Shown: positions 1 to 64,000 of the stretch, one piece after another
How positions within the stretch are numbered: the first letter of the stretch is position 1
Layout of the letters: every line of letters starts with the position of its first letter
Assembly: GCA_045541795.1 (NCBI GenBank)
Contig: JAZQJV010000018.1
Location: forward strand, 118,236-182,235
Direction of reading: 5' to 3'
Source of the DNA: Patescibacteria group bacterium
GTDB lineage: Bacteria > Patescibacteriota > Microgenomatia > UBA1400 > PJMF01
DNA: 64,000 nucleotides
Notes under the pieces: model-generated
What the model was told of the DNA's origin: nothing
The model's database searches: none
Seen by the model: only the letters and a program-made list of their open reading frames with translations
Position numbers and translations under genes: made by a program

Positions 1-28
1 CTCAAATGTAGTGGCGGTAAACAACCCC

Positions 29-56
29 TTGACAAAACAAATATTTCTGGTATAAT
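29..56 (+). promoter_or_regulatory. sigma70-type promoter (TTGACA, 16-nt spacer, TGgTATAAT)
   Basis: TTGACA at 29-34 and extended -10 ctggTATAAT at 48-56 read directly. Downstream are an AGGAGG at 139-144, a 16-codon sORF and the terminator at 325-355. Confidence 0.45.
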
Positions 57-324
57 CAGAGTTGTTCTTTGATATTGATTGCCGCTGCCGATTGCATGGC
101 GGTTTGGCGATCCGATAAAGACAAAATCTGGTTTTGCAGGAGGTGGCGGCCAATGATTGTGCGTTTGATGACGACTATGATTACAGATTGGGCGAACATC
201 TAGCTCTCAAAAGAAGTGGGACGACAGATAGGAAAAATGCGCTTTTGGGCAGACTGATGGGCTCTACACTGTCAGTCTAGGAAGCAAAGCTGTACCATTG
301 CAAATTCGGAAATAAGGTTCAATT

Positions 325-355
325 AGCCCCGGAAATAATCCCGGGGCTTTTTTTA
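325..355 (+). terminator. rho-independent terminator
   Basis: GC stem agccccgg/ccggggct with loop aaataat, followed by a T run (cttttttt). Confidence 0.6.
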
Positions 356-388
356 CACAGATACAGGCAGGTAAAACACACAGGTTAA

Positions 389-565
389 GTGGGTAAAGAA
401 TTATCTAGTAATCGCACTGAACACGTAATTTATTTGCTTGACGAGCCAACCACTGGTTTGCATTTTGAGGATGTACAGCGATTGCTTTCGATTTTAAGTT
501 CGCTGGTAGGACAAAACTCCAAGTCATGGACAGGTAAGTTTTTGGTCACTGAATTGGCGCGTTAG
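389..565 (+). pseudogene. uvrA: 3' remnant of excinuclease ABC subunit A (uvrA)
   Basis: Translation gives [31 protein letters not shown]..., matching the C-terminal ABC signature/Walker B region of UvrA ([20 protein letters not shown]). An in-frame stop lies immediately upstream and the sequence degenerates after the motif. There is no upstream uvrA body, and a terminator precedes it. Confidence 0.55.
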
Positions 566-600
566 TCGCAGAGAGTAATGTTTAGTTTTTGTGATGAATT

Positions 601-626
601 ACCCCGACCTTACGGTCGGGGTTATG
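601..626 (+). terminator. GC-rich hairpin, probable retained terminator of former uvrA
   Basis: 8-bp stem ccccgacc/ggtcgggg with loop ttac, followed by TTAT. It lies 36 nt after the remnant's stop codon. Confidence 0.4.
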
Positions 627-834
627 GACAAATGTGATATGAATTATTTTGAACAATTATGTCTACTCAAAATTATAGTGACTACGCCCAGATTAACCTG
701 ATAACACCTATTGAATATGATCACTATTCAATTAGTTTGTTTAGGTTTTATCAATGTGAAAATTAATAAGTTGCCCAGCACGAGTTTGTTATAATCGGCT
801 TTAGGTTAATAATTTGTCTGGTCACCAGGCATAA

Positions 835-1374
835 GTGCCAACATTATTAACTGGAGGTTATATCACTTTTGCCTGGAAATCCATATGCGACCATCATGAC
901 TATAATCGTATTGATTTGCATGCCTTTAGACTGGACAATAGCTTTACTTATACAGTTTCACTTACAGTCAATTATGACAAGGTTAATCTTTTAGAGAAAC
1001 TGCCAGTCTTACCAAAGTTCGAACAATTATTTATAACTTTCAATCAACCACAAATGCTACTGACCGATACTTTATTGTGGCACGCTGATCGTTGTTACCA
1101 ATTTCAGGGACAAACATTCAATTATGTCCTCATCAGAGCACTGGTAAAAGCCAATGGAGAAATTCCCTGGAACGATCAGCTGCTGCTGATGTATGATCCT
1201 GGTCCTCTTCATCTAAGTAGCTCGAAAATAGATGATAGAAGTACTTTAATTTGTCGTGCTATAGATGACCTTAACTTGGAGCTCAAACAAAAACTTAAAA
1301 TGAATTTTACACCGATACACAGACGTAAAAATAAATTTATTAAATTTGATAAACAAATTATACTATCGACATAG
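835..1374 (+). CDS. hypothetical protein (AT-rich island gene)
   Basis: 179-codon ORF (GTG start) with no recognizable motif. A promoter-like tttgtTATAATc lies about 40 nt upstream. Confidence 0.35.
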   Translation: MPTLLTGGYITFAWKSICDHHDYNRIDLHAFRLDNSFTYTVSLTVNYDKVNLLEKLPVLPKFEQLFITFNQPQMLLTDTLLWHADRCYQFQGQTFNYVLIRALVKANGEIPWNDQLLLMYDPGPLHLSSSKIDDRSTLICRAIDDLNLELKQKLKMNFTPIHRRKNKFIKFDKQIILST

Positions 1375-1469
1375 ACTCACTTAGCTGGAGTTACTCTAGG
1401 CTCAGTTTTTGCTTCTCTGGTAGTTTAATATCCCTGTCTAGAAATTAGTCGAGGCTATTAAACGACCGC

Positions 1470-1679
1470 ATGAGACAGAGCACAATAGTAGTACCAGCTC
1501 GCACCGACATCGGGAAAAAATATCGTACTAGCTACGACCCTATATCAGAGCAGGACGTTCACGATTTTATTGCTGCCGTTAAGGCAGATAGTGGATGGGT
1601 ATTGAAGTTTGATGAGGCAAAACAAACAGCCAATGATTTAATAGAGTTGGCCAAATTAGTCAATAAATATCAGGAATAA
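1470..1679 (+). CDS. small hypothetical protein (69 aa)
   Basis: Short ORF in the island with no recognizable domain. Confidence 0.3.
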   Translation: MRQSTIVVPARTDIGKKYRTSYDPISEQDVHDFIAAVKADSGWVLKFDEAKQTANDLIELAKLVNKYQE

Positions 1680-1693
1680 CTGTCTTAAAAGTC

Positions 1694-1722
1694 TTGCATT
1701 TTTAATCAATTTGTGATATAAA
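1694..1722 (+). promoter_or_regulatory. promoter (TTGCAT, 17-nt spacer, TGaTATAAA) for the DUF1016/AlbA_2 operon
   Basis: -35/-10 read directly. The ATG at 1736 lies 13 nt after the -10, giving a near-leaderless transcript. Confidence 0.45.
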
Positions 1723-1735
1723 GACCACATTAATT

Positions 1736-2824
1736 ATGACAAACACAAAAAAGATCCAGACAGTTACTAGTAACGATATGTCGATGTCTAATGATCAAGA
1801 GTATCGGGAATGGTTAGTCGACTTAAAAACAAGATATCAACATAGTCGCATTAAAGCATCTATAAAAATTAATTATGAGGTCATTTTTTATTACTGGTCT
1901 GTTGGTCGTGACATTGTGATTAAAAAAGCCGAATCAAAATGGGGTAGTGGTTTTTATGATAATTTGAGTCGCGATCTACGACGAGAATTACCTGGTATAC
2001 AGGGATTATCAAAAACAAATCTCAAATACATGAAGTACTTTTATGATCTTTTTCCAGATGTGTTTACTGATAAGTCAATTCGTCCACAAGTTGTGGACGA
2101 ATTGGAGCAAATACCTTGGGGACATATCCGATATATTATAGATAAGTGTCGCGGTGATCAACAAAAGGTGATATTTTTCATCAATAAGACCGTGGAAAAC
2201 AACTGGTCGAGAGCAATGCTGCTAAATTTCCTGGATACAGATCTTTACGAGAGGCAAGGGAAGGCGATTACGAATTTTACCAATAAGTTAGCTTCGCCTC
2301 AAGGAGAATTAGCTCAACAGCTTACCAAAGATCCTTACAGTTTTGACTTTCTTACTATGAGAGAAAACTATCAAGAAAAAGAGCTTAAGGATGCCCTGAT
2401 TGCTAATATTGAAAGATTTCTGCTGGAACTTGGCAAAGGTTTTGCTTATATGGGACGGGAATACCGCTTACAAATCGGTGAAACTGAAAAATTTATAGAT
2501 ATGCTCTTTTACAACACTGTCCTGCGTTGTTACGTGGTAGTAGAAGTCAAAGTGGAGAAATTTGAATCCGGACATTTAGGGCAATTGGGATTGTATGTGA
2601 CCGCGGTTAATCATCAGCTCAAAAACGAAACTGACAATCCCACTATCGGTCTGTTGATTTGCAAGAGCAAAGAGAATGTGGTGGCGAAATACTCGCTAGA
2701 AAGCATGGCGGTGCCGATCGGAATATCAGAATATGAGTTGCAAAAAATCTATCCCGCTGATTTCAAGAGTAGTTTGCCAACGATAGAGGAGATAGAGAAT
2801 GAGCTGGCTGATAATAACGATTAG
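1736..2824 (+). CDS. DUF1016/YhcG-family PD-(D/E)xK nuclease (paralog 1)
   Basis: N-terminal YhcG_N-like region (EYREWLVDLKTRYQHSRIKASIKINYE). C-terminal core has the D...EVK pattern (DMLFYNTVLRCYVVVEVKVEKFESGHLGQLGLYV) and the family C-terminal motif GISEYEL. Confidence 0.7.
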   Translation: MTNTKKIQTVTSNDMSMSNDQEYREWLVDLKTRYQHSRIKASIKINYEVIFYYWSVGRDIVIKKAESKWGSGFYDNLSRDLRRELPGIQGLSKTNLKYMKYFYDLFPDVFTDKSIRPQVVDELEQIPWGHIRYIIDKCRGDQQKVIFFINKTVENNWSRAMLLNFLDTDLYERQGKAITNFTNKLASPQGELAQQLTKDPYSFDFLTMRENYQEKELKDALIANIERFLLELGKGFAYMGREYRLQIGETEKFIDMLFYNTVLRCYVVVEVKVEKFESGHLGQLGLYVTAVNHQLKNETDNPTIGLLICKSKENVVAKYSLESMAVPIGISEYELQKIYPADFKSSLPTIEEIENELADNND

Positions 2825-2845
2825 TAAAAATTAAGGTAATAACAT

Positions 2846-4273
2846 ATGTTCACACCTTTTGGCAAGAATCTCGACAATCTAAGTTTTGAAGACATTCAAA
2901 AATTTTGCGATAAAGGTGTTGCTGAAAATATTTATATTGATTACAAGAAAGAAATTAATCAGAAGAATGATCATCTTGCCAAAACTATTGCGTCCTTTGC
3001 TAATACACATGGCGGCTGGATAATAATTGGAGTAGAAGATAAGAATGATCGTCCAAACTCTCCATTTAACGGGATTGACTATACAGATGGAATAGAGTCT
3101 AGTATAACTACTATAATTGTTGACAATATTTATCCATATGTCGAAGTTACATCAAAGGTTATTGTCAACCATGATAATAAAAGAGCTTTTGTTGTAGTGT
3201 ATGTCCCAGAAAGTCATAAAACACCACATTGGATTAACAGCAGAAGGGATCTTTATATTAGAGCTAATACTAGAACAAAAACTGGCAGAGATGATATTAA
3301 GAATAAAAACGAAGACTTGGATATTTACGCCACTTCTGAAAATTGGGAATTCTTAAGAAATAAAAGGGAAAGGTCTCAACAACTGGCAATAGAATTGGAA
3401 ACAGCTTTAAATCGTTTGTTTCTATCATATAAAGATAAAGAAGAACGTTTGTGGTATCAAAATAACGAAAAAGTTAAAAATAATCCGTCGCTGCAAAGTA
3501 TAATATCTGAAGATATGGATACACTCGACTGTGCAGATCCAAGTATCACAACAATTAAAAATAGGCGAGAGTTCAGAAGCGAATGTTATCATGATAACAT
3601 TAGTATTATTGTCCAGCCAGTTTTCCCATCATACGCTATTTCTTCACCGCGTGATTTGAGAGAACACTATTCGTCTAACAGCGGTGCAAACCTCACTAAC
3701 GTTGGTTCACTTGACGAAAACTACAAACTTGATTATTTTCAAAACGGGATAGTAACTTTTTTTACTCCCGACAATAAGACAGGCAACCATTGCGCATTTT
3801 TTGCTCAAGACATCTTTGGTTCGTGCATGGTAAAACACAAGATAGTTCAACACAATCGAAAGAAGATTGATAACTACCAGGGTTATGAAGTGCCGCCAAA
3901 TAGTAACATTATTGACTTTGAATACTTGATAGTTTATATTGAACAATTTTTAAAATATGCATCAGTTTTTTATAAACAAATTGGTTATTTAGGCGAACTT
4001 AGACTTAAGGTGGTCATGAATGTGCCAGAATGGTCATATATGATAATTCATGATTCAACCAAGAATTTTCCGCTTGCATATAGTAATTCTGATAAATATT
4101 TTCTTTGGGAGAAAGTTTTTATTAATGCTGATTTTGTTAACGATCAAGAACGAAATAAAATACTAAATACTATGTATGAAAGTATTGGATTCTTTTTTAA
4201 TTGTGACGAAATTCCTAAACAAATAATTAATAATCTGAGAAAGAATCCAAATAATGCTAATGAGCAACTTTAA
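2846..4273 (+). CDS. AlbA_2 (Schlafen-like) domain protein with large C-terminal region of unknown function
   Basis: The N-terminus (NLSFEDIQKFCDKGVAENIYIDYKKE...TIASFANTHGGWIIIGVEDKND) matches the AlbA_2/divergent-AAA DNA-binding fold signature (sAFANt.GG.iiiGv.d). It starts 21 nt after DUF1016 paralog 1, so is probably co-transcribed. Confidence 0.6.
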   Translation: MFTPFGKNLDNLSFEDIQKFCDKGVAENIYIDYKKEINQKNDHLAKTIASFANTHGGWIIIGVEDKNDRPNSPFNGIDYTDGIESSITTIIVDNIYPYVEVTSKVIVNHDNKRAFVVVYVPESHKTPHWINSRRDLYIRANTRTKTGRDDIKNKNEDLDIYATSENWEFLRNKRERSQQLAIELETALNRLFLSYKDKEERLWYQNNEKVKNNPSLQSIISEDMDTLDCADPSITTIKNRREFRSECYHDNISIIVQPVFPSYAISSPRDLREHYSSNSGANLTNVGSLDENYKLDYFQNGIVTFFTPDNKTGNHCAFFAQDIFGSCMVKHKIVQHNRKKIDNYQGYEVPPNSNIIDFEYLIVYIEQFLKYASVFYKQIGYLGELRLKVVMNVPEWSYMIIHDSTKNFPLAYSNSDKYFLWEKVFINADFVNDQERNKILNTMYESIGFFFNCDEIPKQIINNLRKNPNNANEQL

Positions 4274-4303
4274 CTTCCCGTCTCAAAAACTCCCCAATCA
4301 TGC

Positions 4304-4368
4304 TATAATCAACCTCAAGTAACTGGGTTCGGATTTCCCGCCAGAAACCACCAAAAAATAGGATATTG
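4304..4368 (+). repeat. direct repeat R1: orphan copy of a promoter plus 5'-leader module
   Basis: TATAATCA, 14 nt, then TGGGTtCGGATTTCCCGCCAGAAACCACC and an AAAAA..GGAT..TG tail. It is near-identical to 6839-6907 with the same spacing. No downstream gene follows on the + strand. Confidence 0.6.
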
Positions 4369-4423
4369 AAGTACGCAAATTATATCCATATAAAAACGAT
4401 ATTTTAAGCAAATTATTTGGTAT

Positions 4424-5602
4424 TTAATCATTATTGTTAATGTTTAAAAGTAATTGTAATCTTTTCATGATTTCATCGAATGTTATTATTATATTTCTGG
4501 AAACACTCTTTCTGAATAAGTTGAACGATCTTTCTTGTTCTTCAAGAAGTCCTGATTTGTTACCGATAATAATTATTCCTAATGGATCAAGAGCATTCAA
4601 GCGGTTATCTTCATAATCTTTTCCAATAAGAGTTGAAAAATTATCACTCGCAATTCTAATTTGATTTTCTAGTTGAACTATCGCACCACTCAATTCGTCA
4701 GACATGGAATAGCACACATTCTCTCCAACGGCATCTGAATTGCCTCTATATTGATGTCCAATAATGGCACTTTGCGGTGTTTTAATTTCAATAACTGCAA
4801 AGCTTTTATTTGAAAGATTTTGCAAAAGAAAATCAGCGGCGACTCCTCCTTGGCCGTTTCTTCCACGACTGTTCTTTCCTCCTAGATATGTTTCGCCATT
4901 CAAATAACAGACTGGACAATAAAACAAACTCTCAAAAATCCACTGATTTTCTGTGAAGAATGCTTGCCAAAAGTTTTCTTTTTGGTTATTATTCATATTT
5001 TTCGCAATTGTATTAATTGCATTCTGCAATTTGGCTAGTAATATAATATTTTCTAATACTCTGATGTTTCCTTTTCCTAAATCTCTTAACTTGGTAATAA
5101 CCATTTCCTTATTTTTAATATCGCCAATTTGCAATAAAACACTTTCTATATTTCCTTCTCCAATAGATATTGTTGTGGTTCCAAATTTAATACCGTTTTC
5201 ATTTAGAGTCTCTCTAATTAACGGTAAATGCTCAAAGAGATTTTTCATGGCTTCACCATCAAGGTTGAGATCATAAAATTCTCCTTTTCTTAACTTAGTA
5301 ACAGATAGGCCTTTATAACTTTGCCAGTTGTCATTAATTCCTTTTCTTTCCCATCTGAAACCTCCTCGCAATGGTTTGTCAGTTTGAGATGGGTCTACCC
5401 ACTTTGGGTAAAAAAGTAATCTTGTGCTTTCAGTTTCTTTTAGTATAATTGGGGAAATATCAGCGGTTTTATTGGAAGTAGATTTTATTGTTATATCTTT
5501 TGATTCTTTCTGTTTGTCTGTAAATCCCTTGCGAGGTAGCGTGAAATCTATTTCTCCTGAAATATTGCTAAAATCATATTTTGGAGTCATGGTGGCTTTC
5601 AA
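4424..5602 (-). CDS. DUF4263-type PD-(D/E)xK nuclease, Shedu (SduA)-like
   Basis: C-terminal GGVAADFLLQN...SFAVIEIKTP (D..EIK nuclease core) and the terminal block IIIIGNKSGLLEEQERSFNLF...IITFDEIM fit the DUF4263 pattern (viiGr...IlTYDdL). The gene is 392 aa with a variable N-terminal domain. It lies 6 nt downstream of DUF1016 paralog 2. Confidence 0.55.
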   Translation of the reverse strand: MKATMTPKYDFSNISGEIDFTLPRKGFTDKQKESKDITIKSTSNKTADISPIILKETESTRLLFYPKWVDPSQTDKPLRGGFRWERKGINDNWQSYKGLSVTKLRKGEFYDLNLDGEAMKNLFEHLPLIRETLNENGIKFGTTTISIGEGNIESVLLQIGDIKNKEMVITKLRDLGKGNIRVLENIILLAKLQNAINTIAKNMNNNQKENFWQAFFTENQWIFESLFYCPVCYLNGETYLGGKNSRGRNGQGGVAADFLLQNLSNKSFAVIEIKTPQSAIIGHQYRGNSDAVGENVCYSMSDELSGAIVQLENQIRIASDNFSTLIGKDYEDNRLNALDPLGIIIIGNKSGLLEEQERSFNLFRKSVSRNIIITFDEIMKRLQLLLNINNND

Positions 5603-5608
5603 TCAAAA

Positions 5609-6736
5609 TTACCTATTTGCTTCTAGCAACTTTTTCTCTATCTCCTCTATCGTCGGCATCGTTCCTTCCACCTTTTGCGGATACAACTTCTCCAGTTCGT
5701 ACTCCGAAATTCCCAATGGTTGATTGCTAGATTCCAAAGCATACTGAGCGATTAAATTATCTTTTTGCTTGCAAATGAGCAAACCGATAGTCGGATTATC
5801 TCGTCCTTCTTTTTGTAAAAGGTGATTGCAAGAAACCACGTAACCGCCAAGTTGCCCCAAATCGGCAAAATCAAATTCGCCAATTTTCACTTCAACCACA
5901 ACGTAACAAGACAACTGTAAATTATAGAAAAGCAAATCAATAAATTTTTCTTTCTCGCCGATTTGCAGTCGATACTCTTTTCCCACATACGCGAAGCCCG
6001 TGCCAAGTTCTAATAAAAATTTGGTTATATTTTCTAGCAGGGCATCTTTTAATTTACGTTCATTGTATTTATCGGTAATACCAGTAAAAGCAAAATTATA
6101 TGGATCTTTTGTTAATTCCTGAGCTAAATCGCTAGTAACATTGGGTAAGGTTTTGCCAAAATTCGTCAATGCTTTTCCTCGTCGATCATAAAGATCGGTT
6201 TCAATAAAATTGAGTAGCATATCTCGGCTCCAACCATTTTCTATTGTTTGGTGAACAAAAAAGAGTGCTTTTTGTGGTTCTGTTTTGAATTTATCAATTA
6301 ACAGCTTATGATGGCCCCACGGAACAGAAAAAATGTCGCTTTCAATTTTCTCAATGACTTGCTGAGTAATTACATTACTTTCTATTTGCTCCCCAACTTG
6401 GGGAGCAATTTCGAAATATTGATGGTAAAGTATATAAAAGTTTTTCATGTACAACAAATTTGTCGGCGAAAAACACGTTGCGTCAGGATTGAGAGTTTTA
6501 AGGTCTCGGCTGAGATTTTTCATGAAACCACTGCTCCATTTACTTTCGGCTTTCATTACCACAATGTCTCTGCCCAAATCATAGTAAAAACGAAGCATTT
6601 CCCGATTAACTTTTACTGCTGCTCTAACTTGGCTCAAGCGATAACGAGAAGAAAGCTTCCCAATCCACGAGGCATAATTTTCATCTAGAATTGTTAGTGA
6701 CTGAACTTGTTTTGCAACCTGTTTTTTCTCTGTCAT
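5609..6736 (-). CDS. DUF1016/YhcG-family PD-(D/E)xK nuclease (paralog 2)
   Basis: About 60% identical by eye to paralog 1 over its full length (shared ...KAESKW.SGF..NLSRDL..., PWGH, ENGWSR.MLLNF, DLLFYN..L.CYVVVEVK, GISEYELEKLYP). Confidence 0.7.
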   Translation of the reverse strand: MTEKKQVAKQVQSLTILDENYASWIGKLSSRYRLSQVRAAVKVNREMLRFYYDLGRDIVVMKAESKWSSGFMKNLSRDLKTLNPDATCFSPTNLLYMKNFYILYHQYFEIAPQVGEQIESNVITQQVIEKIESDIFSVPWGHHKLLIDKFKTEPQKALFFVHQTIENGWSRDMLLNFIETDLYDRRGKALTNFGKTLPNVTSDLAQELTKDPYNFAFTGITDKYNERKLKDALLENITKFLLELGTGFAYVGKEYRLQIGEKEKFIDLLFYNLQLSCYVVVEVKIGEFDFADLGQLGGYVVSCNHLLQKEGRDNPTIGLLICKQKDNLIAQYALESSNQPLGISEYELEKLYPQKVEGTMPTIEEIEKKLLEANR

Positions 6737-6747
6737 AGTGGCTATTA

Positions 6748-6776
6748 CTTATAGCACAATAACGCTATTTTGTCAA
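6748..6776 (-). promoter_or_regulatory. promoter (TTGACA, 17-nt spacer, TATAAG) for the DUF1016/Shedu-like operon; near-leaderless
   Basis: Reverse complement reads TTGACAaaatagcgttattgtgcTATAAGtaatagccactATG. The start codon lies about 11 nt after the -10. Confidence 0.5.
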
Positions 6777-6838
6777 TACTGATAATTAATTATTATTGGC
6801 ATTTATTTTCAATTCTTGCAAAAACAACTTCATACTGT

Positions 6839-6907
6839 TATAATCAGTTTCAAATAATTGGGTGCGGATTTCCCGCCAGAAACCACCCCAAAAAGATGGG
6901 ATTACTG
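6839..6907 (+). repeat. direct repeat R2: promoter plus 5' leader of the zinc-ribbon/TM2 gene
   Basis: TATAATCA, 14 nt, then TGGGTgCGGATTTCCCGCCAGAAACCACC and the AAAAAgATgGGATtAcTG tail. The ATG at 6923 follows. Confidence 0.6.
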
Positions 6908-6922
6908 CGATGAAAGTGAAAC

Positions 6923-7054
6923 ATGACAGATGAAAAAACAAAATACTGTAAACATTGCGGTTCGCTTATTGATGTAGAATTGCATAATATGCCCGAAGTG
7001 TGGCAAGCAGGTCGAACAAGTAAAAGCCGAGCTTCCAAATGTAGTGATCAATAA
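6923..7054 (+). CDS. zinc-ribbon protein fragment (CxxC half), probably the frameshifted N-terminal part of the TM2 gene
   Basis: MTDEKTKYCKHCGSLIDVELHN... terminates at TAA 7052. The second CxxC half (CIICPKCGKQVEQ) is encoded in the frame of the downstream TM2 ORF, starting just after an in-frame TAG at 6975. Confidence 0.4.
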   Translation: MTDEKTKYCKHCGSLIDVELHNMPEVWQAGRTSKSRASKCSDQ

Positions 7055-7256
7055 CAATAACACCAATTCGAATATAAACTATGCTGGTGCTGTGGGGAGC
7101 GGGCGGCCTATCAATAAGTGGATAGCTTTGGGTTTATGTCTTTTTCTGGGCATATTCGGTGCTCATAAGTTTTATGAAGGAAAGATTGGCATGGGAATAT
7201 TGTATTTGTTTACATTTGGTTTGTTTAGTCTTGGTTGGTTTTTAGATATTTTTTAA
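7044..7256 (+). CDS. TM2 domain membrane protein (C-terminal part of split gene)
   Basis: GAHKFYEGKIGMGILYLFTFGLFSLGWFLDIF matches the TM2 domain signature. GTG start at 7044. Its upstream frame continues stop-free back to 6978 and encodes CPKCG. Confidence 0.55.
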   Translation: MINNNNTNSNINYAGAVGSGRPINKWIALGLCLFLGIFGAHKFYEGKIGMGILYLFTFGLFSLGWFLDIF

Positions 7257-7355
7257 TCCTAACAAAGCCTAATCCTTATTACATATAATACTTTTACATT
7301 TGCGTTTTTATTATAACTACGTTATAATAACACAAACTTTAAGGAAAATATAAAC

Positions 7356-8429
7356 ATGAAAAATCATCGAAAATTCCATCCTCGCATTATTGTCAATATC
7401 ATCTGTCTTTTTTCATTGGCATTATCTCACATTATTTTTTCGCTACCGATTAAAATAATTGATACAGTTTATGCCGTCGAGCGTGAAACTGTCACTGTGA
7501 GCCGTGTGATTGATGGTGATACAATCGTTTTGAATGATGGGCGAAAGGTTAGATATATTGGAATTGATACACCAGAAACAGTTCATCCAACAAAAAATGT
7601 GCAGTGTTTTGGGAAACAAGCCAGTAACAAAAATAGAGAATTAGTCCTTGGTAAAACTGTGGAACTGGAAAAAGATATCAGTGAAACTGATCGCTATGGA
7701 CGTTTACTCAGATATGTATATTTGGATGGCGTCATGATTAATCATAAATTAGTCGCTGAAGGTTATGCCACAACCGTAACCTATCCTCCAGATGTTAAGT
7801 ATAAAGAAGAATTCTCCAAAGCTCAGGCGCAGGCAAGACAAGCAAGACTTGGGCTATGGGGTAATGAATGCAACGAAAGCAGCAGCACTCACGCATCCTC
7901 AAACAACAATGCTAGCTCAAATACAAATAAAATGGATTCGTCAAGCACATCGTCATCATCTCAAAACAACAAAACTCAAAATGACCATGAAGGCAACCAA
8001 GCTTCTACTCAACCAACTAACACTAGCGCACAAAAATGTCCATCAAATTGTAGTGAGGCCAAAAGCATGGGAATGGTTAACATTACACCGTCGCATCCAT
8101 GCTGGCAAGAAAAATTTGATGGCGATAAAGATGGCGTGGGTTGTGAAAGTGACAACCGGTCTACCAATACAAAAACAACTAACAAATCCAATAATGTCAA
8201 TAAACAGACCAGTGCTACGCCGGCACCCACGCCAGTGCCAAGTCGCGCCCCAACGCCAGAACCAACCCCACCGCCTACGTCAGTGCCAGCTCCAGCTGCG
8301 CCAACCCAATCTTGTCCAAATAACTGTACCCAAGCAAAGGCAATGGGAATGGCCAATATGACACCTTCTCATCCTTGTTGGCAATCTAAATTTGACCGAG
8401 ATAAAGACGGTATTGGTTGCGAAGACTAG
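7356..8429 (+). CDS. secreted thermonuclease (SNase-like) with two C-terminal Excalibur calcium-binding domains
   Basis: N-terminal TM/signal segment. SNase core (VSRVIDGDTIVLNDGRKVRYIGIDTPE...DRYGRLLRYVYLDGVMINHKLVAEGYA). A PT-rich linker is followed by two copies of C.xNC..AK.MGMxN.TPSHPCWQ.KFD.DKDG.GCE (Excalibur DxDxDG...CE). Confidence 0.7.
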   Translation: MKNHRKFHPRIIVNIICLFSLALSHIIFSLPIKIIDTVYAVERETVTVSRVIDGDTIVLNDGRKVRYIGIDTPETVHPTKNVQCFGKQASNKNRELVLGKTVELEKDISETDRYGRLLRYVYLDGVMINHKLVAEGYATTVTYPPDVKYKEEFSKAQAQARQARLGLWGNECNESSSTHASSNNNASSNTNKMDSSSTSSSSQNNKTQNDHEGNQASTQPTNTSAQKCPSNCSEAKSMGMVNITPSHPCWQEKFDGDKDGVGCESDNRSTNTKTTNKSNNVNKQTSATPAPTPVPSRAPTPEPTPPPTSVPAPAAPTQSCPNNCTQAKAMGMANMTPSHPCWQSKFDRDKDGIGCED

Positions 8430-8438
8430 AAAGTAAAA

Positions 8439-9119
8439 ATGTCACAAAAAGATAATAGCAAACATTCTTGCAGAATAATCATGGCCGCATTGCTAGTGCT
8501 TCTAAGCATTGCATTGCTGCATAAATCTTTTTTTGCTGCCGCCTTCACTATCTGCTACGCATATCTCATCTCGCCACTATCAATTCAATTGGTAAGTAAA
8601 ATATGTAAGAAAGAAAATGAGAAATGGCTATATTCAACCATGACTTTTATTTTTGCTCTTTGCTGGATGACCACAATTCAAACTGGTCAGCCACAAATGG
8701 ATAATGTGTTAACGCAAAATAGTGAAAAAAACGCATCGCTAGAGAATGCGTCAACACAAAATAATGAAAAAATCGCTTCACTAGAAAAAGAGCTCCAATC
8801 AGTTAAGAACGAAAGAGATGAAATTCAAGCAAACAACCAAAAAAGAGCCATTTCAGCTGCCAAATCATATTTGGAATACAGTCCAATGTCGAGCCGAGAG
8901 TTGATTAAGCAACTCGAGTTAGAAGAATTTTCTCATGAAGACGCAGCATACGGTGTAGAGCATGCTGATATCAATTGGAACGATCAAGCATCACGGTCAG
9001 CAGTCCTCTTTATTGAGTTTGCTAATCCGTCAACCGAAGAATTAAAAAAACAACTTGAGTACGAAGGTTTCACAAGCAACGAAATAAAATTCGCCATTGA
9101 GCATAATAGTAATGGGTAA
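8439..9119 (+). CDS. membrane protein with tandem Ltp-family (host cell surface-exposed lipoprotein-like) domains
   Basis: Two N-terminal hydrophobic segments, then two repeats fitting the Ltp pattern (AISAAKSYLEYSPMSSRELIKQLELEEFSHEDAAYGVEHADINWNDQA, then SRSAVLFIEFANPSTEELKKQLEYEGFTSNEIKFAIEH). Confidence 0.6.
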   Translation: MSQKDNSKHSCRIIMAALLVLLSIALLHKSFFAAAFTICYAYLISPLSIQLVSKICKKENEKWLYSTMTFIFALCWMTTIQTGQPQMDNVLTQNSEKNASLENASTQNNEKIASLEKELQSVKNERDEIQANNQKRAISAAKSYLEYSPMSSRELIKQLELEEFSHEDAAYGVEHADINWNDQASRSAVLFIEFANPSTEELKKQLEYEGFTSNEIKFAIEHNSNG

Positions 9120-9148
9120 ATGACTCTATTGCTTCCAGTAAGGAAAGT

Positions 9149-9490
9149 ATGCCATCTACCAAAAGTTACCTTAATCACCTTCTAACTCAATTCTCGCAGT
9201 TGGATGATATTTCTTACCGCTCGATGATGGGGGAGTATATCATTTATTTCAAAGGCAAAGTAGTAGGTGGAATTTATGATGATCGATTTTTGGTCAAGAC
9301 AACAAAATCTGCACTCGCGTTGATGCCAAACACAAGCAAAGAATTACCATATCCCGGTGCGAAAGAAATGTTGTTGGTAGACGATACGGGAGACAAAGTA
9401 TTTTTACGCGAGCTGCTGACCGCGATATATGAGGAGCTGTCAGTGGTAAAGAAAAAAGAAAGCACATTAAAACGTTTATTAACGAATTGA
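9149..9490 (+). CDS. TfoX/Sxy N-terminal domain protein
   Basis: MMGEYIIYFKGKVVGGIYDDRFLVK resembles the TfoX_N core (MFGG.G.y.ng.mFa.i.dd.LylK). The ORF is 113 aa and has no C-terminal TfoX domain. Confidence 0.45.
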   Translation: MPSTKSYLNHLLTQFSQLDDISYRSMMGEYIIYFKGKVVGGIYDDRFLVKTTKSALALMPNTSKELPYPGAKEMLLVDDTGDKVFLRELLTAIYEELSVVKKKESTLKRLLTN

Positions 9491-9502
9491 CATTCATTGT
9501 CC

Positions 9503-10165
9503 TCATCTTTGACGTCTCGCTCTCTCCATATACTCTCTTTGCACCCGCATAAATAATTCCTTATCTGCCAAAAGCGTCCGGATCTCATTTAAAAAACGCT
9601 CGTACTCCGGATCAGAAAAAAAGTATTTCGCATAGCCGCCCTCACCAAATTTTTCTTTCAGGTGTTGCCAACTTCTCACAAACAATTGCTCGTCACTAAA
9701 ATCCGGATGTAAATTTTTACCATACACAAAACTTCGATACAAACAATCTTCTACGCTCGTATTTCTGTCCGCCGTGGACACAATTTTCCCGTACACGCTC
9801 CGGGGCTCGTGATTGCTTGAAGCACGATGATCTTCGATTGCCTCTTTAATCAGTTTTAATTGTTTACCGCTAAAAAAATCAGGCAAATGCTTATCCTCAC
9901 TCATCATCCGCGCAGAAATAATCTCATGCTTGGCTGGATCAATGTGATGTCCCAGATCATGATAAGCAGCCACAGTGTAGACAATGTCTAAGTTAACGTC
10001 GGTCAGTTTTTGCGCCAAGTTAATACTTCTTTCAATGACATATTTAATGTGTTTTAAATTATGAGCTGGCTCATTTTGAGCGTACTGCGGGAAAACATTT
10101 TGCTGGATGTATGTTTGTAATTTTCTATTGACGGTAGGATAAAAATTATTTTCTAACATAAACAT
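9503..10165 (-). CDS. HD-domain phosphohydrolase
   Basis: H..HD motif (HNLKH...AAYHDLGHHID) plus a downstream D. The start is reassigned to the ATG of MFMLENN because a TGtTATAAT -10 lies inside the longer TTG-initiated ORF, making the transcript leaderless. Confidence 0.6.
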   Translation of the reverse strand: MFMLENNFYPTVNRKLQTYIQQNVFPQYAQNEPAHNLKHIKYVIERSINLAQKLTDVNLDIVYTVAAYHDLGHHIDPAKHEIISARMMSEDKHLPDFFSGKQLKLIKEAIEDHRASSNHEPRSVYGKIVSTADRNTSVEDCLYRSFVYGKNLHPDFSDEQLFVRSWQHLKEKFGEGGYAKYFFSDPEYERFLNEIRTLLADKELFMRVQREYMERARRQR

Positions 10166-10269
10166 TACTATATTATAACACGAGCAGACATTTTGAAAGC
10201 TCAAAAATATAGCGTCCAGTTTTTACAACTTTCGCTCATTTCACCTTACCGGTATGGTATAATACCCCT

Positions 10270-10695
10270 ATGCAAAAATCAAATAATCTTATTTCAATTA
10301 TTTTGTGTGTGATCGCGGTGGTGAGTCTCGCTCTCAATGTCTACTGTGTCAATCAAAAACACACTCAGCCGGCGCCATCAAGTCAACTTGCCGAGGCACA
10401 GGCGGCCTACAAACTTTACATCGTCATCCCAGATAGTGTCACTGATACAGATAATTACATCCGTGAGCTGGAAACAATACTTGCCAATCGTGTCCCCGGC
10501 TACACGATGTATCCCACTCGTGGCGGCTCGCATGAAGACGACGGCAGCATGAGTTATCAGACCACTTTGGTCTGCGAGCTTTACGGCACTGATAAACAAA
10601 CTGTCACCCAAATTGCCCATCAAGTGATGACCAGTTTTAATGTGAACAGTGTGCCGGTGGCAACTCTTAGTTCACAGTGGGAAATAATTCGTTGA
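10270..10695 (+). CDS. hypothetical membrane-anchored or secreted protein
   Basis: N-terminal hydrophobic segment (LISIILCVIAVVSLALNVYC). No known motif. The promoter ggtaTGgTATAAT ends 8 nt before the ATG. Confidence 0.4.
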   Translation: MQKSNNLISIILCVIAVVSLALNVYCVNQKHTQPAPSSQLAEAQAAYKLYIVIPDSVTDTDNYIRELETILANRVPGYTMYPTRGGSHEDDGSMSYQTTLVCELYGTDKQTVTQIAHQVMTSFNVNSVPVATLSSQWEIIR

Positions 10696-10735
10696 CGATC
10701 ATTACTGTGTAAAACTGGTACAAAACGCTACAGGT

Positions 10736-11833
10736 ATGGTGCAAACATTGATTAGGCGCTATTGGCAAACTGCATTCGCTGTTGTCCTCGTGTGTCTGTC
10801 ACTGTGGCAGCTGAGGTCTTTGTGGACTCTTCACCAATTAGATTTTCACGTTTATTATCAAGCTGGTAAAGCTTGGCGAGATGGCGGTGATCCTTATGGC
10901 GATCTAGGTCTTGGTGAAAGTTTGACCTTCCTTTATCCCGCCCCTGCTTTGCTTATCTTTTGGCCGCTTTCATTTTTGGATCTGGAGACAGCACAAAAAG
11001 TGTGGTTGCTCATCAATCTGAGTTTGATTTTTGCCAGTGTTTATTTGTGTCTCACGCTCCATCGCACGAAAATTGCCTTAGCATCAGTAATGCTGTTTTA
11101 TGCTTTTGTCCTGCAAACATTTAGCGTCAAGTATAATCTTGGCATGGGGCAGATTAATGTTTTAGTGTTATTTTTGGTTTTATCCACCTGTCACTTGCTT
11201 TCTCGCCAGCATACAAGGTTAGCGGGTTTCTTTTTAGGGCTGGCGGGCGTCGTTAAAATCTGGCCTTTGGCCTTGTTGCCGTTTTTGTTATCTAAAAAAC
11301 AGTGGACAGTGTCTATAGTCGCCATTCTCACATTTTTGCTGCTTCAATTGCCTTGGTGGCAGACGACGGCGCGCAGTTTTGCCGCTGTCAGCGCGCACTT
11401 ACATACGGCAGGGTCAATCAGCGATGACGTCTACGACCAGTCGTTTATTGTTGCCCTTAATCGTCTGATGAATTGGTCGGGATGGAAAATAGTAGTGCCG
11501 GCCGCGATGATCGCCATTTACGCCTTTGTAAGCTATCGCTTTGGCCAATGCTTACCAATTGATGAAGTTTGCTTGTTTCTAATCATTCCCATCATTTTTG
11601 CGGCGTCGCCGGTGTACGCTCACTATCTGATTTATCTTTATCCGTGCTTATATCTATTACTCCGGCGCCATTGGCTGGCTTTGCTGTGTGCTTGGTTGTC
11701 GGTGCAAATTAAAATTGGTACGGATACAGTGTGGTATTTACGCTCGTATTATGCATGGTGGGCAGCATTGCTTTGTATTATAGCATTGGTTTATGGCGGC
11801 AGCAAAAAGAATTGGCATCGACTTCCCGTATAA
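10736..11833 (+). CDS. polytopic membrane glycosyltransferase, DUF2029/GT87-like
   Basis: DFHVYYQAGKAWRDGGDPYGD in the first loop resembles the DUF2029/PimE-type signature. More than 9 predicted TM segments. Confidence 0.5.
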   Translation: MVQTLIRRYWQTAFAVVLVCLSLWQLRSLWTLHQLDFHVYYQAGKAWRDGGDPYGDLGLGESLTFLYPAPALLIFWPLSFLDLETAQKVWLLINLSLIFASVYLCLTLHRTKIALASVMLFYAFVLQTFSVKYNLGMGQINVLVLFLVLSTCHLLSRQHTRLAGFFLGLAGVVKIWPLALLPFLLSKKQWTVSIVAILTFLLLQLPWWQTTARSFAAVSAHLHTAGSISDDVYDQSFIVALNRLMNWSGWKIVVPAAMIAIYAFVSYRFGQCLPIDEVCLFLIIPIIFAASPVYAHYLIYLYPCLYLLLRRHWLALLCAWLSVQIKIGTDTVWYLRSYYAWWAALLCIIALVYGGSKKNWHRLPV

Positions 11834-12025
11834 ATTTTCTCCTGGTGTCGCGTTTCGGGTTTGTACCTAGGTAATTCCAATTTCCTTTTCGCATTTTTTA
11901 TGGTATAATCACGCATCTTACTCACTTTCACGGTCAGATCATCACGGTTTTGCTCGTGGAGGCGGGTGAAATCAGATCTTTGACAAGTGAAGTGAAATCA
12001 TACATCCTTAAAGGAGGAATTTCCA

Positions 12026-14049
12026 TGAAGTTGAAGTTTTGGGTTTTGAGTTTGGCAGCAGTGTTGTGTTTCCCCGCTCTTGCGTCTGGTGCGAGCATCG
12101 AACAGATCTTGGCTAGCATGAGTACTAGCGATAAGATCTGTCAGCTCCTGATCCCAGCCTACCGCAAGACGGCCAGTAATGACGCCACTGTCTTAAGCAG
12201 CGACGCGGCGGCACTCATCAGTCAGTATCCTTTTGGTGGTTTTATCGTTTACGGCGAAAATCTTGTCGACAATGACGCCGGCGTCCGGTTCATCCATGAC
12301 GTCCAACGTGCTAATATCAGCGCTGATACCGGCCGGCCGCAATTGCTCGTAATGACCGATCAGGAAGGAGGCCTAGTCTATAGGCTTACTCACGGCACAA
12401 GCGGCATCTCGCCGATGGCTATGGGTGCGGCTAGAGACAGCACTGCCACTCAGACGATCGCCAAAATCCTAGGCACTGAAGTGTCGGCCCTCGGCATTAA
12501 TTGTAACCTCGCTCCAGTACTCGACGTCGTCACCAATCCGCGCGGTTATATCGGCCTGCGGGGTTTCGGCATTGATCCGCAGCTGGTAGCCGATCAAGCC
12601 AGTAGCTATCTGCGCGGCCTGCGGGAGGCGGGTGTCCTAGGGGCAGTCAAACATTTCCCCGGCACAGGCAGCGCTCAGGAAAACACAGATGGGGCCAATT
12701 TGCCCGTCGTCATTAGTAAGACCCTTGAAGAGCTAGAGTCTTGCGATCTCATTCCTTTCCGCCAGGTGATCAAGCAGGGCCTGGTAGACATCGTGATGGT
12801 TTGCAATGACAGTTTTTCAAGTATAGAAACGCGCCAATTTACCGGCTCTGACGGCCAGCAATATGCCCTCCCTGCTTCAGTTTCCCCGGCGATTATCAAT
12901 GACCTGCTGCGCTGTGGGCTCGGCTTTGACGGCCTGGTGCTCACTGATGCACTCTTGGGCACAGTCATGGCCGCACAGTTTAGTGCCGTGCAAGTCTTAG
13001 AGTTGGCTTTGCAGGCAGGCGCCGACATGATGCCGTACGCTTTAGACCTCAACTCAGTCGCGAGTGTGGCGGCATTCCAGCAGGCCCTGGAGACTTTCAC
13101 TGCACGGGTGGACGCGGATCAACAATTGCAAGGTCTACTAGACACTGCTGTCAGGAGGATTTTGACGTTTAAAAGTCGCCATGAACTCCTGACTCCGTAT
13201 GCTCGCTCAGATTCTTGGGCGGCTAGTCAGGCACAGACGGTACTCCAGAATGTCAGCAACCAGGCTCATCACGACCTCCAGTGGCCGGTTGCTTTGAGTG
13301 CGGTCACGCTGGTGGAAAACCGTAATCAGGCTTTGCCGCTTAGCGGTGATGAGAGAGTGGCCATCCTCTATTATTACGCTAGTCAGGAAGCATCAGTGCA
13401 ACTTGCTCTTGACCGGCTTGTAGCTGACGGTCAGCTGACAAGCAGCCAGGCGGCAGACGTCCTTAATCTAGACGTCCACGACGAAAACTTAAGCGAACTG
13501 CTCACCGGCGTGGACACCGTAGTCATTTTAAGCTCTGTCTATTATGAATCGGAGTTGAGCCCAGATTCTCCCTCTCCTTACAGCGACGAAATCAGTATCG
13601 TGCTGCCACTCCTGTCAGAACTCGCTGGTCGTGGAGTCAAAATCATTCACGCCAGTTGTCATCTTCCTTACGACATCGGGCTGTATCTGGGGCGAGTGGA
13701 TGCCATCCTGGCTTGCTATTTGGCCAACGGGATCTCCCTTCCTATCACCACACCAGATAATCAGCCTCGTTACGGCGTTATGGTACCGGCACTCGTTTAC
13801 AAGCTTTTTGATCAGCGGGGAGATTTTTCCGCCCGACTGCCCGTAGACATTTACACTATTAATGGCGGGCAGTATCAGCTAGACGATGTCCTTTTGTCTC
13901 GCGGCTGGGGTCTGACACTGGCTGGTGACGTCATCACTGATCCGGTAGCGACTCACCAGAGCTCTAGCGGCGGCTGTAATGCTTTGTCGGGATTGTGGCT
14001 GTGGACGGGCATTCTTGTTTTCGCCTCTAGCAAAAAGTACCACTGCTGA
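12026..14049 (+). CDS. secreted glycoside hydrolase family 3 (beta-N-acetylhexosaminidase-like)
   Basis: Signal peptide (MKLKFWVLSLAAVLCFPALASGA). GH3 N-domain motifs (LVMTDQEGG, GINCNLAPVLDV, KHFPGTGSAQENTD). The AAAGGAGG ribosome-binding site lies 8 nt upstream. The leader is about 115 nt from TTTTATGGTATAAT. Confidence 0.7.
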
Positions 14050-14088
14050 TTTCACCAGTCTAGCCAAACTAGACATCTTGTCAATCGC

Positions 14089-14112
14089 GCCGCCCTGTAT
14101 AGGGCGGCTTTT
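14089..14112 (+). terminator. rho-independent terminator between convergent genes
   Basis: gccgccct / gtat / agggcggc followed by TTTT. Confidence 0.6.
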
Positions 14113-14125
14113 ACGGTGTTAATTA

Positions 14126-15766
14126 CTATTTGGCCCCAAGTTTAGCTTCACTAGTGGCTGGTTTTTGCTCCCACAAAATAAACTCTTCTCCCCGCTGCAG
14201 GATTTGATAATTACTCAGCAATGCTGCCGGGAAAAAATAACCTTCATCATCTATCGTATAAGCAGCATACTCATATTCGGGAGCGTATTCATGCTGCATC
14301 TCACTGCTACCGTAGCGTGTTACTATCAGGTCTGGTGTCCGCTTGGCTATCATTTCGATGATCTCACTAAATACTTCTGGCGCCCCGGCGCGTGATAGTG
14401 TTGGCACCATGTAGTAACGCCCAGCATTGACAGCATTTGTCCCGTGGAAAAACGTATACCAACTATACGGATACAAAGCCAAAAGTTTTGGCGCGGGCGC
14501 ATAGCTCATGATGGCCGTCATGACATCTTGTTTTTCGGCGTAGATAAAATCCCTCGTGCTCTGGTAATTACGACTCAAAACAGCTGCTGTCGCCAGCACG
14601 CAGATCACACTATAAGCGGCAAATTCTGGCAAGTGAGGTTGCAAAATTTTCTCGTCCAATACCAATATTAGCATCAGCGCCAAAATCCCCATCACCCAAA
14701 ACCAATCATAAAAATGCCCGAAAACACCGTTAAAAACGATCCCGCCAACCAACAATGAGATCAGCAACACTTTAAACTGTACCGGGCACTTTTTCAAAGT
14801 TAAAAATAGCACGCTCACGAGTAAGTACACGAGCGACCAGGTGTGATTGGCTGGCAAATTCCACATCAAAGCCAATTGCTCCATGATTTTGAGGATTTTA
14901 GCCACCAAACTACCACCGGCTTGATTACCATAAGCACGAAAGGGAAGAAGAAAATAATGATAAATCAAATCAGCCCAAGCTCCATGAACGGTATACCAGG
15001 CAGCAACCAACAAACACACGCCCAAAAAACCGCCACCAAAGCCGGCCCAGAGCCTTATTTGGTCGCCCGCGCGCCGCTTAGAAATCCAGCCTAGGTAACC
15101 CAGTGTCACCAAAAAAATCCCAATATCTGTGTACTTACACCAAAAAACAACTCCAGCTAGCAAGCCCAAAATGACACTAGCTACCAATTTAGACTTGCTA
15201 GGCAATTTGGTCCAGTTTTGCGCCAGGAGCACACATCCCAAAGTGCATGTTAAAAGCAAACTCCCGATCGAACCCAAAGCGGGTGCAATCGGCTGTGGCG
15301 GTAGACCTAGATATACCAATACTGTGGCTAAAAGCGCCAGAACCAGCCGATATTTTTCTTGTACCCGCACTGACACTAAAATTTGGTGCAGCAAAAAGAA
15401 ATTGACTAAAGCGAGACTGCATTGCACCAAAAACATCCCCCGGAAGACATCACCAGGGTAAAGCAGACCTATAAGACCCCACCAATACATCCATATCGGG
15501 CCTTTCATGTCAAAAAAGTCCCGGTGTGGGAGCTCTCCACGCCGGATAAAATCACTATAAGTAGCGTAAATGCCAAAATCATCACCCAGACCAAAAACTG
15601 ACTGCAACGGCGAGAAAGGACTGGCAAGCGTCACCACGCCTAAAATAGCAAAGCAAGTAATGAAAATACCGAAACACAGCCGAAATTTTGTGTTTTCTTG
15701 CCAATAAGTAATTAGTTTGTGCATATTTGCTATTATATCATACCAAGTATTCTTCACGCTTAGCAA
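14126..15766 (-). CDS. polytopic membrane protein, possible GT-C-type glycosyltransferase
   Basis: More than 10 hydrophobic segments. The first loop (GDDFGIYATYSDFIRRGELPHRDFFDMKGPIWMY) resembles the acidic or KPPL-type loop of GT-C enzymes. C-terminal soluble domain. Confidence 0.4.
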   Translation of the reverse strand: MLSVKNTWYDIIANMHKLITYWQENTKFRLCFGIFITCFAILGVVTLASPFSPLQSVFGLGDDFGIYATYSDFIRRGELPHRDFFDMKGPIWMYWWGLIGLLYPGDVFRGMFLVQCSLALVNFFLLHQILVSVRVQEKYRLVLALLATVLVYLGLPPQPIAPALGSIGSLLLTCTLGCVLLAQNWTKLPSKSKLVASVILGLLAGVVFWCKYTDIGIFLVTLGYLGWISKRRAGDQIRLWAGFGGGFLGVCLLVAAWYTVHGAWADLIYHYFLLPFRAYGNQAGGSLVAKILKIMEQLALMWNLPANHTWSLVYLLVSVLFLTLKKCPVQFKVLLISLLVGGIVFNGVFGHFYDWFWVMGILALMLILVLDEKILQPHLPEFAAYSVICVLATAAVLSRNYQSTRDFIYAEKQDVMTAIMSYAPAPKLLALYPYSWYTFFHGTNAVNAGRYYMVPTLSRAGAPEVFSEIIEMIAKRTPDLIVTRYGSSEMQHEYAPEYEYAAYTIDDEGYFFPAALLSNYQILQRGEEFILWEQKPATSEAKLGAK

Positions 15767-15816
15767 TTAGCGCTCGCTTCAAACTACCCAAGATAGTCGC
15801 TTTCGCCCGGTTGGGT

Positions 15817-15844
15817 CTTGACAAATAGCGATTTTATGGTATAA
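15817..15844 (+). promoter_or_regulatory. promoter (TTGACA, 16-17-nt spacer, TGgTAATAA) abutting the infA start codon
   Basis: The -10 ends about 7 nt before ATG 15852, implying a leaderless transcript unless a downstream start is used. Confidence 0.5.
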
Positions 15845-15851
15845 TAAGAAT

Positions 15852-16175
15852 ATGGGTAAGGTACAAGCACATAAAAGAGCAGAAAAAGCCAAAAGACAGG
15901 TGAATTTTCAGCTGGATAAAGTCAAGAATCCAGACATGTTTGAATTTGAAGGCATTGTGGAGGACTGTCTGCCCAATACCAGTTTCCGCCTTAGCGTCAC
16001 CAGTTCCTCGCTCGAACCGCTTGTAGGTAAAAAACTGCTGGCGACACTAGCCGGCAAAATGCGCCTCTACCGCATCCGGGTGATGCCCGGTGATCAGGTC
16101 AAAGGATATGTGTCAAAATATGATCTAACTAAGGCAAAAATCACCTATAGATCCACAAAAAAGACTTCGGCGTAA
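15852..16175 (+). CDS. infA: translation initiation factor IF-1 with N-terminal extension
   Basis: The core (LPNTSFRL...GKMRLYRIRVMPGDQVKGYVSKYDLTKAKITYR) aligns to IF-1 (LPNTMFRV...GKMRKNYIRILTGDKV...PYDLSKGRIVFR). Confidence 0.75.
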   Translation: MGKVQAHKRAEKAKRQVNFQLDKVKNPDMFEFEGIVEDCLPNTSFRLSVTSSSLEPLVGKKLLATLAGKMRLYRIRVMPGDQVKGYVSKYDLTKAKITYRSTKKTSA

Positions 16176-16245
16176 ATTGGATGTACATTCTTGATAAATT
16201 GTGATATAATAGCGATTCTTAACAGGGAAAAAATGAGAAAGAAAA

Positions 16246-16359
16246 ATGAAAGTCAGATCGTCAGTTAAACCACTCTGCAATAAGTGTAAAGTAGTCAAGC
16301 GTCGTGGCGTCGTGCGTGTAGTCTGCACGAATCCAAAACACAAACAAAGACAAGGTTAA
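16246..16359 (+). CDS. rpmJ: 50S ribosomal protein L36
   Basis: [37 protein letters not shown] matches L36. It is not in the ORF track because it is under 60 aa. An extended -10 tgTGaTATAAT lies upstream at 16201-16210. Confidence 0.8.
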
Positions 16360-16367
16360 AGGTCAAT

Positions 16368-16778
16368 ATGTTGCGCATTTCAGGTGTTGATATCCCAGAA
16401 CAAAAGAAAGTGGCGTTTGCCCTCAGATACATTCATGGTGTCGGTCCTAAAGTGGCCGCAGACGTGATTCATCGCTCTAATATTGATGAAAACAAGCGCG
16501 CTCGTGATCTGACCTCAGAAGAGATCGGCCGTATCCAGACTGTATTAGAACAATATGTAATCGAGGGTGACCTCAAGCGCAAAGTAGCTGACGACATCGA
16601 CCGGCTCAAACGTATCCGTTCTTATCGCGGTTTACGGCATATCGCTGGCTTGCCGGTACGCGGACAACGTACCCGCACCAATTCTCGCTCAGTGCGCGGC
16701 AATAAGCGGACTACTATCGGTTCCATGACTAAGGAAATGGCGGCTAAACTGGAGGAAGCCAAAAATAAAAAAGGCTAA
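16368..16778 (+). CDS. rpsM: 30S ribosomal protein S13
   Basis: MLRISGVDIP...RYIHGVGPK...YRGLRH..GLPVRGQRT.TN.R. matches S13. Confidence 0.85.
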   Translation: MLRISGVDIPEQKKVAFALRYIHGVGPKVAADVIHRSNIDENKRARDLTSEEIGRIQTVLEQYVIEGDLKRKVADDIDRLKRIRSYRGLRHIAGLPVRGQRTRTNSRSVRGNKRTTIGSMTKEMAAKLEEAKNKKG

Positions 16779-16784
16779 TAGACT

Positions 16785-17186
16785 ATGAGAAAAAACCACA
16801 ATAATCGTCGTAATTTTAAGAAGAAAAGCAACAGAGTCGTTTCTAAAGGCCGGTTGTATGTGAGCGCTACCTTTAATAGTACCTTGGCCACCGTCACCGA
16901 CGAAAAAGGCAATGCGCTTTGCTGGTCATCCACTGGTGAATCTGGATTTTCTGGCGGTCGCAAATCTACACCTTTTGCCGCCACTGTCGCCGTGGAAAAC
17001 GCGCTCAATAAATCTAAGGCTTTTGGCATGAATGAAATTGATGTCTACATCAAAGGCATCGGCCCGGGGCGTGATGTCGTGCTCAATGTGCTGCGCGCCT
17101 CCAAAATGAAAGTAGGCATGATCGTGGACCGCACTCCTATTCCGCACAACGGTACTCGTTCACGCAAGGCAAAACATAATCGCTAA
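16785..17186 (+). CDS. rpsK: 30S ribosomal protein S11
   Basis: ATFNSTLATVTDEKGNALCWSSTGESGFSGGRKSTPFAA...TPIPHNG matches S11. Confidence 0.85.
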   Translation: MRKNHNNRRNFKKKSNRVVSKGRLYVSATFNSTLATVTDEKGNALCWSSTGESGFSGGRKSTPFAATVAVENALNKSKAFGMNEIDVYIKGIGPGRDVVLNVLRASKMKVGMIVDRTPIPHNGTRSRKAKHNR

Positions 17187-17197
17187 GGAATACTAAT

Positions 17198-17806
17198 ATG
17201 TCAAGATATACCGGACCAAAAACAAGAATTTCTCGCAAATTTAATGAAGACTTGTCGCTCAAGACAAATGCAGCTAAGACGGCACGCCGTCTCATGCAAG
17301 CTCCTGGTCAGCATGGTGCCAAAATGCGCCGCAAGCTCTCCCAGTACGGCATGCAGCTCAAAGAAAAGCAAAAAGTCAAAGCCATTTATGGTGTCAGCGA
17401 GAAGCAACTCGTACGTCTTTATAAGGAAGCTGCCAGCAAGCAGACCAATACGGGTATGACTTTGCTTTCATACTTAGAGCGCCGTCTCGATAATGTGATT
17501 TATCGCGCTGGTTTCGCTCCTACTCGTGCTGCCGCCAGACAGATAGTCAATCATGCTCACATCTGTGTCAATGGTCGTAAGCTAGATATTCCTTCATATA
17601 GAGTACAGGTGGGTGACGTGGTGACTATTGCTCCACGCTCCAATAAAATCAAAATTATCGCTGAAGCGATCAAAAATAGTGAAGTTCCTGAAATGGAATG
17701 GCTACAGGTCAAGGCTGGAGCAATCAAGATTGCTAGCTTGCCCAAGCGCGAAAACACCATGGAAAATATTGAAGAGCAGCTAATTGTGGAGTTCTATTCT
17801 CGATAG
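17198..17806 (+). CDS. rpsD: 30S ribosomal protein S4
   Basis: MSRYTGPKTRISRKF...LERRLDNVIYRAGFA.TRAAARQ.V.H matches S4. Confidence 0.85.
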   Translation: MSRYTGPKTRISRKFNEDLSLKTNAAKTARRLMQAPGQHGAKMRRKLSQYGMQLKEKQKVKAIYGVSEKQLVRLYKEAASKQTNTGMTLLSYLERRLDNVIYRAGFAPTRAAARQIVNHAHICVNGRKLDIPSYRVQVGDVVTIAPRSNKIKIIAEAIKNSEVPEMEWLQVKAGAIKIASLPKRENTMENIEEQLIVEFYSR

Positions 17807-17812
17807 AGGGGA

Positions 17813-18772
17813 GTGTGTATGAGAGATTTAAGTCAATATGAAGTATTAAATCCAGGTTTTGAGACGAAAGTTCTTGAAGAGTTAGAACCCAATCAAGCAG
17901 TGATTGAGATCTCGCCGCTGATGAATGGCTACGGTCACACCATCGGTAATGCTCTCCGCCGTGTTTTGCTGACCTCCTTAGTGGGCAGTGCGATCACGAG
18001 CGTGAAATTTGCTGATTCTGACCATCCCTATACTGGTGTGGATGGCTTGAGCGATGATTTGCTCAACATTATCCTTAATCTCAAGCAAGTAGTCATCCGT
18101 GGTGATTCTGACGAACGAGTCAATATCAGTCTAGATGTAGTCGGTCCCAAAGTCGTCACTGCTGGCGATATTCAAGTGCCGGCTGGCTTTGAGATCATCA
18201 ATAAAGATCTGGTGATTACCGAAATTGTCACTGATAAAGCTTTCAATGTCGAAATGGAAGTAGAAAGTGGCTTCGGCTATCGTATGGCTCCGGAAAAAGC
18301 CAAATCCTTGATCGGCCAGATAGATATTGATGCGCTCTTTTCTCCTGTCGCGACTGTGTCTTACAAAGTGGAAGAAACTCGTGTCGGCCGTCAGACTGAC
18401 TATGATCGTCTACTTTTAACTGTCAAGACCAAAGGTACGCTCACACCCTTAGAAGCGGTACAGCAGGGCGCACAGATCTTGGCGAAGCAATTCACTCAGA
18501 TCTTTGACCCAGTGGCCTTAGATCCAAGCAAACAAGATTTCTCGCAACGCAAATTTGATCCTAAGGAGGCTAAGATTATGCTCTTGACGGTGGAAGAGTT
18601 GGAACTGCCCACTAGATTGAGTAATGCCTTGCGGCGTGCTGGCTTTAAGACAGTCTATGATTTACTAAGTACCCAAAAGAGCGTTATTGCTAAGGTTAAA
18701 AACCTCGGTGCCAAGAGTATTGGCATCATTGAAGAAGCCTTAGCTGCTCACGGAGTGAAGCTGGAGGATTAA
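17813..18772 (+). CDS. rpoA: DNA-directed RNA polymerase subunit alpha
   Basis: GNALRRVLLTSLVGSAITSVKF in the N-domain. C-terminal domain LSNALRRAGFKTVYDL. Confidence 0.85.
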   Translation: MCMRDLSQYEVLNPGFETKVLEELEPNQAVIEISPLMNGYGHTIGNALRRVLLTSLVGSAITSVKFADSDHPYTGVDGLSDDLLNIILNLKQVVIRGDSDERVNISLDVVGPKVVTAGDIQVPAGFEIINKDLVITEIVTDKAFNVEMEVESGFGYRMAPEKAKSLIGQIDIDALFSPVATVSYKVEETRVGRQTDYDRLLLTVKTKGTLTPLEAVQQGAQILAKQFTQIFDPVALDPSKQDFSQRKFDPKEAKIMLLTVEELELPTRLSNALRRAGFKTVYDLLSTQKSVIAKVKNLGAKSIGIIEEALAAHGVKLED

Positions 18773-18774
18773 TT

Positions 18775-19353
18775 ATGAGACACCGCCTAAATAAAAAATC
18801 ATTCAATCGTGACACCAAATCCAGAAGAGCACTTTTGCACGGCGTTGCTGTCGCTGTCTTAGAACATGGCGAAATTATCACCACCAAACCCAAGGGTAAG
18901 GAGGCAAGTAAACTGATTGACAAGGTCATTTCTAAAGCCAAAAAAGGCGATCTGGCCTCCCGCCGACAACTACACCGCATTTTCGGCAGCCGTCAAGTGG
19001 TCAATAATCTGTGCGATCGGGTAGCTCCTGTGTTTGCCAATCGGCAATCTGGCTTTTCTCGCTTGGTATTTTACGGCAATCGTCGCGGTGATAACACGCC
19101 GATGTACCGTTTGAGCCTGGTGGAAGTATTACCCGCTCCCAAGAAAAGTGAAAAGCAAACTTCGCCGGTAAAAACAGCTAAGGCAACTAGTAAGTCAACC
19201 GCGAGCGCTCATGTCCATGACGACCAGGCAAAAAAGGCAGTTAAGACTGACCAAGGCAAGGCAGAAAAAGTGACCAATAAAATCGGTAATCTAGTGCGCC
19301 GTTCTACCAATCGGAATCGGTCTACAGCTAGCGGCGGTGGCAGAGGGAAATAA
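18775..19353 (+). CDS. rplQ: 50S ribosomal protein L17 with Lys/Ala-rich C-terminal extension
   Basis: MRHRLNKKSFNRDTKSRRALL...TTKPKGKE...NRQSGFSRLVFYGNRRGDNTPMYRLSLVE matches L17. Confidence 0.8.
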   Translation: MRHRLNKKSFNRDTKSRRALLHGVAVAVLEHGEIITTKPKGKEASKLIDKVISKAKKGDLASRRQLHRIFGSRQVVNNLCDRVAPVFANRQSGFSRLVFYGNRRGDNTPMYRLSLVEVLPAPKKSEKQTSPVKTAKATSKSTASAHVHDDQAKKAVKTDQGKAEKVTNKIGNLVRRSTNRNRSTASGGGRGK

Positions 19354-19355
19354 CT

Positions 19356-19787
19356 ATGCAAATCAGACATCAAAAAACGACAACGCTTAAACAAAAACAA
19401 GTGAAAAGAAATTGGCACTTGCTTGACGGCGATAATAAAGTCTTAGGACAGTTAGCCACTCAAATTGTGGAGTTACTTATGGGTAAACAAAAACCCACTT
19501 ATACTCCTAATATTGACGATGGCGACTACGTGGTGGTGGTGAATGCCTCAAACGTGGTCGTTACCGGCAACAAAGCTGATAAGAAAATCTACACTCACCA
19601 CTCCAATTATCCTGGGGGGCTAGTTAGCGAGAGCTTCCGCTCTTTGCAATCTCGTGACCCGGAGGCGGTTATCCGCTTGGCTGTCAAACGGATGCTACCA
19701 GATAACAAATTGCGCGACGTCCGCTTGGGACGGCTCAAGGTTTTTCCGGGATCGGAGCATTCTTATCAGAATTTTATAAAGGAATAA
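19356..19787 (+). CDS. rplM: 50S ribosomal protein L13
   Basis: WHLLDGDNKVLGQLATQIVELLMGKQKPTYTPNIDDGDYVVVVNA matches L13. Confidence 0.85.
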   Translation: MQIRHQKTTTLKQKQVKRNWHLLDGDNKVLGQLATQIVELLMGKQKPTYTPNIDDGDYVVVVNASNVVVTGNKADKKIYTHHSNYPGGLVSESFRSLQSRDPEAVIRLAVKRMLPDNKLRDVRLGRLKVFPGSEHSYQNFIKE

Positions 19788-19793
19788 AAGCGT

Positions 19794-20297
19794 ATGGCGA
19801 TCAAGAAAAACAAAAAATCAGTAGCGCAAAAAGTGGTCAAGAAAGAAAAACCAAAAATCATGACTAAATCTGGTCGTGGCGCGGTAGCTATGGCTTCGCC
19901 CAAGGGCGAATACGTGGCTGCGGTGGGTCGCAGACGTACCTCTACAGCTCGCATCCGCCTCTATCCTCGTCCTGGTGATTTTGTCGTTAACGGCGTGCCC
20001 GCAGGCAAGTATTTTGAGAATATTCCCAATGCGGCCACATATTACAATCGCCCGTTTGCAATCACCAATTGTCTGGGACGTTTTGCGGTGACAGTCAAAG
20101 TCACTGGCGGCGGTAAAAACGGCCAACTGGGCGCGCTTGCTCACGGCTTGGCTCGAGCTTTGGTAAAAATGAATCCAGATTATCATGAATTATTTAAAGA
20201 TTCTTCCTTGCTTACACGTGATGACCGGATGAAAGAAAGCCGCAAGATCGGCACTGGCGGTAAGGCTCGCCGCAAACGGCAATCTCCAAAGCGCTAA
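19794..20297 (+). CDS. rpsI: 30S ribosomal protein S9 with N-terminal extension
   Basis: GRRRTSTARIRLYPRPG...GGGKNGQLGALAHGLARAL...GGKARRKRQSPKR matches S9. Confidence 0.8.
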   Translation: MAIKKNKKSVAQKVVKKEKPKIMTKSGRGAVAMASPKGEYVAAVGRRRTSTARIRLYPRPGDFVVNGVPAGKYFENIPNAATYYNRPFAITNCLGRFAVTVKVTGGGKNGQLGALAHGLARALVKMNPDYHELFKDSSLLTRDDRMKESRKIGTGGKARRKRQSPKR

Positions 20298-20320
20298 TAC
20301 ATTGCAAAAGCCAACATCAA

Positions 20321-20346
20321 AACCCACCAGATACGGTGGGTTTTTA
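20321..20346 (+). terminator. rho-independent terminator after rpsI
   Basis: acccacc / agatac / ggtgggt followed by TTTTT. Confidence 0.6.
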
Positions 20347-20389
20347 AATTGCCTGCCCACAGCCCGCTTTTTGTGGTACAATCAGGAGT

Positions 20390-22195
20390 ATGCAGTTTAG
20401 TAAATTAAGCCAGACGCTACTTGACATCGAAGCAATCAACGCGCGCTTGCAAATCACTCAGATTTTATCAAAACTCTGGCCGCAGCTGGACGAGCGTGAA
20501 TTATGGCAAGCTGCCAACCTTATCCAGGGACAATTACAACCGCCCTATGAACAGCTTGTTTTTAGTCTGTCCGTGAAAATGATCGCCCGCGCTCTGGTGC
20601 AGCTGGCGCTCGCCAATGGTGGCTTGGCTGGCGGCGTAAGTGTGGATTTATTTGGGCAAGCTGATGAACAGTCACTTACTGATCAAATTAAAGCGATACA
20701 TCGCCGTTTTGGTGACTGGGGCGAGACGGCAGCGTCAGTGCACACCGAGCTTTTTGGTGCAAAAGGCTCTAATTTGAGCATTAATGATGTGTATACCAGA
20801 CTGACCGCGATTGCCAAGATCAGTGGCGACGGTTCACAACAGGCTAAGCTTGATGCCTTGGTCTCTTTACTGTCTGCAATTGATGCCTCGAGTGCTAAAT
20901 TTGTGATCAGGATGGTGATCGGCAAACTGCGTTTGGGTTTTTCTACGATGACGATTTTAGACAGCCTTTCGTGGGCGGTTTGCGGTGATAAATCCGAAAG
21001 CAAACTGCTAGAAAGCGCCTGGCAAAAAAAAGCTGATGTTGGCTTACTGGCGGCCGCCTACTTGCCACTGCAAAACCTCACGCCGCTCAAGCGCCGGGAA
21101 AAATTAGCTGCAGACTATCACGCGAGCGTGGGCGTACCTTTAGTGCCGGCTTTGTGCCAACGGCTCAATTCTACCACTGACATCATCGAAAAGGTGGGCG
21201 CTACCATCGCTGAGCCTAAATATGATGGCATGCGCATCCAAATTCACGTCCGCCGTCAGGGTGGGCTGCAAGTTTTTGCTTTCACCAGGAGTTTGGAAAA
21301 TGTTTCTCACATGTTTCCAGAGCTACAAGAATTTGCCAGTAGCCTCGATGTGGATGCCGCCATTTTTGACTCAGAAGCTGTGGGCTTTAATGCTCACACC
21401 GGGCAGATGTTGCCTTTCCAAGAGACCATTAGTCGGCGTCGGCTTCACGACGTCGATCAAAAAGCTCAGTCCATCAAAATGAAATTTTTCATTTTTGACG
21501 TTTTACTTTTAAATGAGCAGGAACTCATCACGACGCCCTTGGCTGAGCGCAAAAAACTACTGCGCCAAACAGTTGCCGATAGCGACGTCGCGCAGGTGAC
21601 GAGTTTTATCGTCACTAGTGATCCCGGACAGCTGCGCCAGTTCCATGAACGCCAGCTCCAGCTTGGTCTGGAGGGGATGGTGGCCAAAGGGGAGAGCAGT
21701 GATTATCAAAGCGGCCGCAAAGGCTGGCACTGGGTCAAGATTAAAGAAGCAGAAGGTACTCGTGGCAAGCTCAATGACACCCTTGATTTAGTAGTCATGG
21801 GTTATTATTATGGTCAGGGCCGGCGGCATGATATGGGCGTGGGAGCGATTCTTACAGGCGTGTTGGCAGATAATGGTGATATTGTCACGATCAGCAAAAT
21901 CGGCACCGGCTTTACTGATGAAAATCTTTCTTCCTTCCACTCTCAAGCAGAAAATTACCGTACAGATACCAAGCCCACCGACTACCAAGTAGGCAAGCAG
22001 CTGATACCGGATGTGTGGTTGAGGCCGCACCTAGTAGCCGAAATTGCTGCTGACGAGCTTACTCGCTCTACCATGCATACAAGCGGCTACGGCCTCCGTT
22101 TCCCCCGCATTATCCGGTGGCGAGACGATAAAACCGCTGCTCAAGCTACCACCCGCAGCGAGCTGGCATCCATTACTATAGATAAAGGAGATTAA
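20390..22195 (+). CDS. ATP-dependent DNA ligase
   Basis: Adenylation motif I (EPKYDGMRIQIHV). Downstream OB-fold region. About 250-aa N-terminal DNA-binding domain. The near-leaderless promoter tgTGgTACAAT lies 7 nt upstream. Confidence 0.7.
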   Translation: MQFSKLSQTLLDIEAINARLQITQILSKLWPQLDERELWQAANLIQGQLQPPYEQLVFSLSVKMIARALVQLALANGGLAGGVSVDLFGQADEQSLTDQIKAIHRRFGDWGETAASVHTELFGAKGSNLSINDVYTRLTAIAKISGDGSQQAKLDALVSLLSAIDASSAKFVIRMVIGKLRLGFSTMTILDSLSWAVCGDKSESKLLESAWQKKADVGLLAAAYLPLQNLTPLKRREKLAADYHASVGVPLVPALCQRLNSTTDIIEKVGATIAEPKYDGMRIQIHVRRQGGLQVFAFTRSLENVSHMFPELQEFASSLDVDAAIFDSEAVGFNAHTGQMLPFQETISRRRLHDVDQKAQSIKMKFFIFDVLLLNEQELITTPLAERKKLLRQTVADSDVAQVTSFIVTSDPGQLRQFHERQLQLGLEGMVAKGESSDYQSGRKGWHWVKIKEAEGTRGKLNDTLDLVVMGYYYGQGRRHDMGVGAILTGVLADNGDIVTISKIGTGFTDENLSSFHSQAENYRTDTKPTDYQVGKQLIPDVWLRPHLVAEIAADELTRSTMHTSGYGLRFPRIIRWRDDKTAAQATTRSELASITIDKGD

Positions 22196-22196
22196 A

Positions 22197-23384
22197 ATGC
22201 GCATTGCGATGTTTACTGATACCTTTTACCCCAAAAATGATGGCATGTCTACCAGTACGCAGCATCTGGCCGTCAGTTTAGCTGCCTCTGGTCATCAGGT
22301 CTTGATTGTCGCTCCCAAAGTTCACCGTTCTTCCCTCGATTTTACTCTTCCTGGCGTGCAAATCGTCTGGCTTACTTCCATTCCCGCGGGATTATATCCT
22401 GATCTACGCCTTGCTTCCTGGTCACCGCGCCTCCACAAAAAGCTCCACGACTTCGCGCCAGAAGTTATCCACGTCATGTCACCGATGCCAGTTAGTCTGA
22501 CGGGCATGGCTTACGCCAAAGTACAGCGCCTACCTATCGTCATGACTTTTCACACTTATTTTATGGATCCCGAATACCTCAAAGTCATTCATATAGATAA
22601 ATCCAGTCGGTCAAAATTTGTGGAAGAACTGGGCTGGGATTTGGCCAAAACTGTCCACGCTCGCGCCGATGTCACTATTGCTCCCACAGACTTTGTCGCC
22701 GCCGACCTCAAAAAGCGCAATTTCAAGCAGCCCATCCTCACTATCCCCAGCGGCGTGCAGATCAAAAAAAAACCTCTCTCACGAGAAAAAATCGCCAACC
22801 TGCGTCAATCACTAGGGATTAGTGATGATAAACGGGTGATAGTTAGTATTGGGCGTGTCAGTCAAGAAAAAAACCTGCGCGGTCTGCTGCGGGTGTTTCA
22901 AGCAGCACACCGTGAAGTCCCAGAAGCTTGCCTGCTGGTAGTCGGCGGCGGGCCTGATCTCGAAGCTGTCAAAAAGTACGCCGCTAAACTCGATCTTGCA
23001 GATAGTGTCATTTTCACCGGCGATGTCCCTCACGAAAAAGTTTTGAGCGCTGGTTATTACGCACTGGGTGAATTTTTCACCACCGCCAGCATGAGCGAAA
23101 CTCAAGGCATGACGAGCGTCGAAGCTCAGATATACGGTTTACCAGTAGTGGCTTATCACTCTAAAGGCTTACCTTTTGTCATCGGTCAAGCGGGCGTCAT
23201 GGTGACGGAAAATGACGAGTCAGCTTTGGCGAGGGCAATGATAGATTTGCTGTGTCAGCCGCATCAACTGGAAGCGTTGCGTGAAAAAGTCACTGCCAAC
23301 TTAGCTCGCTTTGACATTAACCATACTACTAAACAAATTGTAGAAGGCTACGAGCTGGCGCTGACAATTAATCATTCCCAATAA
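22197..23384 (+). CDS. GT4-family glycosyltransferase (GT-B)
   Basis: MRIAMFTDTFYPKNDGMSTSTQHLAVSLAASGHQVLIVAP in the N-terminal Rossmann half. C-terminal E-x7-E motif (SETQGMTSVEAQIYGLPVVA). Confidence 0.65.
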   Translation: MRIAMFTDTFYPKNDGMSTSTQHLAVSLAASGHQVLIVAPKVHRSSLDFTLPGVQIVWLTSIPAGLYPDLRLASWSPRLHKKLHDFAPEVIHVMSPMPVSLTGMAYAKVQRLPIVMTFHTYFMDPEYLKVIHIDKSSRSKFVEELGWDLAKTVHARADVTIAPTDFVAADLKKRNFKQPILTIPSGVQIKKKPLSREKIANLRQSLGISDDKRVIVSIGRVSQEKNLRGLLRVFQAAHREVPEACLLVVGGGPDLEAVKKYAAKLDLADSVIFTGDVPHEKVLSAGYYALGEFFTTASMSETQGMTSVEAQIYGLPVVAYHSKGLPFVIGQAGVMVTENDESALARAMIDLLCQPHQLEALREKVTANLARFDINHTTKQIVEGYELALTINHSQ

Positions 23385-23694
23385 GATCGGCAAGACTGTC
23401 AACTTTTTTCGGCATAGTCTTGCTCATCACTGTCCACATCCGGATTTGTTTGGGATCTTCGCTAAAGTCAGCGTCAGTGACCTCACTGGTGGCGACTGCA
23501 AGACTATCGCTGCTGTCCTGCACTGCTACTTCTACCCGGCACATCCCCAGCGGGTGCAAATCACTGGCAAAAGTTCGCAAGAAAATCAGTTTACCACCTT
23601 TTTTCTGATAAGCAAAACGTTCCGGCTTAGTGACGGTACTAGCTATTCTTTCAATGAACTCATCAGGATCTTGATTGGCGTTAATGGCGATCAT
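23368..23694 (-). CDS. hypothetical protein (about 108 aa)
   Basis: ORF trimmed to the MIAINANQ start. No known motif. Overlaps the GT4 stop by 17 nt. Confidence 0.3.
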   Translation of the reverse strand: MIAINANQDPDEFIERIASTVTKPERFAYQKKGGKLIFLRTFASDLHPLGMCRVEVAVQDSSDSLAVATSEVTDADFSEDPKQIRMWTVMSKTMPKKVDSLADLIGND

Positions 23695-23813
23695 TTTGTC
23701 CTTTTTGTGCGCAATTTGTAAAATTATGTTCACTTTTTCCAGATGTAGGTGTTTAACATTTGTTAAACATTTGTTTAACAAACTGCCAAACGCATTGATA
23801 AATTTTACCTACC

Positions 23814-23890
23814 AATTGGTGACTCCAGAGGGATTCGAACCCTCGATCTTTTGGATGAAAACCAAATATCCTGGACCGCTAGACGATGGA
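23814..23890 (-). tRNA. tRNA-Glu (anticodon UUC), CCA encoded
   Basis: Reverse complement GGCTCCATCGTCTAGCGGTCCAGGATATTTGGTTTTCATCCAAAAGATCGAGGGTTCGAATCCCTCTGGAGTCACCA. It has a 7-bp acceptor stem (one GU pair), GG in the D-loop, anticodon stem TTTGG/CCAAA with loop TTTTCAT (U33, UUC, A37) and T-arm GAGGG-TTCGAAT-CCCTC. Confidence 0.8.
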
Positions 23891-23910
23891 GCCAGCTTTC
23901 AAAGAACTCA

Positions 23911-23938
23911 CATATTATATCACATTTCCTGCCAAAAG
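23911..23938 (-). promoter_or_regulatory. promoter for tRNA-Glu (TTGCTT, 16-nt spacer, TGaTATAAT)
   Basis: Reverse complement reads cTTGCTTttggcaggaaatgtgaTATAATatgtgag. It lies about 20 nt upstream of the tRNA 5' end. Confidence 0.45.
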
Positions 23939-23956
23939 CAAGAGGAAAAACGAAGA

Positions 23957-26050
23957 TTATGGCTTATTTTTGGTTTTGACCGCTGATTTGCTTTTTAGCG
24001 CAAATAGTAAACTGAGCACGCACTCCTTAATGCTTGGCCGATGATAGGCACGAGCACACACATTTTTTTTATCAAATGTCAGCCGTCGAAACGTAAAATG
24101 ACGTTCGCGTTCCAATAAAAAACGTAAAATTTTCTCGCTGGCCACTCCGGCGGCCACATATGCAGTACTGCCGAGCTGCGGCATCGCGACGCCAAAAGGA
24201 GTAATTTTTTGTCCTCGCACATACAAACCCATTTCATCACGCACGGCATTTTCTAGTCCCACCATCCGTGCTGCCACTTGCAAAAAATCACCTGAGAGCA
24301 TAGCTTGGAGTTTATCGTCACCAAGCCCAAACACCAGCGACTCACCACGCTTAGCGGCATCACTATTTTGGAAGGTAAGCTGAGCGATAGAGCCTACGTC
24401 AGATACCGCCACCACCGCCACGTTTTCTTTCCGGGCAATTTCGAGAATCGCCAATTTATCTTTGAGCGTATCTATCGCTTCTACCACTACGTCCACTTTT
24501 TGACCGGTAATGCCACCGGTCAGCCAGACAGTAAGGTTTTCTCGGTGAAAGCCATCGGCAGATAAATAAATGATTTGCGTGGGGTCTTGACGATGCAGAC
24601 GTCTGGCAAAATCCACACTTTTGGTGTCATGACTGGCGGCATCCAAAACGTCATAATTGGTGCGGTTAAAATTGGTAACATTTGGTCCTTTGGGATCACC
24701 GATACTTAGGTATCCGATCCGGCCGTCGCGGATCAAGTTTTCTGCCGTGGCGCTAGCCACACTTGCTCCGGCCACCAGTACGTGGGCCCGTGCAAAAATC
24801 AAACGAGCCTCCAGCCAAGAAATCGAGTAGGCACGGTCTTGTAGCAGCTGACCTGGGCTGGAGTTGAGTGCCAATTTCCAGGCCGGCAAAGGAGGGAATT
24901 GTACAACTGCTTCCAGTTGTCCGGTACGCGTAAAATAAAAGCCAAAAAACCCGTAATTCATTTTGTCGGTCAAATGCTCCCAAGCACTAAATTGCTCCGC
25001 TAAATATCGTGCCACCGGACCTTTGTCTGTAGAGAGGTTCTCTTTGAGTTTAGCGTAAGTACTCTCGACTAAAGTATAAAACTTGCCGCCTACATTTTCA
25101 AAAGTTTGCCCGGCAAAATTGACACTTAAATGCTGATCGCTCAGATCAAAAATCCGCGCGCTGGCTACTTCTTCCCATGACATCAAAATCGGACGTCCGG
25201 GATAAAAAGTGGCTGGATGAGCGAGTTTGTCTCGTACAAAGCTCAAATTCCATTCGTTGGTAATCAGCTCCTGCCAGATGTACTCGTCGCCAGCTGACGG
25301 CATATTAGTTGTATTTTCGCCTTGATTTTCGGTTTTATTTATACGGTCACTGCGTAAAGCAATTTCGTATGGTCTGCAGTTGTGGAAGTATCGCGGCCAA
25401 TGTGCCAGCATAAATCTCGTCTGCTCGTTGTCTGCAAGTTTGGCCTGCGCCATTTCCCGAGCCTCAATCCCGCACCGATCCATAAATGCTTTCACATTGG
25501 TGCTCATCGTGCAAGCCAACCATGATTTGGGCATATCTAAGTCTGCTGTTAAAGTCTGCACGAGACCATGTAAAATCTGGATTCTTAGCTCGTCATCATG
25601 AGTGAGGTCAAAATAAGGATGAAAGGCCAGTCGTTCAAATTCATAAGGTACTTGCCCGGTTTTTTGGTACGGCCAGCCGTCAGGCATTGTAAAAAACTGG
25701 AAGAGTTCAAGCCTCTCGTGCACTAGTCGTAGTGTCCCCAAAATTACACCTTGGCTGCAAGCAACTGCCGTTTTGATGTGGGCGTCACTGCCTGTTTCGT
25801 TAAAAGTCATGCGTTTGGGATCACTATTTGTCGCATAGCGGCCATTGTAAGCGACGCTTATAAGCGGTTGCAATAAAATGTAATCTGCGGGTTGGGCCAA
25901 ACGGTAAGAAATTCCCGCTTGCGCAAACGAGTTTTTTAAATTGCCCAAATTGCTAATTAAAGCCGCCGCATCCGCTAAAACTGCCTCGTCACTAGTGTGC
26001 TGTTTTAGCTTATTTAGATATAGTTGAGTGGTAGTTGGTGCAAAATTCAT
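23957..26050 (-). CDS. two-domain protein with a LuxI/N-acyl-amino-acid-synthase-like acyltransferase N-terminus and a ThiF/MoeB E1-like adenylyltransferase C-terminus
   Basis: N-terminal blocks (DAHIKTAV, GVILGTLRLV, YEFERLAF) follow the AHL-synthase/NAS pattern. C-terminal VLVAGASVASATAENLIRDGRIGYLSIGDPKGPNVTNFNRTNY aligns with the ThiF motif (VLVvGaGGLGs.aa.yLa.aGVG.l.lvD.D.Ve.SNLnRQ), followed by DVVVEAID. Start placed at MNFAPTT to leave room for divergent promoters. Confidence 0.5.
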   Translation of the reverse strand: MNFAPTTTQLYLNKLKQHTSDEAVLADAAALISNLGNLKNSFAQAGISYRLAQPADYILLQPLISVAYNGRYATNSDPKRMTFNETGSDAHIKTAVACSQGVILGTLRLVHERLELFQFFTMPDGWPYQKTGQVPYEFERLAFHPYFDLTHDDELRIQILHGLVQTLTADLDMPKSWLACTMSTNVKAFMDRCGIEAREMAQAKLADNEQTRFMLAHWPRYFHNCRPYEIALRSDRINKTENQGENTTNMPSAGDEYIWQELITNEWNLSFVRDKLAHPATFYPGRPILMSWEEVASARIFDLSDQHLSVNFAGQTFENVGGKFYTLVESTYAKLKENLSTDKGPVARYLAEQFSAWEHLTDKMNYGFFGFYFTRTGQLEAVVQFPPLPAWKLALNSSPGQLLQDRAYSISWLEARLIFARAHVLVAGASVASATAENLIRDGRIGYLSIGDPKGPNVTNFNRTNYDVLDAASHDTKSVDFARRLHRQDPTQIIYLSADGFHRENLTVWLTGGITGQKVDVVVEAIDTLKDKLAILEIARKENVAVVAVSDVGSIAQLTFQNSDAAKRGESLVFGLGDDKLQAMLSGDFLQVAARMVGLENAVRDEMGLYVRGQKITPFGVAMPQLGSTAYVAAGVASEKILRFLLERERHFTFRRLTFDKKNVCARAYHRPSIKECVLSLLFALKSKSAVKTKNKP

Positions 26051-26126
26051 ATTTGACTTTCTGTAAAATTTGTAGTACAACATTAACAATCATAAATTAG
26101 TGATGATTATAAACGAGGAACGTTAT

Positions 26127-27791
26127 ATGTCAAGGACTAAATATGAATTTGAATTATATCAGGCTGAGCCGATGGCCGACCTGAGAGAAGTTATTAATTA
26201 TGCCGCCCAAAGTTACGCCGATAAACCGGCGTTTATTTTTCAGCAGCACCTTGAGGATGAGCCAGAAAAGATCACTTTTGCTCAGTATCGGCAAGATATT
26301 AAAGAAGTCGCCTGCGGGTTGATTAGCGCGCTCCGGATTGACGTTAGTCGTCGTGACAGCAAAAAAATCGCACTGCTTGCGCCTAATAGTTACTGGTGGT
26401 CAGTCTGCTACCTGGCCGTCACTACCATCGGTCATGTCATCGTGCCTCTAGATCCTAATTTGCCTAGTGATGATTTACTATCATTTATGAAGCGCGCGGG
26501 AGTAAGTTCGGTCATTTTCACGCCTACTATCAATGATAAAATTGCCAGCCTTAAAAATTCTTTGGTCAAAATGAAGCATTACATCGCCATGGGCGAAGCC
26601 AGTGAGGCCACAATTACACTAGAAAAAGTGCGCGCTGCCGGCATCAAGCAACTGCAAAAAAATCCGGGTCTTTATGATGAGATCACTATTTTCCCAGATA
26701 GCCTGTCGACTTTGCTTTTTACCTCTGGTACCACTTCTACACCCAAAGCAGTAATGCTCACTCACAAAAACCTCGCCTCAGAGTTGGCTGGTATGCGCCA
26801 GTTTAACGACTTCCAAAACGAACGCCTACTTTCGGTACTTCCACTTTACCACTCGTATGAGTTTATGGTAGGGTTACTTTTCCCGATCTACTGCGGCTGC
26901 ACTATTTACTATTTGCCGGGCGGCTTGCGCGCTTTCACCGATCAACTCGAGCGTGTTCGGCCGACAGTGATGGTCTTAGTACCTTTGGTGATCGAGGAAG
27001 CCTACCGCCGGGTACGAGCAAGTTTGGATGATCCCGAAGATCACGAGGCCTTGGCGGCAGCCCTAAAAAATTACTACGGCGGACAACTGACGAGAATCAT
27101 TGATGGCGGCGCGCCTATCAATAGTGACATCGCCGAGATTTACGACCGCTCCGGCATCAAGCTCCTGCAAGGCTACGGCATCACGGAATGCTCACCAGTA
27201 GTTTCCATGAATCCAGACCGCTATTACAAACCACGCAGTATCGGTATGCCGTTGCCCAATATCCGGGTGAAGATTTTTGAGCCCGATAGTGAGGGAGTGG
27301 GGGAAGTCATCGTGCGCGGGCTCACAGTCATGCTTGGCTACTATAAAGATGAGCGCAAAACTGATCAAGCCATCATTGACAATTGGTTGCACACGGGTGA
27401 TTATGGCCGCTTCGATGAAGATGGTTTTCTCTATGTGGTGGGGCGCAAAAAAAACGTTATCATCGGTAAAAACGCCAAGAAAATCTACCCGGAAGAAGTA
27501 GAATATCATCTCACCTGCTGCCCGGAAATTCGTGAGGCGATGGTTTACGGTCAGGCAGTAGATGATGATACCAAAGTCGCGGCTTTACTGGTGATTGACG
27601 AGGATAATTTCCGCCGTTACCACAGCGAACTCGGCTCTAAGCCGACACCTGAACAAATCCAAAAAGTGATGGCGGGAGTAATTGAAGCTGTCAACCAGGC
27701 GAATGTCAAATACAAGCGCATCTATAATTGGCAGATTGTCACCGCCTTACCGCGGACAGCAACAGGTAAAATAAAAAGGAATCAAGTTTGA
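26127..27791 (+). CDS. AMP-dependent synthetase/ligase (fatty acyl-AMP/CoA ligase-like)
   Basis: AMP-binding motif LLFTSGTTSTPKAVMLTHKNL. C-terminal GDYGRFDEDGFLYVVGRKKNVI and a TGK near the C-terminus. Confidence 0.7.
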   Translation: MSRTKYEFELYQAEPMADLREVINYAAQSYADKPAFIFQQHLEDEPEKITFAQYRQDIKEVACGLISALRIDVSRRDSKKIALLAPNSYWWSVCYLAVTTIGHVIVPLDPNLPSDDLLSFMKRAGVSSVIFTPTINDKIASLKNSLVKMKHYIAMGEASEATITLEKVRAAGIKQLQKNPGLYDEITIFPDSLSTLLFTSGTTSTPKAVMLTHKNLASELAGMRQFNDFQNERLLSVLPLYHSYEFMVGLLFPIYCGCTIYYLPGGLRAFTDQLERVRPTVMVLVPLVIEEAYRRVRASLDDPEDHEALAAALKNYYGGQLTRIIDGGAPINSDIAEIYDRSGIKLLQGYGITECSPVVSMNPDRYYKPRSIGMPLPNIRVKIFEPDSEGVGEVIVRGLTVMLGYYKDERKTDQAIIDNWLHTGDYGRFDEDGFLYVVGRKKNVIIGKNAKKIYPEEVEYHLTCCPEIREAMVYGQAVDDDTKVAALLVIDEDNFRRYHSELGSKPTPEQIQKVMAGVIEAVNQANVKYKRIYNWQIVTALPRTATGKIKRNQV

Positions 27792-27847
27792 GCTTGCATT
27801 TTGCGCGCAAACGTTATATAATATTAAAAAGTTGTCTGAAAGGGGTT

Positions 27848-28243
27848 ATGTCAGATAATGCAAAAAAAATCTTACTCGTAGAAGATGAAACAGAACTGCG
27901 AGAGCTATACAAAATCCTCTTACAAGGGGAGAATTATCAGGTAGATGCTGTCGGTGACGGCAAAGCCGGACTGGAAGCAATGAGTCGCGGCGGCTATGAT
28001 TTGGTCCTTTTGGATATCATGCTGCCATTCATTGACGGACTAGATGTGCTTGAGCGCAATGCTAAATCGGATATTGCTACCAAGCAGCCCAATAAATCCG
28101 TGGTTTTGCTTACCAATTTGGCTCAAGACCAGACCATTGCCAAGGGGCTGGAGTACGGCGTGCGTGGTTACATGATCAAAAGTGACTACAACCCAGAACA
28201 GCTATTGGAAGCGGTCGCTGATTTCATCGCCAATCCGGCTTAG
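27848..28243 (+). CDS. single-domain response-regulator receiver (CheY-like)
   Basis: KKILLVEDE...YDLVLLDIMLP..DG matches a receiver domain (phospho-acceptor Asp in LLDIM). No output domain. Confidence 0.65.
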   Translation: MSDNAKKILLVEDETELRELYKILLQGENYQVDAVGDGKAGLEAMSRGGYDLVLLDIMLPFIDGLDVLERNAKSDIATKQPNKSVVLLTNLAQDQTIAKGLEYGVRGYMIKSDYNPEQLLEAVADFIANPA

Positions 28244-28250
28244 GTGCCGT

Positions 28251-28631
28251 TTACATCCCATCTACCAATGTGGGGACACTGATGCCACTAGCATCTGTGC
28301 CGAAGGCCACCGTCAGGACGAGCTGGAAAACGGCCCAGGTGCATGCCAACACTAAAATACCGATAATGGCGGCTAAAATCTGATTACGGGCGTCTTCGAC
28401 TTTACCCTTATCGCCGCCAGAAGCGATCCAGTGAATGGCGCCCATGATGAGGTGATAAAGAGTTAGTAAAGCCGCTACCATGATAGTGAGCGTAAACACG
28501 TTATGCAAAAGCGAGCCAGCACTGGGGTTGATTTTCAGACCGCCGACGCCATTGGGATCGAGATCGTTGAGATTAAAAACCCCCGCCGAAAACAGCGGAA
28601 TACTTGCCAGTTGACCGTACTTTTTATTCAT
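28251..28631 (-). CDS. small two-TM membrane protein, VirB2/TrbC pilin-like (paralog A)
   Basis: TM1 is followed by the loop ASGGDKGKVEDARNQ and then TM2 (ILAAIIGILVLA). This aligns with the loop and TM2 of the 40090 gene (SGGNPSGFETAKNTFTYAIFGFVLA). Confidence 0.4.
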   Translation of the reverse strand: MNKKYGQLASIPLFSAGVFNLNDLDPNGVGGLKINPSAGSLLHNVFTLTIMVAALLTLYHLIMGAIHWIASGGDKGKVEDARNQILAAIIGILVLACTWAVFQLVLTVAFGTDASGISVPTLVDGM

Positions 28632-28880
28632 TTACACTTTCTAACAATAAGTACTATTATATACCCATTTGATCATTTTGTCAAGAGGGGAAACGCATTC
28701 CGCTGTCACCAAGATTATCGGAACTGTATCCCATCTAGTAAATACGGATTGGCTGGCGCCGTGGCTTCATCAGCCGTCAGATTAAAACGTTTCACCGTAT
28801 TCCATAAAAGATATAGTTTGTCAAAGGTGAATGCAACTGCCACCCACATTGTCATCCAAGCGTGATATAATAAGATGTAG

Positions 28881-29546
28881 ATGCAAAAAATTTGGCAAGC
28901 AATTGGTGATTTTTTGGTAGGGTTGATCTATCCACCTTTTTGCGTACGTTGCGGGCAAATCGGCACTCTTTTTTGCGATCGCTGCTATACTCATCTCAAT
29001 TTCATCACCACCAAAAACCTAGTGCCATCACTTTTTCGTGACGAAAAAAACCCGGTGTATCTGGAAAATGTGACAGCCCTGTGCGTCTACGACGCTGTAC
29101 TGAAAAAAGTTTTACATCAATACAAATACGGCGGCGTGCGCGATCTTTTCCGGTCATTGGCTTACTGGCTTTATGAATTTACATCCTGGGACGCAGACAT
29201 TATCACTTACATTCCCATTCATAAAAAAAGGAAAGTGGAGCGCGGCTATAATCAAGCCCAACTTCTAGCACAGGAATTGTCGCGCTTGTCCGGCATTCCT
29301 TGCGTCAGCCTGCTCGCTCGTCCCGTCTACAAACAAAAGCAAGCCTTAAGCAAAAATAAAGCCGAGCGTCTTGCCAAAACTAAAAACATTTTTGCCGCCC
29401 GCGAAAATGACCTCGATCGTCGTCTTAGAGTTCTAATAATTGATGACGTAGTCACTTCTGGCGCTACTCTCAATGAAGCGGCGCGGATTCTGCATGATGC
29501 CGGTTTCCAGCACATCCAAGCCTTGGCAGTAGCGCATGGAGATTGA
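28881..29546 (+). CDS. comFC: ComF-family phosphoribosyltransferase-domain protein
   Basis: N-terminal Cys4 (CVRCGQ...CDRC). C-terminal PRTase motif VLIIDDVVTSGATLNEAARIL. The -10 gcgTGaTATAAT ends about 9 nt before the ATG. Confidence 0.65.
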   Translation: MQKIWQAIGDFLVGLIYPPFCVRCGQIGTLFCDRCYTHLNFITTKNLVPSLFRDEKNPVYLENVTALCVYDAVLKKVLHQYKYGGVRDLFRSLAYWLYEFTSWDADIITYIPIHKKRKVERGYNQAQLLAQELSRLSGIPCVSLLARPVYKQKQALSKNKAERLAKTKNIFAARENDLDRRLRVLIIDDVVTSGATLNEAARILHDAGFQHIQALAVAHGD

Positions 29547-31344
29547 TATGTCAGAGATTCAAGACATCAAAGATCGGGTGGTTTTAAGTGAAATTATAGG
29601 CCGTCACGTCAAGCTTACTCCGGCTGGCACTTACCTCAAGGGCCTTTGCCCTTTTCACCATGAAAAATCTCCTAGCTTCCACGTCAACGACCAGCTCGGC
29701 TTTTATAAGTGTTTTGGTTGCGGTGAGGGAGGGGATGTCTTTAATTTCCTGGAAAAATACGAAGGTATGACTTTCCGCGAAGCACTAGAGTATTTGGCAG
29801 AAATGACCGGCGTCCAGCTTGTCAACCGTCAAAGCTCGCCCGAAGACAAACTGCGCGAACGCGTCCTTAAATGCCTAGAGGAAGCCGCTAACTGGTATCA
29901 AAAAAACCTCTCTGAGCCGGTAGGTGAGCAAGCCCGAAAATATCTGCAAACGCGCGGTACTAGTAGCACACTGATCAAAGATTTCAAACTCGGTGCCGCT
30001 CCTGATGATTGGCAAGCACTCTGTACTTTCTTGCGCCGTCAAAAATTTAGTGATGAAGAAATTGTCGCCGCCGGCCTTGCTAGGAAAAAAGATACTGGCC
30101 GGATTTACGATGCTTTCCGTGGTCGGCTGATGTTTCCACTGCGCAACCATCGTGGTCAGGTAGTTGGTTTTTCCGGTCGTCAGCTCGTCACCAATCCCAA
30201 CGAAGGTAAATACATCAATACCCCAGAAACTATGGTCTATCACAAAGGCAAAATGTTATACGGTCTTTATGAACATGCGGGGCCGATCCGCAAAAATAAG
30301 ACCATGCTGATCGTGGAGGGCGAGTTTGACATGCTGTCTAGTACTCAGGCTGGAGTGGACTTTGTCTGCGCGATCAAAGGCTCAGCGCTTACGGCCGATC
30401 ATGCCACACTAATATCCCGGTACACCAATAAAGTTTTGCTCTCGCTTGACAGCGATAATGCCGGCATTAATGCCACCAAAAAAGCCATCAAAGCGCTGCG
30501 TCCGCAAGGAGTAGAACTGCGCGTAGTAATGATAGAAGGCGGCAAAGACCCAGATGAGCTTGCCCGGAGTAATCCTGCCTCATGGCGTGAACAGGTCAAA
30601 AAAGCAGTGAGTGTTTATGAATTTTTCATTCAAGTCATCACGACCCAAAACGATATTCGTACGATCGACGGCCAAAAACACGTCCTCCAGGAACTCGGGC
30701 AAATTTTCCCGCTGATAGACAACCGCCTGGAGTACGAATTCTACCTCAAAAAAGTCGCCTCCATCCTCAATCAAGACCTCGAAGTGGTGCGCGCTGACAT
30801 CCAGCAATACGGCCAACTCTTGCCAAAAGATCCGCCATCATCTCCTAAGCTCCAGGCTCATCCCCCCAAAAAATCCTCTGGCACTCCCAAGCTCAAGCGT
30901 CAGGAGGCCTATGTCTGGTTTCTTTTCTTGCAATGTCTGGCTCGGAGCGAGCAAATTGCCGATGCTAGTACTTACGTCATTCATGCTGACTGGCAGACGC
31001 CGTTTTTGCGCCAACTTGCCAGTGCCTATCAGGATTATTATCAAAAAAATCCTCAAGCCACGCTCAAGGGTTTTCATCAATCACTACCAGAGGATTTCCA
31101 GGATAAAGTCGCACTTTTGAGCCTTAATCAAAATTTCCTCACGCTGGCGGGCAAAACCAATCTCCAGACAGAATGGCTCAAGCAATCAAAAGCTCATGAA
31201 CGCCTGGTGGCGACCCAAAAAATTGCCGTACTTGCGGCGGAAATCGCTGCCTTGGATAAAATTGATGACCCCACTCTGGAGCAAGAAAAACACAAAAATG
31301 AGCTCCTCCAACAGGTGGTCGAGCTGCGCAGATTTAAACTCTAA
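29536..31344 (+). CDS. dnaG: DNA primase
   Basis: CHC2 zinc finger (CPFHHEKSPSFHVN...YKCFGCGEGGD). TOPRIM region (LIVEGEFDMLS...DSDNAG). Confidence 0.8.
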   Translation: MEIDMSEIQDIKDRVVLSEIIGRHVKLTPAGTYLKGLCPFHHEKSPSFHVNDQLGFYKCFGCGEGGDVFNFLEKYEGMTFREALEYLAEMTGVQLVNRQSSPEDKLRERVLKCLEEAANWYQKNLSEPVGEQARKYLQTRGTSSTLIKDFKLGAAPDDWQALCTFLRRQKFSDEEIVAAGLARKKDTGRIYDAFRGRLMFPLRNHRGQVVGFSGRQLVTNPNEGKYINTPETMVYHKGKMLYGLYEHAGPIRKNKTMLIVEGEFDMLSSTQAGVDFVCAIKGSALTADHATLISRYTNKVLLSLDSDNAGINATKKAIKALRPQGVELRVVMIEGGKDPDELARSNPASWREQVKKAVSVYEFFIQVITTQNDIRTIDGQKHVLQELGQIFPLIDNRLEYEFYLKKVASILNQDLEVVRADIQQYGQLLPKDPPSSPKLQAHPPKKSSGTPKLKRQEAYVWFLFLQCLARSEQIADASTYVIHADWQTPFLRQLASAYQDYYQKNPQATLKGFHQSLPEDFQDKVALLSLNQNFLTLAGKTNLQTEWLKQSKAHERLVATQKIAVLAAEIAALDKIDDPTLEQEKHKNELLQQVVELRRFKL

Positions 31345-31389
31345 AAAATTGCCAGCCAAACTGCCCAAAAGTGTGATATAATATAGCAT

Positions 31390-31632
31390 ATGCCAATTTT
31401 GAAAAACGCAAAAAAAGCTTTACGTAGTAGTGAACGCAAACGGGTCATCAACCGCCGCGTCAAAACCCAAGTGAAGACTTTCATGGACAAAGTCAAAAAA
31501 TCTGGTTTGGCCGCTGATGGCAATGCTGCTTATTCCGCTATTGATAAAGCCGTCAAGAAAAACTTGATCCATCACAATAAAGCTGCCAGGCTTAAAGCCC
31601 ACGTCGCCAAGGCCATCAAAGCCAGCAAGTGA
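31390..31632 (+). CDS. rpsT: 30S ribosomal protein S20
   Basis: MPILKNAKKALRSSERKR..N...K......I.HHNKAARLKAHVAK matches S20. Leaderless from gtgTGaTATAAT. Confidence 0.8.
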   Translation: MPILKNAKKALRSSERKRVINRRVKTQVKTFMDKVKKSGLAADGNAAYSAIDKAVKKNLIHHNKAARLKAHVAKAIKASK

Positions 31633-31672
31633 GCCCTGTCCTGCTTGCCTGATACAGCCAGAAAGGTGTGGT

Positions 31673-33496
31673 ATGAACTCTGATACTTTACCAGTGTCTA
31701 GTGATAAGATCCGCAACTTTTCTATAATTGCTCATATTGATCACGGCAAGACCACGCTGACCGATCGTCTTTTGGAGCTCACGGGCAACGTCACTCGGGG
31801 ACAGGCGGAGCGAGTCATGGATTCCAATCCCATCGAAAAGGAGCGCGGCATCACCATTAAATTAGCTCCGGTCAGGCTTAATTACCGCGGCTTTCAGCTC
31901 AATTTGATTGATACACCAGGGCATGTAGACTTTAATTACGAGGTTTCCCGGTCTCTGGCAGCCTGCGAAGGCGCGCTCCTCGTGGTGGACGCTACTCAGG
32001 GAGTGCAGGCTCAGACTCTTTCAAATTATTACAAAGCCGCCCGGCTCGGCCTCAAAATCATCCCCGTCATTAATAAAATCGATCTACCAGTGGCCGATGT
32101 GGAAAAAACCACGCTCGAACTGATGGAAGCCTTTGATTTTGCTCCCGAAGATGTGATCGCTGTCTCGGCCAAATCTGGCGTCGGCGTCGAGAAAATCTTA
32201 GACGCCATCATCCGGCAAATCCCGCCACCCTCAAGTAGTCAATACGCCGGAGCGCCGGATGATCCCGCTTGCGGCTCTATCATCACTGCCACTTTTGACC
32301 GCCATCGTGGTGCTGTCGCTTATGTCCGCATGTACCAAGGACAAATCCATCATGATGACAAACTCATCTTCTTGGCCAACGGTCAGACCTGCCATCCGCT
32401 GGAAATTGGCTGCTTTTCGCCGTCAATGACGCCACTGTCGACACTAAGCGCCGGTGAGGTCGGCTATATTTGTACTGGTCTCAAAGACATCCGTCAGCTA
32501 GCCATCGGCGATAGTTTTACCACTTTTCCCGCTGATCCCGCCGTCCAGCCACTGCCGGGATTTAAAAAAGTCCAGCCAGTAGTCTTCATGGAAGTTTATC
32601 CTATTGATGCCGATCTTTTCCCGTCGCTCCAGGATGCCGTCATTAAACTTTCTTATCACGATGCCGCCCTCACTTATTCCACCACTCATTCCAACGCTTT
32701 GGGATCGGGGATCAAAGTGGGTTTTTTGGGAATTTTACATGCTGAGATCGTCCTTGAGCGCCTTAGTCAAGAATTTAATCTCGATCTGATCGCTACCGCG
32801 CCCACCGTGGATTATAAAGTAACTCTCACCACGGGTGAGCAGTTGCACGTCTTCACGCCTTCGGATCTACCGGATCCGTCGCAAATCGCCCAGATCGAAG
32901 AACCGATCGTCCGCCTCGAAATTTTCACGCCTGAGCTTTACGGCAGCGACATTATCCAATTTGTCCGTTCTCGGCGCGGCGAGCTGACCAGTAGCGAGTT
33001 TACCGCTGGCAACCTCAAAATTATTTTTAAGCTCCCCCTAAGCGAACTCATCACCGATTTTCACGATCAGCTCAAATCATTAAGTTCTGGTTTTGCTTCT
33101 CTTGAGTACGAACAAATTGGTTACCGGGCAGTAGACGCTGTCAAAGTCAGTATCCTTTTGGCCGGTGAGCCAGTGGAAGCCCTCAGTTTTATTGCCCTCG
33201 AGTCACAAGCAGAAGCCAAAGGTCGAGCAATGGTGGAAAAACTCAAAAAAGTTGTCCCGCGCCAGATGTTTGAAATCCCCATCCAAGCCGCCATCGGGGC
33301 CAAAGTTATCGCTCGCGAGACAATCAAAGCCTACCGCAAAGACGTGACAGCTAAACTTTACGGCGGCGACGTCACTAGGCGTCAAAAACTCCTCAAAAAG
33401 CAAGCTCGCGGCAAAAAACGGATGAAGCAATTTGGCAAAGTCAATCTCGATCAGGATGTATTTTTAAGCCTTTTGCGCCAAAACACGAATGAGTAG
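31673..33496 (+). CDS. lepA: elongation factor 4
   Basis: IRNFSIIAHIDHGKTTLTDRLL... and the LepA-specific C-terminal region. Confidence 0.85.
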   Translation: MNSDTLPVSSDKIRNFSIIAHIDHGKTTLTDRLLELTGNVTRGQAERVMDSNPIEKERGITIKLAPVRLNYRGFQLNLIDTPGHVDFNYEVSRSLAACEGALLVVDATQGVQAQTLSNYYKAARLGLKIIPVINKIDLPVADVEKTTLELMEAFDFAPEDVIAVSAKSGVGVEKILDAIIRQIPPPSSSQYAGAPDDPACGSIITATFDRHRGAVAYVRMYQGQIHHDDKLIFLANGQTCHPLEIGCFSPSMTPLSTLSAGEVGYICTGLKDIRQLAIGDSFTTFPADPAVQPLPGFKKVQPVVFMEVYPIDADLFPSLQDAVIKLSYHDAALTYSTTHSNALGSGIKVGFLGILHAEIVLERLSQEFNLDLIATAPTVDYKVTLTTGEQLHVFTPSDLPDPSQIAQIEEPIVRLEIFTPELYGSDIIQFVRSRRGELTSSEFTAGNLKIIFKLPLSELITDFHDQLKSLSSGFASLEYEQIGYRAVDAVKVSILLAGEPVEALSFIALESQAEAKGRAMVEKLKKVVPRQMFEIPIQAAIGAKVIARETIKAYRKDVTAKLYGGDVTRRQKLLKKQARGKKRMKQFGKVNLDQDVFLSLLRQNTNE

Positions 33497-33512
33497 ATGA
33501 TATAATAGTACC

Positions 33513-34127
33513 ATGCAAGATAAAGATGGACGCCAACTTGATCAAAAAACTATTGCCGCTAAAGTGAGCCGCCGGTTGCAGGCGTATTGGCTAGAATTTG
33601 TCACTGGTTTTTTATGGTGGTTCGTCGGTCATATCCCGTTTCACACCGTCCGCAAACTTTTTTACCGTCTTTCTGGCATACGTATCGGCCGTCATTCCAC
33701 CATTCATATGCGCGCGCGCATTTTTGATCCCCGTTTTATCACTATCGGCGATGACACGATTATTGGCGAACGCGCGACGCTTGATGGTCGCCGTCAACTG
33801 CCGGGCTCTGACAGCTATCTGTGCATCGGCAATCATGTGGATATTGCCTCGGAAGTGATGATTTGGAATAGTGAACATGATCTAAAAAGCCCTACTTGGG
33901 CGGCTCGTGAAGAGCCGGTAATCATTGATGATTATGTTTTTATCGGCCCGCGCGCCATCATCTTGCCGGGGGTCAGGCTGGGGCGGGGGAGTGTGGTCGC
34001 CGCGGGGGCGGTGGTCACCAAAGACGTGCCAGCCATGACCATTGTCGCTGGCGTCCCCGCCAAAAAAATCGGCGAACGTCAGGGAGCGCTTGATTATCAG
34101 CTCGGCCGGTATCGGCTGTGGCAATAG
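33513..34127 (+). CDS. left-handed beta-helix (hexapeptide-repeat) acetyltransferase with N-terminal TM segment
   Basis: Hexapeptide repeats (IGDDTIIGERATL, VFIGPRAIILPGVRLGRGSVVAAGAVVTKDVPAMTIVAGVPAKKIG). Leaderless from gaTGaTATAAT. Confidence 0.6.
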   Translation: MQDKDGRQLDQKTIAAKVSRRLQAYWLEFVTGFLWWFVGHIPFHTVRKLFYRLSGIRIGRHSTIHMRARIFDPRFITIGDDTIIGERATLDGRRQLPGSDSYLCIGNHVDIASEVMIWNSEHDLKSPTWAAREEPVIIDDYVFIGPRAIILPGVRLGRGSVVAAGAVVTKDVPAMTIVAGVPAKKIGERQGALDYQLGRYRLWQ

Positions 34128-34472
34128 TCATTCCCAATCAGTGACAGATTGGCAGGAATTTGGAATGGGAGAGCCAGCAAAATTGCGTCCCCTCATTTCC
34201 CTTTCTTGTGTTATAATAGCGACAGCACAAGTACAAATTATTGCTGAAGGGAGACGTGAAGAGTTAACAGAAGAAAAATGAACCGCACCAACACGAAATT
34301 ACGATGGATGGCAATCGAAAGCGGAAAGAAGCGAGTGACGTATTCTGGCTTAAGTATAGGTTTTCGATTGAGGAAGCTGTTATAGCGACTCCTGAGATAA
34401 TTTGTGCTTGTGCGGGTCGGAGAGTCGCTCGTTTCTTTGCGTCAGCATACCTTTTGCAGCTAGAAAGCACGT

Positions 34473-35684
34473 ATGAACGGGAAAATAGTGCCGGTGTTTT
34501 TGGCGGCAGTTTTACTTCTCCCCTTATGGAGGGGAGATAGGCATACCACAGGTACAGCCAGAGGGGAGGTGCAAGCAGCCAGTAGTGCCACCACCAAAAA
34601 ACTCAAAGACGTGGCGCTTGGTGAGGTTATCCAAATTGGTGTTACTAAGTACGTCAAGATCGCTGCCAATAGCTATCAGGCGGTAAAGCCGTATACCTGT
34701 GCTGACCCAGTACTCACTTATGCCGGTGCTAGCAAAAGTTTCACTTATACGGGGAACTATCAGACATTTACGGCATATGCTGGGTGCCAGTACCAGGTGG
34801 AGCTGTGGGGTGCACAGGGCAATGACAACGGTTCAGTACTTGGCGGCAGAGGCAGTTACACTGCCGGATTATTTACGCCAGACGGCACAAGCTCACTTTA
34901 CGTTTATGTCGGCCAACATCAACAGTCAGTGCTAGCAGCTTCCTTTAATTGCGGTTCTACCGGCCCCTTAAATCACGGCGGCGATGCTGTTGGCTACGGG
35001 GGCGGCGGTGCTACAGATATTCGCACCGTAAGCGGAACTTGGGATAATGAAAACTCACTGCGTTCCCGGATCATTGTCGCCGCCGGCGGTGGTGGCAGTA
35101 AAATCTGGGGCGGTTGTAATTCAGTCGGATCTCAAGAAGGGATTTTTGCTGGCGGTATTAGCGGCTATACTGGTCCAGGCTCTGGTTACGCACCCAATGC
35201 TTGCGTCGCCGGGACTGGCGGTACTCAAGTGGCTGGTGGCAGTGCCTCTACGTGTACTGGTAATGGTGGCACCAGAGCGAGTGCGGGCAGCTTTGGTAAA
35301 GGCGGCAATCCTGGCAGTACATATAGCGCCGGTGGTGGCGGCGGCTGGTATGGTGGGGGCGGCGGCACTGCTAGTCACTGTTATATTGCCTGCGGCGGTT
35401 CTGGTTCCTCTTACATCTCCGGCCACACTGGCTGCGTCGGCGTCACTTCACTAAGCGACACTACTCCCAAATCCGGCTGCACCACCGGTACGACTAATAA
35501 TGCCTGTTCGCTTAGCCCTACTGGTCTGAGCTTCACTGACACCGTGATGATTGACGGTGCTGGTTATTCCTGGACAAATGTAAAAGGATCACTTCAACAA
35601 ATGCCCAATCCTGCCGGCGGTTACTACGCGAGCGGCGTGGGTCATACCGGCAATGGTGCCGCCCGTATCACCCGCCTTAATTAA
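34473..35684 (+). CDS. secreted glycine-rich repeat protein
   Basis: Signal peptide (MNGKIVPVFLAAVLLLPLW). Beta-rich N-domain (QVELWGAQGNDNGSVLGGRGSY...LYVYVGQ) then long Gly-rich tracts (GGGGSKIWGG..., SAGGGGGWYGGGGGTAS) with scattered Cys. The promoter tgTGtTATAAT lies about 250 nt upstream. Confidence 0.45.
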   Translation: MNGKIVPVFLAAVLLLPLWRGDRHTTGTARGEVQAASSATTKKLKDVALGEVIQIGVTKYVKIAANSYQAVKPYTCADPVLTYAGASKSFTYTGNYQTFTAYAGCQYQVELWGAQGNDNGSVLGGRGSYTAGLFTPDGTSSLYVYVGQHQQSVLAASFNCGSTGPLNHGGDAVGYGGGGATDIRTVSGTWDNENSLRSRIIVAAGGGGSKIWGGCNSVGSQEGIFAGGISGYTGPGSGYAPNACVAGTGGTQVAGGSASTCTGNGGTRASAGSFGKGGNPGSTYSAGGGGGWYGGGGGTASHCYIACGGSGSSYISGHTGCVGVTSLSDTTPKSGCTTGTTNNACSLSPTGLSFTDTVMIDGAGYSWTNVKGSLQQMPNPAGGYYASGVGHTGNGAARITRLN

Positions 35685-35718
35685 TCACTTACCACTCTTT
35701 CTACCTTTTAGATGTGCT

Positions 35719-35748
35719 CACGCCCGCGAAAGCGGGCGCGGGTTTTTT
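35719..35748 (+). terminator. rho-independent terminator
   Basis: cgcccgc / gaaa / gcgggcg followed by cgggTTTTTT. Confidence 0.55.
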
Positions 35749-35841
35749 AATCTCGTATTTTGTACACAAAACATACCCATTTAACCCCTTGCAATGTGCA
35801 CCACACGATGATAAAATAAAAACGAGAAAGAAAGAATTTTT

Positions 35842-37059
35842 ATGCTCAACAACCGCAAACTGATTTACTTCATCTTAGTACTCGCCATTGCCATCGTGAG
35901 CGCCGGCATCGGCGCCTGGTTCGGCTACGGCCAAAAAGTAAGCACCGGCACCAAACTGCTAACTGCCAATCATGTTGCTCCCGCAGACTCATCACTTGCC
36001 GAAAGTCAAGAATACGAATCGCTGCTGGCCGATATCGAGGCTGGTAACTTTGCACAAACCGAGGCAGCTCCAACGACACCGGCCTCAATTGCTCCTGTCA
36101 TGTCTGGCAGCGTCGAGCCGTCAGGCACAGTTCCCAAAACCGTCTCCATCCCCACGCTGGGAGAAGCCAACGCCATCAGCTACACGAGCAGGGATCTCGG
36201 TGGCGGCAACTGGGAGAGTCACTTTTACATCTATACGGTGGATTTTGGCGGCGATGTCTTTAACTTTTTGGATCTGTCGCTTCCCGTCCATGCTGCCGCT
36301 TACGTGGGCGCCGTGCCAGGATTTAGTGACCACACCATGGTTTTCAGCTCTTCAGATGACGCTGGTATGCCGATCATTTATGCTGTCGACCTGGCAGAAA
36401 ATCCGGATCAATACGTCACTTTCGCCAGCGTCGCCGATCAGAAGGCCTTTTGTCAGTTGGTGCCTAACTGCGATCTTGGTTCCTCGATTTTTGCGCTGCA
36501 AAAAGTAAACGGCCGGCTCGCTTTTAACACCGGCGTAGATTGCTACGCTAATTCCTGTCCTACTTATTATATCGATTTGTTTAAAGGCGGTCACCTGGAA
36601 AACGCTACCAGTCAACCAGCAAACGCACCATTAGCTTATCCCAATAGCCTTTCTGCCAGTGACGGTTTCAGCGTCCAGCGGGAGGGCGGCAGCTTATATT
36701 TAACCGATCCTTCTGGTAAATCAAGCGAAGTTCTAAGCGGTGTCATTAGTTACTTTTTCTGGCGCAATCACATTTTTTACCTGCTCAATAACGACCGCAC
36801 CAACGTCTACCGTTTTGATATCCGCTCTGGCAAGTCGGACTCAATCTATACAGTCACTGGCGGCCGCTTGCTTGGTCTGTCCACCATGGGTCAAAATAAA
36901 ATCTTGCTCACCTTCCAACCCGATGGCTCCAATCAGTGGCAGTCCCGGATCATTGATCATGATGGTCAAGCGGCGAGCTTCACCTATTACCAAGCTGGCG
37001 CAGCTGTACCCGTAGATTTCAGCGACACTCACAGTATTACGGTGCAGTACTTTGAGTAG
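35842..37059 (+). CDS. hypothetical membrane-anchored extracytoplasmic protein
   Basis: N-terminal TM (LIYFILVLAIAIVSAGIGAWFGY), then about 370 aa of a Ser/Thr/Gly-rich probable beta-rich domain. No known motif. Confidence 0.4.
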   Translation: MLNNRKLIYFILVLAIAIVSAGIGAWFGYGQKVSTGTKLLTANHVAPADSSLAESQEYESLLADIEAGNFAQTEAAPTTPASIAPVMSGSVEPSGTVPKTVSIPTLGEANAISYTSRDLGGGNWESHFYIYTVDFGGDVFNFLDLSLPVHAAAYVGAVPGFSDHTMVFSSSDDAGMPIIYAVDLAENPDQYVTFASVADQKAFCQLVPNCDLGSSIFALQKVNGRLAFNTGVDCYANSCPTYYIDLFKGGHLENATSQPANAPLAYPNSLSASDGFSVQREGGSLYLTDPSGKSSEVLSGVISYFFWRNHIFYLLNNDRTNVYRFDIRSGKSDSIYTVTGGRLLGLSTMGQNKILLTFQPDGSNQWQSRIIDHDGQAASFTYYQAGAAVPVDFSDTHSITVQYFE

Positions 37060-37212
37060 TCACTAGCAAAATTGCAGAGTGCATCAACGCTCACAAAAAT
37101 GTCAGCGCAAAAATTAGCAGTCTCATGTCTACTCTGCTAATGATTTTAATGGTGTTAAAAAATACTGAAACACAAAGCAAAATTCATTTATTGTACACAA
37201 TAAATACTCAAT

Positions 37213-38655
37213 TTAATCTTCCACCACGTATGCCACCAGCTCATCACCAGCTTGGAAGTCGAGCTTTTTTTGCCGGAAAGTGATACCACCCTCAGTTGGC
37301 GCTTTAAAATGATCCACTTCGAGTTTACCGTGCATCATTGACGAGACAATGGGATCGGCGATGATCTGTCCGTCACGCTTGAGATGGTATTTATCATTTT
37401 TCTTGAGTTCACCACTGGTCACTTTCACGCCCGCAATCCGCAAGCCTTTCATCTCAAAAATTTCTTGGATCGTAGCCGTGCCCGTCACTACCTCATCAAT
37501 GGTTGGCTCCAAAAGCTTGAGCATCTTTTTTTGGATGTATTCAATCAACTCATAAATAATGTCATATGATTTAATCTTGACACCATGCGCTTTGGCCACT
37601 TGGGTGATATGTGGACTGACTTTCACTTGGAAACTTAAAATCTTTGCCCCGGCAGTGTGTGCTAATTCTACATCTGTATCCGTCACTTCGCCCACACCTT
37701 GGCTAATGATCTCGACACTGTCCGGATCGCAGTTGGCAGCAATTGCCTCCAGCGTTCCCTGGGTGTCAGCTTTGAGGATAAATTTGAGCTTGTTGCTATC
37801 GCCTAAAACAGAAAAATCAATTCCGGCATAAGGATCATTACTGACACTTTGCTTCTCCACTGCTGGGCTGTGGTCTTGAGGATGGCACGTGACGATCGAA
37901 CCGACGGCAGGCACATCTTTGAAACCAATTATTTGTCCCGGCTCACCAGGAAGAAGTTGCTGTACCGGTTTACCAAAATCATTGAGGATGTTTTTGACTT
38001 TACCACTCGTCTCTGCCGTGTAAATATCATCACGCACTTTGAGCGTGCCCGACTGGACGATAATATTAGCGACCGCTCCCCGGCGTGGATCTTTGGCCGA
38101 CTCAATCACTACAGCCTGGAAGTCATCATTTGGATCGGCTTGCAGCTCTAGCAAATCAGCCGTAATGACCAAAGTTTCCAATAGCTTGTCAATTCCTTTG
38201 CCGGTTTTGGCGGATATTTCTACTGCTTCGGTGTCGCCGCCAAAATCAGTCACCACTACATCATGCTCGGCCAGCTGTGACTTGACGTTGATCACATTAA
38301 TGTCTGGTAAATCAATTTTATTGATGGCTACCACCACCGGTACACCAGCCGTTTTGATGTGACGGATAGACTCGATGGTTTGCGGTTTGACGCCATCATT
38401 AGCGGCCACTACTAGTACTACAATATCCGTGATCGCTGCACCTCGCTCCCGCATCGCGCTAAAAGCAGCGTGGCCTGGTGTATCAATAAAAGTCAGCTGA
38501 GCATCGCCCACCTTTACCTGGTAAGCGCCGATATGCTGAGTGATCCCCCCTTGTTCTTTGGCCGTGAGCCGCGAGCGGCGCAAGAAGTCCAAAAGCGTCG
38601 TCTTACCGTGGTCTACATGGCCCATGATGGTGATGACTGGGGATCTTTTGCTCAT
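37213..38655 (-). CDS. infB: translation initiation factor IF-2 (short form)
   Basis: G-domain [26 protein letters not shown]-terminal IF-2 beta-barrel domains. Overlaps the nusA stop. Confidence 0.8.
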
Positions 38656-39959
38656 GCTTTCTTTGCTAAAGGATTCGGGGTCAGAAGCGACGGCGAATTC
38701 TGATAATCAGTTTCTACTTGCTTGGTCGCGCGCTCAATGATTGCTTGCTTGTCTTCGGCTGAAAGCACTTCATTATCCTGCAAGCGGTTTTGGAAACGCA
38801 CGATGTCGTTACTATTGGTCAGCTTAAGGTTGACGAGCTCTTCGCGGACTTGCGGGCTTAGTCCAAAACTATCAATTTCATATTCCTCGCTACCGCTCAC
38901 TTGCTTGGCCACGTCGCCAGCTTCATCCACGATCGTGATCGACATGCCCAAAAGTTTGCCGGCTAAACGCACGTTTTGCCCACTGCGACCGATCGCGAGA
39001 GAAATTTGATCCGCCGGTGCTTTTACCGTGGCGGTATTAGTCTTGGCATCATAGTTGATGGTTAAGTTTTCGGCTGGCGCCAAAGCCGCAGCAATTAGCT
39101 GTGTCTTATCATCATAAAAGGGGATAATGTCAATTTTTTCGTTATTTAGTTCCTTGATGATTTCTTGTACTCGGACACCACGCTGGCCGACACAAGAACC
39201 TACCGGATCTACGCCTTGAGGCTGGTTGCTGGAGACCGCCAACTTGGTGCGGATACCCGCTTCCCGGGCGATCATACGGATCTGGACGGCCCCACTGGCA
39301 ATTTCTGGGACTTCTCGCTCAAATAGTAACTCTACCAAGCGGGCATCGGCCCTGGAGACGATAATCGTCCGGTGACCAGCCACCTCACCAATCTCCTTGA
39401 TGAGTACGGCCAGCCGAGCGTTACTCTTGTAAAACTCACCGCGCATCTGCTCGCGTGGCGGCATCGCAGCATAACCACGTCCCACATCCATCCAGACCAC
39501 ACCCCGCTCCATCCGGACTACTTGCGCCGTAATCATCTGACCGATTTGATTTTGGTATTCACCAATGATCTGGTCACGCTCGGCATCACGCATCCGGGCA
39601 ATAATAATTTGCTTAGCCAACTGTGCTGCAATCCGCCCAAAACCAGACGGCGTAACGTCTTCGGCTTGCGTCTCATCATAGCTTTCGTCTTCGGGATCAT
39701 CAGGATGAAGCCGTGGCGCACGGAAAACATACATCTCGCCAGTAAGCCGGTCCACTTGACCCCAATAATAAAAAGCGGGATCTAGAGGGATGTCATTTTC
39801 TCCGCCTGCCTGCTTGCGGTAAGCACCGACAAGGCCCGCTTCAATCGCCAGATAAACTTGCTCTGGATCAATTTTGCGTTCGGCAGACACCTGGGCGATG
39901 GCCGCGGCAAATTCTGTTCTCTGGGATTTTTTTGCTTTTAGATCGTTTTTTCTTGCCAT
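38652..39959 (-). CDS. nusA: transcription termination/antitermination factor NusA
   Basis: N-terminal domain, S1-like region and KH repeats (GVDPVGSCVGQRGVRVQEIIKEL). Forms a nusA-infB operon. Confidence 0.8.
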   Translation of the reverse strand: MARKNDLKAKKSQRTEFAAAIAQVSAERKIDPEQVYLAIEAGLVGAYRKQAGGENDIPLDPAFYYWGQVDRLTGEMYVFRAPRLHPDDPEDESYDETQAEDVTPSGFGRIAAQLAKQIIIARMRDAERDQIIGEYQNQIGQMITAQVVRMERGVVWMDVGRGYAAMPPREQMRGEFYKSNARLAVLIKEIGEVAGHRTIIVSRADARLVELLFEREVPEIASGAVQIRMIAREAGIRTKLAVSSNQPQGVDPVGSCVGQRGVRVQEIIKELNNEKIDIIPFYDDKTQLIAAALAPAENLTINYDAKTNTATVKAPADQISLAIGRSGQNVRLAGKLLGMSITIVDEAGDVAKQVSGSEEYEIDSFGLSPQVREELVNLKLTNSNDIVRFQNRLQDNEVLSAEDKQAIIERATKQVETDYQNSPSLLTPNPLAKKA

Positions 39960-40029
39960 GTTATCCTTGCTTGCTTACTAAAAATCGGCAACTGGGAGGA
40001 TGCCGAGCTTGGCTAAGGTCAATAACTAC

Positions 40030-40058
40030 ATTATATCACAAAAACTGCTTCTTGTCAA
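40030..40058 (-). promoter_or_regulatory. consensus promoter (TTGACA, 17-nt spacer, TGaTATAAT) for nusA-infB
   Basis: Reverse complement reads cTTGACAagaagcagtttttgtgaTATAATgtag. Confidence 0.5.
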
Positions 40059-40079
40059 GGGCTAATTTTGGTGTATAAT
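40052..40079 (+). promoter_or_regulatory. promoter (TTGTCA, 16-nt spacer, TGtTATAAT) for the pilin-like/giant-protein operon
   Basis: Shares its -35 hexamer with the divergent nusA promoter, giving a back-to-back arrangement. Confidence 0.45.
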
Positions 40080-40089
40080 TGGGGAACTT

Positions 40090-40563
40090 ATGAAAAAATG
40101 GAGTGTGATCGCAGTTTTAATTTTGAGCCTGTTTGCGGGACGGCCAGCACATGCTGCCCCTTACGAAAGTTGGAAGAGTTCCAAAATGTGCACAGGCGCT
40201 AAAGACACGCTTTCTGAAGACGTTGCCACTATCGCTGGTATCGTTTGCCTGATCGCCAATGCCTTAAATGCCGTCCTGACGCTGTTTTCCTTCGTCGGCT
40301 TCCTCATGTTTGTGTATGCCAGTTTTATGCTCATGATCTCTGGCGGTAATCCCAGCGGCTTTGAAACAGCGAAAAATACCTTTACTTACGCAATTTTTGG
40401 CTTCGTGCTGGCTTTATCATCATTTGTGATCATCAATCTTATTTCTTATTACACTGGCCTCAATAGCTTCTTTGTCATCAAATTCTTGCCCAATACTATT
40501 TCTGGCAGCGCCAGCAGTGGCGGTACAGGCGGTAGCGGTACGGGAGGTACAAGCGGGCCATAA
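40090..40563 (+). CDS. VirB2/TrbC pilin-like secreted two-TM protein (paralog B) with Gly/Ser-rich tail
   Basis: Signal peptide (MKKWSVIAVLILSLFAGRPAHA). TM1, loop SGGNPSGFETAKN, TM2, and a C-terminal GSASSGGTGGSGTGGTSGP. Confidence 0.45.
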   Translation: MKKWSVIAVLILSLFAGRPAHAAPYESWKSSKMCTGAKDTLSEDVATIAGIVCLIANALNAVLTLFSFVGFLMFVYASFMLMISGGNPSGFETAKNTFTYAIFGFVLALSSFVIINLISYYTGLNSFFVIKFLPNTISGSASSGGTGGSGTGGTSGP

Positions 40564-40564
40564 T

Positions 40565-43500
40565 ATGCGCATTGATAAATTCTTACCGGCAAAACGTTGG
40601 CAAACTGTTATCATTGGGGTCAGTTTGGTTTTTGGCTGCATGATGTCGCTGCAAAATTTGCACCTAGACCTAGTTTCTGACGTCTGGAGTGCGCAGTATC
40701 AGGATGTTTATAGTCAAGTGATGAGTATTTTCCAGTCACGAGGTGAGACCATCCCTACTAATGTCGCCGCCGACATCATCGAGCGTTCTGGCGGTGATCA
40801 AAATCAAGCTATAGCTACTCTGGAAAAGTATCTCAACGTCTACAAAGCTTTGCAAGCGCGTAATCCTGATGTCTCTTCTCTAGTCATCAGTTTGATCGCC
40901 AAACAGTACCCAGATAATTACTCACAGGCCAGCACAGCTTTGTCGCAGACGGTCTCGACAGCTAAGCAGATCCAGGACTACCAAAATATAAATACTATTG
41001 CGGCGCAAATTGTGGCCGCTTTAGGGATTAATAATAGTTTCACGCAGACACTCTCAGACGCTTATGACGTCGTCAATAATGCCAGTAATATGGGCCAGCA
41101 GATGAACGTCAACAATATCGCCGCTCAAATTTTGTCTGCGCTCGATCTTACCGGAGAACTATCCTCGGGTTTTGGCAGCCAGGCTGATTTGCAAAATACG
41201 CTTCAAAGCATGACTAGATCGTCCCTCTTGCAAAGTCAAGACGCTAAGGATGTCCTCGGTGCCTTAGACATTTTCACGCCGGGTAATTTCTCGTCTGATG
41301 CCGGCAGCGTGAGTAAAATTGCCAGTGATCTTTTAGGCGGAAAACTTTCAGACACGGTCAAAAGTGTGGTAGATAAAGAAATTGCCGAAAGTTTGGGCGC
41401 GCTTAATCTAGGTAGTTTGTCTGGTCTTAGCGAAGGTAAAGGGAATTTTTCTGGCATTCTTGAGCAGGTGACATCTAAAACTGCCGGTGAAGCTGGCAAA
41501 TACAAGGATGTCTACGAAACCGTCACCAAAGGTATGAGCACTCAGGACATCGTCAAAATGGGCACCGACAAAATCAAAGACAGTATCTTAGATAATTCTA
41601 CCCTCGACCAGGAAAAAGCCGCTCAGGAAACCAAAAAAGAACTTGACCAAGAGGCAAAAAAAGCCGTAGACGAGGAAAAAAAACTACAGGATGAAGGATT
41701 GATTGATCCGTCGAGCGTACCAAGCAGTAGCCCTTCGCCTTCTTCAACTCCCGATCCTTCAGCCAGTCCTTCACCATCACCTTCCGCAAGTCCTTCTCCT
41801 GGTGCCAGCCCGTCGCCAGGGGCGAGCCCGAGTCCCTCTCCGTCTGCTAGTCCGTCACCGAGCGCTTCGCCGTCGCCGTCAGCGTCACCGAAAGCAACTG
41901 AATACATCAGAAGTGGTGCACAGGGATCCTTTATCACCGCTATCATAGATAAACTCAGAATGAGCGGCACGGCCGAAAATATTAAGGAAGGTTTTGCTGC
42001 TAAAATGATCGCCAAGAATTTATCGCTGGAGGGATATGAAGCCTATCATATCAAAACTGTCAGCCGTTTGCAGCCCTATATGAATTTTTCTCATCGCCGT
42101 AACAATGTAGATTTTAGCCAAGCCAAAGTACCCCTCATGCGCAATAGTAACTACAAACCTGAACGGCTTAATTCTGCCGAAAATTATTACGGCTATAATG
42201 CCCGGGTAGGAGTGAATGACACTGATATCCTTACTGAGTCAGCCTGGGTCGCCAAAATGTCGCAGCCTGTCAAATGCAGCCTCAAAGCCGCCAATCTTGC
42301 CTATATCGTGCGCACTTGCGACATTCTTCATGAAGACACATGCGAAGGTCTATACCTGACCGCTGATGGCAGTGAAACCATCAAAGATACTAAGATCAAA
42401 GTCCATGATTTGGCTCTTGCGGTGACAGCCATTCTCATCACTGATGGCAGCCAACGTGACGAGTTAATCAATGCGGTGGCGCTCGCTTTGGCGACGGGCA
42501 AAGGCGATCTTAGCGGCATCATGGGACAAGTAACCAATATTATTAATAGTATTGGCGGTGAGAATTCAGATGTACTGTCGCGTTTGCTGGCTATGGCTTC
42601 AGATAAAGTCATGGAACCTATCTATGATAACCGGATTCCTTTTTGTGAGACACTTTATAATACTCCAGCCACAGCGGCTACGGATGAGACGGGCTTACTG
42701 CTAGAAATGGCCAAAGGCAACATCCAAGCGGAGGATATGGGCAAAATTTATCTGCGCTGGGCGATGGAAAAATTGGACTTTTACCTGGCACGTGAATACC
42801 GCACTGCATACCTAGTGCAAACTACAAGAATCTGCCCGGTACGTCGGCAATTTATCTGCTCTAAATCCTCACCCGTATATAAGTATGCACCAGCACCCAC
42901 AGGCACCTGCTTAGTACAACTCCCCTGTATACCTGGTATCACCCCAGATCAGGTGCGTGTATATCCATTCAAAATCCCAGATCTTTTCACCAATAAGAAT
43001 TTTTGCAAAACGTCTGATCTAGAATATCCTGGGCTCTTGAATGACGTCAAATGTGAGCCCTCTGAGCAATTCCAATATGCAGACATGATACAAGAATATC
43101 ACGATCCGGCACTTTTACAAAAAAATTTCCTCATGAATATGGAGCAGATCCGCGCTGAACGTGAAGAGTTTTTAGCAAAACGCAAAACTCGCGCCCAGCA
43201 CTCTGCCGAAGCCTGTACGGCCAATAGTGCTACCACTCTTGCCAAAATGCAAGAGGCCGACTTAACATGCACCGACAAAAATGTGCTTAGCGGTGATCTG
43301 ATTGACTGTGAAAACTGCAATGGCGAAGCCAGACGAGTCAAAGCGGCTCTAGTGAAAGTCATCAACGGTGCCATCAAACATGGCGAACTTTACAAAATCG
43401 AAAATCCCAACGGCAACTCGCCGGGTACTGATGATGTCAGCGGCGGGCTTAGTAGTTCCGCCATTACCACTTCTGCCGTGAATCCGCTCGAACCAGCTAT

Positions 43501-44137
43501 CACTGATGTCAACTATTTTAATGATTTCTGCTTATGTCGGGAAAAAATGTTCCTTTGGGTCCCGTGGTTTGCCTACGCTAAACTTGATTACTTTGTCGTC
43601 GAGCCGATCAGTGATGAGGTGGAAAGTATTGAGGAGCACATTGTCTCGCCGTTTTTCCGCACTAGTCAATACCAGCAATTCCTCAAAAATGACAGCCGTC
43701 AAAATCGTAAAATCCAAGTCACTGGCGCCAAGAGTAACCTGAGTGACATCCCGATTTGGCTGCCTGCTGGCGGGCCGATCAGTAATGTCTTTTTGCAGCA
43801 GCAAGTTTTATACAATCAAGATCAAGACATTTATAAGAACTTTAAAAAATGCGTTTCCGCCGCCTCATATTTTGAGTCACAGTGCATGGGTGCGGATAGC
43901 GGCAAAGAGGATGAGGCTTTTGACGAGGCTAAAAGTCAGTGCATATTGCGTGCGGAAGCTGGCTGTACTCGTGGCTGTGGCGAGAACGGAGTGATTTCGC
44001 TTACCTATGGTAGCGAGGACGGTAAGACTATTATTGACTGTGAATGCGGCAATACTGGCGGTGAAGACAGTAGCGGGCCAAGAAATTATCATTATGAATG
44101 TGAAAATTCCACCGATACTGAATGGGATGACGTCTAA
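40565..44137 (+). CDS. giant (1190-aa) membrane-anchored surface protein with PS-rich linker and Cys-rich C-terminal domain
   Basis: The ATG overlaps the stop of the pilin-like gene (TAATATG). N-terminal TM (VIIGVSLVFGCMMSL). Long Ser/Gln/Ala-rich region. (SPSPSA)n linker at about aa 380-450. C-terminal 750 aa has more than 30 Cys (CENCNGE, CECGNTGGED). Confidence 0.5.
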   Translation: MRIDKFLPAKRWQTVIIGVSLVFGCMMSLQNLHLDLVSDVWSAQYQDVYSQVMSIFQSRGETIPTNVAADIIERSGGDQNQAIATLEKYLNVYKALQARNPDVSSLVISLIAKQYPDNYSQASTALSQTVSTAKQIQDYQNINTIAAQIVAALGINNSFTQTLSDAYDVVNNASNMGQQMNVNNIAAQILSALDLTGELSSGFGSQADLQNTLQSMTRSSLLQSQDAKDVLGALDIFTPGNFSSDAGSVSKIASDLLGGKLSDTVKSVVDKEIAESLGALNLGSLSGLSEGKGNFSGILEQVTSKTAGEAGKYKDVYETVTKGMSTQDIVKMGTDKIKDSILDNSTLDQEKAAQETKKELDQEAKKAVDEEKKLQDEGLIDPSSVPSSSPSPSSTPDPSASPSPSPSASPSPGASPSPGASPSPSPSASPSPSASPSPSASPKATEYIRSGAQGSFITAIIDKLRMSGTAENIKEGFAAKMIAKNLSLEGYEAYHIKTVSRLQPYMNFSHRRNNVDFSQAKVPLMRNSNYKPERLNSAENYYGYNARVGVNDTDILTESAWVAKMSQPVKCSLKAANLAYIVRTCDILHEDTCEGLYLTADGSETIKDTKIKVHDLALAVTAILITDGSQRDELINAVALALATGKGDLSGIMGQVTNIINSIGGENSDVLSRLLAMASDKVMEPIYDNRIPFCETLYNTPATAATDETGLLLEMAKGNIQAEDMGKIYLRWAMEKLDFYLAREYRTAYLVQTTRICPVRRQFICSKSSPVYKYAPAPTGTCLVQLPCIPGITPDQVRVYPFKIPDLFTNKNFCKTSDLEYPGLLNDVKCEPSEQFQYADMIQEYHDPALLQKNFLMNMEQIRAEREEFLAKRKTRAQHSAEACTANSATTLAKMQEADLTCTDKNVLSGDLIDCENCNGEARRVKAALVKVINGAIKHGELYKIENPNGNSPGTDDVSGGLSSSAITTSAVNPLEPAITDVNYFNDFCLCREKMFLWVPWFAYAKLDYFVVEPISDEVESIEEHIVSPFFRTSQYQQFLKNDSRQNRKIQVTGAKSNLSDIPIWLPAGGPISNVFLQQQVLYNQDQDIYKNFKKCVSAASYFESQCMGADSGKEDEAFDEAKSQCILRAEAGCTRGCGENGVISLTYGSEDGKTIIDCECGNTGGEDSSGPRNYHYECENSTDTEWDDV
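41700..41895 (+). repeat. imperfect tandem codon-level repeats encoding the (S/A/G)PSPS linker
   Basis: Reiterated agtcc(t/g)tc(a/g)cc(a/g)... units. Coding low-complexity sequence, not a CRISPR array. Confidence 0.5.
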
Positions 44138-45725
44138 ATGGCGCCAACTTCAATCTTGGCGCTGCTGGCTGCCATACCTGGTTTTGGCACTAGCGATGGC
44201 GATCGCCATCGCCCTCAAAAAGGATTATTACATTGATGAAATTTACAGCTATGGTCTCGCCAATAGTCTGACGCCGCAAATAGATATTAGCAATCCTGGT
44301 ATTTTCCGGCCGGCTTGGTCAGTGTTTCGCCCGTACGTGACCGCTTCCTGGTGGCACGTGCTTGATTTACCTTCTGTGTGGCAAAATCAGGCCGCTGATG
44401 TCCATCCTCCATTTTACTATTTGTTGCTGCATGTGGTTTCCTCACTTGCGCCAGGTATTTTCTCGCGTGGCTTTGCGGGCTTGATTAATATCATTTCTGC
44501 TCTAGTGTGCCTTTATTTTGTGGGGAGTATCTTGCGTCGTCTGGAAGTCAGCCCAGCTGCTCGGCATTGGATCAGCCTGTGTCTCTCGCTCCATCCAGCC
44601 ATCATTGGCGCTGGTAGCTTTTTGCGGATGTACTTGTTGCTGTCAGCACTCCTTTTGGCCATTACTGATCAAACGCTTGCCCTCATCCAAAATCCTGTGT
44701 CAATCAAATCCTGGTATCGCACTCCGCTTACGTGGCTTGTCACCGCCGCTTGCCTTACCCATTACTATGCATACGTCTATCTGATTGGACTTGTCGGTGC
44801 CGCTCTCATTTTGTTTTGGCGGCGTGGTCAAAAACAAGCCTGTCGCCATTTGTTGGCTTGTGCCGTTGCTGGCGTCGCCAGCGCCTTAATACTATTCCCG
44901 TATGCGCTGCGCCATGTATTTTTTGCTGACCGCGGGACTCAGTCATGGAGCAACTTTTTGCAGCTGTCTGCCTTTCGCGCGCGTTTAGATCTTTATACGA
45001 ATTTGCTCAATAGACAGCTTTTTGGCGGTTTTGGCTGGTTGCTTATTGGTATGATCGGTATTGCTTTGGCGGTTTATCTTTGGCAAGGAAGACGCCGGCT
45101 CCAAGCGAGTGTAAATAAACTTGGTCTTTGGCTGGTGGTGACGGCGCCAGCGTGTGCTTACCTGATTCTTGTTGGTATTTCTTCAGTCTTTACTGTGGAC
45201 CGGTACATGCAGCCGCTGTATTTCCCCGTTATCACCATTGTGTACGGCAGTTTGGCACTACTAATTTGGCGCCATGCGCCTTCTCGTTGGCGATCAGGAC
45301 TATTAATAGCAGTACTCAGCGTGTGTACTGTTTTTTCTTGGCGCGTACAAGAATGGCCCTATCTTTATTGGGAGAGAGAGCAAGAAATTGCCAGAGCACG
45401 CGCTCACGAGGGCTTAGATTGCCTCTTCCTGTATCAAGATCGTTGGACCGCTCTTTACTATTTTGAGGAATTGCGTCATTACCGTTCTGTCACCTTTATC
45501 CCTGTAGAGGCCAATGACCGCATCCGTTATTATATGGAAGTCATCAAGCACGCCCATATAGATGAATTAGTAGTCGCTTTTGGTTTGGGTGATGACGATC
45601 CTCGTGAACCAGAAGCAGTTCTTAATAAATTCCTTGATATATCGGGATTTTTAGAGTACAAGCAAACAATTTGGCAGCATAGCCCCAAATCAGCAAGTTA
45701 TCTAGTGGGCAGTAAAGTCGACTGA
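44127..45725 (+). CDS. GT-C-type membrane glycosyltransferase (ArnT/PMT family-39-like)
   Basis: First-loop DEIYSYGLANS and HPPFYYLLLH motifs. About 11 TM segments. Start overlaps the giant gene's stop (ATGACGTCTAAATGG). Confidence 0.55.
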   Translation: MTSKWRQLQSWRCWLPYLVLALAMAIAIALKKDYYIDEIYSYGLANSLTPQIDISNPGIFRPAWSVFRPYVTASWWHVLDLPSVWQNQAADVHPPFYYLLLHVVSSLAPGIFSRGFAGLINIISALVCLYFVGSILRRLEVSPAARHWISLCLSLHPAIIGAGSFLRMYLLLSALLLAITDQTLALIQNPVSIKSWYRTPLTWLVTAACLTHYYAYVYLIGLVGAALILFWRRGQKQACRHLLACAVAGVASALILFPYALRHVFFADRGTQSWSNFLQLSAFRARLDLYTNLLNRQLFGGFGWLLIGMIGIALAVYLWQGRRRLQASVNKLGLWLVVTAPACAYLILVGISSVFTVDRYMQPLYFPVITIVYGSLALLIWRHAPSRWRSGLLIAVLSVCTVFSWRVQEWPYLYWEREQEIARARAHEGLDCLFLYQDRWTALYYFEELRHYRSVTFIPVEANDRIRYYMEVIKHAHIDELVVAFGLGDDDPREPEAVLNKFLDISGFLEYKQTIWQHSPKSASYLVGSKVD

Positions 45726-47348
45726 TTATTTTAGCCGCCACACTTGTAGTGTTGGCGCATCTGCCTGTGGTCGCTCATACTCCTGTACCAATGCGACGGG
45801 CTTGATGTCCTCATCCAAATCCAGCCGGTGCGAATTAGCGACCAGTAAGACCTCGTCATATTCATCCCAGTTTGGCTGGGGAGAAAGTTTATCAAAATTG
45901 TGTATCGGCGGCGCACCCAAACCTAGGACTTTGATGTTGTCACGCACACTACTTTTCCATAAATATATCTGCAAACCGTCGGGTAATGTCCCCACAAAAC
46001 CTTCAGTAAGAACCAACAGCTTCTTACTCGCCGCCAACTCTTGTAAATATTCGGCCGTTTGCTTGATCCCATGTCCGGAAGACCAGTCCCAAAATAATTG
46101 CTGTCTGTCGGCTGGCAGTAGCGGCAGTTTAAATGGATTGGTATGAATCCGCCAGCTCCAATAATGGCCAGTAACTAATACAATTAAAATTAACGCGAGT
46201 TTAAAATTTATCAATTCAATCCGACGAATCAGGGATAAGCACACCACAAAGCTGACGATAATAAACGGTACCACCGGTAGAAAATAACGCGGGTAGACGA
46301 CTTTACCCAGCATGATGATAGGCAAAGCATAGGCGAATCCTGAGATTAAAATCAAAAGCGGTAACGCTGTCCGTGAACGCCGGCGACAAACATAAATCAA
46401 AGCCATACACAAAGTAGTGACAGTCATCGTGAGTCCAGTATAATTTGTAATTACGCGGGCAAAGTTGAGCACATTGTAAGTTAAAATCGCAAACGGTTGA
46501 CGCAAAAAGTCACCCACGCTATATAAAAAGTCACCACCGCGACTAAATAGCATCGGGAATGCGGGGCTGATTTTTAAGACAGCAAAAATTATCACTCCGA
46601 TCGCACTAATGACAAAAAGTGGCATTAACTGCGAGGCAAGCGAGCGCCAAAAACTTTCTCGGTTTTGTTTGTTTTTTATCTTTGACCACTGCGCGTGGTA
46701 AAACGGCACAGTGGCTAAAACTGGCGCCAACAAAAGACAGGAAAACTTTGTCCACATCGCCAGTCCCCACGAGGTGCCAGCAGCCAGCGTCCACCAGTAC
46801 CAACTGTTTTTGTCCTTGTCTCGGCTCAAATATGCGCCAGTCGCTTGATAAGTAAGGATGAACGTGAGACTGATGAAAAAAGACACGGCGCTGTCCATCA
46901 GTGCCAAACGATTAGTCAGCATTAATCCAGGCGAGAAAATTACCAGCAACCCTGCTAAAAGTTGATAACGCCTTTTATGGACGAAAACTTTGACCATATA
47001 AATCGTCACGAGCAATTGACCCAGACCAAAAAGAATCGCCGCCACCCGTCCTGCCACCAGCGGATCGGCAAAAATTTTGATCAAAGGTATCGCCGTCCAA
47101 ATGACCAGCGGCGTTTTACCATCATTGAGAGCAAAAAAACTATACTGCTGCCAATCAGAAATAGCCAGCTGCGACCAATAAATATAAATTGCTTCATCCA
47201 CAAAAACAGGGATGGATTGCAGTTTGGCCAGCCGCTGCCAACAAAAGATTACAATGATTATTCCTAAAAGATAATAGTACCAATACCGAGCTAAATGAAT
47301 GCTAGCCTTGAGCGTTTTTTTCAATTTTGTATACCAATCCCACCACAT
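45726..47348 (-). CDS. GT-C-type membrane glycosyltransferase (ArnT/PMT family-39-like)
   Basis: VFVDEAIYIYWSQ, DGKTPLVIW and R..A.LFG... blocks typical of the family-39/83 N-terminus. Polytopic. Confidence 0.6.
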   Translation of the reverse strand: MWWDWYTKLKKTLKASIHLARYWYYYLLGIIIVIFCWQRLAKLQSIPVFVDEAIYIYWSQLAISDWQQYSFFALNDGKTPLVIWTAIPLIKIFADPLVAGRVAAILFGLGQLLVTIYMVKVFVHKRRYQLLAGLLVIFSPGLMLTNRLALMDSAVSFFISLTFILTYQATGAYLSRDKDKNSWYWWTLAAGTSWGLAMWTKFSCLLLAPVLATVPFYHAQWSKIKNKQNRESFWRSLASQLMPLFVISAIGVIIFAVLKISPAFPMLFSRGGDFLYSVGDFLRQPFAILTYNVLNFARVITNYTGLTMTVTTLCMALIYVCRRRSRTALPLLILISGFAYALPIIMLGKVVYPRYFLPVVPFIIVSFVVCLSLIRRIELINFKLALILIVLVTGHYWSWRIHTNPFKLPLLPADRQQLFWDWSSGHGIKQTAEYLQELAASKKLLVLTEGFVGTLPDGLQIYLWKSSVRDNIKVLGLGAPPIHNFDKLSPQPNWDEYDEVLLVANSHRLDLDEDIKPVALVQEYERPQADAPTLQVWRLK

Positions 47349-47419
47349 ATCACTTATTATACCCTAGATTTTGCAAAATTTCCCTGCGATTACACTTATA
47401 AGTGTGGTAAAATACAACC

Positions 47420-48238
47420 ATGTCAAAAAACGCCAAAAAATTACTTGTTATTGCAGTTTCGTTGTTTGTTTTGGCAGCTGTCTTTTACTGGACGAAAACC
47501 CAGCAGCCTGCTCCAGATCGCCTTTCACGACAAACTGCTATCACTCCGCAAACCCGCTATTTATCTACACTTGAAAGTCTCGATACATTTGTGGTCCGCC
47601 ACACAGCAATTTTTACCTCTCCCGACGAAACTTCTGACGGCACACCGTTTACCATTACCGAAACTGTCCGCCATGAATACTCACTCTCACCCAATCTGCG
47701 CGTCGAGACGAGCTTGCCCGCTTCTGTCAGTGCTAGTTTGAGCAGTAATCCTCAAGTGCAATCGCGCGTCGCCCAAATCTCCCAAGCTTACACTGACCAA
47801 GAGAATTTTCCACTTTATATCGTCACTGATCATCAAGCACAAACCATCACTTACTACGAAAACTTTGGCGGTGACTGGACGTATTCCACTAAACCCCTTT
47901 ATCAAGTGGACCGTCAGCATTTTTACGGCGGACTGTGGGAGACCAACCAGACGCCAAAGTTAATCAGTGATGGCGTCTTACAGGCTCGCGATAGTGCCGA
48001 CACTGGTACTTACAACTTTTATTTCAATGATCAAGATCAGCTCACAATGGTGGAATTCATTGAAGACGGCGACATGATGAGTGAAGAGTATCAGATTTTA
48101 GACGAACTTCCTATAGTCACGATCCCAGCCACAGTAATGGAAAGCGCTGTAGAATTCCAGCCGGAAATAATTTTTGAGGACACTAGTGAGTATTTGCCTA
48201 CAGTCGGTGAGAGTGTCTATGTTCCTGACATGGAGTAG
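47420..48238 (+). CDS. hypothetical secreted or membrane-anchored protein
   Basis: N-terminal hydrophobic anchor (LLVIAVSLFVLAAVFYW). No known motif. Confidence 0.4.
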   Translation: MSKNAKKLLVIAVSLFVLAAVFYWTKTQQPAPDRLSRQTAITPQTRYLSTLESLDTFVVRHTAIFTSPDETSDGTPFTITETVRHEYSLSPNLRVETSLPASVSASLSSNPQVQSRVAQISQAYTDQENFPLYIVTDHQAQTITYYENFGGDWTYSTKPLYQVDRQHFYGGLWETNQTPKLISDGVLQARDSADTGTYNFYFNDQDQLTMVEFIEDGDMMSEEYQILDELPIVTIPATVMESAVEFQPEIIFEDTSEYLPTVGESVYVPDME

Positions 48239-48253
48239 GGCAGACGCTATCGT

Positions 48254-50128
48254 TTATATCCACCGTTGCAGGTGTCCCACTATTGCGCTGGCGAGCTCGC
48301 TATCGAGTAATCCTCTCCGGGCAAAATCCAGACAGTATTCTCGCACTAAGTGATACTGCGATAGCTTGTAATAGCGATCCAGAAGTAAGCGTGCAAACTG
48401 CCAGCTCCAGCGTCTATCACGCATGAGTAATGTCCACTCATCTTCTTCATTCCAAGTCAAAAGTTGACTCTCACCGCTCGCTTCCCGATTATAACTAAAT
48501 GTCATGTTGACTCCTTCATTAATCCGCAGCGTCTCTTCATGATAAGTGGCTACCTCACCATGAGTATTGTAAGCAAAAAGACTAAAAGTCGCTCCCGGAT
48601 CGCCGCTCGAGAGTGCGAGTCGATATTTTTCATCCCTGGGCTTAGGTAGTAGATACTGATACCCCACCTGCTTGCCGGTGTCTTGATCATAAAAAGGTGC
48701 TTTGATACCACCAACTTCCACGCCGTTTGTATTATAGACACCGATTTCACTCTCGCCGATTACATTTACGATTAAGTAACTTTGGTCAGTAAATGATGGC
48801 ACAAAACGCCTTCGGGAAATAATTTTGCCAGCATATGTCTTTAAGCTTCGCTTGCCATAATAAGGATCATTGATTTGCGCCTCCAAATTATTTATCGCGA
48901 CACCGCTGCCTACTACAAAGTGCCCCGTTACTTCCTGGATGAATGGCTCATATTTGAGCAGTCCTATAGGCGCGCTTGCATAGAGAAAGTCACTTTTTTC
49001 AAAACGGTATTCAAATTTGGGGAAAGACATGTCCCAAGCTTGATAATAGTCATGTAGCCAATTTGACAGTCTCATGATTGCTGCCATATTGAGATAAGTT
49101 TTATTGACGTAACCATCTTTTTGCCCCTTAAGCCATTCATTTAAGTGTGGCACATCTAGTTGCTGACTATTAGGAAATTGCAAGTAACCGTACGAGTTGA
49201 GCAGCATTACGACACTGGTAAGTAAGCACCCATGACTGCCGATGGTGAGCGTATCTGAGTGACCCAACTTAATGTCGCGCCAGCGTTCATCTGTTTGGAA
49301 TAATTGAGGCACGTTTAAATTGAGCTGGTAATTATCTGGAGTGTAGGCTACCCAGTGTAAATTAAAGCTTGATGTATCGGGATGCGTCAGCATACTGCTG
49401 TCAATCAAAAAACTTGGGTGCGCAAGTGTTGGCTCTAAGTGCACCGTCTTTGACTCAATCACCTGACCGTGAGCGTAATACTCGCGGTGCGCCTCATCCG
49501 TAGGGTACATTTTAATCAGTCTGTTATCTGCAAACTCCTGGATCGTGACGATGAAATGTTCTCCTTCAGGCACGGCATACACAGTTAAGCGTTCATGACT
49601 GCTGACGGTTTCGAGTCCTTCGGCATCACGATTACCAGTCAGACAATAAAAAGCGGTATCCCGCCTGTCTTCGCCCAAATCTAGCCGACAACGCAAAAAA
49701 TCTACACTCCCGTCCTCATGAGTGCGCCAGTCGACCTCCCAGCGGTCGCCAAGCTGATAATCCGTCACAGAAAACTCAAACGTGAGCGCATACTCCACTG
49801 GCAAACCGATCGACTGACCATCGTAACCATGTATCTGCGATCGCGCCAAATCATTTTCACCAGGCCTTAGATGCAGTGTCCCGGTAGCCAAGGGATTGCG
49901 AGTTTTATCGGGCGGCTCTACCCAGACATCTCCAGTCTTACTCCAGTTAGTGTCACTTGCAAAAAAATCCAGCAAAAAAGCTCGTGGTGATTCCTGCGCT
50001 CCTGCGGACTGACTCGTGATCAGCAGCCAGACAAGTGCCGCCCACATTACTACTATATTTTGTATCATTTGTTTTAATTTGTTTTGCATATTGGCAAATA
50101 TACACACAATTCTTTCAAATTCTTTCAT
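48254..50128 (-). CDS. secreted protein with C39-like papain-fold cysteine peptidase domain
   Basis: Probable start at MIQNIVVMWAALVWLLITSQSAGAQE (signal peptide). TIGSHGCLLTSVVMLLNSYGY fits the Peptidase_C39_2 catalytic-Cys motif (n.CGpaSlamvL.yyG). Confidence 0.45.
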   Translation of the reverse strand: MKEFERIVCIFANMQNKLKQMIQNIVVMWAALVWLLITSQSAGAQESPRAFLLDFFASDTNWSKTGDVWVEPPDKTRNPLATGTLHLRPGENDLARSQIHGYDGQSIGLPVEYALTFEFSVTDYQLGDRWEVDWRTHEDGSVDFLRCRLDLGEDRRDTAFYCLTGNRDAEGLETVSSHERLTVYAVPEGEHFIVTIQEFADNRLIKMYPTDEAHREYYAHGQVIESKTVHLEPTLAHPSFLIDSSMLTHPDTSSFNLHWVAYTPDNYQLNLNVPQLFQTDERWRDIKLGHSDTLTIGSHGCLLTSVVMLLNSYGYLQFPNSQQLDVPHLNEWLKGQKDGYVNKTYLNMAAIMRLSNWLHDYYQAWDMSFPKFEYRFEKSDFLYASAPIGLLKYEPFIQEVTGHFVVGSGVAINNLEAQINDPYYGKRSLKTYAGKIISRRRFVPSFTDQSYLIVNVIGESEIGVYNTNGVEVGGIKAPFYDQDTGKQVGYQYLLPKPRDEKYRLALSSGDPGATFSLFAYNTHGEVATYHEETLRINEGVNMTFSYNREASGESQLLTWNEEDEWTLLMRDRRWSWQFARLLLDRYYKLSQYHLVREYCLDFARRGLLDSELASAIVGHLQRWI

Positions 50129-50280
50129 CTTTTTACCGCAAAATATGCGGTAATAACCAATTTACCTGCGTTCACCAGCAATATTCATCAGTCAAAATCT
50201 ATCATAATTTGCTACCACCACCTGCAAAAAATACCAATATAACAGCACATTTTTCTCTTATAATGACTAAAAGTGACGGC

Positions 50281-50314
50281 GGGAAAAATTTCGACCTTAG
50301 TCGAAATTTTTCCC
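50281..50314. promoter_or_regulatory. perfect 15-bp inverted repeat (GGGAAAAATTTCGAC ctta GTCGAAATTTTTCCC), candidate operator
   Basis: Read directly from the sequence. It lies about 40 nt upstream of the tgTGcTATAAT -10 of the DUF360 gene and about 155 nt upstream of the divergent peptidase gene. No U-tract follows, so it is not a terminator. Confidence 0.5.
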
Positions 50315-50370
50315 CAAACCCCTCACTAAATTGCCCCGCCAACTTCAAGAATTTGTGCTATAATAACCTC

Positions 50371-50781
50371 ATGATTACAAAATTCATTCGCAATTATATA
50401 ATTATTGTCCTGGCTTTATTTGTCACTGACTGGCTGATGAATAACATCTCTTTCGGCTATCCCACCGGCAAAAATTTTTCATTTGCTGTTTTTTGGGACG
50501 GCTTGCCCGTGCTTTTGGTCACCGCACTCGTGCTCACATTACTTTCATTGATCGCCAAGCCTATTCTCAAAATTCTTTCTGCGCCCATTAATTTTGTCAC
50601 TCTCGGCCTATTTAATGTCGTTATTGATGTCCTGATTTTTTGGCTGACGGCATATTTGGTGTCTGGCTTTAGCATTGGTGAGCTCTCACTCGGGCAGATT
50701 CACCTCGGCGCCTTCTTTTCGTATGCCGCAGTTTCTCTCGTTTTTGGCTTTTTACAGGGGCTTTTGGCTTTGATTTTGTGA
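50371..50781 (+). CDS. DUF360/phage_holin_4_2-family four-TM membrane protein
   Basis: The MITKFIRNYIIIVLALFVTDWL...INFVTLGLFNVVIDVLIFWL... topology and motifs match the family. The long upstream in-frame extension is rejected because the promoter lies inside it. The ATG may be at 50370 or 50371; the ORF-track frame gives 50371. Confidence 0.5.
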   Translation: MITKFIRNYIIIVLALFVTDWLMNNISFGYPTGKNFSFAVFWDGLPVLLVTALVLTLLSLIAKPILKILSAPINFVTLGLFNVVIDVLIFWLTAYLVSGFSIGELSLGQIHLGAFFSYAAVSLVFGFLQGLLALIL

Positions 50782-50846
50782 CATTGCCCATTTTGTACCT
50801 TTAAGATAGGGTTGATTTTTGTGGCGGCTTAGATTACAATGAAACT

Positions 50847-52145
50847 ATGGCAATACTTACAGCACAAAATAATAGCGTTACAATTAGTAGCTTGATTGCA
50901 AGGGAAATTCTTGACTCGCGTGGCATTCCCACCATCGAATGCTCCCTTACCCTCTCGAACGGAGTGATGGTCGTCACCAGCGTCTCTACTGCCAATCTGA
51001 CCGGCAATGTGGGCTATCATGAACTTCGTGATCATGATCCCAATCGCATGCTCGGCATGGGCGTCACCAAAGCTGTAGACATCATCAATACTCAAATTGC
51101 CGGACGGCTAATCGGCAAAAATCCTATTGACCAAGAAAGCATTGATGCTCTGCTCATTAGTCTTGATTCCTCCAAAAGTCTCGAAAACATCGGCGCTAAT
51201 ACAACTATGGTCGTTTCTCAAGCAGTGCTCAAAGCTGCGGCTTTATCCTACGGCTGGCCGCCATACTATTATATTTTCAAACGTTACGCTCTTTCGAGCG
51301 TGCTGGCTGTGCCTACCTGTATTTACGGCCTGATTGATGGCGGAAAACACGGCACTGATAATCTTGATTTCCAAGAATTTCAAGTCATCCCCGCCAATCA
51401 TCTCAATTTCCAGCGTTCACTGGAAATTGCTGTTTCTCTTTTTAAAGCACTAGGCGATCTGCTCAAATCCAAAGGTGCCATCCGCTCAGTCGGGCCAAAT
51501 GGCGGTTATACGCCAAATTTGTACAAAAACACTGATGCCTTCGATTTGATGTCTGAAGCCGCCCGTCAAATCAGTCTCATTATCGGCCGTGATATTTTCT
51601 TTGGTGCGGATTTCAACGCCGATAGCTTTTATTCTGCTGGCCGCTACAAGATCAAAGACAAAACCGAAGCCTTTAGCGCGAAACAATGGATGGATTATCT
51701 CAAAGATCTCAATAAACTTTACGCTCTGTACTCATTCGAGGATCCATTTGCCAGTGCAGATTTGGGCTCTTGGCGTGAATTTACCAATGAATTTGACAAA
51801 GCCGCACGCATTGTCTCGGATTCCATGACTCGCACTGATGCCAAGCTGACTGCGGGCGCCATCAAAGAGCGTATCGGCAACACTCTTATCGTCAAGACGG
51901 GTCAAGTGCCCACGATCACTGATCTGATCGAGGCCGTCAAAACCGCTCGTCAGGCCAACTGGCAGATCGTCGTCTCTAATCGCGAAGGTGAAACTATGGA
52001 TGACTTTATCGCTGATTTGGGCGTAGGTTTGGGTGCAGAATTTGTCAAATTTGGCCCGCCTAATCGTGGTGAGCGCATTATCAAGTACAACCGCTTGCTC
52101 CAGATCAATAACGAATTGCAGATGATCAATCAGGCAAGTAAATAG
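50847..52145 (+). CDS. eno: enolase
   Basis: N-terminal IAREILDSRGIPTIEC. Overall enolase length and blocks (SHRSGETED-like region is divergent but recognizable). Confidence 0.8.
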   Translation: MAILTAQNNSVTISSLIAREILDSRGIPTIECSLTLSNGVMVVTSVSTANLTGNVGYHELRDHDPNRMLGMGVTKAVDIINTQIAGRLIGKNPIDQESIDALLISLDSSKSLENIGANTTMVVSQAVLKAAALSYGWPPYYYIFKRYALSSVLAVPTCIYGLIDGGKHGTDNLDFQEFQVIPANHLNFQRSLEIAVSLFKALGDLLKSKGAIRSVGPNGGYTPNLYKNTDAFDLMSEAARQISLIIGRDIFFGADFNADSFYSAGRYKIKDKTEAFSAKQWMDYLKDLNKLYALYSFEDPFASADLGSWREFTNEFDKAARIVSDSMTRTDAKLTAGAIKERIGNTLIVKTGQVPTITDLIEAVKTARQANWQIVVSNREGETMDDFIADLGVGLGAEFVKFGPPNRGERIIKYNRLLQINNELQMINQASK

Positions 52146-52147
52146 TT

Positions 52148-53842
52148 ATGCTCAAAGTTAACAAACACATCATCCAGCCAATGCTCTCCGGTAAAGATTT
52201 TACTGATGAGTTTCCGCGTAAACCGTACGGTCGCCCGCCCACTGTCCTCCTGATTCTTGATGGCTGGGGGATTGGCCCCAATAATGCCGGTAATGCAATT
52301 TCTTTGGGCAAAACACCCAACATGGATCTTTTTTGGTTATCATTTCCGCATACCCAACTAGCAGCTTCTGGTGAGGCCGTCGGCTTGCCTAAAGGTGAAG
52401 ACGGTAATAGTGAGACTGGGCACGTCAATATCGGTGCTGGCAATATCGTGTATCAGGATTTACCGCGGGTTAATATGTCGATTAATGATGGCAGTTTCCA
52501 GCGTAATACCGCTTTCCTAGGCGCTTTTGAGCACGTCAAAAAAAATAATTCTGCTCTCCACATTATGGGATTAGCCGGCAGCGGCGGAGTGCATGCCAAC
52601 CTCCAACACATGCTTACCTTAATCGAAATGGCGGCCGCTCACAATGTCCCACACGTGTACTTACATCTTTTTACTGACGGCCGTGATTCACCGCCCTATC
52701 AATCACCAGATATTATCCAGACTGTGCTCAATAAATGCCAGCAGGTAGGTAAAGGTGAAATTGTCTCGGTGATGGGTCGTTTTTACGCTATGGATCGTGA
52801 TTTACGCTGGGATCGGGTAGAAGCTGCATATGACTGCCTTACCTCTGGCATCGGCGAAAAGGCCAACGATCCTTTTGCCGCTATCAATCTCGAACATCAA
52901 AAAGGCAATACTGATGAGTTCGTCACTCCTACCAATATTCTTGACAGCGAGGGTAAGCTCATTACCATCACTGACAACGACGCCGTCATTTTCACCAATT
53001 ACCGTATTGACCGGCCGCGCGAACTCACACGTGCTTTTGTGTTGCAAGAATTTGGTGAGCAGACAGTGAGTTTTGATCCTTATGCTGAAAAGTACGAAAA
53101 AACCAATCTTCACCAAAACCAGGTCTCCGTCGCCTTCCCTCGCAAACGCTATCTGCAAAATCTGTATTTCGTCACGATGACGCGTTATGAGGATAACTTG
53201 CCAGTGGTAGAAGCATTTCCGCCTCAGCCCGTCAAAATGCCTATTGGTCGCATTTTTGCAGAAAACGGTCTCAAGCAATTACGCGTGAGTGAGACGGAAA
53301 AAGAACGTTTTGTCACTTACTACATGAATGGCCAGAAAGAATTCATTTACCCGGGTGAAGATCGCGTAATCCTGCCCTCCAAAGGTGAGCGATCTTATGA
53401 TCTCGTGCCAGAAATGAGCGCTTTTGAAATCACTGATGAAGTTTGCAGTCGTGTCACTCAGTCAGATTACGATGTGATCGTCATTAATATTGCTAATGGC
53501 GACATGGTCGGGCATACCGGCAATCTTCAAGCCGGCATTAAGGCCTGTGAATACGTGGATGAGTGCGTCGGGCGCATTGCCAAAGCAGTTTACCAAAAAG
53601 GCGGCAATCTCATCATCACTGCCGATCACGGCAACGTGGAAGAAATGATTGACATGAACACTGGCAACATGGATACCGAGCACTCCACTTTCCCAGTGCC
53701 TTTCATCGTGATCTCGCCGCAATTTTTTAATCAATCTCGCACCCTGCCCTCCGGCGTATTGGCCGATATTGCTCCCACTATGCTAGCGCTTATGGGCATT
53801 CCTCAACCCGTCTCTATGACCGGTCGCAATCTGCTGCAATAA
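52148..53842 (+). CDS. gpmI: 2,3-bisphosphoglycerate-independent phosphoglycerate mutase
   Basis: ITADHGN and GDMVGHTG metal-binding motifs. LLILDGWG N-terminal motif. About 50-aa N-terminal extension. Confidence 0.8.
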   Translation: MLKVNKHIIQPMLSGKDFTDEFPRKPYGRPPTVLLILDGWGIGPNNAGNAISLGKTPNMDLFWLSFPHTQLAASGEAVGLPKGEDGNSETGHVNIGAGNIVYQDLPRVNMSINDGSFQRNTAFLGAFEHVKKNNSALHIMGLAGSGGVHANLQHMLTLIEMAAAHNVPHVYLHLFTDGRDSPPYQSPDIIQTVLNKCQQVGKGEIVSVMGRFYAMDRDLRWDRVEAAYDCLTSGIGEKANDPFAAINLEHQKGNTDEFVTPTNILDSEGKLITITDNDAVIFTNYRIDRPRELTRAFVLQEFGEQTVSFDPYAEKYEKTNLHQNQVSVAFPRKRYLQNLYFVTMTRYEDNLPVVEAFPPQPVKMPIGRIFAENGLKQLRVSETEKERFVTYYMNGQKEFIYPGEDRVILPSKGERSYDLVPEMSAFEITDEVCSRVTQSDYDVIVINIANGDMVGHTGNLQAGIKACEYVDECVGRIAKAVYQKGGNLIITADHGNVEEMIDMNTGNMDTEHSTFPVPFIVISPQFFNQSRTLPSGVLADIAPTMLALMGIPQPVSMTGRNLLQ

Positions 53843-53916
53843 GTCCAGTGACTACAGCTGAGAAGGTTTCCGGTCACAAGCCACTGCTTACGACTGCATG
53901 ATCGTAATATCAGTGC

Positions 53917-55734
53917 TTATATTTTTTTGAGTAAAGCCACGCCTTCTATATTATCCAGCCGAAATTCCCCAGTGTCATTGTCACGCTCGCCGTGCCAGTG
54001 ACTGAGCAAAACGTGCGCCTCCCAGCCGTCGAGATTTACTTTCCAGCTGGCGCCCGCACCATCTTGGAAATGTTCCAGGCCGTGCGGCTTGAGCTTTGTA
54101 AGCACCGCGCCAAAGTTTTCGCTGTCGCCGCAACCGTAAACGTACTGACTACTTTCAGCATTTGTAAGCTCACACTGCGTATTCAACTCGGCCACCAGCG
54201 GCGTCACGTCCAAAGTTAACTGCGCACTCGGACTGGCCAAAAGTAATACACCCACCTTGTCGTCTAGCGGAGTTTCACTTTCACTCCAGCGCCACGTCCA
54301 CGTCTCACCATTCCAATTTACACTTTGCATTTCATTATTGACACTCACGAGCAGATCATAATCACTCACATCTGGGTAAAACCGCAACAGCGATGTCAAA
54401 TTGCCGTAAAAGTGGACCACTTGCGCCGCCGGCTTATCATTATCTTCGCGCGTCGGGCCAGTATAATAATGCCGGTGCGGATAAAGCTCGGCCAACCACG
54501 CGTCCGCATGCAGACTTTTTTGCGACCATGCTACCACGACGGGACTAAGTAAGCATATACTCAAGGCGATCAAAGCGGTGCTCAGTAAAATGCCTATAGT
54601 CTGGCGCCGCCACCACAAATACAAAGTTGTTAAGACCCAGATTACTCCTGCTACCACCAAAAACCGCGGCTGTGTCCAGCCAAAAGCACTTATCCGAGTC
54701 CCAATCCCCCAAATCACTAAAGCCATTAATGGCACTAAGCTTACAGCCAAAATTTTGGCAAAAGTATCAGCCAAGCTTTTGCTATTTTTGCGCATGCAAT
54801 CGGTCAATATCAGCCATAGACCAGCGCCAATAGCAAACCACAACGCTAGATGTGTCATCCCGTACTCCGGCCATTGCCGGATCAGAGCCTGCTTGATTAA
54901 GTATACATATAAAATCACGTCATACAAAGCCAAAAGCGGCCCGGCCAAATAAATCCCGCAAATCCGCCAAAATTTATTCACGCGCCAGGACTCTAAATCA
55001 AAATCTTTCTCCGGCCACACCAAAAGCAGTGCTAAGCTCGGCCAGATCAACTCGCATCCTGTCAGCCACATGAGTGTCCAGTCCCATACGTGCTTCACGT
55101 CAAATAATACTTCCAAAAGGCCCAAAGCCAAAAGCACACCGATAAAAACGATGCTGCCAAAAACATACGCCAACGCTGCCTGATGTATAAAATACAGCCC
55201 TAGTTTGCCTAGCAGGCGTGGCTTTTTTACAGCCAACAACAAGTGATACCAGGCAGCGCACGCGAGCATTATCAACATACATATCCCGCCTGTCACTACG
55301 ATTCCTTCCCACCAATCCATGAGGTCTGCCGGCGGGTTTAAATCGCGCAAGTATCTAAGCAGTCCACCGCTGGCACGCTCCAAGATTAGTCCGCCCGTTA
55401 GCGCTAGTGTCGTTACCAAGCACGCCGGTGGGATTCTTCCCAAAAACTTCGGCAAACGGCAATTATCCTGTTGCAAGTAAGTCCTCGCAGTCAAGGCCAA
55501 AAGCCAGCTCCAAGTTAAAAAGTTCAACCAGATTACCAATGTCTCCACGGCGGGTTCTACCCACTCTGGCTGCGGATAATTTAAGACCTCGGTCAAATAA
55601 ACAATCGCCAAAATCACACCACTCCAAGCCGCCCACAGCATCACGGTCTCTGGCATCCGCCGGAAAAGTCGCAGCCAAGCCTGCCGCACGCGAGCGGAAA
55701 AATCATGAATAAAACCAGCAACTCTATTTGTCAT
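53917..55734 (-). CDS. hypothetical polytopic membrane protein with C-terminal extracytoplasmic domain
   Basis: About 12 hydrophobic segments in the first 400 aa. C-terminal 200 aa hydrophilic. Co-directional with flippase and NTP-transferase genes. Confidence 0.4.
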   Translation of the reverse strand: MTNRVAGFIHDFSARVRQAWLRLFRRMPETVMLWAAWSGVILAIVYLTEVLNYPQPEWVEPAVETLVIWLNFLTWSWLLALTARTYLQQDNCRLPKFLGRIPPACLVTTLALTGGLILERASGGLLRYLRDLNPPADLMDWWEGIVVTGGICMLIMLACAAWYHLLLAVKKPRLLGKLGLYFIHQAALAYVFGSIVFIGVLLALGLLEVLFDVKHVWDWTLMWLTGCELIWPSLALLLVWPEKDFDLESWRVNKFWRICGIYLAGPLLALYDVILYVYLIKQALIRQWPEYGMTHLALWFAIGAGLWLILTDCMRKNSKSLADTFAKILAVSLVPLMALVIWGIGTRISAFGWTQPRFLVVAGVIWVLTTLYLWWRRQTIGILLSTALIALSICLLSPVVVAWSQKSLHADAWLAELYPHRHYYTGPTREDNDKPAAQVVHFYGNLTSLLRFYPDVSDYDLLVSVNNEMQSVNWNGETWTWRWSESETPLDDKVGVLLLASPSAQLTLDVTPLVAELNTQCELTNAESSQYVYGCGDSENFGAVLTKLKPHGLEHFQDGAGASWKVNLDGWEAHVLLSHWHGERDNDTGEFRLDNIEGVALLKKI

Positions 55735-56981
55735 CAGTTAATTATATCACTTATCACTGCCTTTGTGCTGCCCGATACCGGCGAGTTTTTACTTTTCGTC
55801 ATTTGGGCCACCAAGCAGACATTCATCAATACAAGCAGTCCCTCTCCGCCTACCATTGCCCACACGCCGCCCGAGATCCCCAAGCGCGGCACTAGCAAAT
55901 AATTAAGGCACAAATTAAAAACCGTCGAGCCTAACAAAAACGGTACGTAACGGGCGACCCCGTCACTGCTTTGCAGCACGGTATTTAGTGGAGCGTTAAA
56001 AAAGAACAAAATCACCACCACGCCAAACAGCCGCAAAATCTTGGCCGCTGGAGCGTATGCCTCACCCAAAAGTCCCGTCGTCAAAAAATTGGCGCCCAGC
56101 GCCATTCCTCCCGCCACCACAAAGCCCAGCCCACACATCACTGCGACCATTTTCGCAATTTGCAGCCTAGAAAGTCCTCCTTTTTTTGCCGCCAGCGGGA
56201 AAAGATTATGGAAAAGCGCCTGCGGGAGCAAGTTAAACGCATCCAAATATCGGTACGCCGCCGAATAAATTCCCAGACTGCTACTCGCCAAAAACCGGTT
56301 GATGATCAGCTGATCCGCCCGCGAGTAAATTACGCCCAAACTGTCAATTGCCGCATACGGCCAACTAGACCACCAGTTGATCCGTCCACTCTGCTTGTAA
56401 TGCTTGAGGCTGCGCCAACAAACCGTCACGGGGAAGTACCACGGTATCATGATCAGCCACGTCAGTAAATAAGCCAGATAAAACTTCCCGCTATCATCCG
56501 GTGTGCGGATAAAAAACAAACTCCCAAAAAGCAGCACGTTGCGGACAATCAGCTTGACACCCAGCATAAAACTGCGCTCATGACTCAAGTAATAAGCATC
56601 CGCCACCGTCACCAAGGCTTCAATTGCCAGACTGCCCAAAAAAAACGGCCAGACGCCAGCTTGCAGCCAGCCAAAATGCTGCTCAGCCACCATAAAAATC
56701 ACCGCCGAGCAGACCAGCAGCAGTCCCCGCCAAGCGGTCAGCCGCCCCAATAGTCCCGGCGTTTTGGCGAGGGCTGTTTGTTTGAGGTACCAGTTTTTGA
56801 CGCCCAAGTCCCCAATCGTCGTCACCAGCTGGATGAGCGTCACAAAAAGCATGATTTGTCCAAATTTTTCCGGCAAGACTGCCCGCGCAATGATCATAAA
56901 ATACACCGCCGAAAGCAGCTTGCCGCCCACCAAAAGTCCAAAATAAATGAGTGATTTTCCCAGTAGTCGGCGCAACATCAA
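55734..56981 (-). CDS. polysaccharide/oligosaccharide flippase (Wzx/MOP superfamily)
   Basis: 12-TM architecture. N-terminal GLLVGGKLLSAVYFMIIARAVLPEKFG typical of the polysaccharide biosynthesis protein family. Confidence 0.6.
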   Translation of the reverse strand: MMLRRLLGKSLIYFGLLVGGKLLSAVYFMIIARAVLPEKFGQIMLFVTLIQLVTTIGDLGVKNWYLKQTALAKTPGLLGRLTAWRGLLLVCSAVIFMVAEQHFGWLQAGVWPFFLGSLAIEALVTVADAYYLSHERSFMLGVKLIVRNVLLFGSLFFIRTPDDSGKFYLAYLLTWLIMIPWYFPVTVCWRSLKHYKQSGRINWWSSWPYAAIDSLGVIYSRADQLIINRFLASSSLGIYSAAYRYLDAFNLLPQALFHNLFPLAAKKGGLSRLQIAKMVAVMCGLGFVVAGGMALGANFLTTGLLGEAYAPAAKILRLFGVVVILFFFNAPLNTVLQSSDGVARYVPFLLGSTVFNLCLNYLLVPRLGISGGVWAMVGGEGLLVLMNVCLVAQMTKSKNSPVSGSTKAVISDIIN

Positions 56982-57904
56982 GCCCTCCGGTACTCAGCCC
57001 ACAAATCCTCAGGATACACGCCGTCGGCGATCAGCTGCTTGATCGCACCCACCGTAGTCTGCTTATCGGCCGCATACGTCACGCCAAACCAGCGCTCATG
57101 AGTCGGTAACATCTGCATCTGCGCGATCCCAGCCTGGATCAAATCATTGACCACATTGGGAGTAAAAAATTCTCGGCTTTCATCGTGGCCGTACTGGGTC
57201 AAAAACGCCAGCAGCCCTTCATCTAAGTAGCTAAAAATATCCGGTGTAAAAGCGAAAAGTATCATGGATACCGGCCGATCAGGCGCGATCTCATGATCGA
57301 CGCCTTGCTTGTCTCGGCTCACGATTTTCCCGTCACACCAGCCGATCTTGGTGTGCTCGTGGATAGACGTCACCAGGCCCGCCTCATTGGTTTTTAGCAA
57401 TCCGCGCGCCACCCAACCGTTGGCAGAAAGCGTCTTGCTGATCTGGTAGCCGACGACTCCATATCGCTTGCGGCTATCCGCCGGTAAGCTGTCTATCCAC
57501 TCGGCCGCTTGGAGGAAAGCCCCCCGGCCGTAAAAATCGTCAGCGCTGATCACCGCAAACGGTTCCTGGATCGTTTTTCTGGCCGTCCAGACGGCATGAC
57601 CAGTACCCCAGGGCTTAGTCCGTCCCGGCGGAGCGCTAAAGCCCTCCGGCAAATCTGTCATTTCTTGATTTAAATATATAAGTTCTGCCTGCGCCTGTGC
57701 CCCAGTAGCGGCAAAATGCGCCTGAAAATCAGCGGCAAATTCCTGGCGGATCACAAACACCACGCGCTCAAATCCCGCCTGAAGCGCATCATACACCGAA
57801 TAATCTATCAGGTACTGTCCGCCCGGCCCCACACAGTCAATTTGCTTGAGCCCGCCATAGCGCGAACCCATCCCTGCTGCCATGATCAAAAGCGTTTTGC
57901 GCAT
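56978..57904 (-). CDS. sugar-phosphate nucleotidyltransferase (UTP-glucose-1-phosphate uridylyltransferase-like)
   Basis: Start at MRKTLLIMAAGMGSRYGGLKQ (G-x-G-x-R NTP-transferase motif). The longer ORF upstream of it is hydrophobic junk. Confidence 0.6.
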   Translation of the reverse strand: MRKTLLIMAAGMGSRYGGLKQIDCVGPGGQYLIDYSVYDALQAGFERVVFVIRQEFAADFQAHFAATGAQAQAELIYLNQEMTDLPEGFSAPPGRTKPWGTGHAVWTARKTIQEPFAVISADDFYGRGAFLQAAEWIDSLPADSRKRYGVVGYQISKTLSANGWVARGLLKTNEAGLVTSIHEHTKIGWCDGKIVSRDKQGVDHEIAPDRPVSMILFAFTPDIFSYLDEGLLAFLTQYGHDESREFFTPNVVNDLIQAGIAQMQMLPTHERWFGVTYAADKQTTVGAIKQLIADGVYPEDLWAEYRRA

Positions 57905-57970
57905 ATGCGTTATTATACCATACAAAAAGCTGTCTGCATCGGTAAAATTCACCCAGGCAAAAATTGCCTC

Positions 57971-57999
57971 TTGACAAATGACCCATAATGTGATATAAT
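57971..57999 (+). promoter_or_regulatory. consensus promoter repeat copy 1 (TTGACA-aatgacccataatgtga-TATAAT), oriented antisense to the downstream kinase gene
   Basis: The 32-bp tcTTGACAAATGACCCATAATGTGaTATAATa is identical except for one base to 61696-61727. Confidence 0.55.
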
Positions 58000-58049
58000 A
58001 TAAGATATTATGATAGAAAAAAGAATAAAGAAAAATAATTATTATAGGT

Positions 58050-59054
58050 TTAGACAAAAACTGCCCACTGCTTGGGGTTTTGCCCGGCCACAATCTGACA
58101 GCTAATTTCCAGCGCTCCGTAAACTGGGGATTTTTCCGGGATGATGAGCACGGCTGGCAGTCCTGAGTCTGCTATCATTTTGGCAAATTCCTCCCGCCAG
58201 CAAAGCAAGAAACTCCCGCCCGCCACCAAGTCAAATTGCGTCTCCGCCAGCCCCAATTTGTAAGCCAACGCCTGCACATGAGTGAACAATTGCCCCAGAC
58301 AATAATTGACGATGTGGATGGCTACCTGGTCACCAGCTAGGGCCTGCGTACTGCATACCTTAGCCAAAGCCGCGATCTCATCTTTGCCCGGGACACGGCT
58401 ATATATGACGTCTTTAAGCTCTGCCAAATTGTCCACTTCAAAATGCCGTAAAACTGGTTTTGTCAGCGTTGTCTCCATGCCGCGCCCATCGAGTGCTCGT
58501 GCCACCGCGCGCAAAGTCAGTCTACCGGCGTCAAAGCCGCTGCCTTCGTCACTCAAAAGGTAATCCAGTCCGCCCATGCGCGACCATTGACCCTCACTGC
58601 TCACGCCGATACAATTACTGCCCGTCCCGCCGATAATTACCATTGCTGGCCGCTTGCTGGTCCCGGCTGTCAGCGCCGCCACCGCGTCATTAATGATCAC
58701 GATTTTTTTAATTGGCCACTCACGCAAGGTCTCGCCCAAAACTTGCTCTGCTCGCCGCAGATCCTGCTTGGTATCCAGCCCCGCAGTCGCGATCACCGCT
58801 AATTCTATTTCTTCATCCAGTGTCTGCTGGACAAACAACGCTGGTGGCACTTGATCGCTGTCGGTGTTTGTCGCTTCTTTTTGTAAAAGTTGACGCACGC
58901 CTTCGCGCGCATTATAGCCGGCCACGCCTACGCTTACCGCTGATACATTGACACTACCACCACTGACAATTTTTTCTATCCTGCCGCTGGCGTCTGCGAG
59001 TAAGTATTCCGATCGGCTCGCGCCGCCATCTATAGCAATGATCTTGCCGCTCAC
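58050..59054 (-). CDS. BadF/BadG/BcrA/BcrD-type ATPase, N-acetylglucosamine kinase-like
   Basis: Sugar-kinase ATPase motifs KIIAIDGGASRS and LSDEGSGF. GTG start overlaps the GH57 stop (GTGA). Confidence 0.6.
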   Translation of the reverse strand: MSGKIIAIDGGASRSEYLLADASGRIEKIVSGGSVNVSAVSVGVAGYNAREGVRQLLQKEATNTDSDQVPPALFVQQTLDEEIELAVIATAGLDTKQDLRRAEQVLGETLREWPIKKIVIINDAVAALTAGTSKRPAMVIIGGTGSNCIGVSSEGQWSRMGGLDYLLSDEGSGFDAGRLTLRAVARALDGRGMETTLTKPVLRHFEVDNLAELKDVIYSRVPGKDEIAALAKVCSTQALAGDQVAIHIVNYCLGQLFTHVQALAYKLGLAETQFDLVAGGSFLLCWREEFAKMIADSGLPAVLIIPEKSPVYGALEISCQIVAGQNPKQWAVFV

Positions 59055-60274
59055 GCGCACCTTTCTTGCAGATCTGCCAGTACGATACAATAGCGCCGGT
59101 AAGCCTCATACGGCGAATCATAAGCACTAAAGTAAGCGTGCACATCACCGTCAGCAAAGTATTTGGTGCACATATAATAAAAATGATCACTCGTCTGCAA
59201 ACGACGCCAGTCAGTCAGCAAACGCTCATCTTTTTTGCGCCACACCGCTTTTTCTAAGTCATAAATTTTCCGGAGGGTGTCCCATTGCAAATCATTTGAC
59301 CGCCACGCGGATAAGTCGCGGTCTTCATCTGCCCACGAGATCGGCTCATCCACATTATAAACTGGTAAAGTTTTCACCCACGCTGCCCAGTCTTTTTTGG
59401 TCCGGTATTTTTTGGGCGTCAGTTCATCGCGCGGATTGACGAAATTAATGTGCTCATCATTGCAGCCCAGCTCTACAAACTTTTCAAAAAAAGGAAAGAT
59501 ACCCGTGCTCGCCCACTGATGTTCGCCAAAAGTTTCAAAGTCCATGAAAAGATTAATAATTTCTTCATCGCGGTAGTCATGTAGCCAACGGCAATATTTG
59601 TCTGCGGTCAATGGCCACTCACTCCAGCTTTTTTGCGAAAAACGGAAAGCAATATCATCACTTAAAGGAGCATGCTTGAGCAACATCGGCAGTGCTGGGT
59701 CGCAATTTGCCCGGTAAACCTGTGTTTTTGGCCGGCCGGCCATTAGCCTGTCCACTCCTTCCACCAAAATCCCGCGGAAACCCAAATTAGCCACCTGCCA
59801 GCCGATATAATTACTGTAAATCATTTCGGTATTGCGGAAAACCACCGGTTTGACGTCAAAGAGTTCCCGCAGTAAATCCTTGTGCATTTTTACCTGACGT
59901 TTAAATTCCGTCTCTGAGTAAAGCGCTGACAAAGAGTGATAATAGTTTTCGCCCACAATTTCTACTTGACCGCGATGCTGGCTCAAGCGATAAAGCAAAT
60001 CCAAAACGTCCTGACCCCAAGCTTGACATTGCTCCAAAAATACTCCCGAGCACGAAAACGCAAATTTAAAATCCGGATATTTTTCCACTAGTTTTAAAAG
60101 TAAGCCCAGCATCGGCCGGTAGCTTTTTTCGGCCACCTTCAAAAAGACCTCATGATTTTGGTCGCGGCAATCATCACAAAAATAACGATGCCGCTCATCC
60201 CCGAGATCCGTCACCGCAAAATTTGTCAACCGGTAAGGCTGATGGAGCAAAAAATAAAAACAAACTTTCGGCAT
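59051..60274 (-). CDS. glycoside hydrolase family 57 (alpha-glucan acting)
   Basis: N-terminal CFYFLLHQPYRL (HQP motif), GQVEIVGENYYH and DFETFGEHQW blocks characteristic of GH57. Confidence 0.65.
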   Translation of the reverse strand: MPKVCFYFLLHQPYRLTNFAVTDLGDERHRYFCDDCRDQNHEVFLKVAEKSYRPMLGLLLKLVEKYPDFKFAFSCSGVFLEQCQAWGQDVLDLLYRLSQHRGQVEIVGENYYHSLSALYSETEFKRQVKMHKDLLRELFDVKPVVFRNTEMIYSNYIGWQVANLGFRGILVEGVDRLMAGRPKTQVYRANCDPALPMLLKHAPLSDDIAFRFSQKSWSEWPLTADKYCRWLHDYRDEEIINLFMDFETFGEHQWASTGIFPFFEKFVELGCNDEHINFVNPRDELTPKKYRTKKDWAAWVKTLPVYNVDEPISWADEDRDLSAWRSNDLQWDTLRKIYDLEKAVWRKKDERLLTDWRRLQTSDHFYYMCTKYFADGDVHAYFSAYDSPYEAYRRYCIVLADLQERCA

Positions 60275-61557
60275 TAACTCGTTTTCCTTTTTTTGGTCGT
60301 CACCTTACGTTTACGGGATGTTTTTTTCTTAGCGTCACTGGCCACTTTTTGATATACTTTTTCAATTTTGGCCGCCGACTTTTTCCAGGTGTTTTGGTCT
60401 AGGTGCGCCAACTGATCGCTCACTACTTGTTCGCGGTAAGCGTGATCATTGATCAAATGTAACACTTCCGCCGCCATCGCGTCTACGTCCCAAAAATCAA
60501 ATTTCGGGCTGCCGGTCATCACTTCTACCACTCCAGAATTTTTGGAAGCAATCACCGGCGTGTGTGCCATGGCCGCCTCCGCCGCCGACAGCCCAAAAGG
60601 CTCACTTACACTCGGCATCACAAACACATCCGCTCGCCGCAAAATTGCTTGCTGCGCTCCGCCGCGCACAAATCCCGAAAACAGCAAATTGGCAGACAAA
60701 GATTTACTGGCGGTGCTCAAAAGTAAATGCTGGTACATGTCGCCCATGCCCGAAACAATAAACAAGATGTCTGGCCGCACCGTCATCAGTTTTTCGGCCA
60801 ACTGTACGAAGTAATCCGGGCCTTTTTGCATCGTCAGCCGCCCCATGAACACCACTACCGGCCGGCCGGTGGCAAATACTTTCTCGCCGCCGCTCATTTT
60901 TTGTAAGAAACGCACCACGCCGTTGTGCACTACGTCGATTTTGCAAGGATCAATCCCGTACTGCTCTACCAACACCCGTTTGGTGTAATAGCTCACGGCT
61001 AACACTCTGTCGGCCAGCCGCATTCCGGTCACCTCACACTGTCCGATATAAGTAGCTAAGTCTGCTCCACCACTGCGGTCATATTCGGTAGAATGGATAT
61101 GAGCAATGAAAGGCTTGCCGAGTTTTTGTTTGATCCGGATCGCCGCTGGCATACTCATCCAGTCGTGGGCATGCACCACATCAAACTCATCAATGTGGGC
61201 CAGGGCATAATCAAAAACTTTGGCCGCGTATTCTTCTACTCGGTCTTCCATCCATGATCCCGGGCGCGGGCAAAATTCAGTCTCAGCACTATCGGTATTT
61301 TTGCTATTGGCGTAAGCATTAAAAGGCGGGCGAGAATTTGAGTCTTCCGGCAAGAAATCAGCCCAACTACTATTATAACAGTCCACCACATCGATGTTTT
61401 CCGGCACATCCTGGGCGATGTAGGGCAGAGTAAACTTTACGCTCACACCATCAGCATGCAGCGCTTGTGCCATCTGCGCACAGGCAGTGCCCAAACCGCC
61501 ACTATTGTGTGGTGGTAACTCCCAGCCGATCATTAATACTCTTGGTTTTTCTTGCAC
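60274..61557 (-). CDS. GT-B glycosyltransferase, glycogen/alpha-glucan synthase-like
   Basis: N-terminal KPRVLMIGWELPPHNSGGLGTACAQMA (compare the glycogen synthase K.GGL motif). C-terminal GT4/GT5-type fold (SEPFGLSAAEAAMAHTPVIAS). Confidence 0.55.
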   Translation of the reverse strand: MQEKPRVLMIGWELPPHNSGGLGTACAQMAQALHADGVSVKFTLPYIAQDVPENIDVVDCYNSSWADFLPEDSNSRPPFNAYANSKNTDSAETEFCPRPGSWMEDRVEEYAAKVFDYALAHIDEFDVVHAHDWMSMPAAIRIKQKLGKPFIAHIHSTEYDRSGGADLATYIGQCEVTGMRLADRVLAVSYYTKRVLVEQYGIDPCKIDVVHNGVVRFLQKMSGGEKVFATGRPVVVFMGRLTMQKGPDYFVQLAEKLMTVRPDILFIVSGMGDMYQHLLLSTASKSLSANLLFSGFVRGGAQQAILRRADVFVMPSVSEPFGLSAAEAAMAHTPVIASKNSGVVEVMTGSPKFDFWDVDAMAAEVLHLINDHAYREQVVSDQLAHLDQNTWKKSAAKIEKVYQKVASDAKKKTSRKRKVTTKKRKTS

Positions 61558-61697
61558 GGACTTATGTTATCACGAATTGGGATGTCCTGCAAGTAGATAT
61601 TTTATACTCATAAGGGGTCAGATTTTTATAGGTCCTAAACTTAAAATATTATAGGGTATGCAAATTTAGGCCTATAATATTAAATCAAAATTGACTC

Positions 61698-61726
61698 TTG
61701 ACAAATGACCCATAATGTGGTATAAT
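61698..61726 (+). promoter_or_regulatory. consensus promoter repeat copy 2 (TTGACA-aatgacccataatgtgg-TATAAT) upstream of the thioredoxin-like gene
   Basis: As copy 1. A second TTGACA, 16-nt spacer, TGgTAAAAT promoter follows at about 61779-61806. Confidence 0.55.
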
Positions 61727-61830
61727 AGGTAATTATGAAAGGTAAACAGGTGATAAAAAACAGTCAAAAATACTCGCGAATGTGGTCGGCGTGGATTTTG
61801 GGGGTTGACAATATGTGAATTGATGGTAAA

Positions 61831-62334
61831 ATGCACACCATGGAAGAAAGATATACACCCATCATTACAATTAGCGTCGTGATTGCAGCTTTGTTTGCGA
61901 CTTTGGTCTTTGTCCGGCTACATCGTACCCCGCTCGCCACCCCAGAGACATATAATGAAGTTTCACCCAGTGCTGAGCTGGCATTAGATTTTAATGCTCA
62001 CCGTCATTATATCTTTAGTCGTGACGACTGCATCCACTGTCAAAACCTAGAAAGCTACCTTGATAGTCATGAAGGCAGCCGTTCTCGTCTCGACATCGAG
62101 ATAGCCAATCTCTCTCAAACGGCCACTGCCAACTACTTCTATAATAAAGCCGTGGAATTTAGTGAAGTTTGCGGCCAGGATTCCAGCCAGTTGGGTACAC
62201 CGTTCCTCTATATCAATGATGAGAGTGTGCCCATGAGTGAACGTTGCATCGCTGGCGATACGCCGATCATGGCTTACTTTGACGGTTTGCTCGCGCCAGA
62301 GACAGCCAGTATGCCTGCTGCCGATAATCAATGA
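61831..62334 (+). CDS. membrane-anchored thioredoxin/glutaredoxin-fold protein (CxxC)
   Basis: N-terminal TM (IITISVVIAALFATLVFV) then YIFSRDDCIHCQNLESYL (CxxC redox motif), with GTPFLYIND downstream. Confidence 0.45.
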   Translation: MHTMEERYTPIITISVVIAALFATLVFVRLHRTPLATPETYNEVSPSAELALDFNAHRHYIFSRDDCIHCQNLESYLDSHEGSRSRLDIEIANLSQTATANYFYNKAVEFSEVCGQDSSQLGTPFLYINDESVPMSERCIAGDTPIMAYFDGLLAPETASMPAADNQ

Positions 62335-62381
62335 CTATTAGTGAATTAGCCGTGGTAAGTAGTGAGTAGAAATGGGGTTTT

Positions 62382-63368
62382 GTGAAAAAAGTGATCTGGG
62401 CAGCATTGATTTTAGGTTTGGTCGTAGTTTTTGGCGGATTCTTTGGTCTGGTGTGGTATGTGCAAGCTCTATTTGCTCCCATCAATCCTGCCGACCAGAC
62501 AGAAATTCACTATGTGGTGGCAAAGGGTAGCTCACTGGGGGCGGTGGCCGCTGATCTGGAAGCTCAAGGCATTGTCAAGAGTGCGGAAGGCTTGCGGCTT
62601 TATGCCCGGATTTTCCATGTGGGCGATAGCGTCCAGGCTGGAGAGCATATCTTGCATCGCAGTGATGATGCCGCCGGGATTATCTCGAGCCTAGAAATGC
62701 CACCCGCTCAGGTGACGTTTACCATTTTGCCCGGGTGGCGGCGTGAAGAAATCGCTGCTTATCTGAGCACTGCTGGTTTGAGCGAATTTGATGACAAGCA
62801 GTTTTTGGCGCTCACTGCCGATCTGGAAGGTCAGCTCATGCCCGAAACCTACAAAATTGCTCCCTTGAGTGATACAGCGACCATCGTGGATGTGCTCCAT
62901 GGACAATTTGTACACGACATCCTAGAAAACCCCGAGCTGCAGCCACAGTTTGCCGCCTCCAGCTATAGTCAAAATGAAATCATTACTCTCGCCTCCTTGC
63001 TCCAGCGCGAGGGCAAATCTCTATCCGAAATGAAAATGATCGCCGGGATCTTGTATTCCCGTCTGGAAGACCATTATCCGCTTCAGCTGTGCGCTAGTGC
63101 GCAATACGCCACGGGTCAAGACAGTGAGAGTGGCAAATGGTGGGAACCGCCCACCCTGGCCGATACTCAGTTTGACTCACCATACAATACTTACGTCAAC
63201 AAGGGGCTGCCACCAGGGCCGATCAGTACTGTCAGCGTGGATGCCGTGCGCGCCGCTCTGGATCCCACGCCGAGTGACTATTATTACTATTTACATGATA
63301 GTGATGGGCAGATTCACTATGCCACCACGCTTGATGGTCACGAACGTAATAAAAGTTTATATTTATAG
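62382..63368 (+). CDS. mltG: endolytic murein transglycosylase MltG (YceG family)
   Basis: N-terminal TM. YceG blocks including NTYVNKGLPPGPISTVSVDAVRAALDP and YYYYLHDSDGQIHYA. Confidence 0.7.
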   Translation: MKKVIWAALILGLVVVFGGFFGLVWYVQALFAPINPADQTEIHYVVAKGSSLGAVAADLEAQGIVKSAEGLRLYARIFHVGDSVQAGEHILHRSDDAAGIISSLEMPPAQVTFTILPGWRREEIAAYLSTAGLSEFDDKQFLALTADLEGQLMPETYKIAPLSDTATIVDVLHGQFVHDILENPELQPQFAASSYSQNEIITLASLLQREGKSLSEMKMIAGILYSRLEDHYPLQLCASAQYATGQDSESGKWWEPPTLADTQFDSPYNTYVNKGLPPGPISTVSVDAVRAALDPTPSDYYYYLHDSDGQIHYATTLDGHERNKSLYL

Positions 63369-63370
63369 TC

Positions 63371-64000
63371 ATGAAAAAAACCGTCTTGGCACTCGTTTTT
63401 TCGCTTACATGGGTAAGCAGCGTGCAGGCGGCCGAATTTGACGCGGATTTACAGGCGGAGTATAGTTTTGCACCCAGTAGTCCGGCTAAAGTTACCCTTG
63501 ATTATACCCTGACCAACACCAACGCTGCCGTCTTTGTCCAAAATTACCAGGTGATTTTGCCTGGCAGCGCGGCCAGTATTGTCGTCCAAAACAAAGACGA
63601 GGATATTACGAAAGAAGTGCATACCGATCACGATCGGCAGGTTTTAGACCTCGCTTTTCAAAATGATACCGTGGGTCAAGGCAAAAAAAGAAAGTTTGCC
63701 CTTGAATACATAGACAGCAAGCTCCTCGGGCGCCGGGGCGGCAGTCAGCTGATCCGGATCCCAGCTCTTGAAGGCTACGAAAACCTCACAACGTACAAAA
63801 CTATCGTCCGCTTGCCGCTAGGCTTTGGCAGCCCAGATCTACTCACCCCGCAGCCGAGTAAGGTGGGCACGGCTTCTGGGCAACTGGTATATACCTTTGA
63901 CCAAAAAGACGGCCAGACGATTAATATCGGTTTTGGGCAAAAACAAGTCCTCCAGTTTAATTACGAGCGGATCTTGACCAACCTCAGTAATTATCCGGCC
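63371..64000 (+). CDS. secreted hypothetical protein (3' end outside window)
   Basis: Signal peptide (MKKTVLALVFSLTWVSSVQA). The ORF runs to the window edge. Confidence 0.4.
   Translation, partial: MKKTVLALVFSLTWVSSVQAAEFDADLQAEYSFAPSSPAKVTLDYTLTNTNAAVFVQNYQVILPGSAASIVVQNKDEDITKEVHTDHDRQVLDLAFQNDTVGQGKKRKFALEYIDSKLLGRRGGSQLIRIPALEGYENLTTYKTIVRLPLGFGSPDLLTPQPSKVGTASGQLVYTFDQKDGQTINIGFGQKQVLQFNYERILTNLSNYPA

What the first reader, a model, noticed from the sequence alone, without database searches (positions are those of the whole stretch)
600..9500. Compositional discontinuity: the left about 9 kb is markedly more AT-rich than the core-gene regions
By eye, the island genes (835-7256 and the nuclease/Ltp/TfoX block) are rich in A/T runs and AAT/AAA/ATT codons. 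From about 10.3 kb onward, genes (GH3, ribosomal operon, ligase) are near 50% GC with GC-rich third positions. Together with the uvrA remnant at the left edge, this marks a horizontally acquired or fast-evolving accessory island.
Basis: seen in the sequence. Interest (0 to 1): 0.4.

Follow-up and report, generated by a model that had tools for sequence, protein, structure and literature searches.

The report
Low-GC anti-phage defence island beside uvrA remnant
The left 9 kb of this window really is much more AT-rich than the rest because it is an accessory gene island, mostly anti-phage nucleases, that differs between strains; this is a common kind of feature in bacterial genomes.

Summary
GC is 0.350 for 601-7300 and 0.393 for 7301-10250, against 0.480 for 10251-64000. 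The best single change point is at 10310 (0 of 1000 block shuffles reach its score). All three codon positions, amino-acid composition and the GC-corrected tetranucleotide signature shift too.

The region is a mosaic accessory island (about 566-9528):
- an orf179/orf69/YhcG1/Schlafen-AlbA_2 module;
- an inverted YhcG2-SduA (Shedu) module bracketed by a 75-nt repeat;
- a frameshifted TM2 gene;
- a secreted nuclease, an Ltp-like exclusion protein and a TfoX_N gene.

No integrase or att repeats were found. The left edge is a true uvrA pseudogene. At the right edge, homology to a strain of the same species (98.5% nt identity) stops at 9528, inside the last codons of the HD gene.

The YhcG1-Schlafen module recurs at 82% nt identity in another MAG. 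There it also lies downstream of uvrA, next to tRNA-His, and shows the same GC step (0.49 to 0.355). It has fewer synonymous differences than the flanking uvrA, which points to horizontal exchange. The island is ordinary in kind: a new member of the defence-island class.

The parts
362..565 (+). uvrA pseudogene remnant. It covers the C-terminal ABC Walker-B region plus the extreme C-terminus. It is 5'-truncated, has an in-frame stop at 386-388, and has lost about 45 codons at about 517/518.
   Evidence: phmmer against PDB UvrA chains: E 4.5e-14 to 1e-9, matching residues about 825-857 and then 900-913 of 3pih. It is 92.5% aa / 78.8% nt identical to the 3' end of the uvrA reading frame, uninterrupted over the 123 codons held, in L026; the alignment shows the missing block NTVILIEHN...ARCP.
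598..625 (.). GC-rich 8-bp hairpin (CCCCGACC-TTAC-GGTCGGGG) just after the uvrA remnant. The local GC change point (621) falls here, so this is the left edge of the AT-rich region.
   Evidence: Sequence read; change point.
835..1374 (+). orf179, unknown function. Its C-terminal 124 aa are conserved (70% aa) in the L026 copy of the module.
   Evidence: No Pfam, PADLOC or PHROG hit. tblastn to L026. dN/dS about 0.17. The AF2 single-sequence model is unusable (pLDDT 34.8).
1470..1679 (+). orf69, unknown function. Its L026 counterpart carries an in-frame stop.
1736..2824 (+). YhcG1: DUF1016_N + YhcG_C PD-(D/E)XK nuclease (PADLOC candidate defence gene PDC-S02). The D...EVK motif is present.
   Evidence: Pfam 7.6e-60 / 4.3e-34. 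PADLOC PDC-S02 3.3e-150. 89% aa identity to the L026 copy, dN/dS 0.09.
2846..4273 (+). Schlafen/AlbA_2-domain protein (475 aa) with an unannotated C-terminal 330 aa. It starts 21 nt after YhcG1, so the two are probably one operon.
   Evidence: Pfam SLFN_AlbA_2 6.9e-17. Full-length relatives of 400-455 aa exist, and there is one 81%-identical copy, which lies next to a YhcG gene in L026. dN/dS 0.22.
4284..4358 (+). 75-nt element, copy A (extended -10 TGCTATAAT plus a conserved leader TGGGTnnGGATTTCCCGCCAGAAA). No gene lies downstream. Homology to L026 ends inside it, at 4347.
   Evidence: the repeat finder D2, 79% identity to copy B. The core motif occurs only twice in 64 kb, with 0 expected, and once in L026 at the module end.
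4424..5602 (-). Shedu nuclease SduA (SduA_N + SduA_C; DFL...IEIKTP catalytic motif). The likely true start is at 5590 (388-aa form).
   Evidence: Pfam 9.2e-22 / 7.4e-12. PADLOC SduA 1.3e-68. PDB 8ti8 SduA E 1.1e-36 over both domains. 100% match to a 388-aa NCBI protein; the next best is only 54%.
5609..6736 (-). YhcG2: a second DUF1016/YhcG nuclease, 53% aa identical to YhcG1 and in inverted orientation. It ends 6 nt upstream of SduA, so the two are probably one operon.
6819..6893 (+). 75-nt element, copy B: TTGCAA-17-TATAAT promoter with TG, plus leader, upstream of the TM2 gene. With copy A it brackets the SduA-YhcG2 module.
6930..7256 (+). Zinc-ribbon + TM2-domain gene. The N-terminal zinc ribbon is split over two frames, so the gene is probably a pseudogene or N-terminally truncated.
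   Evidence: The conceptual translation hits Pfam TM2 at 2.7e-17. The frames were read from the sequence.
7356..8429 (+). Secreted staphylococcal-type nuclease with two Excalibur Ca-binding domains.
   Evidence: Pfam SNase 2e-28, Excalibur 3.8e-21 x2. The only match above 60% identity is its own genome.
8439..9119 (+). Membrane protein with two Ltp repeats (phage-type superinfection-exclusion family).
   Evidence: Pfam Lipoprotein_Ltp 6.5e-19. PHROG 4980 'superinfection exclusion' 6.1e-28.
9149..9490 (+). TfoX_N-domain protein (113 aa).
   Evidence: Pfam TfoX_N 3.7e-07, just above the gathering score.
9503..10165 (-). HD-domain phosphohydrolase. It is resident (96.5% aa identical, tblastn, in the conspecific strain) but low in GC (0.39). 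Its last ~8 codons (9503-9527) lie beyond the homology break at 9528 and differ from all homologues.
   Evidence: Its nearest other homologues (57-63%) lie on contigs of 26-27% GC.
10304..10310 (.). Compositional change point: GC rises from 0.39 to 0.48.

Best explanation
Window positions about 566-9528 form a strain-variable, mosaic accessory island. It sits in a variable spot downstream of uvrA and is built mostly from anti-phage and anti-DNA genes that came from a lower-GC gene pool.

Shown:
- The composition step is real.
- Gene identities: Shedu SduA, two YhcG/DUF1016 PD-(D/E)XK nucleases, a Schlafen/AlbA_2 protein, an Ltp-like exclusion protein and a secreted SNase.
- The uvrA gene at the left edge is a pseudogene remnant.
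- Homology with a 98.5%-identical strain ends at 9528, with the window carrying the derived HD C-terminus.
- The 3.3-kb orf179-orf69-YhcG1-Schlafen module recurs at 82% nt identity in a different MAG. There it is also downstream of uvrA, directly after tRNA-His, and has the same 0.355 GC against 0.49 flanks.

Inferred:
- The modules arrived and were reshuffled by recombination, with no integrase of their own. Exchange probably used conserved flanks and the shared 75-nt promoter/leader element.
- The low GC, and the AT-shifted amino-acid composition, reflects a long history in AT-richer genomes and/or continued exchange with such a pool.
- In function, SduA would cut invading DNA after sensing free DNA ends, as described for Shedu. 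The YhcG nucleases and the Schlafen-like protein would act as further nucleic-acid-targeting effectors, apparently as two operons (YhcG1 then Schlafen; YhcG2 then SduA). Ltp would block phage DNA entry.
- The HD gene (9503-10165) is an older, now resident, low-GC acquisition. This explains why the GC step (about 10304) lies 0.8 kb to the right of the strain breakpoint.
For: Composition.

Gene identities.

uvrA remnant: (PDB UvrA, E down to 4.5e-14, two pieces). Searches align it to the uvrA 3' end of L026, uninterrupted over the 123 codons held, and show the 45-codon gap and the 5' truncation.

Strain variability: L024 matches window 14003-26776 at 98.47%. L005, from the same sample, matches 9528-12187 and nothing to the left of that. 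The HD C-terminus of L005 (YIGKLKHSG...) resembles distant homologues (YINNLKAKG, YIKKLESKE), whereas the window's (YMERARRQR*) does not. SduA and SNase have no orthologue above 60% other than their own genome, while GT87, the ligase, L17 and S9 do have orthologues from that JGI sample.

Mobility of the module: L026 (GCA_017431295.1) has the order uvrA, His_Phos_1, tRNA-His, module, other genes. GC is 0.487, then 0.355, then 0.392. Among identical-aa codons, 56% differ in uvrA against 19-34% in the module genes (pooled Fisher p = 1e-4). dN/dS of 0.09-0.22 shows the module genes are under purifying selection.

Defence-context precedent: the nearest SduA homologues sit inside type I RM operons. 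DUF1016 is enriched next to RM/BREX genes (PMC9881135).
Against: There is no integrase, transposase or flanking direct repeat. No copy of the tRNA-His 3' end was found in the window or in L026, so the insertion mechanism is not shown.

The conspecific comparison covers only 381 nt to the left of the breakpoint. No true 'empty site' joining the left and right flanks was recovered.

The core comparator for the synonymous-site test is only 38 codons of a gene that is a pseudogene in the window, and AT-rich codon usage lowers the apparent synonymous divergence in the module.

The nearest SduA homologues (50-54%) lie on 41-45% GC contigs, so no low-GC donor is identified for that gene.

The module lies downstream of uvrA in both genomes. 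This could also mean it was inherited from a common ancestor.

Defence activity of YhcG/PDC-S02 and of this Schlafen-like protein is predicted, not demonstrated.
Confidence: 0.8

Rival explanations
1. The region is ancient and vertically inherited. It is AT-rich only because dispensable genes under weak selection drift towards the AT-biased mutational equilibrium ('fast-evolving', not transferred).
For: The module lies downstream of uvrA in two diverged genomes. No mobility genes or att repeats were found. Pseudogenes are present (uvrA, TM2; the Schlafen and orf69 copies in L026). The resident HD gene is also low in GC.
Against: The module genes are under purifying selection (dN/dS 0.09-0.22). 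GC1, GC2 and amino-acid composition are shifted as well as GC3. The module's synonymous divergence is lower than that of the adjacent uvrA (p = 1e-4). The flanks of the module differ between the two genomes. A 98.5%-identical strain breaks homology at 9528. The module has the same GC (0.354 vs 0.355) in both hosts, with no sign of drift towards 0.48.
Confidence: 0.1
2. It is a remnant of a prophage or an integrative element that entered at tRNA-His and has since lost its integrase and structural genes.
For: In L026 the low-GC module begins about 60 nt after tRNA-His. Ltp-type exclusion proteins and SNase- and YhcG-like genes have PHROG families.
Against: There are no phage structural, replication or integrase genes in 1-10.3 kb. 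No tRNA-His fragment or att repeat was found. Nothing resembling the island as a whole was found in 50,697 phage records or 72,556 plasmids (only short 67-74% YhcG-type patches), and no relatives of YhcG1 or the Schlafen protein in IMG/VR.
Confidence: 0.07
3. It is an assembly or binning artefact: a low-GC fragment from another organism joined to this contig.
For: The source is evidently a metagenome assembly. The conspecific strain's contigs break near this region.
Against: An independent assembly (L005) spans the low-GC HD gene into the normal-GC GT87/GH3 genes. A second independent MAG (L026) joins a normal-GC uvrA to the same low-GC module. In the window, the orthologous uvrA remnant is contiguous with the module. 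The HD ORF ends cleanly in a stop 23 nt beyond the breakpoint.
Confidence: 0.03

Closest known systems
Defence islands (clusters of anti-phage genes in variable genomic hotspots; the concept of Makarova et al. 2011 and Doron et al. 2018, cited from my own knowledge)
   Same: It has several nucleic-acid-targeting defence genes side by side (SduA, 2x YhcG/PDC-S02, Schlafen-like, Ltp-like). Its composition is atypical, it varies between strains, its structure is mosaic, and it carries decaying genes.
   Different: It is small (about 9 kb) and lacks RM, CRISPR or any mobility gene. It lies in an uncultivated lineage known only from metagenomes. Only SduA belongs to an experimentally validated family.
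Shedu (SduA, DUF4263) single-gene defence system (bioRxiv 10.1101/2023.08.10.552762 and 10.1101/2023.08.10.552793; PDB 8ti8)
   Same: It has the same two-domain architecture (SduA_N + SduA_C). It aligns to 8ti8 over both domains (E 1.1e-36) with the DFL...IEIKTP nuclease motif conserved.
   Different: It is 6 nt downstream of a YhcG nuclease gene and so probably co-transcribed with it, whereas canonical Shedu is a single gene. Its nearest relatives (50-54%) are embedded in type I RM operons behind DUF4145 or unknown genes. No activity was tested.
DUF1016/YhcG PD-(D/E)XK nucleases (PADLOC candidate PDC-S02; genes enriched next to RM and BREX loci, PMC9881135)
   Same: Both copies are full-length matches to DUF1016_N + YhcG_C and to PDC-S02 profiles (E about 1e-150), and they sit in a defence context.
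   Different: Here there are two diverged paralogues (53% aa) in inverted orientation. Each precedes a different partner (Schlafen-like; SduA) and neither is inside an RM operon.
tRNA-associated genomic islands
   Same: In the second MAG (L026) the low-GC module starts about 60 nt after tRNA-His, with an abrupt GC drop.
   Different: There is no integrase and no tRNA-derived direct repeat. In the window itself there is no tRNA at the island edge.
Ltp-type superinfection exclusion proteins of temperate phages (e.g. Streptococcus thermophilus TP-J34 Ltp; from my own knowledge)
   Same: It has two Ltp repeats and hits the PHROG 'superinfection exclusion' families.
   Different: Its N-terminus looks like a multi-helix membrane anchor rather than a lipoprotein signal (read from the sequence, not tested). 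There is no prophage around it.

Membership tests
Horizontally acquired genomic island | Base composition and codon usage deviate from the host genome | tested here: met
   GC is 0.350/0.393 against 0.480. GC3 is 0.25-0.42 against 0.44-0.61. Tetranucleotide r is 0.48-0.76 against at least 0.80. Block shuffles: 0/1000.
Horizontally acquired genomic island | Present in some genomes and absent or different in close relatives | tested here: met
   A 98.5%-identical strain loses homology at 9528. There are no SduA or SNase orthologues from that strain's metagenome. However, only 381 nt of the alternative state is visible.
Horizontally acquired genomic island | The same segment occurs in a different genomic context in another lineage, with a history incongruent with its flanks | tested here: met
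   L026 carries 3.3 kb at 82% nt identity with different neighbours. 19-34% of synonymous codons differ, against 56% in the adjacent uvrA (p = 1e-4, 38 codons only).
Horizontally acquired genomic island | Mobility genes (integrase, transposase or relaxase) | tested here: not met
   None was found among the ten ORFs scanned plus the TM2 pseudogene (Pfam, PHROG, PADLOC). Intergenic gaps are under 300 nt.
Horizontally acquired genomic island | Flanking direct repeats or an att site, typically from a tRNA 3' end | tested here: not met
   No boundary repeats were found. The tRNA-His 3' end of L026 is not repeated in L026 or in the window. The only tRNA in the window is tRNA-Glu at 23.8 kb.
Defence island | At least two known or candidate defence systems are adjacent | tested here: met
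   SduA (validated family), plus 2x PDC-S02 (candidate), plus an Ltp-like exclusion protein. The Schlafen/AlbA_2 protein has no PADLOC hit.
Shedu (SduA) | SduA_N + DUF4263/SduA_C architecture | tested here: met
   Both Pfam domains score above the gathering threshold. PADLOC SduA 1.3e-68.
Shedu (SduA) | PD-(D/E)XK catalytic motif intact | tested here: met
   DFL...IEIKTP aligns with the same residues of PDB 8ti8.
Shedu (SduA) | Confers phage resistance by DNA-end-dependent cleavage | not testable with these tools
   This needs expression and phage challenge. The mechanism is taken from bioRxiv 10.1101/2023.08.10.552762.
DUF1016/YhcG (PDC-S02) | DUF1016_N + YhcG_C domains with the D...E-x-K motif | tested here: met
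   Both copies: Pfam 1e-57 to 1e-60 and 1e-30 to 1e-34; FID(M/L)LFY...VVVEVK is visible in the sequence.
Integron-like cassette array | Cassettes bounded by attC-type imperfect palindromes, with an intI integrase | tested here: not met
   The 75-nt elements bracket the SduA-YhcG2 module. However, they read as promoter plus leader, no palindromic arms were evident on reading them, and no integrase is present.

The most novel reading that the evidence does not exclude
YhcG/DUF1016 may not be a stand-alone nuclease. It could be the conserved first gene of two-gene defence operons with interchangeable effectors (YhcG1 with a Schlafen/AlbA_2 protein; YhcG2 with Shedu SduA). The 75-nt promoter/leader element at module ends would then serve as the homology patch through which such cassettes are swapped between islands. 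The YhcG-Schlafen pair is conserved under purifying selection in two diverged genomes. That is compatible with a functional unit but does not prove one.
Probability: 0.15. Interest if true: 0.45.

Novelty: new member of a known kind. Interest (0 to 1): 0.3.

Why it matters
The result shows that a compositional step spotted by eye marks a real, strain-variable defence island in an uncultivated bacterium that is known only from metagenome assemblies. It adds a Shedu variant that is probably co-transcribed with a DUF1016 nuclease, and a conserved DUF1016 + Schlafen/AlbA_2 gene pair that could be tested as a defence system. It also locates a variable hotspot downstream of uvrA (and of tRNA-His in a relative). 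For annotation, 566-9528 should be treated as accessory. The uvrA fragment should be labelled a pseudogene, and the HD gene a resident gene whose 3' end was clipped. None of this changes current understanding of genomic islands.

Tried and rejected
1. Fetching the source contig to see left of the window. The exact products of SduA (both starts), Schlafen, GT87 and YhcG1 are not in the position index.

2. Synteny through the GTDB genome collection with GT87.

3. Synteny through JGI metagenomes with the HD protein. It returned only 57-63% homologues on 26-27% GC contigs that share no other gene with the window.

4. A more distant relative, via S13 (L015, GCA_017431625.1). Synteny left of the ribosomal operon is not conserved.

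5. The idea that the left end of L005 encodes a UvrA C-terminus (an 'empty site'). There is no PDB hit, and it does not resemble the orthologous uvrA end seen in L026 and the window. Rejected.

6. The idea that the 75-nt repeats are YhcG gene fragments. There is no tblastn support. Rejected: they read as promoter plus leader.

7. Programmed inversion between the two inverted YhcG genes. The inverted repeats are only 71-88% complementary over at most 63 nt, there is no invertase, and the literature places DUF1016 next to inversion targets rather than as a target. Rejected.

8. Rfam. Nothing was found in 1-900 or 4200-7400 beyond terminator-like noise.

9. Plasmid, phage and IMG/VR searches for the island or its genes. 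They returned only short 67-74% YhcG-type patches.

10. AlphaFold2 single-sequence models of orf179 and the Schlafen protein. pLDDT was 34-35, so the models are unusable and no fold search was run.

11. tRNA-His-derived att repeats. None were found.

12. Taxonomy. Named relatives are labelled only '[bacterium]'. Named SduA homologues are from Parcubacteria and Saccharibacteria. The organism remains unassigned.

Full report
**1. Observation**

The compositional discontinuity is real and strong.
- Sliding-window GC is 0.32-0.38 across 500-7500 and 0.38-0.43 across 7500-10500. With few exceptions it is 0.43-0.55 from 10.5 kb on.
- Segment GC is 0.350 (601-7300), 0.393 (7301-10250) and 0.480 (10251-64000). 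No 6.7-kb window on the right falls below 0.448.
- A maximum-likelihood single change point falls at 10310 (2LLR 458). In 1000 shuffles of 500-nt blocks the largest value was 113.
- Local searches place the left edge at 621, an internal step at 7472 and the right edge at 10304.

The anomaly is not only a third-position effect.
- GC1, GC2 and GC3 are all lower in the nine left genes (p = 5e-6, 5e-4, 3e-6).
- FYMINK residues rise from 0.252 to 0.358, and GARP residues fall from 0.249 to 0.166.
- A codon-adaptation index built from the window's own core genes is lower (p = 3e-4).
- The GC-corrected tetranucleotide signature correlates with the rest of the window at only 0.48-0.59 for 1-7500 and 0.69-0.76 for 6000-10500. 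It is at least 0.80 everywhere else.

The right-hand side is ordinary core DNA: GH3, uS13, uS11, uS4, RpoA and an ATP-dependent ligase.

**2. What is there**

From left to right:
- A uvrA remnant (362-565).
- orf179 and orf69, both of unknown function.
- YhcG1 (DUF1016 PD-(D/E)XK nuclease; PADLOC candidate PDC-S02, E 3e-150).
- Twenty-one nt later, a 475-aa Schlafen/AlbA_2 protein.
- A 75-nt element (4284-4358).
- On the minus strand, SduA (Shedu). Both Pfam domains are present, PADLOC gives 1e-68, and PDB 8ti8 gives E 1e-36 with the DFL...IEIKTP motif conserved. It lies 6 nt downstream of YhcG2, which is 53% identical to YhcG1.
- A second copy of the 75-nt element (6819-6893, 79% identical). 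It reads as a TTGCAA-17-TATAAT promoter plus leader.
- A zinc-ribbon/TM2 gene whose N-terminus is split over two frames.
- A secreted SNase with two Excalibur domains.
- A membrane protein with two Ltp repeats (PHROG 'superinfection exclusion', 6e-28).
- A TfoX_N protein.
- An HD phosphohydrolase on the minus strand.

There is no integrase, transposase or phage structural gene. No boundary direct repeats were found.

**3. The uvrA remnant**

The peptide encoded at 389-565 matches UvrA chains in the PDB, with E values down to 4.5e-14. It matches in two pieces: the Walker-B region, then the extreme C-terminus. A contig from another MAG (L026) encodes the orthologous uvrA 3' end, an uninterrupted reading frame over the 123 codons held by the contig. 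Against it, the window copy is 92.5% identical in protein. The window copy lacks about 45 internal codons, has an in-frame stop, and has lost everything upstream. It is a true pseudogene.

**4. Relatives**

The organism is rare in public data. Its GT87 neighbour has only two close homologues among 5.8 billion proteins. One JGI metagenome (3300011008) holds a strain of the same species. Its 23-kb contig matches window 14003-26776 at 98.47% in a single alignment of equal length.

A 3-kb contig from the same sample (L005) matches 9528-12187. Left of 9528 it matches nothing in the window. The break lies about 8 codons before the HD stop codon. Distant HD homologues end ...YINNLKAKGIIK or ...YIKKLESKEK. 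L005 continues ...YIGKLKHSG..., while the window reads ...YMERARRQR*. The window therefore carries the derived junction. Whatever brought in the DNA to the left clipped the end of the HD gene.

Consistently, SduA and the SNase have no orthologue above 60% other than their own genome. GT87, the ligase, L17 and S9 all have orthologues at 90% or more from that JGI sample.

**5. A second copy of part of the island**

An exhaustive profile-free search found an 81%-identical Schlafen homologue. Its contig (L026, GCA_017431295.1) carries the whole orf179(C-terminal part)-orf69-YhcG1-Schlafen-75-nt-element block at 82.4% nt identity over 3338 nt.

In L026 the order is: uvrA 3' end, a histidine phosphatase, tRNA-His (1323-1398), then the module starting about 60 nt later, then unrelated genes. 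GC runs 0.487, then 0.355, then 0.392. The window copy of the module is 0.354. So the same module shows the same GC step in a second host, again downstream of uvrA but with different immediate neighbours.

The module genes are under purifying selection (dN/dS 0.09-0.22). Among codons that encode the same amino acid, 19-34% differ in the module genes, against 56% in the adjacent uvrA fragment (pooled Fisher p = 1e-4). For scale, the figure is 48% for uS4 between the window and another related MAG. This indicates that the module was shared between the lineages more recently than their core genes diverged.

The caveats are that the uvrA comparator is only 38 codons and is a pseudogene in the window. 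AT-rich codon usage also compresses synonymous divergence.

**6. Interpretation**

The best reading (confidence about 0.8) is a mosaic, strain-variable defence and accessory island at about 566-9528. It was assembled from at least three modules:
- orf179 to Schlafen;
- YhcG2-SduA, bracketed by the 75-nt element;
- SNase-Ltp-TfoX, with a slightly higher GC.

It sits in a variable spot downstream of uvrA. The HD gene is low in GC but resident. Its nearest homologues lie on contigs of 26-27% GC, which suggests an older acquisition. This explains why the compositional edge (about 10304) lies to the right of the strain breakpoint (9528).

How the modules moved is inferred, not shown. With no recombinase and no att repeats, the likeliest route is homologous or illegitimate recombination at conserved flanks, or at the shared 75-nt element.

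The function of SduA follows the published Shedu mechanism: DNA-end sensing and cleavage by a PD-(D/E)XK tetramer (bioRxiv 10.1101/2023.08.10.552762 and .552793). The roles of YhcG and the Schlafen-like protein are predictions from domain content and context. DUF1016 is enriched next to RM and BREX genes (PMC9881135).

**7. Rivals**

- Vertical inheritance with AT drift (about 0.1). It is weakened by purifying selection on the module, shifted GC1/GC2, lower synonymous divergence than the flank, differing flanks and the conspecific breakpoint.
- A degraded prophage or integrative element at tRNA-His (about 0.07). It has only the L026 tRNA adjacency in its favour. No phage or integrase genes, att repeats, or phage/plasmid/IMG-VR matches were found.
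- An assembly chimera (about 0.03). It is contradicted by two independent assemblies that span normal-GC and low-GC DNA.

**8. Novelty and score**

This is a new member of a well-known kind, a defence island with atypical composition. Two details are mildly interesting. Both YhcG paralogues head two-gene operons with different partners, and the YhcG-Schlafen pair is conserved in two genomes. Interest is 0.3.

Noticed in passing
window 29-352 (+): A perfect sigma-70 consensus promoter (TTGACA-16-TATAAT with TG, 12/12) is followed by a transcript of about 295 nt that ends in a canonical intrinsic terminator (325-348 plus a T-run). The fold z-score is -2.85, and no Rfam family matches. The transcript contains a 16-codon ORF (MIVRLMTTMITDWANI) behind a strong AGGAGG Shine-Dalgarno sequence. 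It could be an unknown sRNA, a small-peptide gene, or an orphaned leader/attenuator.
   Followed up: partly
window 4284-4358 and 6819-6893; L026 4725-4795: A conserved 75-nt promoter-plus-leader element has the invariant core TGGGTnnGGATTTCCCGCCAGAAA. It lies at the right end of the YhcG1-Schlafen module in both genomes, and a second time after the SduA-YhcG2 module. Only copy B has a gene downstream. It is absent from IMG/VR and has no Rfam hit.
   Followed up: partly
window 6930-7256 (+): In this TM2-domain gene the N-terminal zinc ribbon (CxxC...CPKC) is split across two reading frames. One shift is next to an A-run. The gene is probably a pseudogene, or possibly phase-variable.
   Followed up: partly
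window 11950-14049 (+): The GH3 gene has the highest GC in the window (0.537). The conspecific strain's assembly has a contig gap exactly over it: L005 ends at 12187 and L024 starts at 14003. GH3 may therefore also be strain-variable or foreign.
   Followed up: no
L007-L010 (nearest SduA homologues): Shedu genes 50-54% identical to this one sit inside type I restriction-modification operons. They lie between hsdM and hsdS/hsdR, preceded by a DUF4145 gene or an unknown gene.
   Followed up: no
L011-L014; L012 1033-2329: The closest homologues of the HD protein (57-63%) are on contigs of only 26-27% GC. L012 carries two tandem HD paralogues.
   Followed up: no
L026 3290-4698 and about 1900-2100: In the second MAG the Schlafen gene is split into 76-aa and 412-aa ORFs, and the orf69 homologue has an in-frame stop. 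That copy of the module is decaying, while the window's copy is intact.
   Followed up: partly
window 8037-8147 and 8313-8423: A 111-nt internal direct repeat (71% identity) corresponds to the duplicated Excalibur domain with its linker in the secreted nuclease. The linker between the domains is a low-complexity S/T/N/P-rich region.
   Followed up: no
L005 204-381: In the conspecific strain the HD ORF runs on for about 60 extra codons of unrelated sequence past the normal C-terminus. That strain may therefore carry its own rearrangement or a lost stop codon at this hotspot.
   Followed up: no

Follow-up and report, generated by a model that had tools for sequence, protein, structure and literature searches.

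Gene content of the low-GC island

The window, i.e., the whole 64-kb stretch of DNA that was analysed, has a GC content of 34 to 41% from position 1 to about 10 kb and of 43 to 54% across its remaining part. The low-GC island encodes two PDC-S02 nucleases, an AlbA_2 protein, the Shedu nuclease SduA, a TM2 protein, a secreted SNase, and an Ltp-type superinfection-exclusion lipoprotein. The genes of the Zn-ribbon/TM2, SNase, and Ltp-type proteins matched PHROG moron or superinfection-exclusion families. The island is a set of independently mobile defence or moron genes. A Pfam scan of the ORFs between 835 and 17806 revealed nucleases, AlbA_2, TM2, Ltp, TfoX_N, HD, GT87, GH3, and ribosomal proteins; the ORF at 389 to 565, outside that scan, reads as a UvrA-like fragment. 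The elements surrounding the segment studied here are the following:

1736 to 2824, plus strand: second DUF1016/PDC-S02 paralog, upstream of the AlbA_2 gene and 53% identical in amino acids to the protein encoded at 5609 to 6736
2846 to 4273, plus strand: AlbA_2/Schlafen-domain protein gene, with its stop 10 nt before the start of the 75-nt repeat (4284)
4427 to 5590, minus strand: Shedu SduA nuclease (SduA_N and SduA_C domains, 388 aa), the leftmost gene in the bracketed segment
5609 to 6736, minus strand: DUF1016/YhcG PD-(D/E)xK nuclease, PDC-S02 in PADLOC (375 aa)
6748 to 6776, minus strand: putative promoter of the DUF1016-Shedu pair, read from the sequence (TTGACA, 17-nt spacer, TGcTATAAG)
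6923 to 7285, plus strand: Zn-ribbon/TM2 membrane-protein gene, in pieces lying in different frames (6923 to 6979, 6978 to 7250, and 7253 to 7285)

The 2.5 kb between the two copies of a direct repeat consist of an anti-phage gene pair, Shedu (SduA) and the DUF1016/PDC-S02 nuclease. The first was assigned to Shedu by Pfam (SduA_C, 9e-22; SduA_N, 7e-12) and PADLOC (SduA, 1.3e-68), while the second is by itself a single-gene defence candidate in PADLOC. The bracketing of these two genes, claimed in the original prediction, was thus borne out by both resources. They were also described there as an operon, which needs qualifying. The pair is present, on one strand, with the Shedu start codon 18 nt downstream of the DUF1016 stop, and the putative promoter at 6748 to 6776 would lie outside the repeat, back to back with its right copy. 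The arrangement is not conserved in relatives, however: across the three contigs examined, which carry two homologs (52% identity), the closest to Shedu among the loci examined, DUF1016 was not found beside Shedu, which was instead located inside type I restriction-modification operons. Shedu and DUF1016 hence do not appear to form a conserved operon, and since the loci of the Shedu homologs have other neighbours, the gene order of the island would result from a local assembly of modules. An inverted duplication of a DUF1016-partner module was rejected, since the two paralogs share only 53% identity and have different partner genes.

On the other side of the segment, the Zn-ribbon/TM2 gene is disrupted by two frameshifts when compared with its intact homologs. 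These homologs, at three loci, are moron-like and lie in prophage lysogeny modules beside integrases and repressors. The repeat was absent upstream of all three, where the upstream region differed from locus to locus.

A putative promoter and its leader are present twice

The best gapped local alignment pairs 4301 to 4364 with 6836 to 6902, both on the plus strand, at about 88% identity with three small gaps. This agrees with the direct repeat of about 65 bp that had been claimed at 4304 to 4368 and 6839 to 6907, and it is far beyond chance. Without gaps, a single repeat family was found in the window, of 75 nt and 79% identity (4284 to 4358 and 6819 to 6893, same strand, spacing of 2,535). 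Its features are the following:

4301 to 4364, plus strand: left (orphan) copy, with TGcTATAAT (4301 to 4309), a poor -35, the core (4324 to 4352), and an A-run (4353 to 4358)
6836 to 6902, plus strand: right copy, with TGtTATAAT (6836 to 6844), the core (6859 to 6887), and a -35 (TTGCAA, 6816 to 6821) just upstream
4361 to 4387, minus strand: weak AT-rich hairpin (GGATAT, 15-nt loop, ATATCC) followed by TATTTTTTGG, missed by the terminator scan

The 29-nt core, TGGGTKCGGATTTCCCGCCAGAAACCACC, differs by one mismatch between the copies and contains a perfectly identical 23-mer, CGGATTTCCCGCCAGAAACCACC, at 4330 to 4352 and 6865 to 6887. These were the only two sites of the 23-mer in the window, even when up to three mismatches were allowed, and it never occurred in 100 shuffles. 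An nhmmer profile built from both copies recovered them at E values of 1e-18 and 1e-21, with the next match in the window at 0.5, and it revealed no third copy in the 64 kb. The 14 nt separating TGnTATAAT from the core carry five changes, while both blocks are intact in the left copy. When the placement of mismatches was permuted, the P value was 0.09 to 0.14 across the 52 nt spanning the -10 through the core, and the run of 23 identical bases was mildly unexpected over the 75-nt frame (P of about 0.02). Mismatches thus concentrate outside the core to a degree that departs only marginally from random (P of 0.02 to 0.14).

Upstream of the core, both copies carry what reads as an extended -10 promoter of the sigma-70 type (TGnTATAAT, for which a -35 is optional), with TG at 4301 to 4302 and TATAAT at 4304 to 4309 on the left, and TG at 6836 to 6837 and TATAAT at 6839 to 6844 on the right. 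This bears out the claim that a promoter -10 and its transcribed leader had been duplicated in the same orientation. A good -35 (TTGCAA, 17-nt spacer) is found with the right copy alone; none was recognisable with the left one. TGnTATAAT occurs at 24 sites in the window, mostly directly upstream of genes, and is likely to be the normal promoter form of this genome.

The two copies differ in what follows them. The leader of the Zn-ribbon/TM2 gene, roughly 72 nt long, consists mostly of the right copy. This copy had been predicted to drive the gene, and it does sit in front of it; but what it would drive is a disrupted gene, because the Zn-ribbon/TM2 sequence is split over three frames by its two frameshifts. 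The left copy is placed between the AlbA_2 stop (4273) and the Shedu stop (4424), and neither a plausible ORF nor an intrinsic terminator was found after it on the plus strand, so that its description as an orphan was correct. On the minus strand, TATTTTTTGG is the complement of the A-run of this copy, and together with the 4361 to 4387 hairpin it may act as the terminator for the Shedu pair. The left copy is in frame behind the AlbA_2 stop, a one-in-three coincidence. A small ORF inside the repeat was rejected after inspection of the three frames by eye: there is no ATG or GTG start and no ribosome-binding site, and the only candidate starts, TTG in the right copy and CTG in the left one, each directly follow a TAA stop.

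Searches for RNA structure and for copies elsewhere

Rfam 15 was searched at the gathering threshold and also at E values up to 10, including short stretches that permit truncated matches. In the whole window, the sole match above the gathering threshold was a tRNA-Glu (23820 to 23893); the region from 4200 to 7000 and the short stretches around each copy gave noise only (E of 0.15 to 9.4, far below threshold). A known riboswitch or leader was rejected accordingly. The predicted folds were no more stable than those of shuffled sequences (z of +0.36, -0.22, -0.61, and -0.99), and the minimum-energy structures differed between the copies, which, being only two and near-identical, are all that there is for covariation.

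The exact core was sought in 185,579 species genomes (about 596 Gb), in JGI metagenomes, and in IMG/VR, with words of 18 to 19 nt, so that relatives varying within the word are overlooked. The 19-mer had two matches in the genomes, at the level of chance, in high-GC coding DNA and in the glnA leader of an Acetivibrionales metagenome-assembled genome. The 18-mer had 44 matches in the JGI metagenomes, about the chance number as estimated by hand, and none extended into the TGGGT or CACC flanks, while three patterns searched in the viral contigs of IMG/VR gave chance matches only. The glnA-leader match scored 21.8 bits in nhmmer, against 14 to 19 for the remaining chance matches, an excess that is expected among 47 matches. 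A blastn search of 4250 to 7300 against plasmid and phage records returned short coding matches in DUF1016 and TM2 only, and neither copy was covered. A search for the core as a mark of cassette boundaries had been proposed for this genome and its relatives; the scans of genome, metagenome, and viral collections yielded nothing above chance. The source genome is a singleton, as are the proteins of the island, none of which has a relative above 60% identity. Exact look-ups of the SNase, of Shedu, of the protein encoded at 10736 to 11833, and of P0001 returned no contig, and the sole other contig of the same species stops at about window position 14000, short of the island.

Origin of the repeat

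We consider it probable that the repeat is an ordinary local duplicate of a moron-type promoter and its 5' leader, made during the recombination of the cassette. The parent unit would comprise the extended -10 promoter of a prophage-moron-type gene, the Zn-ribbon/TM2 gene, with the first ~50 nt of its 5' untranslated leader, and both copies would be local paralogs of this one transcription-start region. The duplication may have taken place when the 2.5-kb Shedu and DUF1016/PDC-S02 module recombined into the low-GC defence and superinfection-exclusion island, either by illegitimate or short-homology recombination or by the fusion of two units, each with this promoter; we infer this insertion with duplication from the arrangement of the copies. 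The right copy fronts its frameshifted gene and the left copy has no gene behind it, as expected of a remnant, which may still fire and be read through antisense to the Shedu 3' end, while its A-run may serve, on the opposite strand, as the T-tract of the Shedu terminator. Several results favour a local duplicate: the repeat is limited to two copies in 64 kb, both with the general promoter form of the genome; it has no Rfam family, no fold, and no homolog of the core beyond chance; and P values of 0.09 to 0.14 fit mismatches placed at random. On the other hand, the run of 23 identical bases is mildly unexpected over the 75-nt frame, and two intact blocks around a diverged 14-nt spacer are what selection on two functional blocks would give. 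The 23 perfectly conserved nucleotides probably reflect the limited divergence of a short duplicate rather than a dedicated function.

That same pattern is an argument for a functional cis-element common to two transcription units, whether a leader RNA or an operator located at about +8 to +37. In the orphan copy the extended -10 and the 29-nt core have been retained despite divergence of the spacer, the identity run is marginally non-random in the 75-nt frame, and this left copy points towards the Shedu 3' end, over which it might produce a noncoding or antisense RNA coupling the control of the defence pair to the TM2 unit. We nevertheless regard such an element as unlikely. Rfam gave no match even at the relaxed threshold on short stretches, the copies fold no better than shuffles and into different structures, no plus-strand terminator lies beyond the left copy, the right copy is followed by a pseudogene, and relatives are lacking both as a third copy in the window and in the genome, metagenome, and viral collections, as well as at the three loci of TM2 homologs. 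The shared RNA or regulator-binding element put forward in the original prediction is therefore not supported by these searches. The more specific version, with an operator or leader RNA private to the island and a live left promoter making an antisense or noncoding RNA over the Shedu 3' end, is less probable still.

Direct repeats with an identical core bracketing a discrete defence cassette also recall the attL/attR-like sites, or the long target duplication, that a mobile element bringing in Shedu and DUF1016 could leave behind. The core might then derive from a tRNA 3' end, since GGGTTCGGAT is T-loop-like and the left copy ends in ACCACCA; by eye only, the core is superficially like the 3' end of the tRNA-Glu of the window, GAGGGTTCGAATCCCTCTGGAGTCACCA. 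A tRNA-like att core was rejected: ARAGORN found only the tRNA-Glu (23817 to 23893) in the window, it and the Rfam tRNA and tmRNA models were blank in both copies, including the isolated core as a truncated stretch (cmscan, E up to 10), and the T-stem is unpaired. Moreover, Pfam identified no integrase, recombinase, or transposase in the ORFs from 835 to 17806, the core lies at no other gene border in the window or elsewhere, and the similarity runs past it on both sides into the promoter, contrary to what att arms would predict. The cassette ends (4365 and 6835) have no terminal inverted repeats, and an imperfect repeat of 65 to 75 nt at 79 to 88% identity is unlike a transposon target duplication; a target-site duplication by a transposon or insertion sequence was rejected on these grounds and for the lack of a transposase. 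An integron cassette with attC was likewise rejected, as there is no integrase and no palindromic fold, and the cassette genes appear to carry their own promoter. Delivery by a mobile element is thus improbable. Chance similarity or an assembly artefact is hardly credible, even though the assembly is of the metagenome type and the adjacent TM2 gene has indels: the shuffles and the nhmmer E values speak against chance, the copies differ at 12 to 21% of positions, hence they do not stem from a read path that was collapsed or duplicated, and the flanking genes are intact and read across both junctions.

If the copies are indeed local duplicates, they would be a small footprint of the build-up of a defence island, in which recombination stacks modules that have their own promoters and leaves orphan promoter copies behind. 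Such direct repeats could also mediate the loss of the cassette. A stretch of 23 identical bases comes close to the shortest that homologous recombination requires in Escherichia coli, and therefore the Shedu/PDC-S02 pair could be lost again. The value of the repeat is that of an annotation note; it is not a new mechanism and does not look like a new regulatory element. It would deserve more attention only if a regulatory antisense RNA acting against Shedu were shown to arise from the orphan copy; if a functional core were real, the expression of a toxic defence nuclease would be tied to the signal controlling the neighbouring membrane-protein unit.

Comparison with known systems

The attL/attR sites of integrative islands, often derived from tRNA 3' ends, resemble the present repeats in that same-orientation copies with an identical core flank a horizontally acquired cassette. 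They differ in that neither a recombinase nor a tRNA or tmRNA match is present here, the homology extends 5' into a promoter, and identity is partial outside the core. With 5' untranslated riboswitches and leaders, and with antisense RNAs acting on toxic nucleases, the repeat shares a core located after the promoter in a 72-nt leader and an orphan copy facing the 3' end of a nuclease gene, whereas a family in Rfam, a stable or shared fold, conservation in other genomes, and a terminator are all lacking. The left copy departs from extended -10 promoters of the sigma-70 type by having neither a recognisable -35 nor a gene to express; both copies nevertheless have a perfect TGnTATAAT, as do 22 other sites in the window. 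Prophage morons are genes with their own promoter and terminator placed between phage or island genes. Such units, and the short conserved sequences that mark the borders of mosaic modules, differ from this locus, which has two copies only and neither an intact prophage nor an integrase. However, genes of PHROG moron or superinfection-exclusion families are found here, the TM2 homologs belong to prophage lysogeny modules, and the repeat is a promoter-leader unit at the border of a module that would have been inserted.

Presence and anatomy of the repeat

A repeat search of the window reported a 75-nt direct repeat around the cassette, the approximately 2.5-kb pair of Shedu (SduA) and DUF1016/PDC-S02 genes, as its sole strong direct-repeat family. 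The copies (4284-4358 and 6819-6893, same strand) are 79% identical ungapped and spaced by 2535 nt. Gapped local alignment of 4301-4364 with 6836-6902 gave about 88% identity, with gaps at three positions, confirming the original prediction of a repeat bracketing the cassette and its coordinates. With three mismatches permitted, the 64-kb window contains just two occurrences of the 23-mer CGGATTTCCCGCCAGAAACCACC, and 0 of 100 dinucleotide shuffles contained a match; chance similarity or an assembly artefact is effectively excluded. A two-copy profile re-found both copies (E values of 1e-18 and 1e-21); its next match in the window had an E value of 0.5, so that there is no third, weaker copy.

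Features at and around the repeat, by coordinates and strand.
1736-2824, +, DUF1016/YhcG nuclease (PADLOC PDC-S02)
2846-4273, +, AlbA_2/Schlafen-domain protein
4301-4364, +, repeat, left copy
4301-4309, +, extended -10 of the left copy, TGcTATAAT, perfect match
4324-4352 and 6859-6887, +, 29-nt core TGGGTKCGGATTTCCCGCCAGAAACCACC, one mismatch between copies
4427-5590, -, Shedu SduA
5609-6736, -, second DUF1016/PDC-S02, 53% amino-acid identity to the 1736-2824 paralog
6776-6748, -, promoter-like site of the second DUF1016-Shedu pair, inferred from sequence: TTGACA, 17-nt spacer, TGcTATAAG; outside the repeat
6836-6902, +, repeat, right copy
6836-6844, +, extended -10 of the right copy, TGtTATAAT, perfect match
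6923-7285, +, Zn-ribbon/TM2 membrane protein
7356-8429, +, SNase-Excalibur nuclease
8439-9119, +, Ltp-type superinfection-exclusion lipoprotein

Each copy presents, in order, the extended -10, 14 nt, the core (a near-identical block) and an A-run. A good -35 (TTGCAA, 6816-6821, 17-nt spacer) is confined to the right copy. Across the repeat, inspection by eye of all three reading frames found no ATG or GTG start codon and no ribosome-binding site. The form TGnTATAAT occurs 24 times in the 64-kb window (e.g., 10255, 15837, 33498, and 50356 on the + strand; 57920, 15740, and 10180 on the - strand), mostly immediately 5' of genes and often with an ATG just 6 to 9 nt beyond the -10. Extended -10 promoters and leaderless mRNAs seem to be in wide use in this organism. 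By consensus, both copies look like genuine promoters.

The surrounding island

GC content is 34-41% over positions 1 to about 10 kb (1-10200), versus 43-54% elsewhere in the window, and the remainder carries ribosomal-protein and other core genes. The low-GC stretch represents a defence and exclusion island gained by horizontal transfer. It encodes PDC-S02 twice, AlbA_2, Shedu, TM2, SNase-Excalibur, the Ltp lipoprotein, TfoX_N, and HD proteins, and is neighboured by GT87 and GH3 genes and a ribosomal-protein cluster. Its proteins are singletons among 5.8 billion proteins, the next SNase and Shedu showing 60% and 54% identity, respectively. The two DUF1016/PDC-S02 paralogs each adjoin a different nuclease-type partner, AlbA_2/Schlafen (1736-4273) or Shedu (4427-6736), and the pairs are convergent. 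At the left edge, an isolated short ORF (389-565) reads like the UvrA C-terminal ABC signature region and is probably a gene fragment. The sole other contig of the same species (JGI) stops near window position 14000, shortly before it would reach the island.

The right copy was expected to drive the Zn-ribbon/TM2 gene. It does precede this gene and has the good -35, but the gene is disrupted: four intact homologs (66-70% identity), used as tblastn queries, match it in three pieces and two frames (6923-6979, 6978-7250, and 7253-7285). Of the two frameshifts, the second falls in a T6 run. The window's other genes are intact, which makes a genuine pseudogene likelier than a sequencing (indel) error. 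The left copy was correctly described as orphaned, with no + strand ORF of note 3' of it.

Distribution of the core elsewhere

The 19-mer GGATTTCCCGCCAGAAACC had 2 matches in one genome per species across 185,579 species, where about 4 are expected by chance (hand estimate): one in high-GC coding DNA, the other in the glutamine synthetase (glnA) leader of an Acetivibrionales MAG (1739-1803 of the locus retrieved from JBMNKL010000001.1). Within this leader, GCGGATTTCCCGCCAGAAACC shares 21 identical nt with the core; this stretch begins 18 nt beyond a TGTTAAAAT, a distance similar to that in the repeat, and is preceded by a second GATTTCCCG. Its profile score was 21.8 bits, against 14-19 bits for the other 46 chance matches, an excess expected among that many matches; we therefore treat it as chance rather than a true relative. 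In IMG/VR, the same 19-mer had 1 match, within coding DNA, and two more viral scans with flanking sub-patterns gave unrelated matches only. JGI metagenomes held 44 matches to the 18-mer GGATTTCCCGCCAGAAAC, approximately the chance number (estimate), none of which extended into TGGGT upstream or CACC downstream.

Homologous loci also lacked the repeat. Three TM2-homolog loci (63-67% identity) are prophage lysogeny modules beside integrases and repressors, with unrelated upstream regions. The two close Shedu homologs (52% identity, three contigs) are encoded inside type I R-M operons; neither DUF1016 nor such a repeat was present on these contigs. Against plasmid and phage records, blastn returned only short coding matches in the DUF1016 and TM2 genes, covering neither copy. 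Within the reach of exact-word and profile searches, this locus alone carries the element, and the possibility of a widespread motif was not borne out, core matches elsewhere being at chance level.

Origin of the repeat copies

Most economically, the two copies are explained by local duplication of an ordinary promoter and 5' leader. The promoter and leader of a moron-type gene would have been duplicated when self-contained defence modules stacked in the island via illegitimate or short-homology recombination, leaving the left copy as the orphan. The second DUF1016-Shedu pair would have its own putative promoter, outside the repeat. A weak AT-rich hairpin (4361-4387) on the - strand, which the terminator scan did not call, precedes TATTTTTTGG, complementary to the A-run of the left copy; as a relic, that copy may thus now supply the T-tract of a putative Shedu terminator. 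Recombination between the direct repeats could delete the 2535-bp segment, as their 23 shared identical bases come close to the shortest homology that supports recombination in E. coli.

A functional operator or leader common to the two units, with an antisense RNA covering the 3' end of Shedu, is unlikely, and draws on the conservation pattern. The mismatches cluster: the 14-nt stretch separating the -10 from the core has 5, versus 0 of 23 in the core. When mismatch positions of the two copies were permuted, a run of 23 or more identical nucleotides had P = 0.09 over the 52 nt that span the -10 through the last base of the core and P = 0.02 in the 75-nt frame; for some 29-nt window with at most one mismatch, the values were P = 0.14 and P = 0.025. 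In these two copies, this is suggestive at most of selection on the core. Beyond it, the proposed regulator-binding or RNA element found no positive support: no Rfam family reached threshold near the repeat, relaxing the E-value cut-off for 4200-7000 and for short segments around either copy brought up noise alone, and the leaders of the two copies are predicted to fold differently and with no greater stability than shuffled sequence (z from +0.36 to -0.99). That a private regulatory element drives antisense RNA against the Shedu nuclease is more doubtful still. An att-like or transposition origin is also very unlikely, given the lack of a recombinase among the Pfam-scanned ORFs of 835-17806, of terminal repeats, and of any tRNA match. 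By eye, GGGTTCGGAT...ACCACCA resembles the T-loop and 3' end of a tRNA (cf. tRNA-Glu), but a tRNA-like core was rejected: ARAGORN and tRNA/tmRNA covariance models were negative, and the would-be T-stem is unpaired. The repeat is real but ordinary, and belongs to a known kind, that of direct repeats and orphan promoter copies at a defence-island module junction.

What the first reader, a model, noticed from the sequence alone, without database searches (positions are those of the whole stretch)
4424..5602. Shedu-like DUF4263 nuclease in a reduced-genome lineage
The C-terminal half carries the D..(E)IK core (AADFLLQN...SFAVIEIKTP) and the terminal IIIIGNKSG...IITFDEI block that I associate with DUF4263/SduA. 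The N-terminal 200 aa is unique. Defense genes are costly in very small genomes. A Shedu-type effector under a leaderless consensus promoter suggests it is actively maintained.
Basis: partly seen in the sequence, partly recalled or inferred. Interest (0 to 1): 0.5.

Follow-up and report, generated by a model that had tools for sequence, protein, structure and literature searches.

The report
Ordinary Shedu nuclease in a Patescibacteria island
The gene is an intact, textbook Shedu (SduA) anti-phage nuclease of the same subtype as the solved Bacillus cereus enzyme, sitting in a recently acquired low-GC island of a small-genome (Patescibacteria/CPR) bacterium; this is a correct but unsurprising identification.

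Summary
The ORF at 4424-5590/5602 (-) is a full-length Shedu nuclease. It matches Pfam SduA_C (E 9e-22) and also SduA_N (E 7e-12), and PADLOC SduA (E 1e-68). It aligns over both halves to B. cereus SduA (8TI8, E 1e-36; family profile E 5.5e-84). The only significant Foldseek hits of its AlphaFold model are 8TI8/8TI9. All published catalytic motifs are present (E205, D253, E268-x-K270, Q306), as is the sensor-domain arginine (R57).

Only a disordered extension of about 30 aa lacks homologues. This is a Type 1A (sPC4/Whirly-sensor) Shedu.

RpoA and LepA relatives place the window in Patescibacteria/CPR. The closest SduA relatives (42-54% identity) are mostly in CPR genomes, and there the gene usually sits inside Type I R-M operons. 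The window has no hsd genes.

sduA has no promoter of its own. It starts 6-18 nt after a co-oriented YhcG/DUF1016 nuclease gene, which carries TTGACA-17-TGcTATAAG 11 nt before its ATG. The YhcG pairing is not conserved elsewhere.

Gene GC is 32.5% against 48% for the genome, which indicates recent horizontal acquisition. I rate this a new member of a known kind, of low interest.

The parts
4424..5590 (-). sduA coding sequence. It is 388 aa from ATG 5590; an alternative TTG at 5602 gives 392 aa and has an AGG 9 nt upstream. The stop codon is at 4424-4426.
   Evidence: ORF list. An identical 388-aa protein, P0001, is on record from an NCBI contig of 288,690 bp. Pfam SduA_N + SduA_C. PADLOC SduA E 1.3e-68. 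No other in-frame ATG/GTG/TTG occurs before about residue 115 (read).
5495..5590 (-). Lineage-specific N-terminal extension (aa 1-32). It is predicted to be disordered and has no homologue.
   Evidence: Most homologues are about 351 aa and begin at window residue about 33. pLDDT is below 50 for residues 1-30. No library match starts before residue 26. No significant tblastn hit.
5183..5482 (-). SduA_N sensor domain (sPC4/Whirly-like beta-sheet plus helix). It contains R57 (5420-5422), the equivalent of B. cereus R29.
   Evidence: PF21407, 45.8 bits, model positions 1-101 of 102. phmmer alignment to 8ti8_A residues 4-127. The model has strands 32-91 followed by helix 112-132, with pLDDT 81-90. 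R57 is nearly invariant among 28 homologues. R29 is required for B. cereus immunity (Gu et al.).
4469..4984 (-). SduA_C / DUF4263 PD-(D/E)xK nuclease domain. Motif I is E205 (4976-4978), motif II is D253 (4832-4834), motif III is E268 (4787-4789) and K270 (4781-4783), and motif IV is Q306 (4673-4675).
   Evidence: PF14082, 78.3 bits. The residues are invariant or nearly invariant in alignment A1. They align one-to-one with B. cereus E204, D249, E264, K266 and Q295 (motif list from Gu et al.). Foldseek TM 0.77-0.80 to the 8ti9 nuclease domain. The codons were checked.
5609..6736 (-). yhcG2, the co-oriented upstream gene. It is a DUF1016_N + YhcG_C PDDEXK nuclease and a PADLOC candidate (PDC-S02). 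It is probably co-transcribed with sduA.
   Evidence: Pfam E 7.5e-57 and 1.6e-29. PADLOC PDC-S02 E 5e-150. Its stop TAA at 5609-5611 lies 6-18 nt before the sduA start.
6748..6776 (-). Near-consensus sigma-70-type promoter with an extended -10: TTGACA-17-TGcTATAAG. It ends 11 nt before the yhcG2 ATG. It is the likely promoter of the yhcG2-sduA bicistron and would give a very short leader.
   Evidence: Sequence read. My own scan, which allowed one mismatch in the -10, also found the same architecture at 15852, 40090 and 61840. The tool scan missed it because position 6 of the -10 is G. Function is inferred, not shown.
4284..4358 (+). Copy 1 of a 75-nt direct repeat (D1) that brackets the sduA-yhcG2 cassette. 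It lies between the Schlafen-type gene stop and the sduA stop.
   Evidence: the repeat finder D1, 79% identity. A 23-nt core is exact in both copies, with 0 matches expected by chance. Meaning unknown.
6819..6893 (+). Copy 2 of the D1 repeat. It lies just beyond the yhcG2 promoter and 30 nt upstream of a plus-strand zinc-ribbon/TM2 gene.

Best explanation
The ORF encodes a functional single-protein Shedu immune nuclease (SduA) of the Type 1A class, the class of the solved Bacillus cereus enzyme.

By homology, it should form a homotetramer through its C-terminal DUF4263 PD-(D/E)xK domains. The N-terminal sPC4/Whirly-like domains and a helical linker project outwards and hold the enzyme inactive. 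In that state the motif II aspartate (D253 here) sits on a mobile loop away from the E205/E268/K270/Q306 site. Sensing of invading DNA by the N-terminal domain (R57 surface) would release the block, complete the active site and allow metal-dependent cleavage of the invader's DNA.

The gene was acquired horizontally as part of a low-GC island. It is most likely transcribed as the second gene of a yhcG2-sduA bicistron from a near-consensus, short-leader promoter at 6748-6776.

Shown here: family and subtype membership, the intact ORF, conservation of all catalytic and sensor residues, the predicted fold, the genomic context and the composition.
Inferred from the B. cereus and E. coli work: oligomeric state, the activation mechanism, the DNA target and anti-phage function.
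For: - Pfam SduA_C 78.3 bits and SduA_N 45.8 bits, both above the cutoff of 27.
- 15 PADLOC SduA models hit, best E 1.3e-68.
- phmmer against the PDB: 8ti8_A SduA E 1e-36, covering query residues 30-152 and 154-383. The family profile gives E 5.5e-84 over chain residues 6-380.
- AlphaFold model, mean pLDDT 74.5. The seven Foldseek hits with E <= 0.001 are all 8ti8/8ti9, at probability 1.00 and target TM 0.64-0.80; the next hit has E 0.09.
- Motifs E205, D253, E268, K270 and Q306 are invariant or nearly invariant in 28 homologues. They map onto B. cereus E204, D249, E264, K266 and Q295.
- R57 corresponds to R29, which is needed for immunity.
- The motif II loop (residues 232-251) has pLDDT below 50, as expected for the mobile loop described by Gu et al..
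- The family is large: 1,618 50%-identity representatives at E <= 0.001.
- Island context: two YhcG nucleases, a Schlafen/AlbA_2 protein and an SNase-Excalibur protein.
- Composition: 32.5% GC against 48%.
Against: - There is no experimental evidence for this protein.
- Identity to the characterised B. cereus enzyme is only about 25-28%.
- The helical linker is about 26 residues shorter than in B. cereus. The tetramer-to-octamer switch may therefore differ.
- Residues 145-174 of the linker are modelled with low confidence.
- The two published mechanisms differ: double-strand cleavage by an octamer in B. cereus, and end-directed nicking in the E. coli enzyme, which has a different N-terminal domain. 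The exact mode of cleavage therefore cannot be assigned.
- Close relatives usually sit inside Type I R-M operons, which are absent here. The gene may be working outside its usual context.
Confidence: 0.85

Rival explanations
1. yhcG2 and sduA form an obligate two-protein system. By analogy with the bicistronic KELShedu system, the YhcG PDDEXK protein would act as sensor or partner and SduA as the second nuclease.
For: - The genes are co-oriented and separated by only 6-18 nt, with a single good promoter in front of yhcG2.
- A paralogous yhcG1 (53% identity) with the same promoter architecture is followed 22 nt later by another nuclease-type gene, a Schlafen/AlbA_2 protein. This gives two parallel 'YhcG + partner' modules.
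- Two-component Shedu systems exist (PMC12577705).
Against: - The pairing is not conserved. None of 20 genome loci encoding SduA relatives has a YhcG, Schlafen or SNase homologue within 8 kb.
- None of 80 metagenome loci encoding 66-81% identical YhcG2 relatives has an SduA within 4 kb.
- This SduA already carries its own complete sensor domain (SduA_N), unlike KELB, whose short N-terminus binds KELA.
- YhcG is a 375-aa nuclease, not a 12.6-kDa DNA-binding protein.
- Both genes belong to clades that ride as independent passengers in Type I R-M operons.
Confidence: 0.07
2. The gene is an orphaned passenger. It would be a cargo gene torn out of a Type I R-M operon and dropped into this island by recombination. 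On this reading it is intact only because the event is recent, and it is not (or not yet) contributing to defence in this host.
For: - In 8 of 10 close genome loci and in all 4 metagenome contigs examined, one of which (L103) is the same locus as genome locus L010, the orthologue lies in the order hsdM-sduA-hsdS-hsdR (a Bro-N gene between hsdM and sduA in some loci); where the called gene coordinates were read the genes overlap or nearly abut sduA.
- The window has no hsdM, hsdS or hsdR in 64 kb and no remnants in 1-10.5 kb.
- Composition is strongly foreign, with GC3 of 0.25.
- Decayed genes lie nearby: a UvrA/ABC-like fragment at 389-565 and a frameshifted zinc-ribbon/TM2 gene at 6923-7256.
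- Diverged 75-nt direct repeats bracket the cassette.
Against: - The ORF is full length, with every catalytic and sensor residue intact.
- It sits behind a strong promoter-like site.
- Stand-alone members of the same clade exist (L003, L009).
- B. cereus SduA works as a single gene.
- Being recently acquired does not argue against being functional.
Confidence: 0.07
3. It is not a defence gene. It would be a housekeeping or repair PD-(D/E)xK nuclease that merely shares the DUF4263 fold.
For: PD-(D/E)xK nucleases serve many roles. The closest non-Shedu structural relative cited for the domain is the mismatch nuclease EndoMS (Gu et al.).
Against: - Homology extends over the full length, including the Shedu-specific N-terminal domain.
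- The gene has a patchy, island-borne distribution and foreign composition.
- Relatives are embedded in R-M operons.
- No housekeeping synteny is seen.
Confidence: 0.01

Closest known systems
Bacillus cereus B4264 Shedu SduA (PDB 8TI8, 8TI9, 8TIA; Type 1A Shedu of Gu et al., bioRxiv 10.1101/2023.08.10.552793)
   Same: It has the same three-part architecture: an SduA_N sPC4/Whirly-type sensor, a helical linker and a DUF4263 nuclease. All PD-(D/E)xK motifs (I E, II D, III ExK, IV Q) and the sensor arginine are conserved. The GGK motif II loop is present. It is the best and only significant PDB match by both sequence and fold.
   Different: Identity is only about 25-28%. The linker is about 26 aa shorter. 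There is an extra disordered N-terminal extension of about 30 aa. The host is a CPR bacterium rather than a Firmicute. The gene is encoded behind a YhcG gene.
Shedu genes embedded in Type I restriction-modification operons (602 of 5,499 Shedu loci lie inside R-M systems, Gu et al.)
   Same: The nearest relatives of the window protein (42-54% identity) are of this kind, inserted between hsdM and hsdS.
   Different: The window copy has no hsdM, hsdS or hsdR within 64 kb. Its neighbour is a YhcG nuclease instead.
Escherichia coli SduA (PDB 8PS4/8PS5; Loeff et al., bioRxiv 10.1101/2023.08.10.552762)
   Same: It shares the DUF4263 nuclease core and the tetramer-forming domain family. The profile matches the C-terminal domain at E 1.3e-8.
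   Different: The N-terminal domain is different (an end-binding clamp); only query residues 228-346 match. The end-directed nicking mechanism cannot be transferred with confidence.
KELShedu two-component system (PMC12577705)
   Same: It is a bicistronic operon in which the DUF4263 nuclease is the second gene, after a very short spacer.
   Different: The partner there is a 12.6-kDa dsDNA-binding protein that binds a short N-terminal beta-sheet of the nuclease. Here the upstream gene is a 375-aa YhcG nuclease, the pairing is not conserved, and SduA has its own sensor domain.

Membership tests
Shedu / SduA (DUF4263, PF14082) | C-terminal DUF4263 (SduA_C) domain scoring above the curated threshold | tested here: met
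   PF14082: 78.3 bits against a cutoff of 27, model positions 2-158 of 159. PADLOC SduA PDLC00399 E 1.3e-68.
Shedu / SduA (DUF4263, PF14082) | Complete PD-(D/E)xK active site: motif I E, motif II D, motif III ExK, motif IV Q | tested here: met
   E205, D253, E268, K270 and Q306 align with B. cereus E204, D249, E264, K266 and Q295. They are invariant or >=90% conserved in 28 homologues.
Shedu / SduA (DUF4263, PF14082) | Predicted fold matches the solved Shedu nuclease domain | tested here: met
   All seven Foldseek hits with E <= 0.001 are 8ti8/8ti9, at probability 1.00 and target TM up to 0.80. The model has mean pLDDT 74.5, and most 10-residue blocks of the nuclease core average above 85 (lower at residues 281-290 and 311-340).
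Shedu / SduA (DUF4263, PF14082) | Homotetramer assembled through the DUF4263 domains | not testable with these tools
   Only monomer prediction is available. Oligomeric state is inferred.
Shedu / SduA (DUF4263, PF14082) | Nuclease-dependent protection against phage | not testable with these tools
   This requires an experiment.
Shedu / SduA (DUF4263, PF14082) | Location in a defence island or mobile region | tested here: met
   The gene sits in a roughly 9-kb low-GC region (36% against 48%). That region also holds two YhcG/PDC-S02 genes, a Schlafen AlbA_2 protein and an SNase-Excalibur protein.
Type 1A Shedu (sPC4/Whirly N-terminal domain; Gu et al.) | N-terminal SduA_N / sPC4-Whirly-like domain | tested here: met
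   PF21407: 45.8 bits against a cutoff of 27, model positions 1-101 of 102. Aligned to 8ti8_A residues 4-127. The model shows a beta-sheet followed by a long helix at pLDDT 81-90.
Type 1A Shedu (sPC4/Whirly N-terminal domain; Gu et al.) | Conserved arginine on the putative nucleic-acid-binding surface (B. cereus R29) | tested here: met
   R57 aligns with chain R31, which is native R29 (numbering offset checked on D249). It is >=90% conserved.
Type 1A Shedu (sPC4/Whirly N-terminal domain; Gu et al.) | Helical linker domain between sensor and nuclease that dimerises and restrains activation | tested here: inconclusive
   Helices are predicted at 148-197. Part of this region has pLDDT below 50, and it is about 26 aa shorter than in B. 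cereus.
R-M-embedded Shedu (Type I operon passenger) | sduA flanked by hsdM and hsdS/hsdR in one operon | tested here: not met
   tblastn with HsdM, HsdS and HsdR from L103 and L104 finds nothing in the 64-kb window (E <= 1e-4) and no remnants in 1-10.5 kb. The feature is met in 8 of 10 close genome loci and in all 4 metagenome contigs examined.
KELShedu-type two-component Shedu | Conserved small DNA-binding partner gene co-occurring with the nuclease | tested here: not met
   The upstream gene is a 375-aa YhcG nuclease. Co-occurrence is 0 of 20 and 0 of 80 in related loci.

The most novel reading that the evidence does not exclude
The island would carry two parallel 'YhcG + effector' bicistrons: yhcG1 followed by a Schlafen/AlbA_2 gene, and yhcG2 followed by sduA. 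Each has the same short-leader extended -10 promoter. They could represent a modular design in which a YhcG/DUF1016 nuclease is a shared partner, for example a trigger or DNA-processing step, for interchangeable effector nucleases. The 75-nt D1 repeats would mark the cassette-exchange site. On this reading the Shedu here would work as part of a two-nuclease system not yet described.
Probability: 0.05. Interest if true: 0.55.

Novelty: new member of a known kind. Interest (0 to 1): 0.15.

Why it matters
This matters little beyond annotation. It adds a clean example showing that Patescibacteria/CPR genomes of about 1 Mb carry canonical Type 1A Shedu nucleases, and that one subclade circulates among CPR genomes, usually as a passenger inside Type I R-M operons. 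That agrees with published surveys, which find Shedu inside R-M loci and a high density of defence genes per Mb in CPR.

Two things could be useful in practice:
- The compact variant (about 350-390 aa, short linker) is a possible comparison for structure-function work on Shedu activation.
- The near-consensus short-leader promoters in this window are a resource for anyone studying transcription in CPR.

Tried and rejected
1. Exact-sequence look-ups of the window's SduA and LepA found no contig. The source genome therefore could not be named. Lineage was inferred from RpoA and LepA relatives. A genome with 89% identical LepA, GCA_017431625.1, is labelled only 'bacterium'.
2. NCBIfam has no model that hits SduA, YhcG2 or the Schlafen-type protein.
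3. There is no SduA relative in 50,697 phage records. Plasmid hits are distant, at <=34% identity.
4. I tested whether the N-terminal extension is a relic of an hsdM 3' end. The only hit is 39% identity over 33 aa at E 0.15, and it falls at an internal HsdM position rather than the C-terminus. I rejected the idea as not significant.
5. I tested the D1 repeat in several ways:
   - As a tRNA 3' fragment (possible att site): ARAGORN and Rfam find only tRNA-Glu at 23817, and there is no matching acceptor 5' strand.
   - As a structured RNA: z-scores of -0.2 to -2.2, inconsistent between the two copies.
   - As a protein remnant: no hit.
   - In viral contigs: no match.
   It remains unexplained.
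6. I looked for a promoter for sduA inside the 3' end of yhcG2 and found none.

Full report
**The observation**

The minus strand carries an uninterrupted ORF from TTG 5602 or ATG 5590 down to a stop at 4424-4426, giving 392 or 388 aa. An identical 388-aa protein is on record from an NCBI contig of 288,690 bp. There is no other in-frame ATG, GTG or TTG before about residue 115 (sequence). Residue numbers below use the 388-aa form.

**Family membership**

- Pfam gives SduA_C (PF14082) at E 9.2e-22, 78.3 bits against a cutoff of 27, covering essentially the whole model.
- Fifteen PADLOC SduA models hit, the best at E 1.3e-68.
- The window protein alone matches B. cereus SduA (8ti8_A) at E 1e-36, in two stretches: 30-152 to 4-127, and 154-383 to 155-378.
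- A profile of 28 homologues matches the same chain at E 5.5e-84 over residues 6-380. It matches the E. coli enzyme 8ps4 only in the nuclease domain, at E 1.3e-8.
- An AlphaFold2 model has mean pLDDT 74.5, with most 10-residue blocks of the two folded domains averaging 80-95.
- Foldseek returns seven hits with E <= 0.001, all chains of 8ti8 or 8ti9, at probability 1.00 and target TM 0.64-0.80. The next hit has E 0.09.

**Residue-level check**

Gu et al. (bioRxiv 10.1101/2023.08.10.552793) define the B. cereus motifs as I E204, II D249, III E264/K266 and IV Q295. They show that D249 and E264 mutants lose immunity, and so does the N-terminal-domain mutant R29. PDB chain numbering is offset by +2; I checked this on D249.

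From the alignment, the window equivalents are E205, D253, E268, K270, Q306 and R57. All are invariant or at least 90% conserved across 28 homologues. The depositors' inactive construct 8ti9 carries A in place of the E of 'IEIK', which is the residue that aligns with E268.

The GGK-containing motif II loop (residues 232-251) is the one low-confidence stretch inside the nuclease domain. This agrees with the mobile loop described for B. cereus.

The protein is therefore a Type 1A Shedu, the class with an sPC4/Whirly sensor. Only residues 1 to about 30 are unique:
- Homologues are typically about 351 aa and start near window residue 33.
- No hit among 1.84 billion representatives begins before residue 26.
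- The extension is predicted to be disordered.

The linker is about 26 aa shorter than in B. cereus.

**Host lineage**

Apart from one 'Pseudomonadales' MAG on a 3.6-kb contig, the named relatives of the window's RpoA are all CPR:
- Microgenomates group, 59%.
- Pacebacteria, 56% and 53%.
- Patescibacteria group, 51-53%.
- Woesebacteria, 50%.

LepA gives the same picture less sharply. The 'reduced-genome lineage' is therefore supported.

It is not an anomaly for Shedu. A scan of GTDB species representatives found the closest relatives (42-50% identity) in Saccharibacteria, Paceibacteria, Peregrinibacteria and Parcubacteria MAGs, plus single MAGs labelled Gammaproteobacteria, archaeon and 'uncultured bacterium'. 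More distant relatives (30-35% identity, plus one partial match) are in Actinomycetota, Saccharimonadales and a Burkholderiaceae MAG.

A published groundwater survey reports that CPR have fewer defence systems per genome but a higher density per Mb (PMC12259885). The family is large, with 1,618 50%-identity representatives at E <= 0.001.

**Promoter and operon**

sduA begins 6 nt (TTG) or 18 nt (ATG) after the TAA stop of a co-oriented YhcG/DUF1016 PDDEXK gene at 5609-6736 (Pfam E 7.5e-57; PADLOC candidate PDC-S02 E 5e-150).

The only promoter-like match at the sduA start has the ATG inside its spacer. The regional count of such matches is at chance level.

In front of yhcG2, however, lies TTGACA (6776-6771), 17 nt, TGcTATAAG (6756-6748), 11 nt, then ATG 6736. 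My own scan found the same short-leader architecture at three other genes in the window: 15852 (IF-1), 40090 and 61840. yhcG1 has TTGCAT-17-TGaTATAAA-13-ATG.

sduA is most simply the second gene of a bicistron.

**Is YhcG a partner?**

- None of the 20 genome loci with SduA relatives encodes a YhcG, Schlafen or SNase homologue within 8 kb.
- None of the 80 metagenome loci with 66-81% identical YhcG2 relatives encodes an SduA within 4 kb.
- Instead, the close SduA relatives sit inside Type I R-M operons. All four metagenome contigs examined, one of which (L103) is the same locus as genome locus L010, show hsdM-(Bro-N)-sduA-hsdS-hsdR, with sduA overlapping hsdS, and hsdM where the two are adjacent. 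Eight of ten close genome loci show the same order. Two loci are stand-alone.
- 32 of 80 YhcG2-relative loci (24 of the 51 that are at least 6 kb long) also have Type I R-M genes within 4 kb.
- Gu et al. already reported 602 of 5,499 Shedu loci inside R-M systems.
- The window has no hsd genes in 64 kb and no remnants in the island.

So two typical R-M 'passenger' genes are juxtaposed here without the R-M system. This is co-location in an island rather than a conserved two-gene system. A KELShedu-like partnership (PMC12577705) remains a low-probability rival.

**Acquisition**

- sduA has 32.5% GC and GC3 of 0.25. lepA, rpoA and dnaG have GC3 of 0.46-0.54.
- Positions 500-9500 average 36% GC, against 48% for the rest of the window.
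- The island also holds yhcG1, a Schlafen AlbA_2 protein, an SNase-Excalibur protein, an Ltp-type lipoprotein and an HD protein.
- It is bordered at the window start by a degraded UvrA/ABC-like fragment.
- A 75-nt direct repeat (79% identity, with a 23-nt exact core) brackets the sduA-yhcG2 cassette. I could not assign it a function.

All this points to recent horizontal transfer, not long-term retention under genome reduction.

**Verdict**

The embellishments (unique N-terminus, own leaderless promoter, costly maintenance) are not supported. The gene is a new member of a known kind.

Mechanistic statements (tetramer, allosteric control by the N-terminal domain, DNA cleavage) are inferences from the B. 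cereus and E. coli studies. They were not tested here.

Noticed in passing
window 4284-4358 and 6819-6893 (+): A 75-nt direct repeat (79% identical, with a 23-nt exact core CGGATTTCCCGCCAGAAACCACC) brackets the sduA-yhcG2 cassette. Each copy carries a TGnTATAAT extended -10 on the plus strand. Copy 2 lies 30 nt upstream of a zinc-ribbon/TM2 gene. Copy 1 would point antisense into the 3' end of sduA. It has no Rfam, tRNA, protein or viral-contig match and no convincing RNA fold.
   Followed up: partly
window 1736-2824 (+) and 2846-4273 (+): A second YhcG/DUF1016 paralogue (53% identical to yhcG2) has the same short-leader promoter type (TTGCAT-17-TGaTATAAA-13-ATG). It is followed 22 nt later by a 475-aa Schlafen/AlbA_2-domain protein. 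This forms a module parallel to yhcG2-sduA and convergent with it.
   Followed up: partly
window 6923-7256 (+): This is a zinc-ribbon + TM2-domain gene split by a frameshift near 6970-6980. The ORF from ATG 6923 reads MTDEKTKYCKHCGSLIDVEL.... A second frame, from 6978, reads NCIICPKCGKQVEQ... and runs into the TM2 ORF 7044-7256 (PF05154, E 1.4e-17). It is either a pseudogene or an assembly error.
   Followed up: partly
window 1-800: A degraded ABC-ATPase/UvrA-like fragment (ORF 389-565, '...[18 protein letters not shown]...') is surrounded by stop codons in all frames, at the edge of the low-GC island. Pfam gives only a weak AAA_15 hit (E 0.03).
   Followed up: no
window 15852, 40090, 61840 and 6736 (start codons): Several genes have near-consensus -35/-10 hexamers whose -10 ends only 6-11 nt before the start codon. 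Examples are IF-1 (TTGACA-16-TATAAT-6-ATG) and the gene at 61840 (TTGACA-16-TAAAAT-7-ATG). This suggests that leaderless or very short-leader mRNAs are common in this organism.
   Followed up: partly
loci L001, L002, L004-L008, L010, L103-L106: In the CPR-centred subclade of Type 1A Shedu, the gene is inserted between hsdM and hsdS of Type I R-M operons. In the contigs with called gene coordinates, sduA overlaps hsdS, and hsdM where the two are adjacent. In some loci a Bro-N domain gene sits between hsdM and sduA.
   Followed up: yes
loci L021-L100 (relatives of window 5609-6736): YhcG2 has 66-81% identical relatives on many contigs whose record names include 'human gut metagenome', on JGI (Ga...) metagenome contigs of unstated source, and on others. 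This is far closer than any SduA relative (54% or less), so the two genes of the bicistron have different histories. 32 of the 80 loci carry Type I R-M genes nearby.
   Followed up: partly
window 7356-8429 (+) and 8439-9119 (+): A predicted SNase + tandem Excalibur protein with a long low-complexity S/T/N/P-rich linker (PADLOC 'SNc+LTD' candidate, E 3e-39) is followed by an Ltp-type surface lipoprotein. Both lie in the same low-GC region.
   Followed up: no
window 20390-22195 (+) and 37213-38655 (-): The window encodes an ATP-dependent DNA ligase (601 aa). It also encodes a short IF-2 (480 aa) that lacks the long N-terminal region of typical bacterial IF-2. Both fit a streamlined CPR-type genome.
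   Followed up: no
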